Part shown: positions 1 through 64,000 of the stretch, one piece after another
How positions within the stretch are numbered: position 1 is the stretch's first letter
How the letters are laid out: each line of letters starts with the position of its first letter
Assembly (NCBI RefSeq): GCF_020745735.1
Contig: NW_026867601.1
Location: 62,001-126,000 of the forward strand
Length of the DNA stretch: 64,000 bases
From: Hemiscyllium ocellatum
Lineage: Eukaryota
Direction: 5' to 3'
Notes under the pieces: model-generated
What the model was told of the DNA's origin: nothing
The model's input: the letters and a program-made list of their open reading frames with translations, nothing else
The model's database searches: none
Translations under genes and position numbers: made by a program

Positions 1-498
1 AATGAAGATGCATTCTGTCAACCACTGCACTGGTACAAGATCCCTCGTTCCACAGAAACATGTGTTATATTCAACTTACTCTGCACTCGTTGCAATTAGT
101 ATTTTCCAATCAAAACTAATTCCAAACGTCTCTTAAGATTGCAACTGGTGCATTGTGGCAGTTTAAAACCGACATGAATTTTGTGAGAATGTGCAATCGG
201 GGAATCAGGAAAACAAAGTTCAAAATTCGTGGTGTTCACTTGGCAGAAATTGGGCATTTTCAGATTTCATTTCACTGGGATTTTAGATGAATAAGGTACT
301 TTGCAGAATCCGACAATGAGTGAGCTTTAGTCTGCTTCTGATCCTAGGTTTGTCTGAGCAGGGAACATTAACTGCACAAGACTCGAGTCCCAGACCTGTT
401 AATATTCCAACTTAACTTTACAGGTGGACTATAAGTAAAAGTAGGAAACACAATTAATTAAACGGTTGTATGTTTAAATCACAATTGGAGGAAAACGC

Positions 499-504
499 TT
501 TATT
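499..504 (-). promoter_or_regulatory. polyadenylation signal (AATAAA) of secreted IgM mRNA
   Basis: tttatt on + strand, 37 nt past the Cmu4/secretory-tail stop codon. Confidence 0.8.
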
Positions 505-540
505 ACTTCTGTTGAATCATTAAAAGCAACTTTGAGATTT

Positions 541-932
541 TTATTGACATGAATTAATAGTGTCCATCAATGCAAGTGAAATGTTCACAAAACTCGGTTT
601 ACCGCTGGATTTATCGACTGTTCTGTTGATGATCTTCAATGGAATCGCTTCATGTCCCACCACACAGGAGTAAGAAGCACCGCTGGCCCACTCCTCTGCT
701 GTAATGGATAACAGGCTGTACGTGAAGAAGGAAGTGTTCTCGCTCTCCGCCATCACCTCGGTGTTCTTGTAGTTACTGGGATTCACTGGCTTGTCATTGT
801 TTGTCCACTTGACGAAGATCTCTCGGGGGTAGAAACCTTTCACTAAACAGGTGAGGGAGAGAAACCTCTGAGTGGAAACGTCTTCTGTTGGTGGCAGTAG
901 GATAGACACTGATGGCTCCAGTAGCTTTTCTC
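541..932 (-). CDS. IGHM: IgM heavy chain Cmu4 exon plus secretory tail
   Basis: Acceptor TTCTGCAG|GA at 933/932. Ig C1 domain ([17 protein letters not shown]...YSCVVGHE). Tail [20 protein letters not shown] has an N-glycan site and penultimate Cys. Internal donor AGCG|GTAAAC at 603/602 for TM splicing. Confidence 0.97.
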
Positions 933-1391
933 CTGCAGAATATTTGAAACAAATTTAAATCAACTATAAAAATCCAGAACCAATATTGCAACTTCACCAC
1001 ATATTAAAATATGCCAGTTTTGTTTTTAAATTTGGGTTTTATACACTCTCATTTTCTAAACGAGCAGAATGATATCCATTCTATTCATTAAGAGGAAAGA
1101 GTTTAATTCGAAAGTCACCTCCATGTTTCTAACCCACAACTCAGACATCCTGTCCATTTGTCGTTGCTGTTGTTAAAAACACAAACCAAGCTTCTTCCTA
1201 CTTCATTTGACTTATAATCATAAAAGACCGACCTTTGGTCCATTTTGTTCTCAATAAGATATTTAGCTATTCTGCCATCAGACACATCTTTAATGCTCCC
1301 AACGTTATTTGAAGCCGACCAAAGCATGCCATGAATGTAACTGGATCGAGATTACACATGGAATACTTTGTTCTTTCATCTCACCACTCAC

Positions 1392-1700
1392 CATTTTTCT
1401 TGTGGATGGAGTCTCTCAGAGGAGTCGGTAGATACGGATGGTTCACCACACATTCAAAACTAACGTGACTCAGCCAGGTTTCAGTAGAAATGCTTAACTT
1501 GCTGATCACGCTGTCGGGATCTTCTCCAGGCCGGTCAGCAATCTCTGATTTCAGAGTCTTCTTTTCTTGTATCCAGGTGACATTGACTCCAGAAGGAAGA
1601 TTGGACACAACACAGGTTAATGTCACCGTCGCCTCCAGTAAGACCTGTTCTACTGGCGGTGGTAGGATTTTAACTGTGTAATCGTGGCAGTCACTAACTG
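1392..1700 (-). CDS. IGHM: IgM Cmu3 exon
   Basis: Acceptor TTTCAAAG|CA, donor AATG|GTGAGT, 309 nt, phase 1/1; [23 protein letters not shown]...W...[13 protein letters not shown]. Confidence 0.96.
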
Positions 1701-2799
1701 CTTTGAAACAGAAAGTAAGTCAATGAAAAATGCATCTTTAGGATCAAAACACCAACTCTTCAGGCTATTCCCACATGAAGTGAAGAAACCACCTTTAACA
1801 TGGCAACTTCCAACTATTATGGTTCCTGTTGTTTATATATTTTGATTTGTGAAAACATTTGTTATTATCTATAACATGCCCCGCATAATCATTCATAAAG
1901 AACACTGGCTTTGTAACAAGTGAAACCTGTGAAAAAGTAAAATCAAAGATATCATGTCGTAACACATGGAATTACCTTCCTTCCAGAGTTCTTCTCTCAC
2001 TTAAGACCATCCATTGATACTTGTGACAAGAGTAATCTGAATATAACGACTTAATTTCTATGTTCATGAAACTTACTTGCAAATGCTGCTGAGCATTCTG
2101 AATGCCAAATTACATCCCCAGTTTTGGGGAAACTGTAATTAATCATAATTATTGTCTTTGGTCTCATGCATTTGCAGAGGATATAAGGTGTTAAAGGGGC
2201 AGTGATCAGTCACAGAAATTCTATTCAATACGTTTAATGTTATTGAAAATAATTTGGATTATTGGTGTGAGATCATTCCTAAAACATACCATGAGATATT
2301 ATTATTCCTATCAAATTTGGAGTAGATCTAAAAACAAAACAGCGAATTTCTTAGTAGAACAAAACTAAACAAATACGAGTGTCTTAAATTATTCTACCAA
2401 ATTGATGGAAATTTGCGCGAGCATTAATCAGACTTCCACTGCTCACTGTGTGAACATCTCCATTCTCACACTGGGCTCAATCAGCCTGACTAAATTCCTA
2501 GCTTGTTCATCCCTACTGTAGCCTTCCCACTAGAATATATTCTCCAGCCACATTCACTAATTGCAGAGAGTATCTTAAAGAGGCTCAATTAGGTCATGTT
2601 TATCCAGATTAATCAAATGTGATACCAACTTGGTCTGTGGCCTGGTCCCATGAATGAAGTTGAAGAGCTCAATACCAGATTAAATCTATGGTGCACAATG
2701 CCTAAGGCCAACAGGTCATTCCTGAGCAGGAAATGAAGCATTGAACACATTTTGATTTATTTTGAAAAAGGCTCGCTGCATATTTTACCATGTTATTTT

Positions 2800-3140
2800 G
2801 AGACCACAAGATAGTAAGATATAGGAGCAGAATGAGGCAATTCGGCCAATCGAGTCTGCCCTACCATTCGATCGTGACTGATATGTTTCTCCACCCCATT
2901 CTCCAGCCTTCTCCATGTACTAACCTCTCTATTGCCATCTTAAGTACAGTCACTGACTTGGTCTCCATAACACTCTGCAGCAACAAATTCCACACATACA
3001 CCACCCACTGGCTGAAGAAATTCTTCCCCATCTCAGTTCCAAATGGTGCATCCTTTGACTCCGAGGATATGCCCTCGTGTCCTATTCTAGCCTATTGGGC
3101 AAAAACATTCACTCCATGTTCACCCAATCTCGGTCTCTTA
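2800..3140 (-). mobile_element. CR1-type LINE 3' end fragment
   Basis: CR1 3' UTR/tail pattern (aagatataggagcagaa...ggcaattcggcc) and a C-terminal ORF2 remnant (NFFSQWVV-like) on the minus strand. Confidence 0.75.
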
Positions 3141-3531
3141 CTATGATCTAACTTTCAAAGAAATATCTCTCTGACTCTGTTACCCGGTCTCCCCACAAGA
3201 AACGCACCCCTCCCCCACCCCCAACCCCTTTATCCTTAAGGAAGTCACCAGGCACTCTAACTGCCTCTCCAAGTGTGGTCAGCCAATATACTACTTTAAA
3301 AAAAAACTGTTAATCCAGCTCACTGTCTATATGTCTTCAATATGGAGGGAAACATGCGTTTCTGATTTGACATAATGTTGAATTATGAGCAATGCTAAAC
3401 TAACACTCAAACTGAAATACTTGACACGTTTGTGAATGGGATGCTGCACACCTTAGTGCTGTTCACTCAGTTTGATAAATGTGTGTATCTGATTCACATC
3501 GTAGTTCAGAACTCTTGTATGTATGCCTTAC

Positions 3532-3840
3532 CCTGGGGTGTGGTGATGTTTTGACTTTGAGTGCTCTCTCCATGAGTGACCTGGCAGGTATACACTGCGC
3601 TGTTGAACCATTCACCATAAGGGACTGTCAGCCGACTCATCACCGAGAAGTTCCCATTCGCCTCACACACAGGAGACGTGAAGACAACAGAATCCACGGA
3701 TTGGCCATTTTTCAACCATGTCACGGAGATTTCCTTTGGATGGAAATCAGTGATTGAACAGACGATGGTTGCAAACTTGCTGCTTGCGATTTCTTCACTG
3801 GGACTCACGGTGAGAAGGAGAGTTGGCTGGAGACGTGAAC
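3532..3840 (-). CDS. IGHM: IgM Cmu2 exon
   Basis: Acceptor TTTTTCATGAAG|GT, donor CAGG|GTAAGG, 309 nt; [19 protein letters not shown]...YTCQVTH. Confidence 0.96.
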
Positions 3841-4079
3841 CTTCATGAAAAACATTGTATAAATTATCTGACAAATTTGATAACAAATACATTCAGTTCT
3901 ATTATAACAAAGTTAGTATGGTTAATAGATACTAACCTTGATACTAAAAGCATCATAATTGTGCAGAGTGCAATAGAAGCTGAGATCAACACAATACAAT
4001 TGGCATGACGATGTGATAATGATAATGTAATGCTAAAATTAGAGGTCACAGCAAGGAAGTCAAGAGGCACAGAAATGAT

Positions 4080-5822
4080 AGGTCAGTTAAATCAGAGGGT
4101 GAGATAGTAAGGTTGGATGGTATTCATTTCAATGAAACGAGTATGATAAACAAGGCAGATGAGTTAACGGCATAAAGGAGGAAGTGTTGATATCGTGGAG
4201 ACATGTTGAGAGAGGGGCATAAGTGACAGTTCAATATTCCAAATATAATGCCTTCAAGCGAGACAGGGAAAGATGTAGAAGGGAGGGAAAGATTGTTGAT
4301 GTTCACCAGTGTGAGGGAATATTGGATATAGAAAACATAGAGAAGTGTTGTGATGTTTTTTTTCAGGAATTAGAACAGATGATGTGATATGCTGTCTTGC
4401 TGGATGAAAATAGTTATATTTTAGGGCAGATAAAATGCGTGCAGGCAAAGGATGAAATAGTGTGTCTCTGGCAATAATTTACAATTCCTGGCCACAGGGG
4501 ATATGGCAAAACTGCCAGTGTGGTATTGTTATGCAGGACGGATGAAGGGAAAAACAATGAAACCACAGGCTCGGCTCAGGCTAGCCTCAATGGTAGGGAA
4601 GACATTGTAACTATGGAGAGGGGAATTAACCTTCATCTGCAAGATTAATCAACAATTCTCAGCACGATTGTGACGGGAAATCATGTCTGAGCAATTTGAT
4701 GGTAGTTTTCGAAGAAATATGTCGATATCCAGATGATAGTAAAGATCAGAGCCAGTTGAGATCAAGTCAATTTGACGAACTGAATCCTGAGTTGTGAAGT
4801 GCAGAGGATAATGGTCATAGGATGTTTGTGTGGTTGGAAGTATATGTCTAGTGGTGTTCTGCAGGATTCAGTGTTGATTTATTGATGCCTCTATTATGTA
4901 AAAATGATTTAGAATATACTGCAGGAGATTTGGCTAGTAAGTTCACAGATAAAGCGAAAATTGCCGTGTTGGCAAGTAGTCAGCATGGTAGCTTTAGATT
5001 GCAGCAAGATACAGAAGGGTTGGCCACTTGCGCTGAGAAATGGCAAATTGAAATCATTCTGGATAAGTGTAAGGTGATGCACTTGGTCAGAAGAAACTAT
5101 GAGGTATTATGTTTTGAATGGTGGAACCCTGAAAAGGATTGCATGCCCATCGATCCCTCGTAGTATAGCGGCAGGTGGATAAATCGGCTAAGAATGTGTG
5201 AAGCGTATTTGCTTTTATGAGCCAAGACATTAACTTTAGGTGTTGGGAGATGATACTGGAAATTAATGAAACAATGGTTAAGCCAGACATGAAGCATCGT
5301 GTGTAGTATAGGACTGCATGTTATGGAAGGAATGTGATTAGACAGAAGGCAGCATTGCTGAGATTTTCCAGGATTTTTCTGGGCTGGAAGTTTTTAATTA
5401 TGAAATGTGATGAACCAAATTGGGGTTTTCCTCGGAGCAGAGAAGGTTGAGAGAGAAGATTATTGTGATGTCTGGAATTATGGTAGACATACACAGAGTA
5501 AACAGAACAAAACCTTTCCCCTTAATGGATGGAACAACGTCTCAAGGGCATAGGGTTAAGGTGAGGACAGGAGGATATCGGGGAAAACAAAATCACACAG
5601 ACGGTGTGAGTCTGCAGCTCAGTGCCAGTAAGTCATGTTGAGGCTGAGCCCCGCATAATATGTGAGAAATATTTAGATGCAAATAAGAAATGCCAAGTCA
5701 CACAAAGCAATGGATCAATTGTGGACATATTGAACTGGAATACTTAGGGGGCTGTTATTGATTGGTTTGGACTGGATGGGCCGAACGAACTTTTCCTGTG
5801 CTTTACATCTCTATGACTATGT
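4080..5822 (+). mobile_element. heavily decayed CR1 LINE (APE/RT fragments and 3' tail)
   Basis: Remnants resembling NARSI..KADEL, SKFADD/DLASKFTDK, WQIE..KCKVMHL; tail gggccgaa...cctgtgct...ctctatgactatg. Confidence 0.7.
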
Positions 5823-5897
5823 CAAATGTATTATAACTGATGACCTATTAATGTTAACTACAGATGTGCTGTTCACCTCAGTTCCCACAAGACTTAC

Positions 5898-6197
5898 ATG
5901 GCATTCCAGTGCTCTGCTTTGACCCGCTGTGTTGAACCTCACAGGAGATGTTGCTGCAATCTGCTTCAGACTCAGGCAGGGTTAACTGGCTGCTCAGGGT
6001 GTAAGTTCCCTTCTTGTTTCTCACGGATGGATAAGTCTTCAATGCAGTCGTGATTGTCTCCCCACCTTTCTTCCAAGTCACGTTGGTAACGTCAGGGGAA
6101 TAGTCCATGGCCAAACAACCAAAGATCACAGAACCGTCAGCATTGTGTTGCTGACAGGAGGAGACAAGTCCATAAAGTGTGGGAGGAGATACAGTCT
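5898..6197 (-). CDS. IGHM: IgM Cmu1 exon
   Basis: Acceptor TTCTATCCTAG|AG, donor CCAT|GTAAGT, 300 nt; [11 protein letters not shown]...[13 protein letters not shown]...YTLSSQLTL...SCEVQH, typical shark Cmu1. Confidence 0.96.
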
Positions 6198-7287
6198 CTA
6201 GGATAGAATGAACAATTGAGCAAGTCAGTTTCTGTTAATTCGACCTTATTGGTTCCCCAAATGTTTCCTCAGCTGTAAATGTATACCAGTGTGTTCCTGC
6301 TAAAATCTTCAGCATACTTTGAGTGTAATTTTGCTTCCAATCAGTCGTTGATCATCACCTATTGGTTCCCTCTTCAGAAACATGCCCTCGACCTTGACAA
6401 TGACTATATAACTTAGAAATAAGAACACTCTGATCCCACAAAAAGTAACTGTTAGAAAATCTCATCAACTAACACTTTCATTGGATTGCAGGTGACGAGC
6501 AGAGACGTTTCACAAAATGCAAACCAAGAAAACGTGGAAGTTGGAATTGGAAATGAAAACTGAAGTTACTGGAGAAACCCAACAACTGGCAGCATCTGTG
6601 GAGAGAAACCAGAGTGAACGTTTCGAGTCCAGTATCCCTTCGTCGCTTATCAATGTCAATCAGAATCTACTCTCTCTAAAGAAGGCAGTTGCAGGGCACT
6701 GGGACTGAGAGAATGTCTGTCACAGCTGATATCATGCTCATTATCTGGAAGCTCAATGATCGACTTCACAATTATCTGAATTCTGAAGGACTCTGAAACA
6801 TAGAGGACCATTAAGGTTCAGAGACTTTGGAGTGTGACAGCTAGCTGAACTGAGCATTTACGTGAAAATGATTTGAGAAATGAACAAGTACTCTTTTACT
6901 TCAATAACTATCAAACTTACAAGCAGTTCATGGTAAAACTCTAATCTCTCAGACTAACCACCGCTCTGACTCTCTGTCTCAACCTCAATTTTCACTCACA
7001 TTGACAACCCCTACACTGTTACACGCTCATTCACCCTCGGAACACTCGAGCCTCATCACAAGAGATAACACACATTCAAGGCAATCCATATTCCAGACGA
7101 GAATGTAATCTCGATTCCTTTCACTCAATTCCACTCCTGCTACACTGCATCTGGTTCGTGGTGAATCTAGTCCTGACACCAGACTTTTCACAGCCCCTGA
7201 CAGGATGCCACTTCCCCAGATATGACCTCAGACCTTCACCACTGACCTCTCATCTCACCCAAGTCAACCTGTGCACATTGCACCCTA

Positions 7288-7880
7288 GCTGAAAATGTGT
7301 TGCTGGAAAAGCGCAGCAGGTCAGGCAGCATCCAAGGAGCAGGGGAGTCGACGTTTCGGACATGAGCCCTTCTTCAGGAATGAGGAGAATGTACCAAGCA
7401 GGCTAAGATAAAAAAGTAGGGAGGTGGGACTTGGTGGAGGGGCGTTGGAAACGCGATAAGTGGAAGGAGGTCAAGGAGACGGTGACAGGCCTGAGTGGGG
7501 GTGGGGGTGGAGAGGTCAGGAAGAAGATTGCAGGTTAGGAAGGTGGTGCTGAGTTCGAGGGTTCGGACTGAGACAAGGTGGGGGGAGGGGAAATGAGGAA
7601 ACTGGAGAAATCTGAGTTCATCCCTTGTGGTTGGAGGGTTCCTAGGCGGAAGATGAGGTGCTCTTCCTCCAGCCGTCGTGTTGCTATGGTCTGGCGGGGG
7701 AGGAGTCCAAGGACCTGCATGTCCTTGGTGGAGTTGGAGGGGGAGTTGGAGTGTTGAGCCACGGGGTGGTTGGGTTGGTTGGTCCGGGTGTCCCAGAGGT
7801 GTTACCTGAAACGTTCCGTGAGTAGGCGGCCAGTCTCCCCAATATAGAGGAGGCCACATCGGGTGCAGCGGATGCAGTAA
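7288..7880 (-). mobile_element. Penelope-like element 3' part (GIY-YIG endonuclease remnant plus tail with hammerhead core at 7350-7377)
   Basis: Minus strand reads CIRCTRCGLLYIGETGRLLTERFR*HLWDTR...LIFRLGTLQPQGMN (in-frame stop); tail CTGAAGAAGGGCTCATGTCCGAAACGTC. Confidence 0.85.
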
Positions 7881-8004
7881 ATTTTTTCCACACTGCATCC
7901 TAGCTCTGTTCCCATCTGCCCTACGTCACACTCCAAGCTTTACATTTTGACATCATATCCACTTGCCACATCAGTACAGCGCCCTTGTGTCCCCAAAACA
8001 GCCC

Positions 8005-8640
8005 AGCCGATCAACTAACCTTCCCGACACCCTGCCCACCTCTTAACTAACCAACCCGGCAGCCTGCCCAGCTTTCAGCTAGAGAGTCTGACACCTTGAC
8101 AACCTCTAAACTAGCTAATCTGACTCACTTCTAAGATCTCAACTAACCAGTTCAACACCCTGCCAAATTCTCAACTAACTAGCTTGACACGCTGCCCAAG
8201 TCTTAGCTAACCAAGGAGCCACACTGCCTCCTCTCAATTAACCAACCCGACAGACTGCTCACCTCTCAACTAACCAGTCCAACACACTGCCCACCTCTTA
8301 AATAACCAGTCTGAGACCCTGCCATCCTCTCGATTAACCAGTCTGACACCCTGCCAACCTCTTAACTAACCAGCCCGACAGTCTGCACATCTCTCAACTA
8401 ACCAGTCTGATGTCCTGCCAATGTCTGAACTAACCAGTCTGACACCTGTTTATCACTCAAATAACCAACCTGACTCCCTCCCCACATCACAACCGACCAG
8501 CCTTGCACACTGTTGACCTCTCAACAAATTGGCCTGGCACCCTGCCCACCTCCAACTAACCAGCCCCGCATCCTCCTCAGCTCTCAACTAGCCAGCCCTG
8601 CAGCCTGCTGGCCACTCAATTAACCATCTTGGCACCAGGG
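8005..8640. repeat. degenerate 32-bp tandem repeat, ~20 copies, in J-Cmu intron
   Basis: TAACC-like anchor recurs at 8016, 8048, 8080, 8112, 8144, 8176, 8208, 8239, 8271, 8303, 8335, 8367, 8399, 8431, 8462, 8494, ~8526, 8557, 8589, 8621; consensus ~CTCAACTAACCAGTCTGACACCCTGCCCACCT. Confidence 0.93.
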
Positions 8641-8879
8641 AGACACCCTGCATTGCTGCTCAAACGACCCCTCACCAACCAAGCACAATGCGACCAAGTT
8701 ATTTCCTTGTGACCATTATGATTTGCTTTGATGCCAGCCTGCCAGACTAGGTGCATGCAAGCTTACTGAGCAGCCACCCAACATCTCACGGCCTATCAGC
8801 TCAAAATCTACCACATCACCAACCTATCTTCTCACTAGATCTGCAGCTTCCAACTTTCAGCGTACTCCACATTAAATCA

Positions 8880-9680
8880 GAGATTTAGAGAGTCATATAA
8901 CACAGAAACAGGCCCTTCAGCCCAGCTCGACCATGACAACCAAGGTTCCCAAATTAAACAAATTCCATTGTGTTTCATTTGACCCATATCTATCCAGATC
9001 TAATCAGTTCCTGCACCTGTCCAAATGTATTGGAAATATTGTAACTGGATCTGCATTTGTCACTTCCTCCAGCAGTTCATTCCAATGTCAGGTACAGTTG
9101 CAACACAAAATCCCAACCTTTATACTCAATGCTCTGTGCAATGAGGACACAATTTACAAACACATTCTTCAACACGCCAGCTACTTGAGAAACCACTTTC
9201 AACAATATATGTATCTGATCCCTCAGGTCACTGTGTTCGACAAAGCTATCCATTGCCATATAATTAACTCTTAATGATCAATGTTCCTGAATCACAACCC
9301 AGTGCACTACCATTCATTTTAAGTTGTGACCTGATTTCTCTTCCCAAAATACAATGAGTCATATTCAGTTGAATCTGAACTCTATTTGTACCCTCCTCTG
9401 CCCATTGGCCCAGCTGATCATGATCTCGTTGTACTTTTAGATAACCTTTATTGTCAATTATACAAACAATTTTGCTTTCATGTGCAAACTAAACAACCAT
9501 GCCCCATTTAATGGTTTCACAATTTTTAATCAACATTGCACATGGTTCACCTTTTTCCCCCACATACCTATTGTTTCCTTCAACACTTGAAAAAACTATC
9601 ACCTTCATGAAATCATTTGATGTTTTGACCTCAACCCCTTTCTGTGACAGAGAAATCCAAAGGTTCATTCTTTAGTTAAA
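8880..9680 (-). mobile_element. decayed CR1 LINE fragments
   Basis: CR1 3' tail start (agagtcatataacacagaaacaggcccttcagccc) followed by RT-region remnants. Confidence 0.6.
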
Positions 9681-12600
9681 CAGTACACAAAAGGATTCAA
9701 CCTTATCATCTGTGGGTAAGACTGTTGACTGTTCCTCCAAACGTCACTACATTTTGACTTGCAATTCGTTCATTGCCCCTTTACTCTTTCTAGGTCATAG
9801 CCATGGAACTCGCTTCCTGACAGAGCTGTGAAAATGTGAATACCACACAAATGTCAGAAAGTGAAGGAGGCCAAAGTCGACTGATCCCTCAAGGAGACGT
9901 AAAATGCCTAACATTTCCACGCCTATCTACAGATGCAAATAACTACTAGAAAAAGTGAAGATGATTCTGGCGCCTGTGTGTCCACACAAAGATGACGTGC
10001 TTAATAGTTTCACTTTGTGTCGTTTGATTGTATTTCCAGTGAACTACTTCTTACTCATTTAATGGACAAGAAGCTTTCCTCATTTTTAGCACGGCAATCA
10101 TACTTTATACTTCCCTGGAATAAAGATATATAATGTTCAATTAAAGGGATCTGACGATTGGGATGATTGGGTTGGAAATTGTCAGAAACTAAAAACTTGT
10201 TTTCACGAGCAATTAATTACAACCTCATTTGTCACATTACATACTCACACAAATGCCTTTCAGAAATAGTGTCTCCCTCTGTTATGTGCAGTTGAATCAT
10301 TAAATCTGATTCAATAATTCTATACAGCAGCCATTGCCCTCTGGAACAGGTTGTTACTTCATCATACAGTTTCTTCTGAAATTATGGCTCTACATGAGAT
10401 CATTCACTTTCAACGATGACCTGCTATTAAATATTTCTGAAAATTCACAATTTGGTAAAACATATTTTGTCTCTGAACAACTTGTTTCCTAAAAAGGGCT
10501 TCATTTTTAAATGAAACAACAAACTTTGAATGCTAGAAATCCGAAATAAAAACAGAATTCTCTGAAGAAAATCGGCAGGTCTGGCAGCTCTTGTGGAGAG
10601 AAAGGAAGCTTAACATTTCAAGTGCAGTGATCCTTCTTCAGCAAATTGTTTTCATATTCTCCCGCACGAGAACTTATACCTATTGGGTTAGACAGTGATT
10701 AAGTTTACCTGACTTCTGTTGGAAAAGCACTATAAGAAGATGCACTGGGTGATCTGAGATATCCATTGAAGACTAGTTGAAAAGCTACCACCAAAGTGTT
10801 GGATTCAACCAAAATCCCACTGGACTGAACAGTCAAATTCAGTCACAGTAATGGTTTGATACAAACGAAAACTGCTCCGACTTAATATCATCAAATATGC
10901 TTTGGAAATAATTAATTGTGGTTTAGTTATAAATGGTATTGATAGAACAGCAAGTCAAGATCCCGAATTTCTTTGAGGAATTACACTATTAACTCAACAA
11001 ACAATTCCTAAAAGCCTGTGAACGAACATTGATTTGAAAAAGGCTGCAAACCGCAAACTTCTGTCTAATACCCGAGGCCCAAGTCTGGACAGCTTTTAAA
11101 TCGATTTCACAGGCCCCTGTGAGTGGACTTCCAATAATACTCAAAGAATTCAATGTGTTTTCCCCAGAAATAGCTGGATAAGACATGGTATTACATTCCT
11201 CACTAACACGTTGTAAATGTACACAATACATATGTCTCAGAGACAGAGACACTACCACTACATTATACCAGATCTGAACACAATCTCCCACATCACAGAC
11301 CACCGGTTTGAGAGTGCTCAAATTTGTTAATAATTAACCCAGGATTTCAGCAACCAGGGATTGTTACAAAATGCTTACCCGATGAAAGTAGCATTTCAAC
11401 AATTATCCAAGAATGATTTGATAGCAATTCTGAATTGTTCAAGCTCTATGGGAACTATAGAGGAATAAAACTAGGATTTGCGCTGCCATAAATTTACTGT
11501 CACTGGATTTCAACTGAGAACTCCCTTCCTCTTACCCTGTGTATGTTGCTGCACCAGATGGTCTGCTTAGCTTGAAATAGATTAGAGTCTTTAGAAGTGT
11601 AACATCACCTCTACCAGTAACATTACATGCTGACAATAAGTTCTTAATAATTCGATTCTACATTGTGCCACTAAATGTGTCACGGACAAGAGAGGCACAA
11701 AGAAAATATACAGTATATTTCCCTCTGTCTCACTGAATGATATATCCTTCATTGCTAACAACTGACTTCAGGGTCTTACAACTTGACTTTTGTTACTGAA
11801 GTGTTTATTCTGATTGTAACATTTCAGTCAGGTCTCTCAATTCTGTGGTGACTAACTTCTGGCAGACAAAAGTGGTTTCGAAGCACCACATGACATTGAA
11901 CTGTCTGAGACACAGGTGTCTGAACTGGTCGATTTACAACTGGTCAGGAACAGCTGACAACTCGGTCGAGATAACACGGGAACACACCGTAAAACAGTTC
12001 TGATCTGAACAGATATATCTGCTCAATTCGTCACATCAAATGTATTCACTGTAATTTAACTTTCATGATAGGGACTAGCCAGAGAGAAAGCATCAATGCT
12101 TCTCAGAACGTTTTCACAATGAAGTAAGATTCCCTACTGATTTAATAAACTCAATAGTGATTGTAAATAAGAAACTTATTGACGTGTACCATTTCGCCAA
12201 TTGAAGCACAGTTCCGAGGGAAATAGAAAATTCTCCAAATTATTTCTGCATATTCTTAAAATATTTCTTGAACTTTGGAAATTTTGCACACACTGCTCAA
12301 ACCCAATACTGCATTCCATTGTGTAAATGCATATCTGATAGATACATTAGGGCAAGTATTTACTCTCAGATGTGCTTGGTAATGGCAAGTTATTTTCCTT
12401 GATCGCTCTTTCTAATGAACGATTTTTTTAAAAAAAAGAAAGTGTATGAATTGAAAACAGTTTCTGTCTGCATTCACTGCTTTAACTGATGTCGAAATAA
12501 ATGATCATCAATACTCAACTAATATGAGCAATCTCATTCAGATTGTTACATTACAGAAATCGCACCAGTATATTAATTGAAGTAAATATTACTCTGTTCT

Positions 12601-12702
12601 CAGTGTTTAAATAAGCAATGTGCTCTACTACCCTCCAGTTCCTGTCTTCTCTAAACATGTGAATTCTTCTTCTGTCGGAAAGCATAGGCATAAAAGACAA
12701 AA

Positions 12703-12990
12703 GGGTGGCACGGTGGCTCAGTGGTCAGCACTGCTGCCTCACAGTGCTACGGAATCCGGATTCAACTCCCACCTCGGGCAACAGTCTGTGGGAAGTTTGC
12801 AGATACCCCCGTGTCTGGGTGGGATTCTTGCGGATGCTCCCGTTTCCTCCCACAGTCCAAAGATGGGTAGGCTAGGTGAATTGGCCAAGCTAAATTGCCG
12901 ATACTGCCCGGGGTGAATGTACCTGGGCAGGTGTTTTGAGGAGGGTCAATTTGGACTTATTGGGCCGAAAGGAATACTGTAGGGAATCTT
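12703..12990 (+). mobile_element. tRNA-derived shark SINE (HE1-like)
   Basis: Head gggtggcacggtggctcagtggtcagcactgctgcctcacag with A/B-box-like motifs, core tttcctcccacagtccaaagatg...gaattggcca. Confidence 0.85.
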
Positions 12991-15233
12991 AAAATCTCCG
13001 ATTTTGTATCATTTGTTCCCATGGTGCGTTGATGATGGATTATTTTAATTAATTCGAAATCTAGTCTTGATGGCATTATCCACTTCAGCAGTTGTTACCG
13101 AATGGATGACTATTCCGTTGATATGTTGTTGCAAAATGTATCTATTTACTTAAAACACACGGATTGGGAACATCTAAAGCACTGCGTGGATTAAATCACT
13201 CAGTTAATGTTACATTATTATTCATGTAAATCTAATTTAAGCAAAGGTACAACAATTAATTATTTAAAGTTAAAATGAAAACCTGATCAATTCAGTGAAA
13301 GCAATCTACTCTGCATCGAAACATTTGGAGCAATGATCTTACTAGCAAGGAAACTTGTGTGTAGGGTACAGCGGAAATGAAAGAAAATTCTTCATTAATG
13401 ATATCACAGTAATGACACTTTTGCTCAATAACAAGAAAAAATAGAACATAATATTTCTGAAATTCTATTTATATTTCTTGAGACTTGCAAACTATTTGAA
13501 GACAGACTTTGCAATCTAAATAGAAAGTTGAGTTCTGTGTTTGGAATTTAAGGATTGGATTAGATTAGTCCTGAATTATTACTTTCAAATAAAAATCGCG
13601 CCCTAAGGTATCTGTTTTCCCTTCATTTCCAAACCCTTTGCGATTTGCCTTTCACTTAATATTAGCTTTATGAAAGTTCAACTCCAATGCTGATGGCATT
13701 GAATGTGGAAACTGCAGCGGTTCACTGTCACCAACCATGCAAATATTTCAAAAGCAATGTAGAGACTAAAAACAGCTTTACCAATATAACAAACTTAATT
13801 TTACCTAATCACATTCTCTCCTCAACTGAATAACGATTACCAAATCACAACACTGAGGATCAATGATGTGTTTGCAGCAAAACTGTTTTACTGCAAACAT
13901 TTTCAACAGAACCAAGAACATAATGTAACCTCACAAAAAAATCTCAAATTGTAATCCATCAAAGCTGCTCGCCATCACACAAGCGAATGATTAAAAATAG
14001 AAATAAAAAGTCATAACAGCTGCCATGGTTCTGAGATAACTTATTGAACAACACTTAAAGCTTTAAGATTTTCGACAACAACTCAATGTATTATCAACCC
14101 ACATAGTTTTTCTGAACATGTCAATCTTGTGCAGTGCACAGTAGAGCAGCTGAAGGCATCTATTGATTAATCGCCTTCAGGTCAAAATAAAATTAGTTCA
14201 ATGGACAAACATTGCTCCATTATAATTGAATGTTATGATAATTTAGTCTCAATTACGAAATCTGATCCATTTGGCAGTTTAAGATTTTAGACCCAAATTT
14301 TATTTTGAATGAGGCTACTCGAAACAGACTTTAACTCGTTTACAATTAGAACTGAGATGTATTTATTTAAAAAAAATACCCGAAAAAGTCGTCTTTTTTT
14401 TAAATTTCCAACACTTCCGTGTTTCTGCCTTAAGTTGGTCTTCAGACAGTTACAAACGGATATAGTGTTTTCAATCAGTCAGAAAAAAAGTATTGCCACG
14501 AGTTTAACAAATGCAGAAACGATTCAGTAAAAAGAACTTCACAAAAGAGACAATCTCTTTTACTGATAGAAAACACCAATTACTGAAAGTATGAAAACGC
14601 AGTTCAATTCCACAAGTTGAATCAACTCAATTCAACAGAATCAAATAAAGCAAAGTCAGAACCCAATCAACGTTTCAACAGAAGCAAATAAAACACATTC
14701 AGCATCCAATCAAAAGAATGAAATGTGGCACCGCAAGAAAAATTCATGGCAATATCTAACGTTCTTGCACTCAACAAAATTTACAAATTAAATGACAAAA
14801 TGCAATCTTGGTAAGAACATTATGTACACAGGGAATAAATCAATAATGATATTTTAGCATATATTGGTCCTGTCTGGTAATATTTCGTACATCTTTACGT
14901 CCTTAGCATTTGTTGTCGACAATAAAACTCACAGATAATGGGTGTTACTGACATTAAACATTGTTTAGACCACACTGATTAAGGTATGTCATGCAAACCA
15001 GCCACACAGAATGCACATCTGATTAAAACAAAAGATGCACTGAGCATCTGAATCCATCACCACCACTTTCATTACTTTCTGAGACTTAATGTAAGTCTAT
15101 TGTCAGTTTTAACATAAATCAAACGGAAACAAATCAAGGCTCAGCACAGACTCTGAGTTTCAGTTAATTCAGTAATTATTCACATGAGCAGAATGTTAAT
15201 AAAAAAAGACCCTAAGAAAGTTCACGTCCTTAC

Positions 15234-15281
15234 CTGAAGTCACCGTCACCATGGTCCCTTGACCCCAGTAACCAAGATAGT
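15234..15281 (-). CDS. IGHJ: JH gene segment (YLGYWGQGTMVTVTS)
   Basis: WGQG motif; donor TCAG|GTAAGG, phase 1, compatible with Cmu1. Confidence 0.97.
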
Positions 15282-15320
15282 CACAGCGGTCCATACCCTG
15301 GAGTGGGTAACACAATAACA
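15282..15320 (+). other. JH 23-bp-spacer RSS
   Basis: CACAGCG + 23 nt + ACAATAACA. Confidence 0.92.
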
Positions 15321-15655
15321 AATTCTGCATAAAAACAAACGAAATCCTGCTGTTATTTTAAATATTCGGAAACACTGTCAAAACGAAGTCACAATAAATC
15401 GTCATCACGTTATAATTGCACTGTTGGATATTGATCATTCTTCCTAAATAATTATAATGTTTTATACTTCACAGATATGAGGTGATTCTAAACATCACCA
15501 ACTGGTGCATCAGTAATTATCACCAATTTTACAAATTTAATTTACAATTTAAACCGTGATAATTGCACAATACCTCACAGAACTAACACCGAAATTCAAG
15601 TTTAGATAGTCTATACAGGTAAACATTGACTCGTTTCACGCAATGGGGCTGGACG

Positions 15656-15683
15656 GGTTTTTGTATTGGTCATAATTGCAGTG
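15656..15683 (-). other. D2 3' 12-bp-spacer RSS
   Basis: CACTGCA + 12 nt + ACAAAAACC (perfect nonamer, heptamer 4/7). Confidence 0.88.
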
Positions 15684-15697
15684 TCACCCCAGTATGT
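15684..15697 (-). CDS. DH segment D2 (ACATACTGGGGTGA)
   Basis: 14 nt flanked by two 12-spacer RSSs, lying between V and J as for shark D2. Confidence 0.9.
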
Positions 15698-15725
15698 CAC
15701 TATGAGACACATTGTGTCAAATATT
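15698..15725 (+). other. D2 5' 12-bp-spacer RSS
   Basis: CACTATG + 12 nt + TCAAATATT (degenerate nonamer, 5/9). Confidence 0.75.
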
Positions 15726-16034
15726 ACAGCGAGCTGCAAACTGTAAAATGCAGATATTTAATTTCATCAATTCCTGGATAGAAGTGATTCAGACTCCTCT
15801 AAAAATGATTTAGTGGAATATTTCAGCTTTTTCTATTCACTGTATTTTCAAAGCTCGGAATACTTTTGCAAGTTTAGCGTGCATTTAATGTGGTCATCAA
15901 CATGAGGAAAGTAGAATAATTTTATAAATTTGTCCAAACTAGTCAATACTGGATGGGATTCAAATTAGGTCTCACGTTATTTTCTCGGTCCTTCAATGGT
16001 AATAATCGCCAGCTTGAAATAAACCCTTGTCAGT

Positions 16035-16072
16035 GGTTTTTGTGTGAGGATGTCACTGTACACATCACTGTG
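16035..16072 (-). other. 22-bp-spacer RSS 3' of the fused V-D1
   Basis: Perfect CACAGTG (16072-16066) + 22 nt + perfect ACAAAAACC (16043-16035). Confidence 0.95.
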
Positions 16073-16390
16073 ACCCACTGTAGTAGTATCTTGCACAGTA
16101 ATAGATGGCGGTGTCTTCGATCTTCAGGTTTTCCATCTCCAACGCGAAGATGTTGTTTGATGTGTCTTTGGACGCAGTAAATCGATTCTTAATCGCTGGA
16201 GCATAGTTATTGCTGGATGAACTTTTGTATTGAAGCAGCCACTCCAGCCCCTGTCCGGGAACCTGACGGACCCAGCTCATCCAAGTATTGTCAAGATTGA
16301 AGCCGCTGGTTTTACAGGTCAGTTTCAGGGTGGCTCCGGGATGGCCACTTTCTGCTTTTGGTTGAGTTAAAACAATCTCGGACTGGACAC
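16073..16390 (-). CDS. IGHV: VH exon fused to a D1-like sequence (germline VD1)
   Basis: Acceptor TTTTAAAG|GT. Open frame [53 protein letters not shown]...[10 protein letters not shown], followed directly by TACTACTACAGTGGGT (YYYSG) and then the RSS. Confidence 0.95.
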
Positions 16391-16521
16391 CTTTAAAAAT
16401 GAAAACAAAAATAACCCATGAGCATTAATGCTGACGAAACGATGCCTGAGTCTTTTACATTCCTGAGACAGACTAACATTGAGACAGTAACAAAGAGAGA
16501 CATGAACAAAAACACACTCAC

Positions 16522-16570
16522 ATGATAAGAACGTCAGTAGCAAACTGAGAAAAATTGTTGACTTAATCAT
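16522..16570 (-). CDS. IGHV: VH leader exon (MIKSTIFLSLLLTFLS)
   Basis: ATG at 16570, hydrophobic signal peptide, donor TCAT|GTGAGT, 131-nt intron to the V exon. Confidence 0.95.
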
Positions 16571-16656
16571 TCTGATAACTTGTGGAGAACGGTTCTGTCA
16601 AGAGCTCTCTAAACAAACCAGCTCCAGGAGTGTTGAACTAAAGCACAGTGACCCGG

Positions 16657-16663
16657 ATTTATA
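16657..16663 (-). promoter_or_regulatory. TATA box of VH promoter
   Basis: TATAAAT ~87 nt upstream of the leader ATG. Confidence 0.65.
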
Positions 16664-18543
16664 TGGCCAGTAGAAGGGGCAGGCTTACATGTTCTGCCTG
16701 TTGGTTTCCTGCTGGAGACTGAGACTGGATCCTTGTATCACCTTACACAGCCCTAAAAATTGTCGCATGTTTACACGAGGTTATTCTTAAACATGGAAAT
16801 ATACACACCTTGTGAAAATGTTTTGCTGATTAGCCTGCTAGGAAGTGTTTTTTGAATGGGGAAAGTGAAATTTAACAGCTTGAAGTATTTTTCAGATGAA
16901 TTTTCCAGATATTTTGTTTAAAACAACAAAACAAATTCAATTGAAAGTTATCTCCCTGTGTTCCAACATGCATTTAATAGTAAATAAAACTAAAATTAAA
17001 GTTCGAAGATATTATCAGCCAAATAATTAACTGGCAATACTTTTTACTGGACACTCCAAGTGTCCGCCACACTACAAAATAACTTGTAAATCGTACCAGA
17101 TGTTTCTAAATTCACTTTATGCAACTGAATACAGAGCGTGTACAAAGTGATTATGTATAGAATATTCAATTAGAAATTAATTCCGTTTAATTCTACGTTC
17201 AACCACAAGCAGTAAAAGCTAAAAGGAAGTTCAATATCATTGTCAGACAATACAATTACTGACTTTATTTCTGCAAGCACTCCAAGTTTCTCTCAAATTA
17301 CAAAATAAGGTATCATTTCTAATTGGCGTTCCTAAATTCAATTTAGGCAAGCTAATATCGAGCATGTCTAAAATGAATCTGTTTAGAATGTGTGTGTGTG
17401 TCACTAAACTGTTTAGACACGGAGATTAGAAGAACTTCCCCATATTACCGAATCTCTCTCCTTGTATCTTTTTTCAACATGAACCGACCAGAAGATAGAT
17501 ATTTGAAAATGGATAGTAAAGGAAAGCTGTGTGCCCTAGAAATAAAAAGTGAATTGACAATGAAACGTAACACTCAGATAAACCTTTGAAAGAGAATCTA
17601 ATAAAGTGGAGCAGGCCGGTCGAGAAGTTAGAAAATAATTCTCAACATTCAAACCATTGCAGGTAACTATTTGGGTACATCAGGAGTGTCTGGCAAGTTA
17701 CAGAGTATTACATCAATAATTGCCACGGATGTAGATCATAAGCAGCACATTTCTCCGCGCATTGGTAAGTGTGACACGGAACTGTCAACGAGTAGAAATC
17801 AGTGAAAACTATGCATTACACTTCACCGGTGCTCACTGTGTATAAATGCCCCACTCGGTTTTACTGAAATGCATTAATCAGAGAATGGTGCAACAGGTTA
17901 TGCGAGTTCAAGCCAATTCAAGTTTGTCAACTTACTTTGAGAAAATGACAAATGTTAGTACAATGTGGGAGTTTGGTTCCATTAAAGTCATATTCAAGGG
18001 CTTTAAAAGTCCTCAATACAAACGGTTTATTAACTATGCTGATCTTCAGCAGGAACTAATATAAATGTCTGTCATGCAGTCAATTTCCTGTTTCCTGATT
18101 GTCACACAGTGAATGTTATGTTGAGTGACCATCCTTGTTAAAGAAGAAATGCCAAGTGAAATGTGTCTATTTTGGGTAAAGTAGAAAATACAGTTTGTTT
18201 GGTGAGATTTTGTTTTAGTTGATTCATACTGCCTTAAATCTGCCAGATACAGTAGTTGGCAGCAATTAAGCCGACTGCAGAAATGGTTTGCGAGCTTCCA
18301 GTTTCATTTACCGGAAGCATCTGGAGTCTCTGCAGTAGATCAAAGATATTTTGTCTCACTGTTGACCACTTGCCAGAAAGCCAACATCAAACCATAACCA
18401 CTGCCTCGGCATTAATAAATCTACTCAGCAACAATGCTACAGAAAATATTATTTTTTAGCTGTGCAACTTGGAGAACTGGTCCCTTCTCTCATTAAAACA
18501 AATATTCAGAGTCTCAGACACAACATAAAAGTCAAGGTTGAAT

Positions 18544-18815
18544 TTCCGACTCAGTCCCGACTCAGGCGACTGACTGTGTGGAGTTTGCACATTCTCGCCG
18601 TGTCTCCATGGGTTTCCTCCGGGTGCTCCTGTTTCCACCCACTGTCCAGAAATGTGCAGGTCAGGTGAATTGGCCATGCCAAATTGCCCGTAGTGTTAGG
18701 TAGAGGGATAAATGTAGGGGTCCCGGTGGGTTGCGCTTCGGCGCATCGGTGTGGACTTGTTGGTCCAAAGGGCCTGTTTCTACACTGTAAGAAATCTAAG
18801 AAATCTAATCTAATC
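18544..18815 (+). mobile_element. 5'-truncated HE1-like SINE
   Basis: Same core as 58166-58469 (gactcaggcgactgactgtgtggagtttgcac...) with an aatct-repeat tail. Confidence 0.85.
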
Positions 18816-18877
18816 AACATTTCACTGGAGGATCACTATAGCACTCTATGAATTTGTGAAAAACAAATAGATAGCTA

Positions 18878-19310
18878 GTCACGGAGTCATGGAGTGAAAT
18901 AATGGAGAAACATACCCTTCGGTCCAACCAGTCAATGGGCAACCATAATCTCAAACGAAACTAATTCCACCCGTATTGGCTCATATCCTCCCAAACAGCT
19001 CTTATTCATGGACTTAACTAAAAGGCTTTTAAAATTTATAACTGTATTCATAACTAACTCTTCTTCTGGAAGTTAATTCCTCACACGAACCATTCTCTGT
19101 GTAAAAGTTGCCGCTGATATCATTTTAAAACTTTTCTCCTCTCACCTTAAAAAAAATGTTCTCTACTCTTGAAATCCCCCAACACTAGGGAAAAGACATT
19201 TGCCATTTTCCTTACCATTCATGGCCTTTATAAACTTGTACAAGGTCACCTCTCGAACTCTTACGCTCCAGTGAAAGAAGTTCGAGCTATCTGGATATCC
19301 AACAGTGGAT
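18878..19310 (-). mobile_element. CR1 LINE 3' fragment
   Basis: Tail gtcacggagtcatggag...cccttcggtccaacc; reverse-strand remnant LYKFIKAMNG. Confidence 0.7.
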
Positions 19311-20279
19311 CTGTTCCTCACATTCTCCCGCGTGTTTAAATTAGAAAGCCTCCTGCCTCCCCACGTCCACATATAACATTCCTTGATTTTATTTCAAAGA
19401 ATTGAAAGGGACTTGTCCTTCCTGTATTGTTCAATTTTATTTTGCTTCAAACATCATCACAAAAACTGTTGTCCATGTCATTGCTGATTCATGGGAGATC
19501 CCCGCGCGCACAATGTCTACTGAAATACCTACATAACCATCCTGAATGTACTTCGCAAGTACACCTCTTACTCACAAACACAATTAGACACCAGGAACAG
19601 TGAATACCCTCTCTGCACGCCGCCACACCTTTTACTTTGCCATTTGTGAAAACCGTACTGTCAATATTAAGTAAAATAAATATATTTGTTTTAACTTTCT
19701 TAATTCATGTTGCTGATCTTGGCAGAATAAAAGGATGTTGTTGTCAGCATTTCTGGGGAACATGCGGACATTAATTTTCATGTTAAAATAAATTTAATAA
19801 GTAAGTCAAGAACAGTTTAAATGACTCGAAAAACGATGATTAGAAATGGGTCATGAAGATTCTCAGGGCTGTGCCAACTGTTTCAATAGTGATATAAATC
19901 TGCCTACAGTTTTCCCATGAGTCAGCATTTAATAGCATTGGATATCATGTCTGTGTGGTCAATGGATTTGACCTTGCACAATGATCCCGACTGTAATGGC
20001 TCCGCATTGCCTTTTGCACTATTTACATCATATTTTGACGTGAATACAAGTAAGTTCCCCAGCTGCTGGTGGTGATAGTTTACACGATATCAGTTAATGT
20101 TAATGAAGCAAAACATTAGAACAATGACAATTGAAAAAAAAAATACGACATCCATGCAGACACACTCGTGGCCACAAATCTGATCACTTTATTACTGTCA
20201 GAATGGAAGTATTTTCGAATGAGTCTCGGAGGATGCTGCTAAGATTGGAAGAAAGCAGCAATAACGAAATTCGAGTTCG

Positions 20280-20690
20280 CCTGGAATTGTTCATTTAGAG
20301 CAGAGGAGGTTAAGGGATATTTTTCTTAAGAAACACTCAAATTTTATGCATGGATAAAATCGATGGGAAAAACCTCCTTAGTTTGGGGGTGGGAGGGTGG
20401 TGGAGAGTTCGATAACTAAGGTGCTTAGACATAAATGATAAACAGCAAACTCACGGGGACGATTCGGGAAACTCACAGCCTGAAAGGATAGTAGATGCAG
20501 GAACACTCAAATCATTAAAAATGAGCTTGGCTCTATACTTCACGTGCTATAATCTGATGAGTTATGGATAATATACTATGAATTGGGTGCAAGCTGGGAG
20601 GCTCTGTTTTTACATGGCACAGGCCTGATAAGCAAAGTGATCCCTCTCTGTCATTAAACATTTCTATTACTCTAAATCCCCCCCTTCCTA
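20280..20690 (+). mobile_element. decayed CR1 3' fragment
   Basis: ttagagcagaggaggttaaggg (LEQRRLRG) remnant and CR1-like tail. Confidence 0.55.
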
Positions 20691-21366
20691 CTTTGTTTAA
20701 TTCGAAGGCTGTAATTCATCTGATTTATATGGGAAATGTTTCAAACTTTCATTTCAATGATATCCCAAATCAATAAACACCACCTGACACACTGTCTAGT
20801 AATGAGGAAATTAATGGTCTAGTTAATGATCCCAAATGATGCCTGGCTTAACATCCCTTTATTCAAATAATGATTTGGAGATGCCGGTGTTGGACTGGAG
20901 TGTACAAAGTAAAAAAATTACACAACACTAGGTTATAGTTCAACAGGTTTATTTGGAAGCAGTATCCTTTGGAGCGCTGCTCCTTCATCAGGTGGAGTAC
21001 AAGATTGTAAGACACAGAATTTGCAGCAAAAGTTTACAATGTGATATAATTGAAATTAAATAATGAACTAGGTTGTCTTAAGTTTCTCATCTTTTAGAAT
21101 GAGCATGTTGGTTTCAGTTCTTTCATATGTAAATAGCAGAACATTTATAAAGTTACATTCTCAAGTGAACTTTAACAATTCGTGTCATGTTGGCCCAGAT
21201 AATTCATTTAAGTTGTGAGGTGTCCTCTGTGACACTGTCTGTGACACAATGTTCAGACTGATTCTAATCTAGAAAAAGGATTTACAGAATCTAACATAGA
21301 TTCATGCAGGTTTGGAGAAAAATTAAATGTAATTCTGCAAGTACAAATTAACCCCACAAATTTCTT

Positions 21367-21405
21367 TGTGTGTGTGTGTGTGTGTGTTTGGGGGGGGGGG
21401 GGGGG
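21367..21405. repeat. (GT)n microsatellite followed by a G16 run
   Basis: Read directly from the sequence. Confidence 0.9.
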
Positions 21406-21599
21406 AGGTTATGAGCGTTCTTGTGAGTGTGTGCGTATGTGTGTGTGTGAGTATAAACTGGTATAAGTCTGCCACAGGTTACATGTCTGACCATGTGAGT
21501 GTGGGAGTGTATGAGAGACATCTTGTGCATGAGAGGACCCGCATGGGTGTATTTGTAGGATCGCGTGTGTGTATGCAGGAGCGTGTCTAGGAATGTGTG

Positions 21600-22513
21600 T
21601 GGCTCTGTCTATGTTTAAAATCTGATTGAAGATTTGTAGCTCGGGTATCCGTTGTTGTGGTTCTGCTCGCCGAGCTGGAAGTTTTTGCTGCAAACGTTTC
21701 GTTCCCTGGCTAGGGAACATCATCAGTGCGGTGGGAGCCTCGTGTGAAGCGCTGCTTTGATGTTTCTTCCGGTATTTATATTGGTTTGTTCTTGCCGCTT
21801 CCGGGTGTCAGTTTCAGCTGCAGTGATTTGTATGTGGGGTCCAGGTCGATGTGTCTGTTGATGGATGTTCTTGCCGCTTCCGGGTGTCAGTTTCAGCTGT
21901 AGTGGTTTGTATATGGTGTCCAGGTCAATGTGTCTATTGATGGAGTTTGGGGATGAATGCCATGCTTCTAGGAATTCTCTGGCTGTTCTCTGTCTGGCTT
22001 GTCCTATGATAGTGGTGTTTTCCCAGTCAAATTCATGTTGCTGGTTGTCTGAGTGTATGGCTACTAGAGATAGCTGGTCGTGTCGTTTTGTGGCTAGCTG
22101 ATGTTCGTGGATGCGGATTGTTAGCTGTCTTCCTGTTTGTCCTATATAGTGTTTTGTGCAGTCCTTGCATGGTATTTTGTAAACTACGTTAGTTTGGCTC
22201 ATGCTGGGTATTGGGTCCTTTGTTCTAGTGAGTTGTTGTCTGAGCGTGGATGTTGGCTTGTGTGCTGTTATGAGTCCTAAGGGTCGCAGTAGTCTGGCTG
22301 TCAGTTCTGAGACACTCCTGACGTATGGTAGAGTGGCTAGTCCTTTTGGTTGTGGCATGTCCTCGTTCCGTGGTCTATCTCTTAGGCATCTGGTGATAAA
22401 GTTGCGTGGGTATCCGTTTTTGGCGAATACCTTGTATAGATGTTCCTCTTCCTCTTTTCGCAGTTCTGGTGTACTGCAGTGTGTTGTGGCCCTTTTGAAT
22501 AGTGTCCTGAGTA
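21600..22513 (-). mobile_element. Penelope-like element family B (Poseidon-like; RT C-terminus plus GIY-YIG, frame still open)
   Basis: ...NGYPRNFI...LPYVRSVSELTARLLR...NVVYKIPCKDCTKHYIGQTGRQLTIRIHEH...REFLEAW; ~80-bp direct duplication near the 3' end (21789 vs 21868). Confidence 0.92.
21690..21729 (-). ncRNA. minimal type I hammerhead ribozyme motif in the PLE-B 3' end
   Basis: GCA-CUGAUGA-U-GUUCCC(UAGCCA)GGGAAC-GAAAC-GUU-UGC: intact core, 6-bp stem II, 3-bp stem I, palindromic AAACGUUU helix III. Confidence 0.75.
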
Positions 22514-22559
22514 CATGAGTCTGTATGTGTGCGCATGTCTGTATCTGGGTGTATGCCTG

Positions 22560-22596
<37 letters not shown>

Positions 22597-22929
22597 TGCA
22601 GTGAGGTCACCTGTAGTGTCACATGAACCCAAAGTCCCGGTTGAGCCAATCCCCACAGGTACCGAACTTGGCTATCAGCCTCTGCTCAGCCACTTTGCTT
22701 TGGTGCCCATCCCGAAGTTCACCTTGGAGGACGATCACTCGAAGATCCAAGGTCGAATATCCTGGACCACTGAAGGGTTCACCGTCTGGAAGGGAACACT
22801 CCTGACTGTTAATTGTTGTGCGGTGTCCATTCATATGTTGCAGTCGCTTCTGCTCATTCCCGCCAAAGTACCATGCTGCATAGCTTCCTTGCCTACAGTG
22901 TATGAGATAGACAACGTTGGATGAGTCAC

Positions 22930-24220
22930 ATGCGTTCACACACAAAGAGAGAAAACCAGATACACACCCAGACACAGACACACAGACACACACACACAGA
23001 CACACACACACACACACACACACTCCTACTTGAGGAAAGACATTCTGGCTATTGAGGGAGTGCAGCGTAGGTTCACGAGGTCAATTCCCAGAATGGGGGG
23101 ACTGTCTTACGCTGAAAGATTGGAGCGACTGGGCTTGTATACGCTTGAGTTCAGAAGGCTGAGAGGGGATCTGATTGAGACGTATAAGAATATTAAAGGA
23201 TTGGACACTCTGGAGACAGGAAGCATGTTTACGCTGACGGGTGAGTCACGAACCAGAGGACACAGTTTTAAAATAAGGAGTAGGCCACTTAGCACTGAGT
23301 TGAGGAGAAATTTCTTCACCCAGAGAGTGGCGGGTGTATAGAATGTTCTGCCCCAGAAGGCTGTGGAGGCCAAGTCTCTAGATACTTTCAAGAAAGAGAT
23401 GGATAGAGCTCCTAAGGATAGTGGAATCAAGGGTTATGGAGATAAGGCAGGAACAGGATACTGATTGAGGATGATCAGCCATGATCACAATGAATGGTGG
23501 TGCTGGCTCGAAGGGCAGAATGGCCCACTCCTGCACCTATTGTCTATTGTCTATTGTCTAATACTCGCACGGGCCCTCTCATAACACAAGCTCTCTCTCA
23601 TACTCTCACACGTACACTCCCACATGCACATGCATCCACTCACAGACTTATACCCCTTTCCACTCACACTCATATTTACACACATATGCACACTCTCTCA
23701 CACTGTCCACCCTTCGTGACACACACACACAACCACAAAGAAGTTTGTGAGTTGAATTTATACTTGCAGTATTAAATTATGTTTTGCTCAAACATTGCCT
23801 GAATCCATGTAAGATTCTGTAAATCAGTTACTTTTTAAGATTAGAATCAGTCTGAATATTGTCTCATGGACAGTCTCGCACAGGGCACCTCACACCTTCA
23901 CTGCATTATCTAGGCCGACATGACACCAATTGTTAAAGTTCACAGGAGAATGTAACTTTGAAAAGTTCTGCGATTTACATATGAAAGAATTGAAACCAAT
24001 ATGATCATTCTTAAAGATGAGAGACTTAGTAAACATTCCAGGTATTTTTCATTACATAATTTCAATTATATCACACTGTAACCTTTTGCTATAAATTCTG
24101 TGTCTTGCAATCTTATACTGCACAACCATCTGATAAAGGAGCTGTGCTCTGAAAACTAGTGCTTCCAAATAAGATTTGTTGGACTACACCCTGGAGCTGT
24201 GTGATTTTTAAGTTTATTCA
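22930..24220 (+). mobile_element. inverted copy of the PLE-A 3' region/tail, interrupted by a CR1
   Basis: 23570-24220 is the reverse complement of ~20900-21590 (~75-80% identity by eye); (CA)n start at 22930-23025. Confidence 0.75.
23030..23560 (+). mobile_element. 5'-truncated CR1 LINE
   Basis: RKDILAIEGVQRRFTR...LERLGLYTLEFRRLRGDLIETYK...FFTQRV; (CTATTGT)n tail. Confidence 0.93.
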
Positions 24221-25054
24221 ACTAAGGTCAATAAATTAAAATAACAAAGTGAAAGGCACACACCGTACATTTAGGCAGATCAGCCAGTTTCATGTCTCAG
24301 TAGACACAATTAAAATTCAGAACATTGCAGTGAAGAAAGATGAGCCCTCATAACATTGGAAATTATTTTTTTGATAAAATAATTCATTGTTGTCATGCTT
24401 AGAGTAATTCCTTCGAACCAACTTGCTTTTTTTTTACAGGGTAACACACGAGATGTTACTTTAATCCAATTGATGTGAACCATTTACACGTCAAAGGTTA
24501 TTTGAAAACGTTCTTCATAACTGACATTCCAGCAAAGTTTAGAAATTATAGATCAAAATGGGCAGTTGCTTTTTTTTCGACTCAAGGAAGATCCATAGTG
24601 ATGGTTTGCAGGTGGAAGTGTTTGGACCTGTGACTGTTTTCATTTATTGTTTTGACTAAGCTCTTGGCAAACAATGAACAGCTTCACAAGTTGCTATAAC
24701 ACGAACCTACCAACCAGTGGGATCCAGGAAGATGCGAATACAAAATTTAGTAAGGACCGAGCGAGGTTTGCAGATGGGACAACAAGTGACAATGACATTC
24801 AGCACAGGGATTCTTGACGTAATTAATTTAACGAGGAAGGACACAGAAACACAAATTCATGTCTCTGTTTGCATTTCCATAAACTATAAATTACTTTTCT
24901 ATTATATTCTAAAATACTGGTCTTTGTCTGTTTGTAGTTGATACACCATGTCTTCACCTGGGCTAAGAAACTTCCTTTATTTATTGAATATAAGACTCTA
25001 TCTAAAATACGCTGTACTTTCTCTCAGTAGTGACCCAACTCGGTCTCGAACAGA

Positions 25055-25400
25055 TATTTAACCTCATCTAGCCCCACATACCAGCACTTAGCCTATATCC
25101 CTCTAAAACCTTCCTACTCGTGTAATCATCCAGATTCCTTTTAAATGTTGCAATTGTACCAGCCTCCACCACTTTCTCTGGCAGTTCAATCCATGCACGT
25201 ACCACCCTTTGCATTAAAACGTGTTCCCTTAGGACTCTTCTATATCTTACTCCTCTCACCCTAAATCTCCCTCTCCCGATCCCCAGGGAAACCACCTTGT
25301 GTATTTATCGTATCCATGCTCCTCATTATTTTATAAACTTCTATAAGATCACCCCTAAGCTTCCAAATCTTCAAGGAAAACAGCCCCAGCCGAATCATCC
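25055..25400 (-). mobile_element. CR1 3' fragment
   Basis: WIELPEKVVEAGTIATFKRNLD remnant. Confidence 0.8.
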
Positions 25401-25409
25401 CACTCCTCA

Positions 25410-26935
25410 GAATCTATTTGTCTCCCTACACACCAAATCCCCCTCCACACTTCACTGAATCTGCATGTCTCCTCATCCCCACACCCAAGGCTCTGCGTGT
25501 CTCCCTCACCACACCCCCAACACAACACAGTCCGACTCCCACAGTCTGAGTGACTCCCTCCCCACACGTCCACATCTCCAGTTCCCAGAGTTCGAGTTTC
25601 TCCCACACTGCACACCCACATTCCCACTCCCCAGATTCTGTGCTTCACCCTCCCCGACACCCACATTCCAACTCCCAGAGTCTGTGTGTCTTCCTCCATC
25701 CACGCCCCCATTCCCCGTCCCAAGAGTTTGAGTTTCTCCAAACCCCACACCCCCAACCCACTCCCAGAGTCTGCGTGTCTCCCTTCCCCTCATAGTCACA
25801 CCCCTTCTCCCCAGCATCGAAGTTTGTCTCTCACCCCACACCCCAAACTACACTTCCCGAATCTGTATGGCTCCCCCACACCCGACTCACAGCAATCCCC
25901 ATTACCAGAGTCTCTATGGCTTCTGTCCCCGCCCATACACACACACCATCAAACTCCCAGAGACTGAAGGCTTCCCTCTCTCCACGACCCCATTTCCAGC
26001 TCCCAGAGTTTCCCAGAGTGTGTTTCTCCAACACCACCTCATTCCCACTCCCCAGAGTCTGTGTGTCTCCTTTCTCCCACACCCCATCCCTACTCCCAGA
26101 GTCTGTGGGTCTCACTTCATCCCCACAACGCCATCCCCACTCCCCGAGTCCGTGCATCTCCCTCCCCAACACCTCCAATCCCTCTCCCAGAGTCCGTGTG
26201 TCTCCTTCCTCCCACACCCCCTTCCTCGCTCCCAGAGTCTGTGTGTCTCCCTTCACTCCCACATCCCCATCCCCACTCCAGAGTCTGTGCGTCTCCCTAC
26301 CACCACACCTCTAACCCCACTCCTAGAGTCTGTTGTCAAAATCCCACAACATCTCCATCCCCACTCTCAGAGTCTGTGTGTTTCTCGCCCCCATCTTTAA
26401 TCCCAGAGTCCGTGTGATTCCCTCCTCCTACACCCAACTCCCCACTCCAGTGTCTATGCATCTCTTCACCCATGCTCATCCCAACTTCCATAGTCTGTGT
26501 ATCTTCCTCCCGCAACATCTCCACCCCCTTGCAGAGTCTATGTGTTTCCCTCTCCCTCACACACCCATCCCCACTCCCAAGGTCTGTGAGTCTCCCTCCC
26601 TCTACACCACCATTTCCACTCCTAGAGTCTGTGTGTCTCCCTGTCCCCCACTGCCCCACCCCCACTCCCTGGGTTTCTCTGTCTCCCTCCACTCCCCATT
26701 CCCCATCCCCACTCCCAGAATCTGTGTGCTCCCCTTTACCCCACAACCCCATTCCCACTCGGTAGAGTGTGTTTATCACCCTCCCCACACACCCCCATCC
26801 TGACTCCCAAAGACTATGTCTCCCTCTCCCCCCACACTGCCATTTGCACTCCCGGAGTCTGTGTGTCTCCCTGGTCCACACATCTCCATCCCCACTCCCT
26901 AGAGTTTGTGCTTCTCCATCCACACCTCCCCACAC
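25410..26935. repeat. C-rich (+) / G-rich (-) minisatellite with variable-length units
   Basis: Recurring CCCCACTCCCAGAGTCTGTGTGTCTCCC motif with pyrimidine-rich linkers. Confidence 0.9.
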
Positions 26936-29689
26936 TGCTGAAGGCTGCAGAATATAGAATCTAAAACCGATTTTTTTAAAAAAACTTTATCATAAGAAAA
27001 AGTAACAAAAAGTGCAAGATCAGAAATATTAAAAGGTACAGTTGAAGTGCTCCAGATTTTGAGAATTCAATGATCTTGTTAGATGGTTTGGAGATTCATC
27101 CAACAACGTCCTGGAGTCAGACTGTTAAACCGAGTTCGAAGGTTGATTTGTAAATGTTACATCAACGTGATTGCATACCGCCCCATGAACTTGTTTCCAG
27201 ATATAGGCCACATTGGCAGATGTTTCCTCAGACTGTTTCCCCCGGGTATTTATTTTCTGGTCAGAAGTGAAATGGGTGGCACACAGAAACAGGAAGTTTT
27301 GGGTCAGCTGAGAATGACACACCGGGCAACAATTCCCTGTTATCAGTGCAAGCAGTCTTCCTGCCTGTGGGGGTGAACACACACTGACAGCATCAAAACC
27401 AAATAGGCAGATTACGGTTGGTTTCAACATTGTATTCAATTCCATTCTCAGTTTCCACAATGAAACATAAAACACCCAAGATTATTTAAGCTAAATTACA
27501 TTAACTGTCCGCTGAGAGTTATCACTGGGCGAAACAGGCCAAAGGACAAGTAATAATTTCATTTGCAATTCTCTGTTTAAACCTTTCACAAACTTCGGCG
27601 ATATCTCAGGTCAAAGCAAGAAGAGATTGTATCAATGCACAGGTATTTCTACCTTGTACCTATCTTCAGTCATATTTTGCTGTTCTCTTTTTGCTTTCAT
27701 TCATGTAAGATATCAAGAACAAATTTAAGATTTCAGTAAGCGAATCACAGGTGAGGTTCTGGTGGACTGGACATGTTGATTCCGCTTGCACAAGAAGGGT
27801 AGTAGGGATATTCCAGAGCTTGACGTCAGTGCTGGGAAAGTGCTGGAGAATGTACTGAGGGATGAAATCCATTTACCTTTGGAAAAGAATAGGATTATCA
27901 GTGATAGACAATGTGGTTTTGTATGGGGGAGATTGTGCCTTGCCAATTTAGTAGAGTTGTTGAGGAAGTGACCAAATAGATAGATGAAGGAAAGGCTGGC
28001 ACGGTAGATTCATTTAGGGTGCGTCTGAACAGATACATGAGGAGGATACAGATTCTTAGGAATTGAGTGATAGGTTTAGATAGTGAATTTGGATCTGCAC
28101 ACGCTTGGACGGCGGAAGGGACTGTTCCTGGGATGTTAATTTACTTTGTTCATTGTTCTTCCTTGTGTAGTAATGGACATTAAAGTAGATATTTCAGAAT
28201 ATGCCGCAGAGATCATTTCTGCAGTGTAAGAAAACAAAACCTAAGGAAAGCAATCACAATCCCTGTTTCAAAATAAAATACTGGAACCAAACTGAGAATA
28301 AATCTATATTGTTGCACACTGATAGGGGGTAGACCTGAAGATTTGACAGATATAGGAAAGTGGAAGAATATAAGTTTAATAAGGAAACAAGTATCAGACT
28401 AAAAGTTAGAGTTAGCTAGTTAGATTAAATAGACAGAGACATTACTGACAGGTTTTAAAATATAATTAACAATATGGAGGTTGGTGTTGTGGACAGTGAG
28501 TCAGTGAAACTAGCAACAAAAAGGAAATGGTCAATTCATTGTATAGGTACATTGCGACAGCCCTCTACATCAAAAATAGGTGGAAAATCAGGAAAACCAA
28601 AGAAGGTTGAGATAGAATTGAAATTACAATCGCCGCTCAAGCGTTCCTGATAAAATAGTTATAGCCTGGATAAGGGTTCAAATTCATGCTCGGAATATTC
28701 ACAGAAAACTGACTCACAAAATGTTTCATGCATTAGTTTTTAGTTTCCAAAATCAGGGAATGTTCTATGCGATTGCAAAATTGTGAATTGAAATCCTTCA
28801 TTAAAAGGGGCAGATACAGAAAGCAGAAGTTATTTGACAGTTAAGTCAGCTTCTGGCATAAGGAGTAAGATAGAAACTATTATCAGGAACGGTCAAGTTA
28901 ATCAGATGGAATCAATATGACTTTGTAATGTCAACATCATGCCTGCAGTTCATTGCAGATTTCTGACGACTTTGAGCGTGTGCAGTTGATAAAGGAACAG
29001 CAGTTCATGTAATGTATTTAGATACAGGAGTCATTGAAACATAAAAAATATGGACCAAGAGTAGGCTATACACATCACGAGCTTGTCCTGTGATTCAATA
29101 CAATCAGGGCTAATAAAAGTCCAGTGAACTTTCACAACACTCCCTCCATGGTGACAACAGCTTTCCAGACATAAGGAAAACTTAATTGCACTCCGTTCAC
29201 CAATTGTAGTCTAGCCAAACTCCTATGCAACTAAAGCAACACTTCATTGCTCCAGCGTTCAAATTATCCTGTAGTAAGGGCTAACATTCTATTAATCTTC
29301 CAAATGTGTATTGAATAAAGGGTCACATCAAACATTTTTCTGGTGGATAATTAAACAACTCATCGGAGGGGTAGGATATTTCTATCGTTCCTGATGGAGA
29401 GCACAACACATCAGTGTAAAAGTTAAGGCTGAAGCATTCACAGCAATCTATCGTCAGAAATGCCAATTGTACGATCCATCTCGGCTTCGTCCGATTATCA
29501 GCAATATTACCGATTCATGTTTTCAGCCAATTTGCTTCTCTCCACGTGATAACAAGACATTCTGGGAAGCTCTGCTTACTCAAACGTTATGTAGCCGACA
29601 AAAGTACTGATGGTTTTAGCGAGGCAAGCACTTCCAGCGTAGCTGCAACGATGGCAAAAATCCAACAACATGTGAAATAGTTGAATAGT

Positions 29690-29900
29690 GTGTTGCTGGA
29701 AAAGCGCAACAGGCCAGGCAGCATCCGAGGAGCAGGAGAATCGACGTTTCGGGCATAATCCCTTCTTCAGTAATCAGGACTCCTGAAAAGGGCTTAAGCC
29801 TGATTCATCGATTCCCCTGCTCCTCGGATGCTGCCTGGCCTGCTGCACGTTTCCAGCACCACACTTTTCAACTCTGGTCTCCAGCATCTGCAGTCCTCAC
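29690..29900. repeat. palindromic pair of PLE-derived tails (paralog 57770-57975)
   Basis: gtgttgctggaaaagcgc...gagaatcga and tcgattcccctgctcc...ccagcaccacac form ~60-bp inverted arms around two decayed hammerhead cores. Confidence 0.8.
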
Positions 29901-30539
29901 TTTCCCCCAGTCTGGGAAATAGACTAGCCATTTCCTGAGCACAGAAAGCAGGACAATCCAATCTGACCAATTTCTGCTCCCATGCTCGGTCATGAGTTGG
30001 GTGTGTGAAAATGCCATCAACAGAGCAATCAAGCAGCACTGGCTCAGCAATAACCTGCTCAGTGACATGAAATGTGGGTTACGCAATCTCCACTCAGCTC
30101 CTGACCGAATTCCACACTTGATTTATGCATACACAAAGAACTGATTCCCTGAAGCGCGGGCAGAGAGACAGCACTTGACTTAAACGTCGCATTCACCCGA
30201 GATTAATATTACAGGGCCCGACGAGAACTGGAATCAGTGAGTATCAGATGACAAACTCTCTGTTGCCTGGAGTCGTACCTCGTACATTGAAAGATGGATC
30301 TGATTGTTGGAGGTCAATCCTCTCAGCTCAAGGACACCTCCATTCGAGTTCCTGAAGGAAGTATCCTTGGCCGAAGCACCTTCAGCTGTGTCATCAATCA
30401 TCCTCATTTCATCATCAGGAATCAGGAAAAAAAATGGTGACAATGTAACAATAGTCAATGGAACAATACCAAAATAGCTGGTTTACTAATTACCATTAGA
30501 AAATCCGTCTACTGCATTTACCTCATCAGCCAACATCAT

Positions 30540-30810
30540 GGATGGCAATGCTGTCTCACAGCGCCAGGATCCTGGGTTCGATTTCCCCCCTGTCTGCTTG
30601 GGGTTTGCACATTCTCACTGTGTCTGCTTGGGTTTCCTCCCACAATCCAAAGCTGTGCAGGCCAGATGAATTGGCCACGCTAAATTCCCCACAGTGTTCT
30701 GTGCCCTAGTCAGCAGTAAGAAAGGGTAGAGTGATGGGTTTCTCTTCGGAGGGGCGGTCTGGACTTGTTGGGCCAAAGGGCCTGCTTCCACATTGTAGAG
30801 AATCTAATCA
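30540..30810 (+). mobile_element. HE1-like SINE (paralog 59845-60115)
   Basis: gctgtctcacagcgccagg...gggttcgatt, SINE core and ctaatc tail. Confidence 0.8.
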
Positions 30811-31914
30811 TCAGACTCCACACCCACTGTCAGGTTCCTGATGATTTCTGAAGTGGCATTAGCAAGTGACACAGTGGGTAATTAGGGAGAGGGTCCCACT
30901 GATGACTGAACCTGCAACATCTACGTTTCATGATAGATTAAAAGAAAATATAAGCGCGACTAAACCTCACAACAACAATATCGACTAAATGAAATTGTTG
31001 TGGCAGTTCTTGATCTCACTTCAACTATTTTATATGGATATTCTAAAATGCACGTTGAGCTATGTTGCATTGTTGGAAATTTTACCGTCTAAAGGGACGA
31101 CAATATAAATCAATGTTCAAAGTGGATCCAATTAGACAGAAATGTTTCATTGCATGAACTTCCAGAATTCAAATATTCAGCTAAATTAAAATGTTGAATT
31201 ATGTTTATCTTCCAGATATAAATAATATCTGTTGCAATTCATAGTCATGAAATTTGCATTCACTTCTGCAAACTGTCAACGTTCTTCAAATAAACTTGGT
31301 TTGATTTGAAACTTATCATTTGAAACTTCGTTCATCTGGCTTTACTGTCATCAACTCTGCTTTGAAACCAGTGAAGTGTTTATGTAAATAAACACAGAAA
31401 TAGAACTCTCAGAATAGATGACAGAACAACAAAACCCCAGGTTATATTTCCCCACAAGCACAGTACACAAATAATGGCAAATATGCAAATAAAACAACGG
31501 ATTTTTAAATCTTATTTTTCATTTGTGGGACCTGGGCATCTCTTGGCTGGCTCGCATTGATCCCTATTTGCCCTCGAGAAGGTGATGGTCAGCTGCCTTC
31601 TTGAATCGCTGTTGTGGATTGACCCATTATGCCAGTGAGGAGGGAATTTCCATACTAATTGTAGTTCATCCCTTAAAATATAAAAGTTGTCTGATTCTAA
31701 AATCACAGTGATATCAATTTCCATGCTTAGTCCAAAAAAAAACTTCAATTTTGAGATTGATTGGCACAGCTAACGTTTCTTTCTCTGTCTCTCTTTCGCT
31801 TTTCCACTCCAGCCTTCCCCCATTTTTTATATCTGATGCCGTGTTTTGCATTTCCACAATCAGACAATGTTTTCATAAATAACATAAAGTCAACGCCTCA
31901 CCAACATATTGGCT

Positions 31915-33480
31915 CATAGTGTCATAGCGATGTCCAGCGTGGAAACAGACCCTTTGGTCAGACTCGTCCATGCAGAACAAATATCCCAACCCAATCTAAT
32001 CCCACCTGCCAGCACCCGGCCCATATCCCTCCAAACCCTTCCTATTCATAAATCTCGTTAGATGCCTTTTAAATGTTGCAATTGTACCAGCTTCCATCAC
32101 TTCCTGTGGCAACTCATTCCATATATGTACCACACTTTACGTGAAATAATTGCCCCTTAGGTCCCTTTTACATCTTTCCCCTCTCACCCTAAACCTACGC
32201 CATCTAGTTCTGGACTCACCCACCCAGGGAAAAAACTTTCCCTATTTATCCTATCCATGCCCCGCATGATTTTATAAACCTCGATGAGGTCACCCCTCAG
32301 CATCTGAAGCTCCAGGGAGAACAACCATAACCTATTCAATCTCTCCCTGTAGCTCAAATCCTCTAAACTTGGCAACATCCTTGTAAATCTTTTTTGAACA
32401 TTTTTGATGTTTCACAATATCCTTCCTAAAGAAAGGAGACCAGAATTGCATTAAATATTCCAACCGTGACCCTAATCAATGTCCTGTACAGTTGCAACAT
32501 GACCTCTCAACACCCTTACCAATAAAGGAAAGCATACCAATTGCCTTCTTCACAATCGTATCGAACTTGCGACTATACGTTCAAGGCGCTATGAAACTGC
32601 ACTCAAAGGTCTCTTTGCTCAGCAACGCTATCTAAGACCTTGCCATTAAGTGTATAAGTCCTGCTAAGATTTGCTTTCCCACAATGCAGCACCTCGCATT
32701 TACCTGAATTAAAATCCAACTGTCACTCCTCAGCCCATTGTCCCATCTGATCAAGATCCCATTGAAACCTGAGATAAGCTTCTTCATTGTCCACTACATA
32801 TCCAATAATGGTGTCATTTGCAAACTTACTAACTATGCCTCTTATGCTCGCATCCAAATCATTTATATCAATGATTAAAATTACTGGACCCAGCACCGAT
32901 CCTTGTGGCACTCCACTGGTCACAGGCCTCCAGTCTGAAAAACATCCCTCCACCACCATCATCTGTCTTCTACCTTTGAGCCAGTTCTGTATCCACATGG
33001 TTAGTTCTGCCTCTATTCTGTGAGATCTTACCTTGCTAACCAATCTCCCTTGGGGAACCTTGTTGAACGACTTACTGAATTCCATATAGATCACGTCCAC
33101 TGCTCTAGTCTCAAAAATCCTCTTGGTAACTTCTTCAAAAAACTCAATCACGTTTGTGAGACATGATCTCCCACGCATAAAGCCATGTTGTAGATCCCGA
33201 GTCAGTCCTTACCTTTCCAAGTGCATGTACATCCTGTAACTCATAATTCCCTCCAAAGTCCTTCCCACCACCAACGTCACGCTCACTGTTCTATAGTTCC
33301 CTGACTTGTCCTTACCATTTCATAAACAGTGGATCCACGTCAGCCAACCTCCAATCTTCCAGCACCTCACCTGTGACTATTAATTACACAAATGCCTCAG
33401 CAAGAGGACCAGCAATCACTTCACTAGGGTCCCACAGAGTTCGAACCTACACATGATCAGGTCCTGGGGATTTATCCACA
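31915..33480 (-). mobile_element. CR1 LINE 3' half, RT pseudogene (paralog 61215-62790)
   Basis: GRSCLTNVIEFFEEVT...VDVIYMEFSKSFNKVP...VTSGVPQGSVLGP..FANDT. Confidence 0.93.
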
Positions 33481-34929
33481 TTTATGTGTTTCAAGCTCAA
33501 TTATAAAGAACCAGAAGCAGGCAATTTTGCGAATGGAGTTTTGTCTTCTATTCAATGACGTTGTGGTTGAACTGATAATCCTCACCTCCGCTTTTCAGCC
33601 TTTCCCCAATCAGCACTGATTCTATTACCGATTCAAACTCTGCACAGTTACCCTTGAAAGTGTGCAATGGCCCAACCTCGGTGCCCTGTGGTAAAGAATT
33701 CTACAGATTCACTCCATTTTGGGAGAAGAATTTCTCTTCTGCCTCAAACCTGTGACCTCTAAGCCAGAGATTACACTCCCTGGTCCTGGACTCGCCCAAA
33801 AGTGGAAACAACATTTCTGCTTTTAACGCGCCATGTTTCCTGAAATTTCAGAATGTCACCACTGAATAATCTATGTTGCAATTGGTACAAGCTCAAACTA
33901 CTCAATCTCTATTCTCAAGACAGTCCCTCCATCCTCAAGATCAGTCTGCTGAACCTCATGTGGATTGTCTCGGATTCCAGAGTATCTTTCCTATAATACA
34001 AGTCCCACAATAGTTGACAGTATTCAGCTGTGATATGACGAGAGCTTCTTTTAAGTTTTAACAAAACTTACAGTCATACAGTTATACAGCACAGAGGTAG
34101 ATCCTTCGTTCCAACTCATCTGTGGTGAACTGAAATCCCAATTTGACCGAGTATCATATGGCAAACAGGTGACCCATATTTCTCTAAATGTTTCCTTCTC
34201 GTACACACATTCAGCTGCCTTTTAAATTTTAAAGTTATACTCGCCTCCACCACTTCATTTAGCAGATTTTTCTGTGTATATACCACCATCTATGTGAAAA
34301 CGTTACCCTTCAGGACCTTTTCCAACATTTCTCCTCTCGCCATAATCCTCTATCTGATTGTTTTGGACTCCCCAACACTCTGAAAAAGACCTTGGTTATT
34401 CATCATAACAAGGCCCCTCATGATTTTCGGATCTTGTTCAGGCCAACCTTCAGCCCCCTTTCCTCGTGCTGCAGGGAAAAGAAAAACTCCAGCCTATTCA
34501 GGGTCACCTTATAGATTAAATGCTGGGAGTTTGTTTCTGGAAATGCACTGCGAGTCAGGCAGCATCCGAGGAGCAGGAAATTCGATGTTTCGGGCAAAAG
34601 CCCATCATCAGGAATGGAGGCAGGGAGCCTTCAGGTGGGTAAGTGGTGCTCAGTCCATGGAATGATCATCCATGGTCTTGCTGAACAGCGGAGCAGGCTC
34701 GTAGGGTCAGATGGCTTAATCCTTCTCACATTTCTTACGTTGTGGTATTGTTATGTTTTTACAGACCTCCGATCCAAAAGGCAACACTCCATGACCACTA
34801 AATAAAAATCAAAAGAACTGCAGATGTCGTGTGTCTGAAACAGTAAACGGAAACTGTGGAAAAACTCAGAGGCTCTGGCGGTATCTGTGGAGAGAAAGCT
34901 CAACTCTCCATGGTTTCCTGGTTTTCCTT

Positions 34930-36600
34930 TAGAGCCTTCTTAAGTAACGCCACCACATTAGCCCATCTCTGGTCTTCCAGCACCTCAGCCATGATTATCA
35001 ATGATACAAACACCTCAGCAAGGGGCTCCGGAATCTCCACCTAATCTTCCCACTAAGTTCTGGGAAACACCTGATCAGATCTCAGGGATTTCAGGGATTT
35101 ATCTCTGTTTTTTGGCTTCGAGACATACAGCGCCTCCTCTACTCTGAGATGAACTCTTTTTAAGGCAATACTATGTATTTCCCAATTTCCTGAGTTTCCA
35201 TGCACCTATTAATGCAAAATATTTGTTCAGTGTCTCATCCATCTCTTGTGGTCTCACACATAGGCAGCTATGGTGGTCTTTAAGCGGCTGTATTCTCTCC
35301 TTGATTATTTTCTACCCTTTCTGTATTAATGGAATCGTTTGGGATTTTCTTTAACATTATTTGTCAAAGTTACGTCATGCCCATTTTTTACCTTCACGAT
35401 TTCCGACTGCCCTTTTTTCCTTTTCCGGATTCACTCGATCCCACCTGCCTACATCTGATATATCTCTCCTATTTCTTGACCAGTGTCTCAATTTCTCCTG
35501 TCATACTGCTTTCCCTGCACCGACGAAGTTTACCCTTCACACAAACAGGAACATACCATCACTGAACTCTCATGATCTCATGCTTAAATGCTTCCCATTT
35601 CCCAACCGTACCTTCTCCTGTGCATAGCCCGCCATCCCTAAATCAACCAGATTTTCAAAGTTCCTGTGAGATGCCATCAAACCTGGCCTCACTCCAATTT
35701 GGAACATTCATTTTTTTAATCAATTCTACTATTTTTCATAACGGCTTTCAGACTAATAGAATTACGATTACTTGCTCCGAAGTCTGCCCCCAGGACATCT
35801 CAGTCACTACTCAGTTTCGGAACAGAAGTTCAAGTATTGCACAACCTCTAGTCAGTGCTTCCATATATTGAATACGAAATCTTCCTTGTATAAACCTAAC
35901 CAATTACTCCCCATCCAAGACCTTAACACAATGACAGTCCCAAAAATTGGAAAGTCAAAAATCACTGACCATAATCCGATTGTTCTTACATATAGCTGAG
36001 ATCTCCTTACATATTCACTTGCGAAAGTCCAGTTGACTATTGGGAGGACTATATTACACTTCCAGTAAGGTGATCACCCCATTTCTCAAAATTAGGTTCC
36101 ATCTATGTAACGTCACTGGGCAGTCTCCCAGAATTTCCTCGCAGCATCCAGCCAAACTGTGCTTCTGAAGCAGTACCACTCCTCCTCCACTCTTGTTTTC
36201 CCCCTCACCCTGTCTATCCTTTATATAGCATCTACACTCCTGAAGATTAAGCGGCCAGTCCTGTTCATCCCTGAGCCACATTTCTGTAATGGTTACGATA
36301 CCCCCATCCCAAATTCCCATCCATGCCCTATGTTCACCTGCCCCGTCTGTCAGGCCTCTTGCACTCAAGTAAATGCTGCTTTGCAGTCTTACCTCATTTA
36401 TGCCAAACTGTTGCCTGTCTTGACTCTTCGAATGGTTCACCGTGTCTATTTTACCATCCTCAACCTTTTCCTTTTTCTCACTATTGCATTGAGTCTCACC
36501 ATCACCCTTACCAGCTTGAAGCCTTCAGGGTATCACGAGAAAGTTTTCCCATAACAGTGTTGGTCCCTTTCCAATTCAAGTGAAACCTGTCCCTCTTAAA
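34930..36600 (-). mobile_element. decayed CR1 LINE 5' part (ORF1 end and APE endonuclease)
   Basis: YLSARGLT..AGEHRAW...VTITEMWL.DEQDWPLN...DRQG..GGGVVLL. Confidence 0.8.
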
Positions 36601-38009
36601 GATGTCATTTCTGTTGATGAAGAGATCTCAATGATCGGGAAATGTGAATCCTAGCCCTTGCAACAGCTCCTCAGCCGCGCATTTTTCTGCTCGTTTTTTT
36701 TTATTATTCCAACTCTCAATATTCCATTAGTTTTTAAACAAAGCCCAACATTATGTTTGCCTTTGTTGCAGTTAAAATTAAAAACTGGCATTTCGTCATT
36801 CTGTGATGAGGATTCCCAAATCTGTTCGTAGATTTCAGAATTCAATCTTTATGTAAATAATATTCAGTTGCTCTACCTTTCCTGCTAAAATTCATAACTT
36901 CATTTTTATGTCATTTCTGATTTATTTCACCCCATTATATTAATATGCAAAGTTTCTTGTTCCCTCTCTTTTCCAATCTATCACCCTCTGCAAACTGTTT
37001 TGCTTCATACCCACCACTTACCTCCTCTACAATTTTCGTGTCATTTGCCAACTTGTCTGCAGTACATTCACTTCCCTCATCTAAGTCGTTAAAATACTTT
37101 GTTAATATTTGTGTCCCCTGAAACGGATTTATGTGGTATCCACCAGCTACAGATTGACATCCTGTAATGTTAAATGTGGAATCAAACACTCTTACGCTTG
37201 TGATTTCCACAATCTTCTCCCCGTGGCAACACAATACCTCAGAAACCACAGGCTGTTATCTTGTTAAATAATCTTACGTGTGGTACCTTATTAAATGTCT
37301 TCAGAAAACAAAAAAAATCACAAATTCCTCCTTATTCTCAAAGAATTCTAACACATTTATCAAGCAAGATTTCCCTTTTGTAAATCCATTCTCAGTCCTC
37401 TTGATCATGTCATGTACTTTTAAATGCTCTGGTGTGACGTGCTTTATTATAGACGACGTAATTTTTCCAATAAATGATGTTAATTATCCAATAATGGCCT
37501 CAGTCAGACTTTTTTGTGTCCTTACTTTTTTTGAGTGAAGATGTTACCTTGTCACTTTGCCAATCTCGTCATACTTTCCTGAAACCTAATGATTATTGTA
37601 AAGTTAACTAGTGCATCCAACACATTTTTTTTCTTACTTATTTTTCTATCTTGGATTGCACCGCATTAGTTCCAATGCATTTTGCGGTAAATACTCCTGT
37701 AAATTTCTCTGACGTTTTCTTTTTAGTGAAAGTCATTGTATTGCATTGCTCACCGTTTCTTTTGCCATTCATTATTTCTTAATTATAGAATGTTCATTGC
37801 TTGCTACTTTCACGGCAGATGCTGACTATTTATTCATCTTTTCTGTCATTTCGTGGTTCCCAGTCAGGAATTCCCAGCTTCATTCAATATGGGCCTATAT
37901 TCACGTTGGTTTTTCTCTTCAGTTCTTTCTATTTAAGAATGCTCTTGCCGTCCACTTTAATATCAGCCGTGGTTTCACTTTCGATGTTTACCTTCTCCCG
38001 CCTTATTAA

Positions 38010-38142
38010 TCTCTACATAGAACATAGAACATTACAGCGCAGTACAGGCCCTTCGGCCCTCCATGTTGCGCCGCCCTGTCATACTAATCTGAAGCCCATC
38101 CCACCTACACTATTCCATGCACGTCCATTTGCCTGTCCAATT
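38010..38142 (-). mobile_element. short CR1 3' end
   Basis: (CATAGAA)n tail; same tail family as 44600-44736. Confidence 0.75.
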
Positions 38143-38639
38143 TGCAGGCTTATTGATATTTCTATAAACATTCCGAATGTTCTGCTCACCGAAAATATTT
38201 CCCACATTTTATGTTTTCCTTTTAATTCAATTTGTTGCTATTTGCAACTCTTCTACATAAACATAATGCACTCGTCCCCTTCCTAGATTTCTTCCTTCTC
38301 ACTTGAATTATATCATTACTGTGAGCGTTGAACTGTTTCTCTGAATGGATTGCCATTGTTCTTCACATTGTTCCCGTTTCCTGGTCCATCCCAGCAAACT
38401 CTGCCCTCATCCGTTTACAATTGCACTTATATAAGCTGAGCACATTTGTTTCGGATGTAAGATTCTCCCTATCCAAATGAATGCTCAAACCTTGCTGTTC
38501 CGAGGCAATCTTTCAGTCTGTCACCACTCATAAAATCTGACTCATTGCACATTACCAGATTCAGTACATCAAGATTTCAGGTTGAACCACGATATACTGT
38601 TTCAGGGATCTGTATGAATTCTTCTTTGTGACTACCTTT

Positions 38640-39390
38640 GTTGATAGAGTCATAGAAATGTACAGCACAGAAACAGACACTTCGGTCCAACTCGCCCATG
38701 CCAATCAGATACCCCAACCTAATCTCGTCCCACCTGCCAGTACCATGCCCATCCCCCTCCAAACTCTTCCTATTCATATGCCTATCCAGGTGTCCTTAAA
38801 ATATTGCAATTGTAACCAGCCGACACCACTTCCTCTGGCAGCTCATTCCATGCACGTATCACCCTCTGCATGAAAACAGTTGCCCCTTAGGTCTCCTTTA
38901 TAACTTTCCCCTCTCACCATAAACTTATGCCTTCTAGTTCTGGACTCCCCCACTCCGGAGAAAAGACTTTGTTTATTCATCCTATCCATACCCCTCATGA
39001 TTTTAGAAACCTCGATAAGGTCACCCCTCAGCCTCCGATGCTCCAAGGGAAACAGCCCCAGCCTATTCAACCTCTCAAATCCTCCAACCCTGGCAGCATC
39101 CTTATAAAACTTTCCTTACCCCTTTCAAGTTTCACATCATCATTCTGATAGAAAGGAGACCAGAGTTGCACGCAATATTCCAAACGTGGCCTAACCAATT
39201 TTCTGTACAGCCGCAATATGACCTGCCAATTCCTGTACTCAAAACTCAGACCAATAAAAGAAAGCATACCAAGCGCCTTCTTCGCTCTCCTGTTTTCCTG
39301 CGACTCCACCTTCAAAAGGAGCTATGAACCTGCACTCCAAGGTCTCCTTGTTCAGCAACACTCGCTATGACCTTACCATTAAGTGTAAAA
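38640..39390 (-). mobile_element. CR1 LINE 3' fragment
   Basis: LYRKLVRPRLEYCVQLWSP...LGLFPLEHRRLRGDLIEV. Confidence 0.92.
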
Positions 39391-40584
39391 GTCTTTTTGT
39401 CTGTCTGTCAATTGATGTGAAGATTAATTTGCCAGTGATTAATACAATGCCTTTCTTCTCATGCTTCATCATCTTCTGATCTCTGTCATGCTTTCTTATA
39501 ATTTCGTGATTCTAGAATTTATTCCAGCAACGTTGTCTTTCCCATGGTATTTCTGACCTTCACCTGCATGGATTTTATATCGACTAATGACAAAGCCTAT
39601 GGCTCAGTAATACTTAAACATGCTTGGTTTACGTCATGTCTTTCAAAAACATTTGATACCACTTTGTGCAATGGTTGTGACGTGACTAAGAAAACCAGCA
39701 ATTAATCTCAATTGTACCAGCAGTGTGTCACAACAGACCTGAATGTGTTGATCGGAGAAGCGACTCTCAGTCCGCACTTCCATCTGCTGGAGAAGCACTG
39801 ACATTACACTGATGGTGAAAATGTCAACAATACGTGTCTGATATCAATCTATTGAGAAAGCAATTGCACGCTTATTCTAGCTCATCACCTTAAGCTGGCA
39901 GCTGTAGCATTATGCAACAACTCATTGAAAGTGGATAAGACTAATTAGCATCAAATCATGGTCAAATTTTGAGAGAAATGTCTCCATTCCTTGTCGTGTA
40001 GGTTTGTTCATCTCTCTTAACGATACCAACTCTGACAATGTGGCGTCTTTATGGGCCGAGTGAAAAAAAAACAAGGGTAAAAAGAACATAAGTGGGTGTC
40101 ACATGCACACCTCCAAACCGCAGAAGTGATGTTGGGAATGGCAGTAAACAGGAAATCTGAGGTGCATGTGATGAGGAAATTTTGGTGATCATGCATGATA
40201 TTAACTGCACATCGACTGGACTAACCAATTAAGTAACAATGGTGGAGAGGATGAATTTCTGGATTGTATGTGGGATGGTTTCCTTGACCAATATGTGCAG
40301 AAACCAACTAGAAAGCAGGCCATCTTACGTTGGATGCTGTGTAATGAGAAGTTCATCATTGCTAATCTAACTGTAGCAGATCCCTTGGGTACAAGCAACC
40401 ATGACACGCTAGAACATTTTAATCGAAATGGAGAGTGAGACCGTTGATACGGAGACTCGGGTGCTGAATCTTTAATTTTTCATTTAAAGGGTAGGCGATT
40501 TACGGGGTATCTTATAGAAATGTAAACGACCATGACAGGCATGAACTCAGCAGGTTCCCAGCGTTGGGTAATCCATAAGACTAT

Positions 40585-40892
40585 CAGACCATAAGACATA
40601 GGAGTGGAAGTAAGGCCATTCGGCCCATCGAGTCCACTCGGCCATTCAATCATGGCTGATGGGCATTTCAACTCCACTTACCAGCATTCTCCCCGTAGCC
40701 CTTGATTCCTTGTGACTTCAAGAATTTATCAATCTCTGCCTTGAAGACATTTAGCGTCCCGGCCTCCACTGCACTCCGTGACAATGAATTCCACAGGCCC
40801 ACCACTCTCTAGCTGAAGAAATGTCTCCGCATTTCTGTTCTGAATTGACCCCCTCTAATTCTAAAGCTGTGTCCACGGGTCCTAGTCTCAGG
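40585..40892 (-). mobile_element. CR1 3' end; a truncated copy recurs in the tandem units (43763-43963, 47585-47785)
   Basis: Tail agaccataagacataggag; FFSQRVV.LWNSL remnant. Confidence 0.85.
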
Positions 40893-42757
40893 TAAGGATG
40901 GAAATAAAATAAGGGAACCTGAGGGCCAACAGTTACACACTAAGACTGTTCAGCAAATGGAATGAGCTGCCAGTGGAATTGGTGAGGAGAAACATTAACA
41001 ATATTTAAAAGGTATTTGGACAAATACATGCACAGGAATGATTCAGAAAGATAAAGGGCCAAGTGCAGGGAAATAAGATAATCGTGGAAGGATAATTTGG
41101 TTGGTATGGATCAGTTTAGGCCGAAGCCCTGTCTCTGTGATGTGCAACTCTCACACTCTCGGACACAAATCAGATACCAGAAATGTTGGAGAATGCAAAT
41201 TTTACTGAGTGGGGGAACTGAGGCTGATCAATATTAGTGAAGAAATGTTGCTTTGATAATTGCGGGGATGGACGGTGGATCAACCCACAGGGCCTGATAA
41301 TCTACGTCCAAGCGTACTTCACAAAGTGGTTCCAGCAATAGATAATGCATTCACTGCCAGGATTGTCTACATTCCGATACAGTCCCTGCAGACTGGAGAG
41401 CAGCTGATATCACTCGAATATTAAAAAATGGAGACATTGTCTTTGTTTTCTCTATAATCCTGTATTTTCCTGCGGTAGTTCGGAGTTCTACTGAGACTCT
41501 CTTCGGGCGGAGTGTGTCCCCATGATACATGGTACAATAAACTGATTAATACTCAAGGTCTGCCTGCAGTGATTTTCTACAGCAGCGCGGGTGTTTAATT
41601 ATGTAACTGCATATACATTTCTGTGTCTATTGCCATGTAAGCACATCATATTGCCATGAAACCACTTTGGGTGTCAGAGGTCACCGGCATGCTCTCGTCG
41701 TTGGAAGATGCTCACGTGTATTTCAGATAATGTGCTTTCATGCAATGCAGCTTTCCTGCTTGATGAAGCGATGGTATACTAGCCTTCATAGTGAGGGGTT
41801 GAGTCCAGGAGCAGGGATGTGTTGTCGCCTTGGTGAGGCCACACCTCCAATATTGTATGCCGTTTTGGTCTCCTTTTCTGAGGAATGTATTATCTATCCT
41901 GTCTAGTCCTGTTAAGATTTTATAAGTCTCTATGAGATTCCTTCCTCATCCGTCTGAACTCGGGAGGAAACAATCCTAACGCATTTAATCTTTCCTCATA
42001 CGTCAGCCCCACCATCCCCGGAACCAGCCTGGTAACCCTTCACTGCACTCCCTCAAGAGCAAGACCATATTATTCTTCATCATTCTTGAAGCAGATCCTT
42101 TGCCTGACTGTAGAAAATCTCACCATGCAGAAAGTAAATTCACAAGTCACATGCATCCATTCCGCACTCATGCCCAGGCACACTTGTTTGATCATTTAGG
42201 GACTCTGCATTTGAGAGGACGCAGAATGTGCGAATTTGTAACGTCACCTCCAAATCTCAGCATAGCAACTGGGATACTCTCGTCCACATCTCAATTACAC
42301 CCAACATGTCTTTCACTCCTCCCTCTTCACCTTCCAGGGCTGTATAATTCCTTGCAAGCACATCTGTGCCTCTCGGTTGTCCAGACTGAAATAAAGAGTA
42401 TTGTTGTGACAAGATCTGCTGTTGGAATTGCTGAGGGAACTCAGCAGGAGCGGCAGTGCCTGAGGGAGGAAACGGAATTCTCATAAAGTTCCGTAGGAAT
42501 TCTAAAACGGAGTCTCCGATTCTCTCTCCGCAGATGCGGCCAGACCGGATGATTTTTTGTTTTCCTGCAGTTTCTGCTTTTGCTTTTAGCTGAATGTCTA
42601 TTCCATTGACCGGAATGATACACCCAGACACACCATGTACCGATATTTATATCTTTCAAAAACTGAGGCAATTGAATTCAAACAAATGCAGAACGATGCT
42701 CTTCCCTCAGCTCCACAGACAGAGGAACTCGGGAAAGCAGCGGCGTGACATGATTCT

Positions 42758-42834
42758 ATAGGTATAGCTGAGTGACTGCACTTATAAACAGGCAATCCCG
42801 TTTCTTATTGCGGTGTCGAATCCTGCTGCCGGTG
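42758..42834 (+). pseudogene. tRNA-shaped relic (also 46580-46656, 50398-50474)
   Basis: A-box-like TAGCTGAGTG, T-arm-like GCGGT-GTCGAAT-CCTGC, acceptor-like ATAGGTA/TGCCGGT (6/7 pairs including G-U); anticodon arm not recognisable. Confidence 0.35.
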
Positions 42835-42973
42835 GCTGAAAGCACAGCAAGAGGGAGTTTGTTTCGCATCTCTGTGTTTGGGATTCCAATCCCGGCGGGA
42901 AAACACTTCTTCCAGGTCAGAAGTGGTGTCAATCTCCAATGCACTCCCTGAACAGCTCGGATTCACCCGTGCA

Positions 42974-43096
42974 CCCTGATGAAGGGCTTATGCCCGAAAC
43001 GTCGAATTTCCCATTCCTTGGATGCTGCCTGACCTGCTGTGCTTTAACCAGCAACACATTTTCAGCTGTGATCTCCAGCATCTGCAGACCTCATTT
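42974..43096 (+). mobile_element. 123-bp PLE-tail insertion with hammerhead core and 12-bp TSD (also 46796-46918; partly deleted at 50614-50651)
   Basis: TTCACCCGTGCA at 42962-42973 and 43097-43108; insert starts CC-CTGATGA-A-GGGC-TTAT-GCCC-GAAAC-GTC. Confidence 0.8.
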
Positions 43097-43491
43097 TTCA
43101 CCCGTGCATTGCCAGCTTTGTTCGAATTGGTGTGTTTCCAGATTCCTGACTAGAGTTTTCTCGCTGAATTTGTTCAAGGCATTGACTGGAATAGACCATG
43201 ATTCAATGTATGAAAGTACATTTCACTGGGGTGGAACCTAAACCCGCAAAGTGACTGTGAATAAAACAATGGAAACTCTCAGCACAGGAACAAGAGACAC
43301 TGAAGCAGACACATGAGGACAAATATCTTTTCTCTGTCAGTGAAAGGCGCTGCTTCACAAAGGGGAGACTTCGAGGTGAAGCAGTGACGGTGATAATTTC
43401 TGCTGATGATTCACCCGATGATTGCCGTTTCTGACCGAAGTCCGTGTTTACATTACATACTGACAACCTGTCAGTTTCGCACCCGTGATTG

Positions 43492-43564
43492 AGGCCAGTA
43501 GCGTAATGGATAACGCGTCTGACTTCGGATCCGAAGATTGTAGGTTCGAGTCCTACCTGTCTTG
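43492..43564 (+). tRNA. tRNA-Arg-TCG: tRNA-Arg(TCG), two stem mismatches (C4-T69, T29-C41); function doubtful
   Basis: 73-nt cloverleaf, anticodon TCG at 43525-43527, intact GGTTCGAGTCC B box. Confidence 0.8.
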
Positions 43565-44008
43565 GGTCCGTGGCGCTCTTTATTGCGCATGCTTCCTGTT
43601 GCATTGCCATTTCTGACTTGTTTGGAGATGCTGGCATTGGATTCGTGCGTTTGTGAATTTGAAAGTTGCATTTCAGACCGTTGCAGCTCATTCTCACACC
43701 GGTGTATGTCAGCTCCTGATTTTACACTATGTGAGCAGCTGCTGGGATGAGAACCGCGTGTTCCATAGCCCTTGAATTCTTGTGACATCAAGAATTTATC
43801 AATCTCTGCCTTGAAGACATTTAGCGTCCCGGCCTCCACTGCACTCTGTGACAATGAATTCCACAGGCCCACCACTCTCTGGCTGAAGAAATGTCTCCGC
43901 ATTTCTATTCTGAATTGACCCTCCCTAATTTTAAGGCTGCGTCCACGAGTCCTAGTCTCAGGACTACAAGGAGTCAGTCTCATGTTTGGATGGAAATGAT
44001 ATAAGGAA

Positions 44009-44736
44009 ATGGAGTACTGGGCTAATGGTCGGATACCTGGTAGTGTGGATGAGCAGTGGGATCTTGGTGTCCATGTACACAGATCTCTGAAAATTGCCAC
44101 CCAGGTAAATAGTGCTGTGAAGAGGCATATGGTGTACTGGCTTTTATCGGTAGAGGAATTGAGTTCCGGAGTCCTGAGGTCATGTTGCAGTTGTATAAGA
44201 CTCTGGTGCAGCCGCATCTGGAGTATTGTGTGCAGTTTTGGTCGCCATACTATAGGAAGGATGTGAAGGCACTGGAACGGGTGCAGAAGAGGTTTACCAG
44301 GATGTTGCCTGGTATGGTAGGAAGATCGTATGAGGAAAGATTGAGGCACTTGGGGGTGATTTCATTGGAGAAAAGAAGGTTTAGGGGTGACTTGATAGAG
44401 GTGTGCAAGATGATTAGGGGTTTAGATAGGGTTGACCATAAGAACCTTTTTCCACGTATGGAGTCAGATATTACGCGGGAGCATAGCTTTAAATTAATGG
44501 TGGTAACTATAGGACTGATGTTAGGAGTAGATTCTTTACTCAGCGAGTCATGAGTTCATGGAATGTCCTGCCAGTAACAGTGGTGGACTCTCCCTCTTTA
44601 TGGGCATTTAAACGGGCATTGGATAGGCATATGGAGGATAGTGGACTAGTGTAGGTTAGGTGGGCTTGGATCGACGCAACACCGAGGGCCGAAGGGTCTG
44701 TACTGTGCTGTATTTTTCTATGTTCTATGTTCTATG
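44009..44736 (+). mobile_element. 5'-truncated CR1 (identical-position copy 47831-48558; remnant 51211-51473)
   Basis: MLQLYKTLVQPHLEYCVQFWSP...LEKRRFRGDLIEV; (TTCTATG)n tail. Confidence 0.93.
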
Positions 44737-47313
44737 AAACCTGAGGGCCAACTTTTATACACTAAGACCGATAAGCATATAGAATGAGCAGCCAGTGGAA
44801 GTGGTTGAGGGAGAAACATTAACAATATTTAAAAGGTATTTGGACAAATACATGCACAGGAATTGTTCAGAAGGATAAAGGGCCAAGTGCAGGGAAATAA
44901 GATTATCGTGGAAGGATAATTTGGTTGGCATGGATCAGTTTGAGCCAAAGCCCTGTCTCTGTGATGTGCAACTCTCACACTCTCGGACACAAATCAGATA
45001 CCAGAAATGTTGGAGAATGCAAATTTACTGAGTGGGGTAACTGAGGCTGATCAATATTAGTGAAGAAATGTTGCTTTGATAATTGCGGGGATGGACGGTG
45101 GATCAACCCACAGGGCCTGATAATCTACATCCAAGCGTACTTCACAAAGTGGTTCCAGCAATAGATAATGCATTCACTGCCAGGATTGTCTACATTCCGA
45201 TACAGTCCCTGCAGACTGGAGAGCAGCTGATATCACTCGAATATTAAAAAATGGAGACATTGTCTTTGTTTTCTCTATAATCCTGTAATTTCCTGCGGTA
45301 GTACCGAGTTCTACTGAGACTCTCTTCGGGCGGAGTGTGTCCCCATGATGCATGGTACAATAAACTGATTAATACTCAAGGTCTGCCTGCAGTGATTTTC
45401 TACAGCAGAGCGTGTGTTTAATTATGTGACTGCATATACATTTCTGTGTCTATTGCCATGTAAGCACATCATATTGCCTTGAAACCACTTTGGGTGTCAG
45501 AGGTCACCGGCATGCTCTCGTCGTTGGAAGATGCTCACGTGTATTTCAGATAATGTGCTTTCATGCAATGCAGCTTTCCTGCTTCATGAAGAGATGGTAT
45601 ACTAGCCTTCATTGTGAGAGGTTGAGTGCAGGAGCAGGGATGTGTTGGCGCCTTGGTGAGGCCACACCTCCAATATCGTATGCCGTTTTGGTCTCCTTTT
45701 CTGAGGAATGTATTATCTATCCTGTCTAGTCATGTTAAGATTTTATAAGTCTCTATGAGATTCCTTCCTCATCCGTCTGAACTCGGGAGGAAACAATCCT
45801 AACGCAGTTAATCTCTCCTCATACGTCAGCCCCACCATCCCCTGAACCAGCCTGGTAACCCTTCACTGCACTCCCTCAAGAGCAAGACCATATTATTCTT
45901 CATCATTCTTGAAGCAGATCCTTTGCCTGACTGTAGAAATCTCACCATGCAGAAAGTAAATTCACAAGTCACATGCATCCATTCCGCACTCATGCCCAGG
46001 CACACTTGTTTGATAATTTAGGGACTCTGCAATTGAGAGGACGCAGAATGTGCGAATTTGTAACGTCACCTCCAAACCTCAGCATAGCAACTGGGATACT
46101 CTCGTCCACATCTCAATTACACCCAACATGTCTTTCACTCCTCCCTCTTCACCTTCCAGGGCTGTATAATTCCTTGCAAGCGCATCTGTGCACCTCGGTT
46201 GTCCAGACTGAAAGAAAGAGTATTGTTGTGACAAGATCTGCTGTTGGAATTGCTGAGGGAACTCAGCAGGAGCGGCAGTGCCTGAGGGAGGAAACGGAAT
46301 TCTCATAAATTTCCGGAGAAATTCTGAAACGGAGTCTCTGATTCTCTCTCCACAGATGCGGCCAGACCGGATGATTTTTTGTTTTCCTGCAGTTTCTGCT
46401 TTTGCTTTTAGCTGAATGTCTATTCCATTGACCGGAATGATACACCCAGACACACCATGTACCGATATTTATATCTTTCAAAAACTGAGGCAATTGAATT
46501 CAAACAAATGCAGAACGATGCTCTTCCCTCAGCTCCACAGACAGAGGAACTCGGGAAAGCAGCGGCGTGACATGGTTCTATAGGTATAGCTGAGTGATTG
46601 CACTTATAAACAGGCAATCCCGTTTCTTATTGCGGTGTCGAATCCTGCTGCCGGTGGCTGAAAGCACAGCAAGAGGGAGTTTGTTTCGCATCTCTGTGTT
46701 TGGGATTCCAATCCCGGCGGGAAAACACTTCTTCCAGGTCAGAAGTGGCGTCAATCTCCAATGCACTCCCTGAACAGCTCGGATTCACCCGTGCACCCTG
46801 ATGAAGGGCTTATGCCCGAAACGTCGAATTTCCTATTCCTTGGATGCTGCCTGACCTGCTGTGCTTTAACCAGCAACACATTTTCAGCTGTGATCTCCAG
46901 CATCTGCAGACCTCATTTTTCACCCGTGCATTGCCAGCTTTGTGTGAATTGGTGTGTTTCCAGATTCCTGACTAGAGTTTTCTCGCTGAATTTGGTCAAG
47001 GCATTGACTGGAATAGACCATGATTCAATGTATGAAAGTACATTTCACTGGGGTGGAACCTAAAACCGCATAGTGACTGGGAATAAAACAATGGAAACTC
47101 TCAGCACAGGAACAAGAGACACTGAAGCAGACACATGAGGACAAATATCTTTTCTCTGTCAGTGAAAGGCGCTGCTTCACAAAGGGGAGACTTCGAGGTG
47201 AAGCAGTGACGGTGATAATTTCTGCTGATTATTCACCCGATGAAGGCCGTTTCTGACCGAAGTCCGTGTTTACATTACATACTGACAACCTGTCAACGCG
47301 ACGCCAGCGGTTG

Positions 47314-47386
47314 GGGCGAGTAGCGTAATGGATAACGTGTCTGACTTCGGATCAGAAGATTGTCGGTTTGAGTCCTACCTGGCTCG
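47314..47386 (+). pseudogene. tRNA-Arg-TCG: tRNA-Arg(TCG) probable pseudogene
   Basis: Anticodon TCG at 47347-47349, but B-box C56>T (GGTTTGA), T-stem mismatch (GTCGG/CCTAC) and acceptor G5-G68 mismatch. Confidence 0.8.
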
Positions 47387-50300
47387 GGGCCGTGGCGCTC
47401 TTTATTGCGCATGCTTCCTGTTGCATTGCCATTTCTGAGTTGTTTGGAGATGCTGGGATTGGATTCGTGCGTTTGTGAATTTGAAAGTTGCATTTCAGCC
47501 CGTTGCAGCTCATTCTCACACCGGTGTATGTCAGCTCCTGATTTTACACTATGTGAGCAGCTGCTGGGATGAGAACCGCGTGTTCCATAGCCCTTAATTC
47601 CTTCTGACATCAAGAATTTATCAATCTCTGCCTTGAAGACATTTAGCGTCCCGGCCTCCACTGCACTCTGTGACAATGAATTCCACAGGCCCACCACTCT
47701 CTGGCTGAAGAAATGTCTCCGCATTTCTATTCTGAATTGACCCTCTCTAATTCTAAGGCTGCGTCCACGGGTCCTAGTCTTAGGACTACAAGGAGTCAGT
47801 CTCATGTTTGGATGGAAATGATATAAGGAAATGGAGTACTGGGCTAATGGTCGGATACCTGGTAGTGTGGATGAGCAGTGGGATCTTGGTGTCCATGTAC
47901 ACAGATCTCTGAAAATTTCCACCCAGGTAAATAGTGCTGTGAAGAGGCATATGGTGTACTGGCTTTTATTGGTAGAGGAATTGAGTTCCGGAGTCCTGAG
48001 GTCATGTTGCAGTTGTATAAGACTCTGGTGCAGCCGCATCTGGAGTATTGTGTGCAGTTTTGGTCACCATATTATCGGAAGGATGTGAAGGCACTGGAAC
48101 GGGTGCAGAAGAGGTTTACCAGGATGTTGCCTGGTATGGTAGGAAGATCGTATGAGGAAAGATTGAGGCACTTGGGGGTGATTTCATTGGAGAAAAGAAG
48201 GTTTAGGGGTGACTTGATAGAGGTGTACAAGATGATTAGGGGTTAAGATAGGGTTGACCATAAGAACCTTTTTCCACGTATGGAGTCAGATATTACGCGG
48301 GAGCATAGCTTTAAATTAATGGTGGTAACTATAGGACTGATGTTAGGAGTAGATACTTTACTCAGCGAGTCATGAGTTCATGGAATGCCCTGCCAGAAAC
48401 AGTGGTGGACTCTCCCTCTTTATGGGCATTTAAACGGGCATTGGATAGGCATATGGAGGATAGTGGGCTAGTGTAGATTAGGTGGGCTTGGATCGGCGCA
48501 ACACCGAGGGCCGAAGGGCCTGTACTGTGCTGTATTTTTCTATGTTCTATGTTCTATGAAACCTGAGGGCCAACTTTTATACACTAAGACCGATAAGCAT
48601 ATAGAATGAGCTGCCAGTGGAAGTGGTTGAGGGAGAAACATTAACAATATTTAAAAGGTATTTGGACAAATACATGCACAGGAATTGTTCAGAAGGATAA
48701 AGGGCCAAGTGCAGGGAAATAAGATTATCGTGGAAGGATAATTTGGTTGGTATGGATCAGTTTGAGCCAAAGCCCTGTCTCTGTGATGTGCAACTCTCAC
48801 ACTCTCGGACACAAATCAGATACCAGAAATGTTGGAGAATGCAAATTTTACTGAGTGGGGGAACTGAGGCTGATCAATATTAGTGAAGAAATGTTGCTTT
48901 GATAATTGCGGGGATGGACGGTGGATCAACCCACAGGGCCTGATAATCTACATCCAAGCGTACTTCACAAAGTGGTTCCAGCAATAGATAATGCATTCAC
49001 TGCCAGGATTGTCTACATTCCGATACAGTCCCTGCAGACTGGAGAGCAGCTGATATCACTCGAATATTCAAAAATGGAGACATTGTCTTTGTTTTCTCTA
49101 TAATCCTGTAATTTCCTGCGGTAGTACTACTGAGCCTCTCTTCGGGCGGAGTGTGTCCCCATGATGCATCGTACAATAAACTGATTAATACTCAAGGTCT
49201 GCCTGCAGTGATTTTCTACAGCAGCGCGGGTGTTTAATTATGTAACTGCATATACATTTCTGTGTCTATTGCCATGTAAGCACATCATATTGCCATGAAA
49301 CCACTTTGGGTGTCAGAGGTCACCGGCATGCTCTCGTCGTTGGAAGATGCTCACGTGAATTTCAGATAATGTGCTTTCCATGCAATGCAGCTTTCCTGCT
49401 TGATGAAGAGATGGTATACTAGCCTTCATTGTGAGAGGTTGAGTCCAGGAGCAGGGATGTGTTGTCGGCTTGGTGAGGCCACACCTCCAATATCGTATGC
49501 CGTTTTGGTCTCCTTTTCTGAGGAATGTATTATCTATCCTGTCTAGTCCTGTTAAGATTTTATAAGTCTCTATGAGATTCCTTCCTCATCCGTCTGAACT
49601 CGGGAGGAAACAATCCTAACGCAGTTAATCTCTCCTCATACGTCAGCCCCACCATCCCCTGAACCAGCCTGGGAACCCTTCACTGCACTCCCTCAAGAGC
49701 AAGACCATATTATTCTTCATCATTCTTGAAGCAGATCCTTTGCCTGACTGTCGAAAATCTCACCATGCAGAAAGTAAATTCACAAGTCACATGCATCCAT
49801 TCCGCACTCATGCCCAGGCACACTTGTTTGATCATTTAGGGACTCTGCATTTGAGAGGACGCAGAATGTGCGAATTTGTAACGTCACCTACAAATCTCAG
49901 CATAGCAACTGGGATACTCTCGTCCACATCCCAATTACACCCAACATGTCTTTCACTCCTCCCTCTTCACCTTCCAGGGCTGTATAATTCCTTGCAAGCA
50001 CATCTGTGCCTCTCGGTTGTCCAGACTGAAATAAAGAGTATTGTTGTGACAAGATCTGCTGTTGGAATTGCTGAGGGAACTCAGCAGGAGCGGCAGTGCC
50101 TGAGGGAGGAAACGGAATTCTCATAAATTTCCGTAGAAATTCTGAAACGGCGTCTCTGATTCTCTCTCCACAGATGCGGCCAGACCGGATGATTTTTTGT
50201 TTTCCTGCAGTTTCTGCTTTTGCTTTTAGCTGAATGTCTATTCCATTGACCGGAATGATACACCCAGACACACCATGTACCGATATTTATATCTTTCAAA

Positions 50301-51003
50301 AACTGAGGCAATTGAATTCAAACAAATGCAGAACGATGCTCTTCCCTCAGCTCCACAGACAGAGGGGCTCGGGAAAGCAGCGATGTGTCGTGGTTCTATA
50401 GGTATAGCTGAGTGATTGCACTTATAAACAGGCAATCCCGTTTCTTATTGCGGTGTCGAATCCTGCTGCCGGTAGCTGAAAGCAGAGCAAGAGGGAGTTT
50501 GTTTCGCATCTCTGTGTTTGGGATTCCAATCCCGGCGGGAAAACACTTCTTTCAGGTCACAAGTGGCGTCAATCTCCAATGCACTCCCTGAACAGCTCGG
50601 ATTCACCCGTGCACCCTGATGAAGGGCTTATGCCCGAAACGTCGAATTTCCAGATTCCTGACTAGAGTTTTCTCGCTGAATTTGGTCAAGGCATTGACTG
50701 GAATAGACCATGATTCAATGTATGAAAGTACATTTCACTGGGGTGGAACCTAAACCCGCAAAGTGACTGTGAATAAAAGCATGGAAACTCTCAGCACAGG
50801 AACAAGAGACACTGAAGCAGACACATGAGGACAAATATCTTTTCTCTGTCAGTGAAAGGCGCTGCTTCACAAAGGGGAGACTTCGAGGTGAAGCAGTGAC
50901 GGTGATAATTACTACTGATTATTCACCCGATGATTGCCGTTTCTGACCGAAGTCCGTGTTTACATTACATACTGACAACCTGTCACCGCTACCCCAGCGA
51001 TTG

Positions 51004-51076
51004 GGGCCAGTAGCGTAATGGATAACGCGTCTGACTTCTGATCAGAAGATTGTAGGTTCGAGTCCTACCTGGCTCG
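51004..51076 (+). tRNA. tRNA-Arg-TCT: tRNA-Arg(TCT), intronless, perfect cloverleaf
   Basis: GGGCCAG/CTGGCTC, GCGT/ACGC, TCTGA/TCAGA and GTAGG/CCTAC all pair; anticodon TCT at 51037-51039; TTTATT 15 nt downstream. Confidence 0.88.
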
Positions 51077-53789
51077 GGGCTGTGGCGCTCTTTATTGCGC
51101 ATGCTTCCTGTTGCTTTGCCATTTCTGAGTTGTTTGGAGATGCTGGGATTGGATTCGTGCGTTTGTGAATTTGAAAGTTGCATTTCAGCCCGTTGCAGCT
51201 CATTCTCACACCATGTAGACAGATCTCTGAAAATTGCCACCCAGGTAAATAGTGCTGTGAAGAGGCATATGATGTACTGGCTTTTATCGGTAGAGGAATT
51301 GAGTTCCGGAGTCCTGAGGTCATGTTGCAGTTGTATAAGACTCTGGTGCAGCCGCATCTGGAGTATTGTGTGCAGTTTTGGTCGCCATACTATAGGAAGG
51401 ATGTGAAGGCACTGGAACGGGTGCAGAAGAGGTTTACCAGGATGTTGCCTGGTATGGTAGCAAGATCGTATGAAACCTGAGGGCCAACTTTTATACACTA
51501 AGACCGATAAGCATATAGAATGAGCTGCCAGTGGAAGTGGTTGAGTGAGAAACATTTCCAGTCCCCAGAGTTCGAGTTTCTCCCACACCGCACACCCCAT
51601 TCCCACTCCCCAGACTCTGTGCATCACCCTCCCCACACCCGCAACCCACTCCCAGAGTCTGCGTGTCTCCCTCCCCCTCATACCCACACCCCTACTCCCC
51701 AGAGTCGATGTTTCTCTCTCACCCCATACCCCAAAATACACTCCCCGAATCTGTTATGCTCCCCCATACCCGACTCACAGTAATCCCCGTTGCCAGAGTC
51801 TCTTTGGCTTCACCCCCACACACACACACACACCACAGTCACACTCCCAGAGACTGAGGGCCTCCCTCACTCCACGCCCACATTTCCAGTTCCCAGAGTT
51901 CGAGTTTCTCCAACACCACACACCTCATTCCCACTCCCGACTCCGTGCATCTCCCTCCGAAAAACCTCTATTCCCACTCCCAGACTCTGTGTGTCTCCTT
52001 CCTCCCACACCCCCATCCTCACTCCCAGAGTCTGTGTGTCTCCCTTCACTCCCACATTCCCATCCCCACTCCAGAGTCTGTGCGTCTCCCTCCCACCACA
52101 CCTCTAACCCCACTCCCAGAGTCTGTTGTCAAAATTCCCCGACATCTCCATCCCCACTCTCAGAGTCTGTGTGTTTCTCGCCCCCATCTTTTATCCCAGA
52201 GTCCGTGTGATTCCCTCCTCCTACAGCCAACTCCCAACTCCAGTGTCTATGCATCTCTTCACCCATGCTCATCCCAACTTCCATAGTCTGTGTATCTCCC
52301 TCCCGCAACATCTCCACCCCATTGCAGAGTCTATGTGTCTCCCTCTCCCTCACACACCCAAGGTCTGTGAGTCTCCCTCCCTCCATACCCCCATTGCCAC
52401 TCCTAGAGTCTGTGTGTCTCCTGCCCCCCACTGCCCCATCCCCACTCCCTGGGTTTCTTTGTCTCCCTTCATCACCCTCCATACTCCCATCCCCACTCCC
52501 AGAGTCTATGTGCTCCCCTTTACCCCACAATCCCATTCCCACTCGGTAGAGTGTGTTTATCACCCTCCCCACACACCCCCATCCTGACTCCCAAAGACTA
52601 TGTCTCCCTCTCCCCCCACACTGCCATTTGCACTCCCGGAGTCTGTGTGTCTCCCTGGTCCACACATCTCCATCCCCACTCCCTAGAGTTTGTGCTTCTC
52701 CATCCACACCTCCCCACACTGCTGAAGGCTGCAGAATATAGAATCTAAAACCGATTTTTTAAAAAAAGTTTATATCATACGAAAAAGTAACAAAAAGTGC
52801 AAGATCAGAAATATTAAAAGGTACAGTCGAAGTGCTCCAGATTTTGAGAATTGAATGACCTTGTTAGATGGTTTGGAGATTCGTCCAACAACGTCCTGGA
52901 ATCAGACTGTTAAACCGAGTTCGAAGGTTGATTTGTAAGTGTTACATCAAAGTGATTGCATACCGCCCCATGAACCTGTTTCCAGATATAGGCCACATTG
53001 GCAGATGTTTCCTCAGACTGTTTCCCCTGGGTATTTATTTTCTGATCAGAAGTGAAATGGGTGGCACACAGAAACAGGAAGTTTTGGGTCAGCTGAGAAT
53101 GACACACCGGGCAACAATTCCCTGTTATCAGTGCAAGCAGTCTTCCTGCCTGTGGGGGTGAACGCACACTGACAGCATCAAAACCAAATAGGCAGATTAC
53201 GGTTGGTTTCAACATTGTATTCAATTCCATTCTCAGTTTCCACAATGAAACATAAAACACCCAAGATTATTTAAGCTAAATTACATTAACTGTCCGCTGA
53301 GAGTTATCACTGGGCGAAACAGGCCAAAGGACAATTAATAATTTCATTTGCAATTCTCTGTTTAAACTTTTCACAAACTTCGGCGATATCTCAGGTCAAA
53401 GGCAAGAAGAGATTGTATCAATGCACAGGTATTTTTACCTTGTACCTATCTTCAGTCATATTTTGCTCTTCTCTTTTTGCTTTCATTCATGTAAGATATC
53501 AAGAAAAAATTTAAGATTTCAGTAAGTGAATCACAGGTATTTCTAAGAGAAAGAGAAGAGATTAAGTGCTTCTGGTGTCACGCCACAAGATTTGATTAAA
53601 TAATGACACGAGGCAGTAGCAACCTTGATGTGTATTTTCTCTTTGTTCTGAGGTCATAAACTGTAGGCTAAGACTAATATTATCAAATTAAATATGGACA
53701 ACTATGAAGGTATAAAAACAGAACTAATTAAAATGAGTTGGTAAATCACGCAAAGGGATAATTAATAACGGTGTGCTAATTATAAACGC

Positions 53790-56050
53790 CAATAAAGAGA
53801 TTCCTGGGTGGAATATTGTTTCCCCAGAGCCGGGTCAGGGATGTTACTGATCGATTGCAGTACATTCTGAAAGTGGAGCGTGAACAGCCAGTTATCGTGG
53901 TGCATATAGTCACCAATGATATCAGTAAAAATTGAGATGATGTCCTGAAAGCAGAATTCAGGGAGCCAAGGGAGAAGTTAAAGATGAGGACCTCGAAGGT
54001 AGTGATCTCAGGATTGCTACAAATCCCAACGTACTGGCCAGGATAGAAATGACAGAATAGGCAGGATGAACACGTGACTTGAGAGATGGTGATGGAGGGA
54101 GAGGTTCAGATTTGTCGGACATTGGGAACAGTTCTCATAAAGGTAGGACTATTACAAATTCAGGTCTACACCTGAACCAGCCAGAAACTAATGTCCTTTG
54201 GGTAGCTTTTGTTACTGCTGGTGAGGAGGCTTTAAACTAATGTGGCAGGGGGCTGGGAACAAGAGAAGACAAGTAGACAGTGAGGTGGAAACTATAGACT
54301 GTAAGGATCATGAAGTGACCATTACCAAGGGGAAGAGTAGGCAGAGAGCAAATGAACTCAAAAGAATTGGCTGTCTGAAGGGCATACACTTTATTGCAAG
54401 GAGTATAGTGAGTAAGGCAGATGAACGTAGGTCTTTGATTGGTGCCTGGGAGTATGACGTTATTATGATCACCAAGACATGTTTGAAGAAAGGGCATGAT
54501 TGTCAACTAAATGTTCTAGGATATAGATGATTGAGACAGGACAGGGAGGGAAGTAAAAATTGCTGGGGGGGTTGTGGGTGGGGTGGGGAAGGAGTTGCTT
54601 TGCTGGCTCGGGATGATATCACGTTTGTGCTAAAGGAGGACACTGAGAAGGACTTGAGCAGCGAGGCATTATGGGTAGAGCTGAGGAATACGAAGTATGC
54701 AGTTTCATTTTTGGGGCTGAACTACAGGCTCCCAATAGTGACCGTGAGGTAGAAGAACAAACAGGTAAACATATCATGGAAAGATGTGGAGACACAGGTT
54801 GATGGTGAAGGGAGATTTTAATTTTCCCAACATTGACTGGGATACACTTAGTGTCAGAGGTCTGGATGGGCCATAATTTGTAGCATCCAGTAAAGGCTTC
54901 TGCAGCAGTATGTCAGTACTCCAACACGGTAAGAGGCCATATTGGACCTGATGTTGGGGTAAGATCCAGGCCAGGTGGCAGATGTTGCAGTGGGGGATTT
55001 CTCTGGGAACAGTGACCACAATTCTGTAAGTTCAAAAATATTGGTAGACAAAGATGAGAGTTGCCCTCAGGGAAGAGTCCTAAACTTGGCCAATGCCAAT
55101 TATATCAAAACTCGGCAGGGGCTTTGAAATGTGGATTGGGAGTTAATATTTGAAGGGAAGTCTACATTTGACATGTGGGAGGCTTTCAAAGATAAGTTGA
55201 AGATAGTGCAGGACAGGCATGTCCCTTTGAAAACAAGGGATAAGAAACGCAAAATTCGTGAACCTTGGATGACAGGAGTAATTGTGCGACTAGCCAAGAG
55301 GAAAAAGGAAGTGTACATAAAGTACAGGCAACTAAGAATGGAATGGGCCTTGGTGGAATATCAGGAGAGTAGAACCAATCTTAAATGAGGAATGAAATGG
55401 GCTAAAAGGGGTCATGAAATAACTTTAAGTGAACAGAATTAATGAGAATCCTTAGGTATTTTATTCATATATTAGAAACAAAAGGGTAACGATAGAAAGT
55501 GTTGGTTCTCCAAAGGATAAGGAAGGAAGGTTGTATGTTGAACCTGAGAAAAGGGGTGAGACTCTTAATGATTACTGTGCATCAGTGTTCACTGAGGAGA
55601 GGGACATGTTGAACGTTGAGGTTGGAGATAGAAGCTTGTTTCCTCTAGATCACATTGATATTAGGAAGGAAGTTGCATTGGGTAGGCTAAATGATGTTAA
55701 GGTGGATAAAGCACCAGAAGAAGCGGGGTCTATCCCAGGTTATTGAGGGAGGCGATAGAATATCAGGGGCCCTGACAGATATCTTGGTCGCACCGTTAAA
55801 CACAGGTGAGGTGCTGGTGGACTGGACATGTTGATTCCACTTGCACAAGAAGGGTAGTAGGGATATTCCAGAGCTTGACGTCAGTGCTGGGAAAGTGCTG
55901 GAGAATGTACTGAGGGATGAAATCCATTTACCTTTGGAAAAGAACAGGATTATCAGTGATAGACAATGTGGTTTTGTGTGGGGGAGATTGTGCCTTGCCA
56001 ATTTAGTAGGGTTGTTGAGGAAGTGACCAAATAGATAGATGAAGGAAAGG
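53790..56050 (+). mobile_element. decayed CR1 LINE 5' portion: ORF1 esterase (SGNH-like) remnant, ORF2 APE and start of RT
   Basis: P.AGVRDVTDRLQYILKVEREQPVIVVHIVTNDI; IARSIVSKADERRSLIGAWEYDVIMITKTCL; WEAFKDKL...EPWMT; QCGFVWGRLCLANL. Confidence 0.85.
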
Positions 56051-58165
56051 CTGGCACGGTAGATTCATTTAAGGTGCGTCTGAACAGATACATGAGGAGG
56101 ATACAGATTCTTAGGAATTGAGTGATAGGTTTAGATAGTGAATTTGGATCTGCACACGCTTGGACGGCGGAAGGGACTGTTCCTGGGATGTTAATTTACT
56201 TTGTTCATTGTTCTTCCTTGTGTAGTAATGGACATTAAAGTAGATATTTCAGAATATGCCGCAGAGATCATTTCTGCAGTGTAAGAAAACAAAACCTAAG
56301 GAAAGCAATCACAATCCCTGTTTCAAAATAAAATACTGGAACCAAACTGAGAATAAATCTATATTGTTGCACACTGATAGGGGGTAGACCTGAAGATTTG
56401 ACAGATATAGGAAAGTGGAAGAATATAAGTTTAATAAGGAAACAAGTATCAGTCTAAAAGTTAGAGTTAGCTAGTTAGATTAAATAGACAGAGACATTAC
56501 TGACAGGTTTTAAAATATAATTAACAATATGGAGGTTGGTGTTGTGGACAGTGAGTCAGTGAAACTAGCAACAAAAAGGAAATGGTCAATTCATTGTATA
56601 GGTACATTGCGACAGCCCTCTACATCAAAAATAGGTGGAAAATCAGGAAAACCAAAGAAGGTTGAGATAGAATTGAAATTACAATCGCCACTGAAGCGTT
56701 CCTGATAAAATAGTTATAGCCTGGATAAGGGTTCAAATTCATGCTCGGAATATTCACAGAAAACTGACTCACAAAATGTTTCATGCATTAGTTTTTAGTT
56801 TCCAAAATCAGGGAATGTTCTATGAGATTGCAAAATTGTGAATTGAAATCCTTCATTAAAAGGGGCAGATACAGAAAGCAGAAGTTATTTGACAGTTAAG
56901 TCAGCTTCTGGCATAAGGAGTAAGATAGAAACTATTATCAGGAACGGTCAAGTTAATCAGATGGAATCAATATGACTTTGTAATGGCAACATCATGCCTG
57001 CAGTTCATTGCAGATTTCTGACGACTTTGAGCGTGTGCAGTTGATAAAGGAACAGCAGTTCATGTAATGTATTTAGATACAGGAGTCATTGAAACATAAA
57101 AAAAATGGACCAAGAGTAGGCTATACACATCACCGAGCTTGTCCTGTGATTCAATACAATCAGGGCTAATAAAAGTCCAGTGAACTTTCACAGCACTCCC
57201 TCCATGGTGATGATAGCTTTCCAGACATAAGGAAAACTTAATTGCACTCCGTTCACCAATTGTAGTCTAGCCAAACTCCTATGCAACTAAAGCAACACTT
57301 CATTGCTCCAGGGTTCAAATTAACCTGTAGTAAGGGCTAACATTCTATTAATCTTCCAAATGTGTATTGAATAAAGGGTCACATCAAACATTTTTCTGGT
57401 GGATAATTAAACAACTCATTGGAGGAGTAGGCTCCACAGATATTTCAATCGTCCCTGATGGAGAGCACAACATATCAGTGTAAAAGTTAAGGCTGAAGCA
57501 TTCACAGCAATCTATTGTCAGAAATGCCAATTGTACGATCCATCTCGGCTTCGTCCAATTATCAGCTATATTACAGATACATGTTTTAAGCCAATTTGCT
57601 TCTCTCCACGTGATAACAAGACATTCTGGGAAGCTCTGCTTACTCAAACGTTATGTAACCGACAAAAGTACTGATGGTTTTAGCGAGGCAAGCACTTCCA
57701 GCGTAGCTGCAACGATGGCAAAAATCCGACAACGTGTGAAATAGTTGAAAAGTGTGTTGCTGGAAAAGCGCAACAGGCCAGGCAGCATCCGAGGAGCAGG
57801 AGAATCGACGTTTCGGGCATAAGTCCTTCTTCAGTAATCAGGACTCCTGAAAAGGGCTTAAGCCTGATTCATCGATTCTCCAGCTTCTCGGATGCTGCCT
57901 GGCCTGCTGCACTTTTCCAGCACCACACCTTTCAACTCTGGTCTCCAGCATCTGCAGTCCTCACTTTCTCCCAGTGTGGGAAATAGGCCAGCCACTTCCT
58001 GAGCACAGAAAGCAGGACAATCCAATCTGACCAATTTCTGCTCCCATGCTCGGTCATGAGTTGGGTGTGTGAAAATGCCATCAACAGAGCAATCAAGCAG
58101 CACTGGCTCAGCAATAACCTGCTCAGTGACATGAAATGTGGGTTACGCAATCTCCACTAAGCTCC

Positions 58166-58469
58166 GTGGGCGGCACGGTGGCACGGTGGTTAGCACTGCT
58201 GCCTCACAGCGCCTGAGACCCGGGTTCAATTCCCGACTCAGGCGACTGACTGTGTGGAGTTTGCACGTTCTCCCCGTGTCTGCGTGGGTTTCCTCCGGGT
58301 GCTCCGGTTTTCTCCCGCAATCCAAAGATGTGCGGGTCAGGTGAATTGGCCATGCTAAATTGCCCATAGTGTTAGGTAAGGGGTAAATGTAGGGGTATGG
58401 GTGGGTTGCGCTTCGGCGGGTCGGTGTGGACTTGTTGGGCCTGTTTCCACACTGTAAGTAATCTAATCT
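58166..58469 (+). mobile_element. full-length young HE1-like SINE, absent from paralog A
   Basis: Head gtgggcggcacggtggcacggtggttagcactgctgcc, B box gggttcaattccc, aatct tail; empty site gctcc|tgaccgaatt at ~30101. Confidence 0.92.
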
Positions 58470-58599
58470 TGACCGAATTCCACACTTGATTTATGCATAG
58501 ACAAAGAACTGATTCCCTGAAGCGCGGGCAGAGAGACAGCACTTGACTTAAACGTCACATTCGCCCGAGATTAATATTATAGGGCCCGACGAGAACTGG

Positions 58600-59280
58600 A
58601 ATCAGTGAGTATCAGATGACAAACTCTCTGTTGCCTGGAGTCGTACCTCGTACATTGGAAGATGGATCTGATTGTTGGATCTCAATCCTCTCAGCTCCAG
58701 GACACCTCCATTCGAGTTCCTGAAGGAAGTATCCTTGGCCGCAGCATCTTCAGCTGTGTCATCAATCATCCTCCTTTCATCATAAGACCAGAATTGAAAT
58801 CTGTGCCGATGATAGCACTTTTTATGACATCTCGTACATGGAAGCAATACACATTCAAATGTAACAATATCAGGACATTATCCGGAATTGGACTGACGAG
58901 TGACATTGACACCACTTCCAGGCAATAAGAGATAATCTAGCAAAAACGCCTTGACATTCAATGGTGTTACCATCATTGAAAAAACCCCGCCCCACTATCA
59001 GCATGCTGGGTATTATCGTTAACTAGAAACTGAACTGGACATTCCATATAAGCACAACGGTTCGAATAGCAGGCCAGGAGCTCGGAATACTGTGGCAACC
59101 AATTCACCCTCCTGACTCCGAAAGCTAATTGGCTCTCTAAAAAGCAGAAGTTAGGAGTGTAATGGCACACTTCCCCACTTGACTGGATGGGTGCAGCTTC
59201 AGTTACACTCAAGAAGCTTGACGTCATCCAGGACAAAGCATCCCACTTCAATAATCGCACTCTTACAAGCACACATTGCC
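58600..59280 (+). mobile_element. decayed non-LTR retrotransposon RT fragment (truncated paralog at 30230-30415)
   Basis: VPEGSILG...FSCVIN (GVPQGSVLGP-like) remnant. Confidence 0.6.
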
Positions 59281-59302
59281 TCCAAATCTGATACTCAGTA
59301 CC

Positions 59303-59604
59303 TGCAGTGAGAAAGCTCTCACAAACAGAAATGCAATAAATCTGACACTTTATATTACGACCAAGAACTCAACACGTGCAAATTATGGGGGAGCATGGAA
59401 ATCTGAAAAGAAAACAGAACAGAAATGTGGGAATCATGGACCAGGTGAATCAGGGTCTGCAGCTAGAGCATCGAATATAGATGTTAGATTGATTGTTGGA
59501 TGCAAAGTCTCCTGTTATATTGCCAGTATTCCACTCCAATATCTATTCATGATATAAAGTGTCAGATTTATTGCATTTCTGTTTGTGAGAGCTTTCTCAC
59601 TGCA
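59303..59604. mobile_element. 302-bp element with perfect 53-bp terminal inverted repeats (MITE-like)
   Basis: 59303-59355 is the exact reverse complement of 59552-59604. Confidence 0.7.
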
Positions 59605-62600
59605 TTTCCAACATTAGGATCAGAGTGGTAATATCACTGGAACAGTATTCCAAACTCCAGTTGGAGGTTGAGTGGACAGGAGGTGGAATACACCATTTAC
59701 CGAGGGGAAATTTGAATGTAAAGTAATCAGGAAAAAAATGGTGACAATGTAACAATAATCAATGGAACAATACCAAAACAGCTGGTTTACTAATTACCAT
59801 TAGAAAATCCGTCTACTGCATTTACCTCATCAGCCAACATCATGGATGGCTATGCTGTCTCACAGCGCCAGGGTCCTGGGTTCGATTTCCCCCCTGTCTG
59901 CTTGGGGTTTGCACATTCTCACTGTGTCTGCTTGGGTTTCCTCCCACAATCCAAAGCTGTGCAGGCCAGATGAATTGGCCACGCTAAATTCCCCACAGTG
60001 TTCTGTGCCCTAGTCAGCAGTAAGAAAGGGTAGAGTGATGGGTTTCTCTTCGGAGGGGCGGTCTGGACTTGTTGGGCCAAAGGGCCTGCTTCCACATTGT
60101 AGAGAATCTAATCATCAGAATCCACACCCACTGTCAGGTAACTGATGATTTCTGAAGTGACATGAGCAAGTGTCACAGTGGGTAATTAGGGAGAGGGTCC
60201 CATTGATGACTGAACCTGCAACATCTACATTTCATGATAGATTAAAAGAAAATATAAGCGCGACTAAACCTCACAACAACAATATCGACTAAATGAAATT
60301 GTTGTGGCAGTTCTTGATCTCACTTCAACTATTTTATGTGGATATTCTAAAATGCACGTTGAGCTATGTTGCATTGTTGGAAATTTTACCGTCTAAAGGG
60401 ACGACAATATAAATCAATGTTCAAAGTGGATCCAATTGGACAGAAATGTTTCATTGCATGAACTTCCAGAATTCAAATATTCGGCTAAATTAAAATGTTG
60501 AATTATGTTTATCTTCCAGATATAAATAATATCTGTTGCAATTCATAGTCTTGAAATTTGCATTCACTTCTGCAAACTGTCAACGTTCTTCAAATAAACT
60601 TGGTTTGATTTGAAACTTATCATTTGAAACTTCGTTCATCTGGCTTTACTGTCATCAACTCTGCTTTGAAACCAGTGAAGTGTTTATGTAAATAAACACA
60701 GAAATAGGACTCTCAGAATAGATGACAGAACAACAAAACCCCTGGTTATATTTCCCCACAAGCACAGTACACAAATAATGGCAAATATGCAAATAAAACA
60801 ACGGATTTTTAAATCTTATTATTCATTTGTGGGACCTGGGCATCTCTTGGCTGGCTCACATTGATCCCTATTTGCCCTCGAGAAGGTGATGGTCAGCTGC
60901 CTTCTTGAATCGCTGTTGTGGATTGAGCCATTATGCCAGTGAGGAGGGAATTTCCATACTAATTGTAGTTCATCCCTTAAAATATAAAAGTTGTCTGATT
61001 CTAAAATCACAGTGATATCAATTTCCATGCTTAGTCCAAAAAAACTTCAATTTTGAGATTGATTGGCACAGCTAACGTTTCTTTCTCTGTCTCTCTTTCG
61101 CTTTTCCACTCCTGCCTTCCCCCATTTTTTATATCTGATGCCGTGTTTTGCATTTCCACAATCAGACAATGTTTTCATAAATAACATAAAGTCAACGCCT
61201 CACCAACATATTGGCTCATAGTGTCATAGCGAAGTCCAGCGTGGAAACAGACCCTTTGGTCAGACATGTCCATGCAGAACAAATATCCCAACCCAATCTT
61301 ATCCCACCTGCCAGCACCCGGCCCATATCCCTCTAAACCCTTCCTATTCATAAATCTCATTAGATGTCTTTTAAATGTTGCAATTGTACCAGCTTCCACA
61401 CTTCCTGTGGCAACTCATTCCATACACGTACCACACATTAAGTGAAAAAATTGCCCCTTAGATTCCTTTTGCATCTTTCCCCTCTCACCCTAAACCTACG
61501 CCATCTAGTTCTGGACTCACCCATCCAGGGAAAAGACTTTTCCTATTTATCCTATCCATGCCCCGCATGATTTTATAAACTTCGATGAGGTCACCCCTCA
61601 GCCTCTGAAGCTCCAGGGAGAACAACCATAACCTATTCAATCTCTCCCTATAGCTCAAATCCTCCAAACCTGGCAACATCCTTATAAATCCTTTTTGAAC
61701 CTTTTTTTAAGTTTCACAATATCCTTCCAAAAGGAAGGAGACCAGAATTGCATTAAATATTCCAACAGTGACCCTAATCAATGTCCTGTACAGCTGCAAC
61801 TTGACCTTCCAACTCCTCTACTCAATACCCTAACCAATAAAGGAAAGTATACCAATCGCCTTCTTCACAATCCTGTCGACTTGCGACTCTACTTTCAAGG
61901 CGCTATGAAACTACACTCAAAGGTCTCTTTGCTCAGCAGCGCTATCTAAGACCTTACCATTAAGTGTATAAGATCTGCTAAGATTTGCTTTCCCACAATG
62001 CAGCACCTCACATATATCTGAATTAAAATCCAACTGTCACTCCTCAGCCCACTGTCCCATCTGATCAAGATCCCATGGAAACCTGAGATAAGCTTCTTCA
62101 TTGTCCATTACATATCCAATAATGGTGTCATTTGCAAACTTACTAACTATACCTCTTATGCTCGCATCCAAATCACTTATATCAATGATTAAAATTACTG
62201 GACCCAGCACCGATCCTTGTGGCACTCCACTGGTCACAGGCCTCCAGTCTGAAAAACATCCCTCCACCACCATCATCTGTCTTCTACCTTTGAGCCAGTT
62301 CTGTATCCACATGGTTAGTTCTGCCTCTATTCTGTGAGATCTCACCTTGCTAACCAATCTCCCTTGGGGAACCTTGTTGAACGACTTACTGAATTCCATA
62401 TAGATCACATCCACTGCTCTCGTCTCCAAAATCCTCTTGGTAACTTCTTCAAAAAACTCAATCAAGTTTGTGAGACATGATTTCCCACGCTTAAAGCCAT
62501 GTTGAAGATCCCGAGTCAGTCCTTACCTTTCCAAGTGCATGTACGTCCTGTAACTCATAATTCCCTCCAAAGTCCTTCCCACCACCAACGTCACGCTCAC

Positions 62601-64000
62601 TGTTCTATAGTTCCCTGACTTGTCCTTACCATTTCATAAACAGTGGATCCACGTCAGACAACCTCCAATCTTCCAGCACCTCACCTGTGACTATTAATTA
62701 CACAAATTCCTCAGCAAGAGGACCAGCAATCACTTCACTAGGGTCCCACAGAGTTCGAACCTACACATGATCAGGTCCTGGGGATTTATCCACATTTATG
62801 TGTTTCAAGCTCAATTATAAAGAACGAGAAGCAGGCATTTTGGCGAATGGAGTTTTTTCTTCTATTCAATGACGTTGTGATTGAACTGATAATCCTCACC
62901 TCTGCTATTCAGCCTTTTCCCAATCAGCACTGATTCTATTACCGATTCAAACTCTGCCAGTTACCCTTGAAAGTATGCGATGGCCCAACCTCGGTGCCCT
63001 GTGGTAAAGAATTCTACAGATTCACTTCATTTTGGGAGAAGAATTTCTCTTCTGCCTCAAACCTGTGACCTCTAAGCCAGAGATTACACTCCCTGGTTCT
63101 GGACTCTTCCAAAAGTGGAAACAACATTTCTGCTTTTAACGCGCCATGTTTCCTGAAATTTCAGAATGTCACCACTGAATAATCTATGTTGCAATTGGTA
63201 CAAGCTCAAACTACTCAATCTCTATTCTCAATACAGTCCCTCCATCCTCAAGATCAGTCTGCTGAACCTCATGTGGATTGTCTCGGATTCCAGAGTATCT
63301 TTCCTTTAATACGAGTCGCACAATAGTTGACAGTATTCAGCTGTGATATGACGAGAGCTTATTTTCAGTTTTAACAAAACTTACAGTCATACAGTTATAC
63401 TGCACAGAGGTAGATCCTTCGTTCCAACTCATCTGTGGTGAACTGAAATCCCAATTTGACCGAGTATCATATGGCAAACAGGTGACCCATATTTCTCTAA
63501 ATGTTTCCTTCTCCTACACACATTCAGCTGTCTTTTAAATTTTAAAGTTATGCTCGCCTCCACCACTTCATATAGCAGATTTTTCTGTGTATATACCACC
63601 ATCTATGTGAAAACGTTACCCTTCGGGACCTTTTCCAACGTTTCTCCTCTCGCCATAATCCTCTGTCTTATAGTTTTGGACTCCCCAACACTCTGAAAAA
63701 GACCTTGGCTATTCATCATAACAATGCCCCTCATGATTTTCGGATCTTGTTCAGGCCAACCTTCAGCCCCCTTTCCTCGTGCTGCAGGGAAAAGAAACGC
63801 CCCAGCCTATTCAGGGTCACCTTATAGATTAAATGCTGAGAGTTTGTTTCTGGAAATGCACTGCGAGTCAGGCAGCATCCGAGGAGCAGGAAATTCGATG
63901 TTTCGGGCAAAAGCCCATCATCAGGAATGGAGGCAGGGAGCCTCCAGGTGGCTAAATGGTGCTCAGTCCATGGAATGATCATCCATGGTCTTGTTGAACA

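Follow-up and report, generated by a model that had tools for sequence, protein, structure and literature searches.

A putative germline V-D1 join in an IgM heavy-chain cluster of Hemiscyllium ocellatum

In a 64,000-nt stretch of Hemiscyllium ocellatum DNA (GCF_020745735.1, contig NW_026867601.1, positions 62,001-126,000, forward strand; hereafter the window, from whose first letter all positions are counted), we found an IgM heavy-chain cluster in which V runs directly into D1, with D2 and J standing apart behind recombination signals of their own. We interpret this as an intact IgM cluster that carries a V-D1 join in the germline and in which D2 and J have not rearranged, and we put the probability of this reading at about 0.85. 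A preliminary description, made from the letters of the window, had proposed the same arrangement. Our follow-up supports it through the identity of D1, the homology of the signal behind it to the D1 3' signal of unjoined clusters, and read contigs that cross the junction at single-copy depth.

Layout of the cluster

The gene is a cartilaginous-fish IgM heavy-chain cluster, with a split leader, a V-set domain, four C1-set exons, and a mu-type tail. This shark-type minilocus occupies ~16 kb of the minus strand, on which all features below lie, in the order VD1 - D2 - J - C-mu1-4, and its V is the only one in the 64-kb window. Leader exon 1 (16522-16570, ATG at 16570-16568) is 49 nt long with a GT donor and is followed by a 131-nt intron. 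The V part of exon 2, comprising the end of the leader and VH through ...YYCAR, covers 16089-16390 (Pfam V-set, E=6e-18). It has an AG acceptor and an open frame (EIVLTQ...IYYCAR), and it shares 93% nucleotide identity with a V gene of Chiloscyllium punctatum. The promoter region is conserved between the window gene and its paralogues, and no perfect copy of the promoter octamer ATGCAAAT is present at 16,600-17,000.

Two separate segments lie between the fused V-D1 and the constant exons. The free D2, ACATACTGGGGTGA (15684-15697), is homologous to the D2 ATATAACTGGGGTGA of the C. punctatum cluster L005. It is preceded by a 5' signal (15698-15725) made up of the nonamer AATATTTGA, a 12-bp spacer, and the heptamer CATAGTG, and is followed by a 3' signal (15656-15683) made up of CACTGCA, a 12-bp spacer, and ACAAAAACC. 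The JH segment (...YWGQGTMVTVTS; 15234-15281) carries a GT donor and is preceded by a signal of nonamer, 23-bp spacer, and heptamer (15282-15320; CACAGCG read from the coding border). D2 is located 375 bp downstream of the fused V-D1, and J is 402 bp beyond D2. With spacers of 22/12/12/23 and all segments in one orientation, the layout is as in L005.

The constant region comprises C-mu exon 1 (5898-6197; Pfam C1-set, E=1.5e-14), which is in frame, exon 2 (3532-3840; E=9e-22), exon 3 (1392-1700; E=1.8e-10), and exon 4 (541-932; E=2e-22), which also encodes the secretory tail and a stop codon overlapped by AATAAA. The tail is mu-type, and the C-termini of solved IgM mu chains align with it. A GGTAAA donor for transmembrane exons lies within CH4, and those exons would sit past the start of the window. 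J and CH1-4 together form 452 codons with a single stop, at the end. Splice sites are canonical (AG/GT) in all exons and the reading frame is open throughout, so that the leader, splice sites, frame, and four C exons are, as first described, intact by Pfam domains, AG/GT sites, and open frame. A search of plasmid DNA, which has no bearing on this genome, returned nothing.

The V-D1 junction and its germline status

At the junction, the V frame ...IYYCAR continues as TAC TAC TAC AGT GGG T, ends at 16073, and is followed directly by CACAGTG. The first TAC (16086-16088) precedes the D1 coding sequence TACTACAGTGGGT (16073-16085), which is fused in frame to V. Behind it lies the D1 3' signal (16035-16072), with its heptamer at 16072-16066, a 22-bp spacer, and the nonamer ACAAAAACC at 16043-16035. 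YYCAR, TAC, and TACTACAGTGGGT thus lead without a break into a perfect signal (heptamer, 22-bp spacer, nonamer; 16072-16035), as the preliminary description had it. With up to two mismatches allowed, this is the single heptamer-22-nonamer arrangement in the 64-kb window, where chance would give 0.09. No V signal, V-D1 intersegment DNA, or D1 5' signal was found at the junction, and one free D (12/12) lies before J, again in agreement with the earlier reading.

A protein search with the V region led to V genes of C. punctatum (brownbanded bamboo shark), whose DNA we then compared with the window. In two unjoined clusters of this species, L002 and L005, V ends GCAAGAGAC and has a signal of its own, made up of heptamer, 23-bp spacer (AGAGGA...), and nonamer. 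After roughly 350 bp there is a 12-bp-spacer signal, then D1, and then a signal of CACAGTG, 22-bp spacer, and nonamer, the last being ACAAAAACC in L002 and ACAATAACC in L005; the flank behind it starts ACTGACAAG in both. The free D1 of L002 is ATACTACAGTGGGT, and the window's TACTACAGTGGGT is identical to it at 13/13 bases, in keeping with the resemblance to shark D1 sequences noted in the preliminary description. The signal behind the window D1 is homologous to the D1 3' signal by several measures: 17/22 bases of its spacer are identical to the D1 3' spacer of L002 and L005 (manual count), its nonamer is identical to the D1 3' nonamer of L002, and its flank (ACTGACAAGGGTTTAT...) is near-identical. 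By contrast, this 22-bp-spacer signal shows no similarity to the V signal.

By BLAST, the window is colinear with the unjoined clusters as far as the end of V; colinearity resumes at D1 and extends to J, and a clean gap of ~358 bp separates the two stretches. Both breakpoints fall 0-1 nt from heptamer borders, and the V signal and D1 5' signal are removed whole. The V end is untrimmed or nearly so, and D1 lacks 1 nt. We rejected the idea that the excised DNA had moved elsewhere in the window, as the ~358 bp V-D1 interval of the unjoined C. punctatum clusters has no match, and hence no copy, anywhere in the 64 kb. Paralogues in the window organism and in C. punctatum retain a V signal and a separate D1. 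This speaks against a state, raised in the preliminary description as grounds for abandoning the join, in which all paralogous V genes end this way with a single D.

The same comparison bears on the extra TAC, for which N addition or slippage had been suggested. A paralogue contig from the same organism matches the window V through 16086 and then continues with CACAGCG AGAGGAACCAGGGCTG, a V-type signal; this V end was seen as a loose end at 16086 in samples X1 and X5. That paralogous V ends GCAAGATAC before its heptamer, and the C. punctatum V genes end GCAAGAGAC. Because the same-organism paralogue ends GCAAGATAC, the TAC is most simply read as the V's own terminal codon, and neither N addition nor slippage is needed. 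Alignment to unjoined paralogues, as the preliminary description had suggested, then defines the joined ends: V would be untrimmed (AGA TAC), D1 would lack its first base, and no N or P nucleotides are apparent. An untrimmed V joined to D1 without N bases fits the germline joins of nurse shark, in which there is little sign of TdT (PMC2193156).

We examined the junction in three coded samples (X1, X2, and X5) from two studies, for which tissue and individual are not given. The junction and its signal are mismatch-free in contigs from each (X1, 15816-16115; X2, 15782-16115; X5, 14900-16115), and the X5 sequence is a single contig at depth 34.7, which starts below J and extends across D2 as far as the end of V. 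Depth at the junction is 10.6 in X1 and 9.1 in X2 (~6 in the adjoining contig), which is comparable to single-copy flanks in both samples, and the junction contigs are unbranched. All end at 16115, in FR3 sequence common to paralogues, and hence cover 27 nt of V. An unjoined allele sharing the DNA downstream of D1 would break contigs at D1, and no such break was seen. With high confidence, these reads point to a V-D1 join that is germline.

How the join arose can be proposed from the ends that it left. The ancestral cluster would have had the usual form, V(23)...(12)D1(22)...(12)D2(12)...(23)J, from which a recombinase-type event in the germ line would have excised the signal of V, the 5' signal of D1, and the spacer DNA between them, and nothing else. 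The untrimmed V end (...AGA TAC) would then have been joined to D1 minus one base, apparently without N nucleotides, to give a fused exon that retains the D1 3' signal and its 22-bp spacer. The excision is precise enough to make a role for RAG a reasonable inference. RAG-type joining with little N addition has been described in shark germ cells, and full excision of signals at heptamer borders has itself been used as an argument for RAG (PMC2193156).

Three other accounts of the junction have to be weighed against a germline join by recombinase. It could be a somatic partial rearrangement or an assembly artefact, given that a somatic VD-D-J intermediate is documented in nurse-shark lymphocytes (PMC2435157) and that the sequenced DNA comes without a stated tissue of origin. 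However, a polyclonal somatic junction could not attain full depth, and here the junction is mismatch-free in three samples and two studies, is covered as deeply as the single-copy DNA on its flanks, and is not confined to the minority of reads that the preliminary description had named as telling against it. Because depth is at flank level and there is no alternative path, including any branch to an unjoined form sharing the D1-downstream DNA, we consider a somatic or artefactual origin highly improbable. An ordinary deletion, by replication slippage or end joining, might instead have taken out the V-D1 interval. This would accord with the missing D1 base and the absence of a P or N signature; still, a deletion of this kind would have had to place both breakpoints within 0-1 nt of heptamer borders and to take both signals wholly, and we judge it improbable. 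Least credible of all is the notion that fused V-D1 is the ancestral, never-split state from which split clusters derive. It is a historical alternative discussed in PMC2193156, and nothing specific to the window favors it, whereas the V tree nests the window gene among other configurations, split ones included, and a free D1 with a 5' signal of its own matches the window D1 and its signal by identity or homology.

The nearest relative and known joined clusters

In a tree built from leader, intron, and V, the window gene pairs with the C. punctatum sequence BEZZ01138472 (L001, a 988-bp contig) with support of 100/99. Identity to L001 is 92%, compared to 80-87% for other V genes. Non-coding identity between the two is 90-92%, and within V, pS is 0.143 and pN 0.044 (pN/pS ~0.31), a ratio that, on small counts, indicates purifying selection on V.

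L001 likewise lacks a V-D1 interval and has the D1 3' signal and flank as in the window. At L001:917-988, however, ...TGTGCAAGA (GCAAGA) abuts CACAGTG, a 22-bp spacer, and ACAAAAACC with no D1 bases in between, so that the 16 bases of TAC plus D1 in the window are absent. In effect, L001 appears to be a V that acquired the D1 signal, and it would make a one-D cluster. We offer, as a tentative and rather unlikely history, a single old V-D1 join under purifying selection, from which L001 lost precisely TAC and D1, as far as the border of the heptamer, when recombinase acted in the germ line a second time. Such a loss could be explained if the D1 3' signal was cut, the coding end was resected, and what was left was ligated back to that signal. 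The product would again be a V with a signal of its own, and the cluster would have gone from two D segments to one; if true, repeated germline RAG activity would be a route for altering D-segment number. Another possibility is that two independent events struck sister genes. Homologous deletion from heptamer to heptamer is a less likely source of the D1-less L001 because L001 is also without the last three V bases of unjoined V genes.

Several other clusters examined alongside the window show rearranged or reduced segments. Two from C. punctatum, L003 (3440-3510) and L004 (4670-4735), are germline VDD-J, in which the fused V, D1 remnants, and D2 stand in front of a D2 3' signal (CACTGCA, 12-bp spacer, nonamer). 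The otherwise unjoined L002 (4280-4340) has been left with the 5' half of D2 and has lost the D2 3' signal and, by our reading, ~190 bp of the DNA between D2 and J; it probably cannot complete a VDJ. In a whale-shark gene (Rhincodon typus NC_063338, L006:10465-10545), V, D, and J are joined in the germline (…CARDWGGSLHYWGQET…) and a splice donor follows; the J motif of this gene is WGQET, not WGQGT.

Partly and fully germline-joined Ig clusters have long been known in cartilaginous fish and are credited to recombinase acting in germ cells (PMC2193156, PMC5192425, PMC4279169, PMC8355894). The window cluster belongs to this known class of partly joined shark clusters, and the phenomenon is not new. 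Configurations named in reviews are VD-J, VD-DJ, and VDJ (PMC5192425, PMC4279169). Germline VD-D-J is not among the configurations in those two papers, which are reviews and not the original horn-shark or skate descriptions, and in the papers searched, VD-D-J occurs only as a somatic intermediate of nurse shark (PMC2435157). With the VD-J and VD-DJ clusters, the window gene has in common an IgM minilocus, an inherited coding joint, precise excision, and remaining segments that are flanked by signals. It differs from them in having the first join alone, that of V to D1, with two signal pairs left. The architecture is identical to that of the nurse-shark somatic VD-D-J, with V fused to D1 and both D2 and J free. 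That form, however, arises in lymphocytes and thymocytes as one of three products of a single rearrangement (PMC2435157), whereas the window junction is found at germline depth in three samples.

Two further nurse-shark systems offer partial parallels. The NS4 light-chain genes (PMC2193156), like the window gene, are joined among split genes, with signals excised and little or no N addition, but they are light-chain VJ joins that complete the gene, while the window holds a partial heavy-chain join. The IgM1gj gene (PMC5192425, PMC4279169) is likewise an IgM heavy chain with germline-fixed CDR3 content; unlike the window gene, with its four C exons and two joins yet to be made, it is fully VDJ-joined and without C-mu2.

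By itself, the window cluster leaves existing knowledge unchanged. It would nevertheless provide a cleanly bounded case of recombinase activity in the germ line, with the ancestral segments readable from unjoined paralogues, and it appears intermediate between the hard-wired VDJ genes of shark pups and fully rearranging clusters. Outside the cartilaginous fish, an opossum VH that is partially germline-joined is reportedly recombined and transcribed, according to the title of Wang and Miller 2012, cited in PMC8355894. Compared by title, that gene is also partially joined, but it lies in a mammalian translocon locus.

Expected rearrangement, expression, and the rest of the window

Under the 12/23 rule, VD1 (22) would rearrange to the D2 5' signal (12) and the D2 3' signal (12) to J (23), and a direct join of VD1 to J would be disallowed. 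Given the 12/23 signals that are left, a B-cell precursor would need two joins and not three. CDR3 would have a fixed start, CAR-YYYSG, in the Tyr-rich frame of D1, leaving two diversified junctions instead of three.

All four remaining signals keep the CAC triad and correct spacer lengths. The D2 3' heptamer CACTGCA is also found in L003, L004, and L005 of C. punctatum and, because it is common to these three, can be taken as the family norm. The D2 5' heptamer (15698-15704) is different: it reads CATAGTG, or CACTATG from the coding border, compared to CACAGTG in paralogues of the same organism, in a contig of a related species, and in C. punctatum, and in reads the change is represented by a variant at 15702 and a loose end at 15692. 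The D2 5' signal is weaker than that of the paralogues, with 5/9 nonamer positions matched, and the derived heptamer change may lower its efficiency.

Among the RNA runs of the window organism that we searched, none contains the gene. Run X9 of a related species, probably RNA, contains many different V-to-J joints of the window V's family, which are not assignable to the window cluster. Two joints that we read through use D1 in the same YYSG frame as the window gene, and one contig matches the window V's CDR1, NLDNTW, apart from three changes typical of the C. punctatum sister. We also observed an X9 contig (depth ~118) over window positions 15663-15848, which spans the unrearranged D2, both of its signals, and intersegment DNA; it may represent a sterile germline transcript or DNA in the library.

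The window gene may be functional, and its continued function is a reasonable inference. It could alternatively be a silent or decaying relic that is not rearranging or not expressed. The lack of the gene in the RNA runs of the window organism would fit such a relic, as would the derived CATAGTG in place of the paralogues' CACAGTG. There are also precedents: joined H-chain genes of horn shark were reportedly not detectably expressed in adults (PMC2193156), and clusters of this kind can decay, as in C. punctatum L002, which is without the D2 3' half and signal. Yet every exon of the window gene is open with canonical splice sites, the four remaining signals keep their CAC triad and spacer lengths, V shows a pN/pS of ~0.31 against its nearest relative, and V transcripts of orthologous or nearest type occur in the probable RNA run X9. 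On balance, we regard a silent relic as unlikely, though with a chance well above that of the other alternatives to our reading of the junction.

Elsewhere in the window, at 21300-27000 and 50900-52800, both strands contain long open frames with a high content of Pro, His, Thr, and Ser, together with TG/CA-type simple repeats; these frames look like low-complexity repeat arrays and not genes. A unit of ~3.8 kb is present three times at 41600-50300; its open frames at 41607, 45430, and ~49300, for instance, are almost identical. The fragments at 32726-33208 and 62040-62522 resemble retroelement reverse transcriptase, and what appears to be a segmental duplication comprises 29.4-34.8 kb and 57.4-64 kb.
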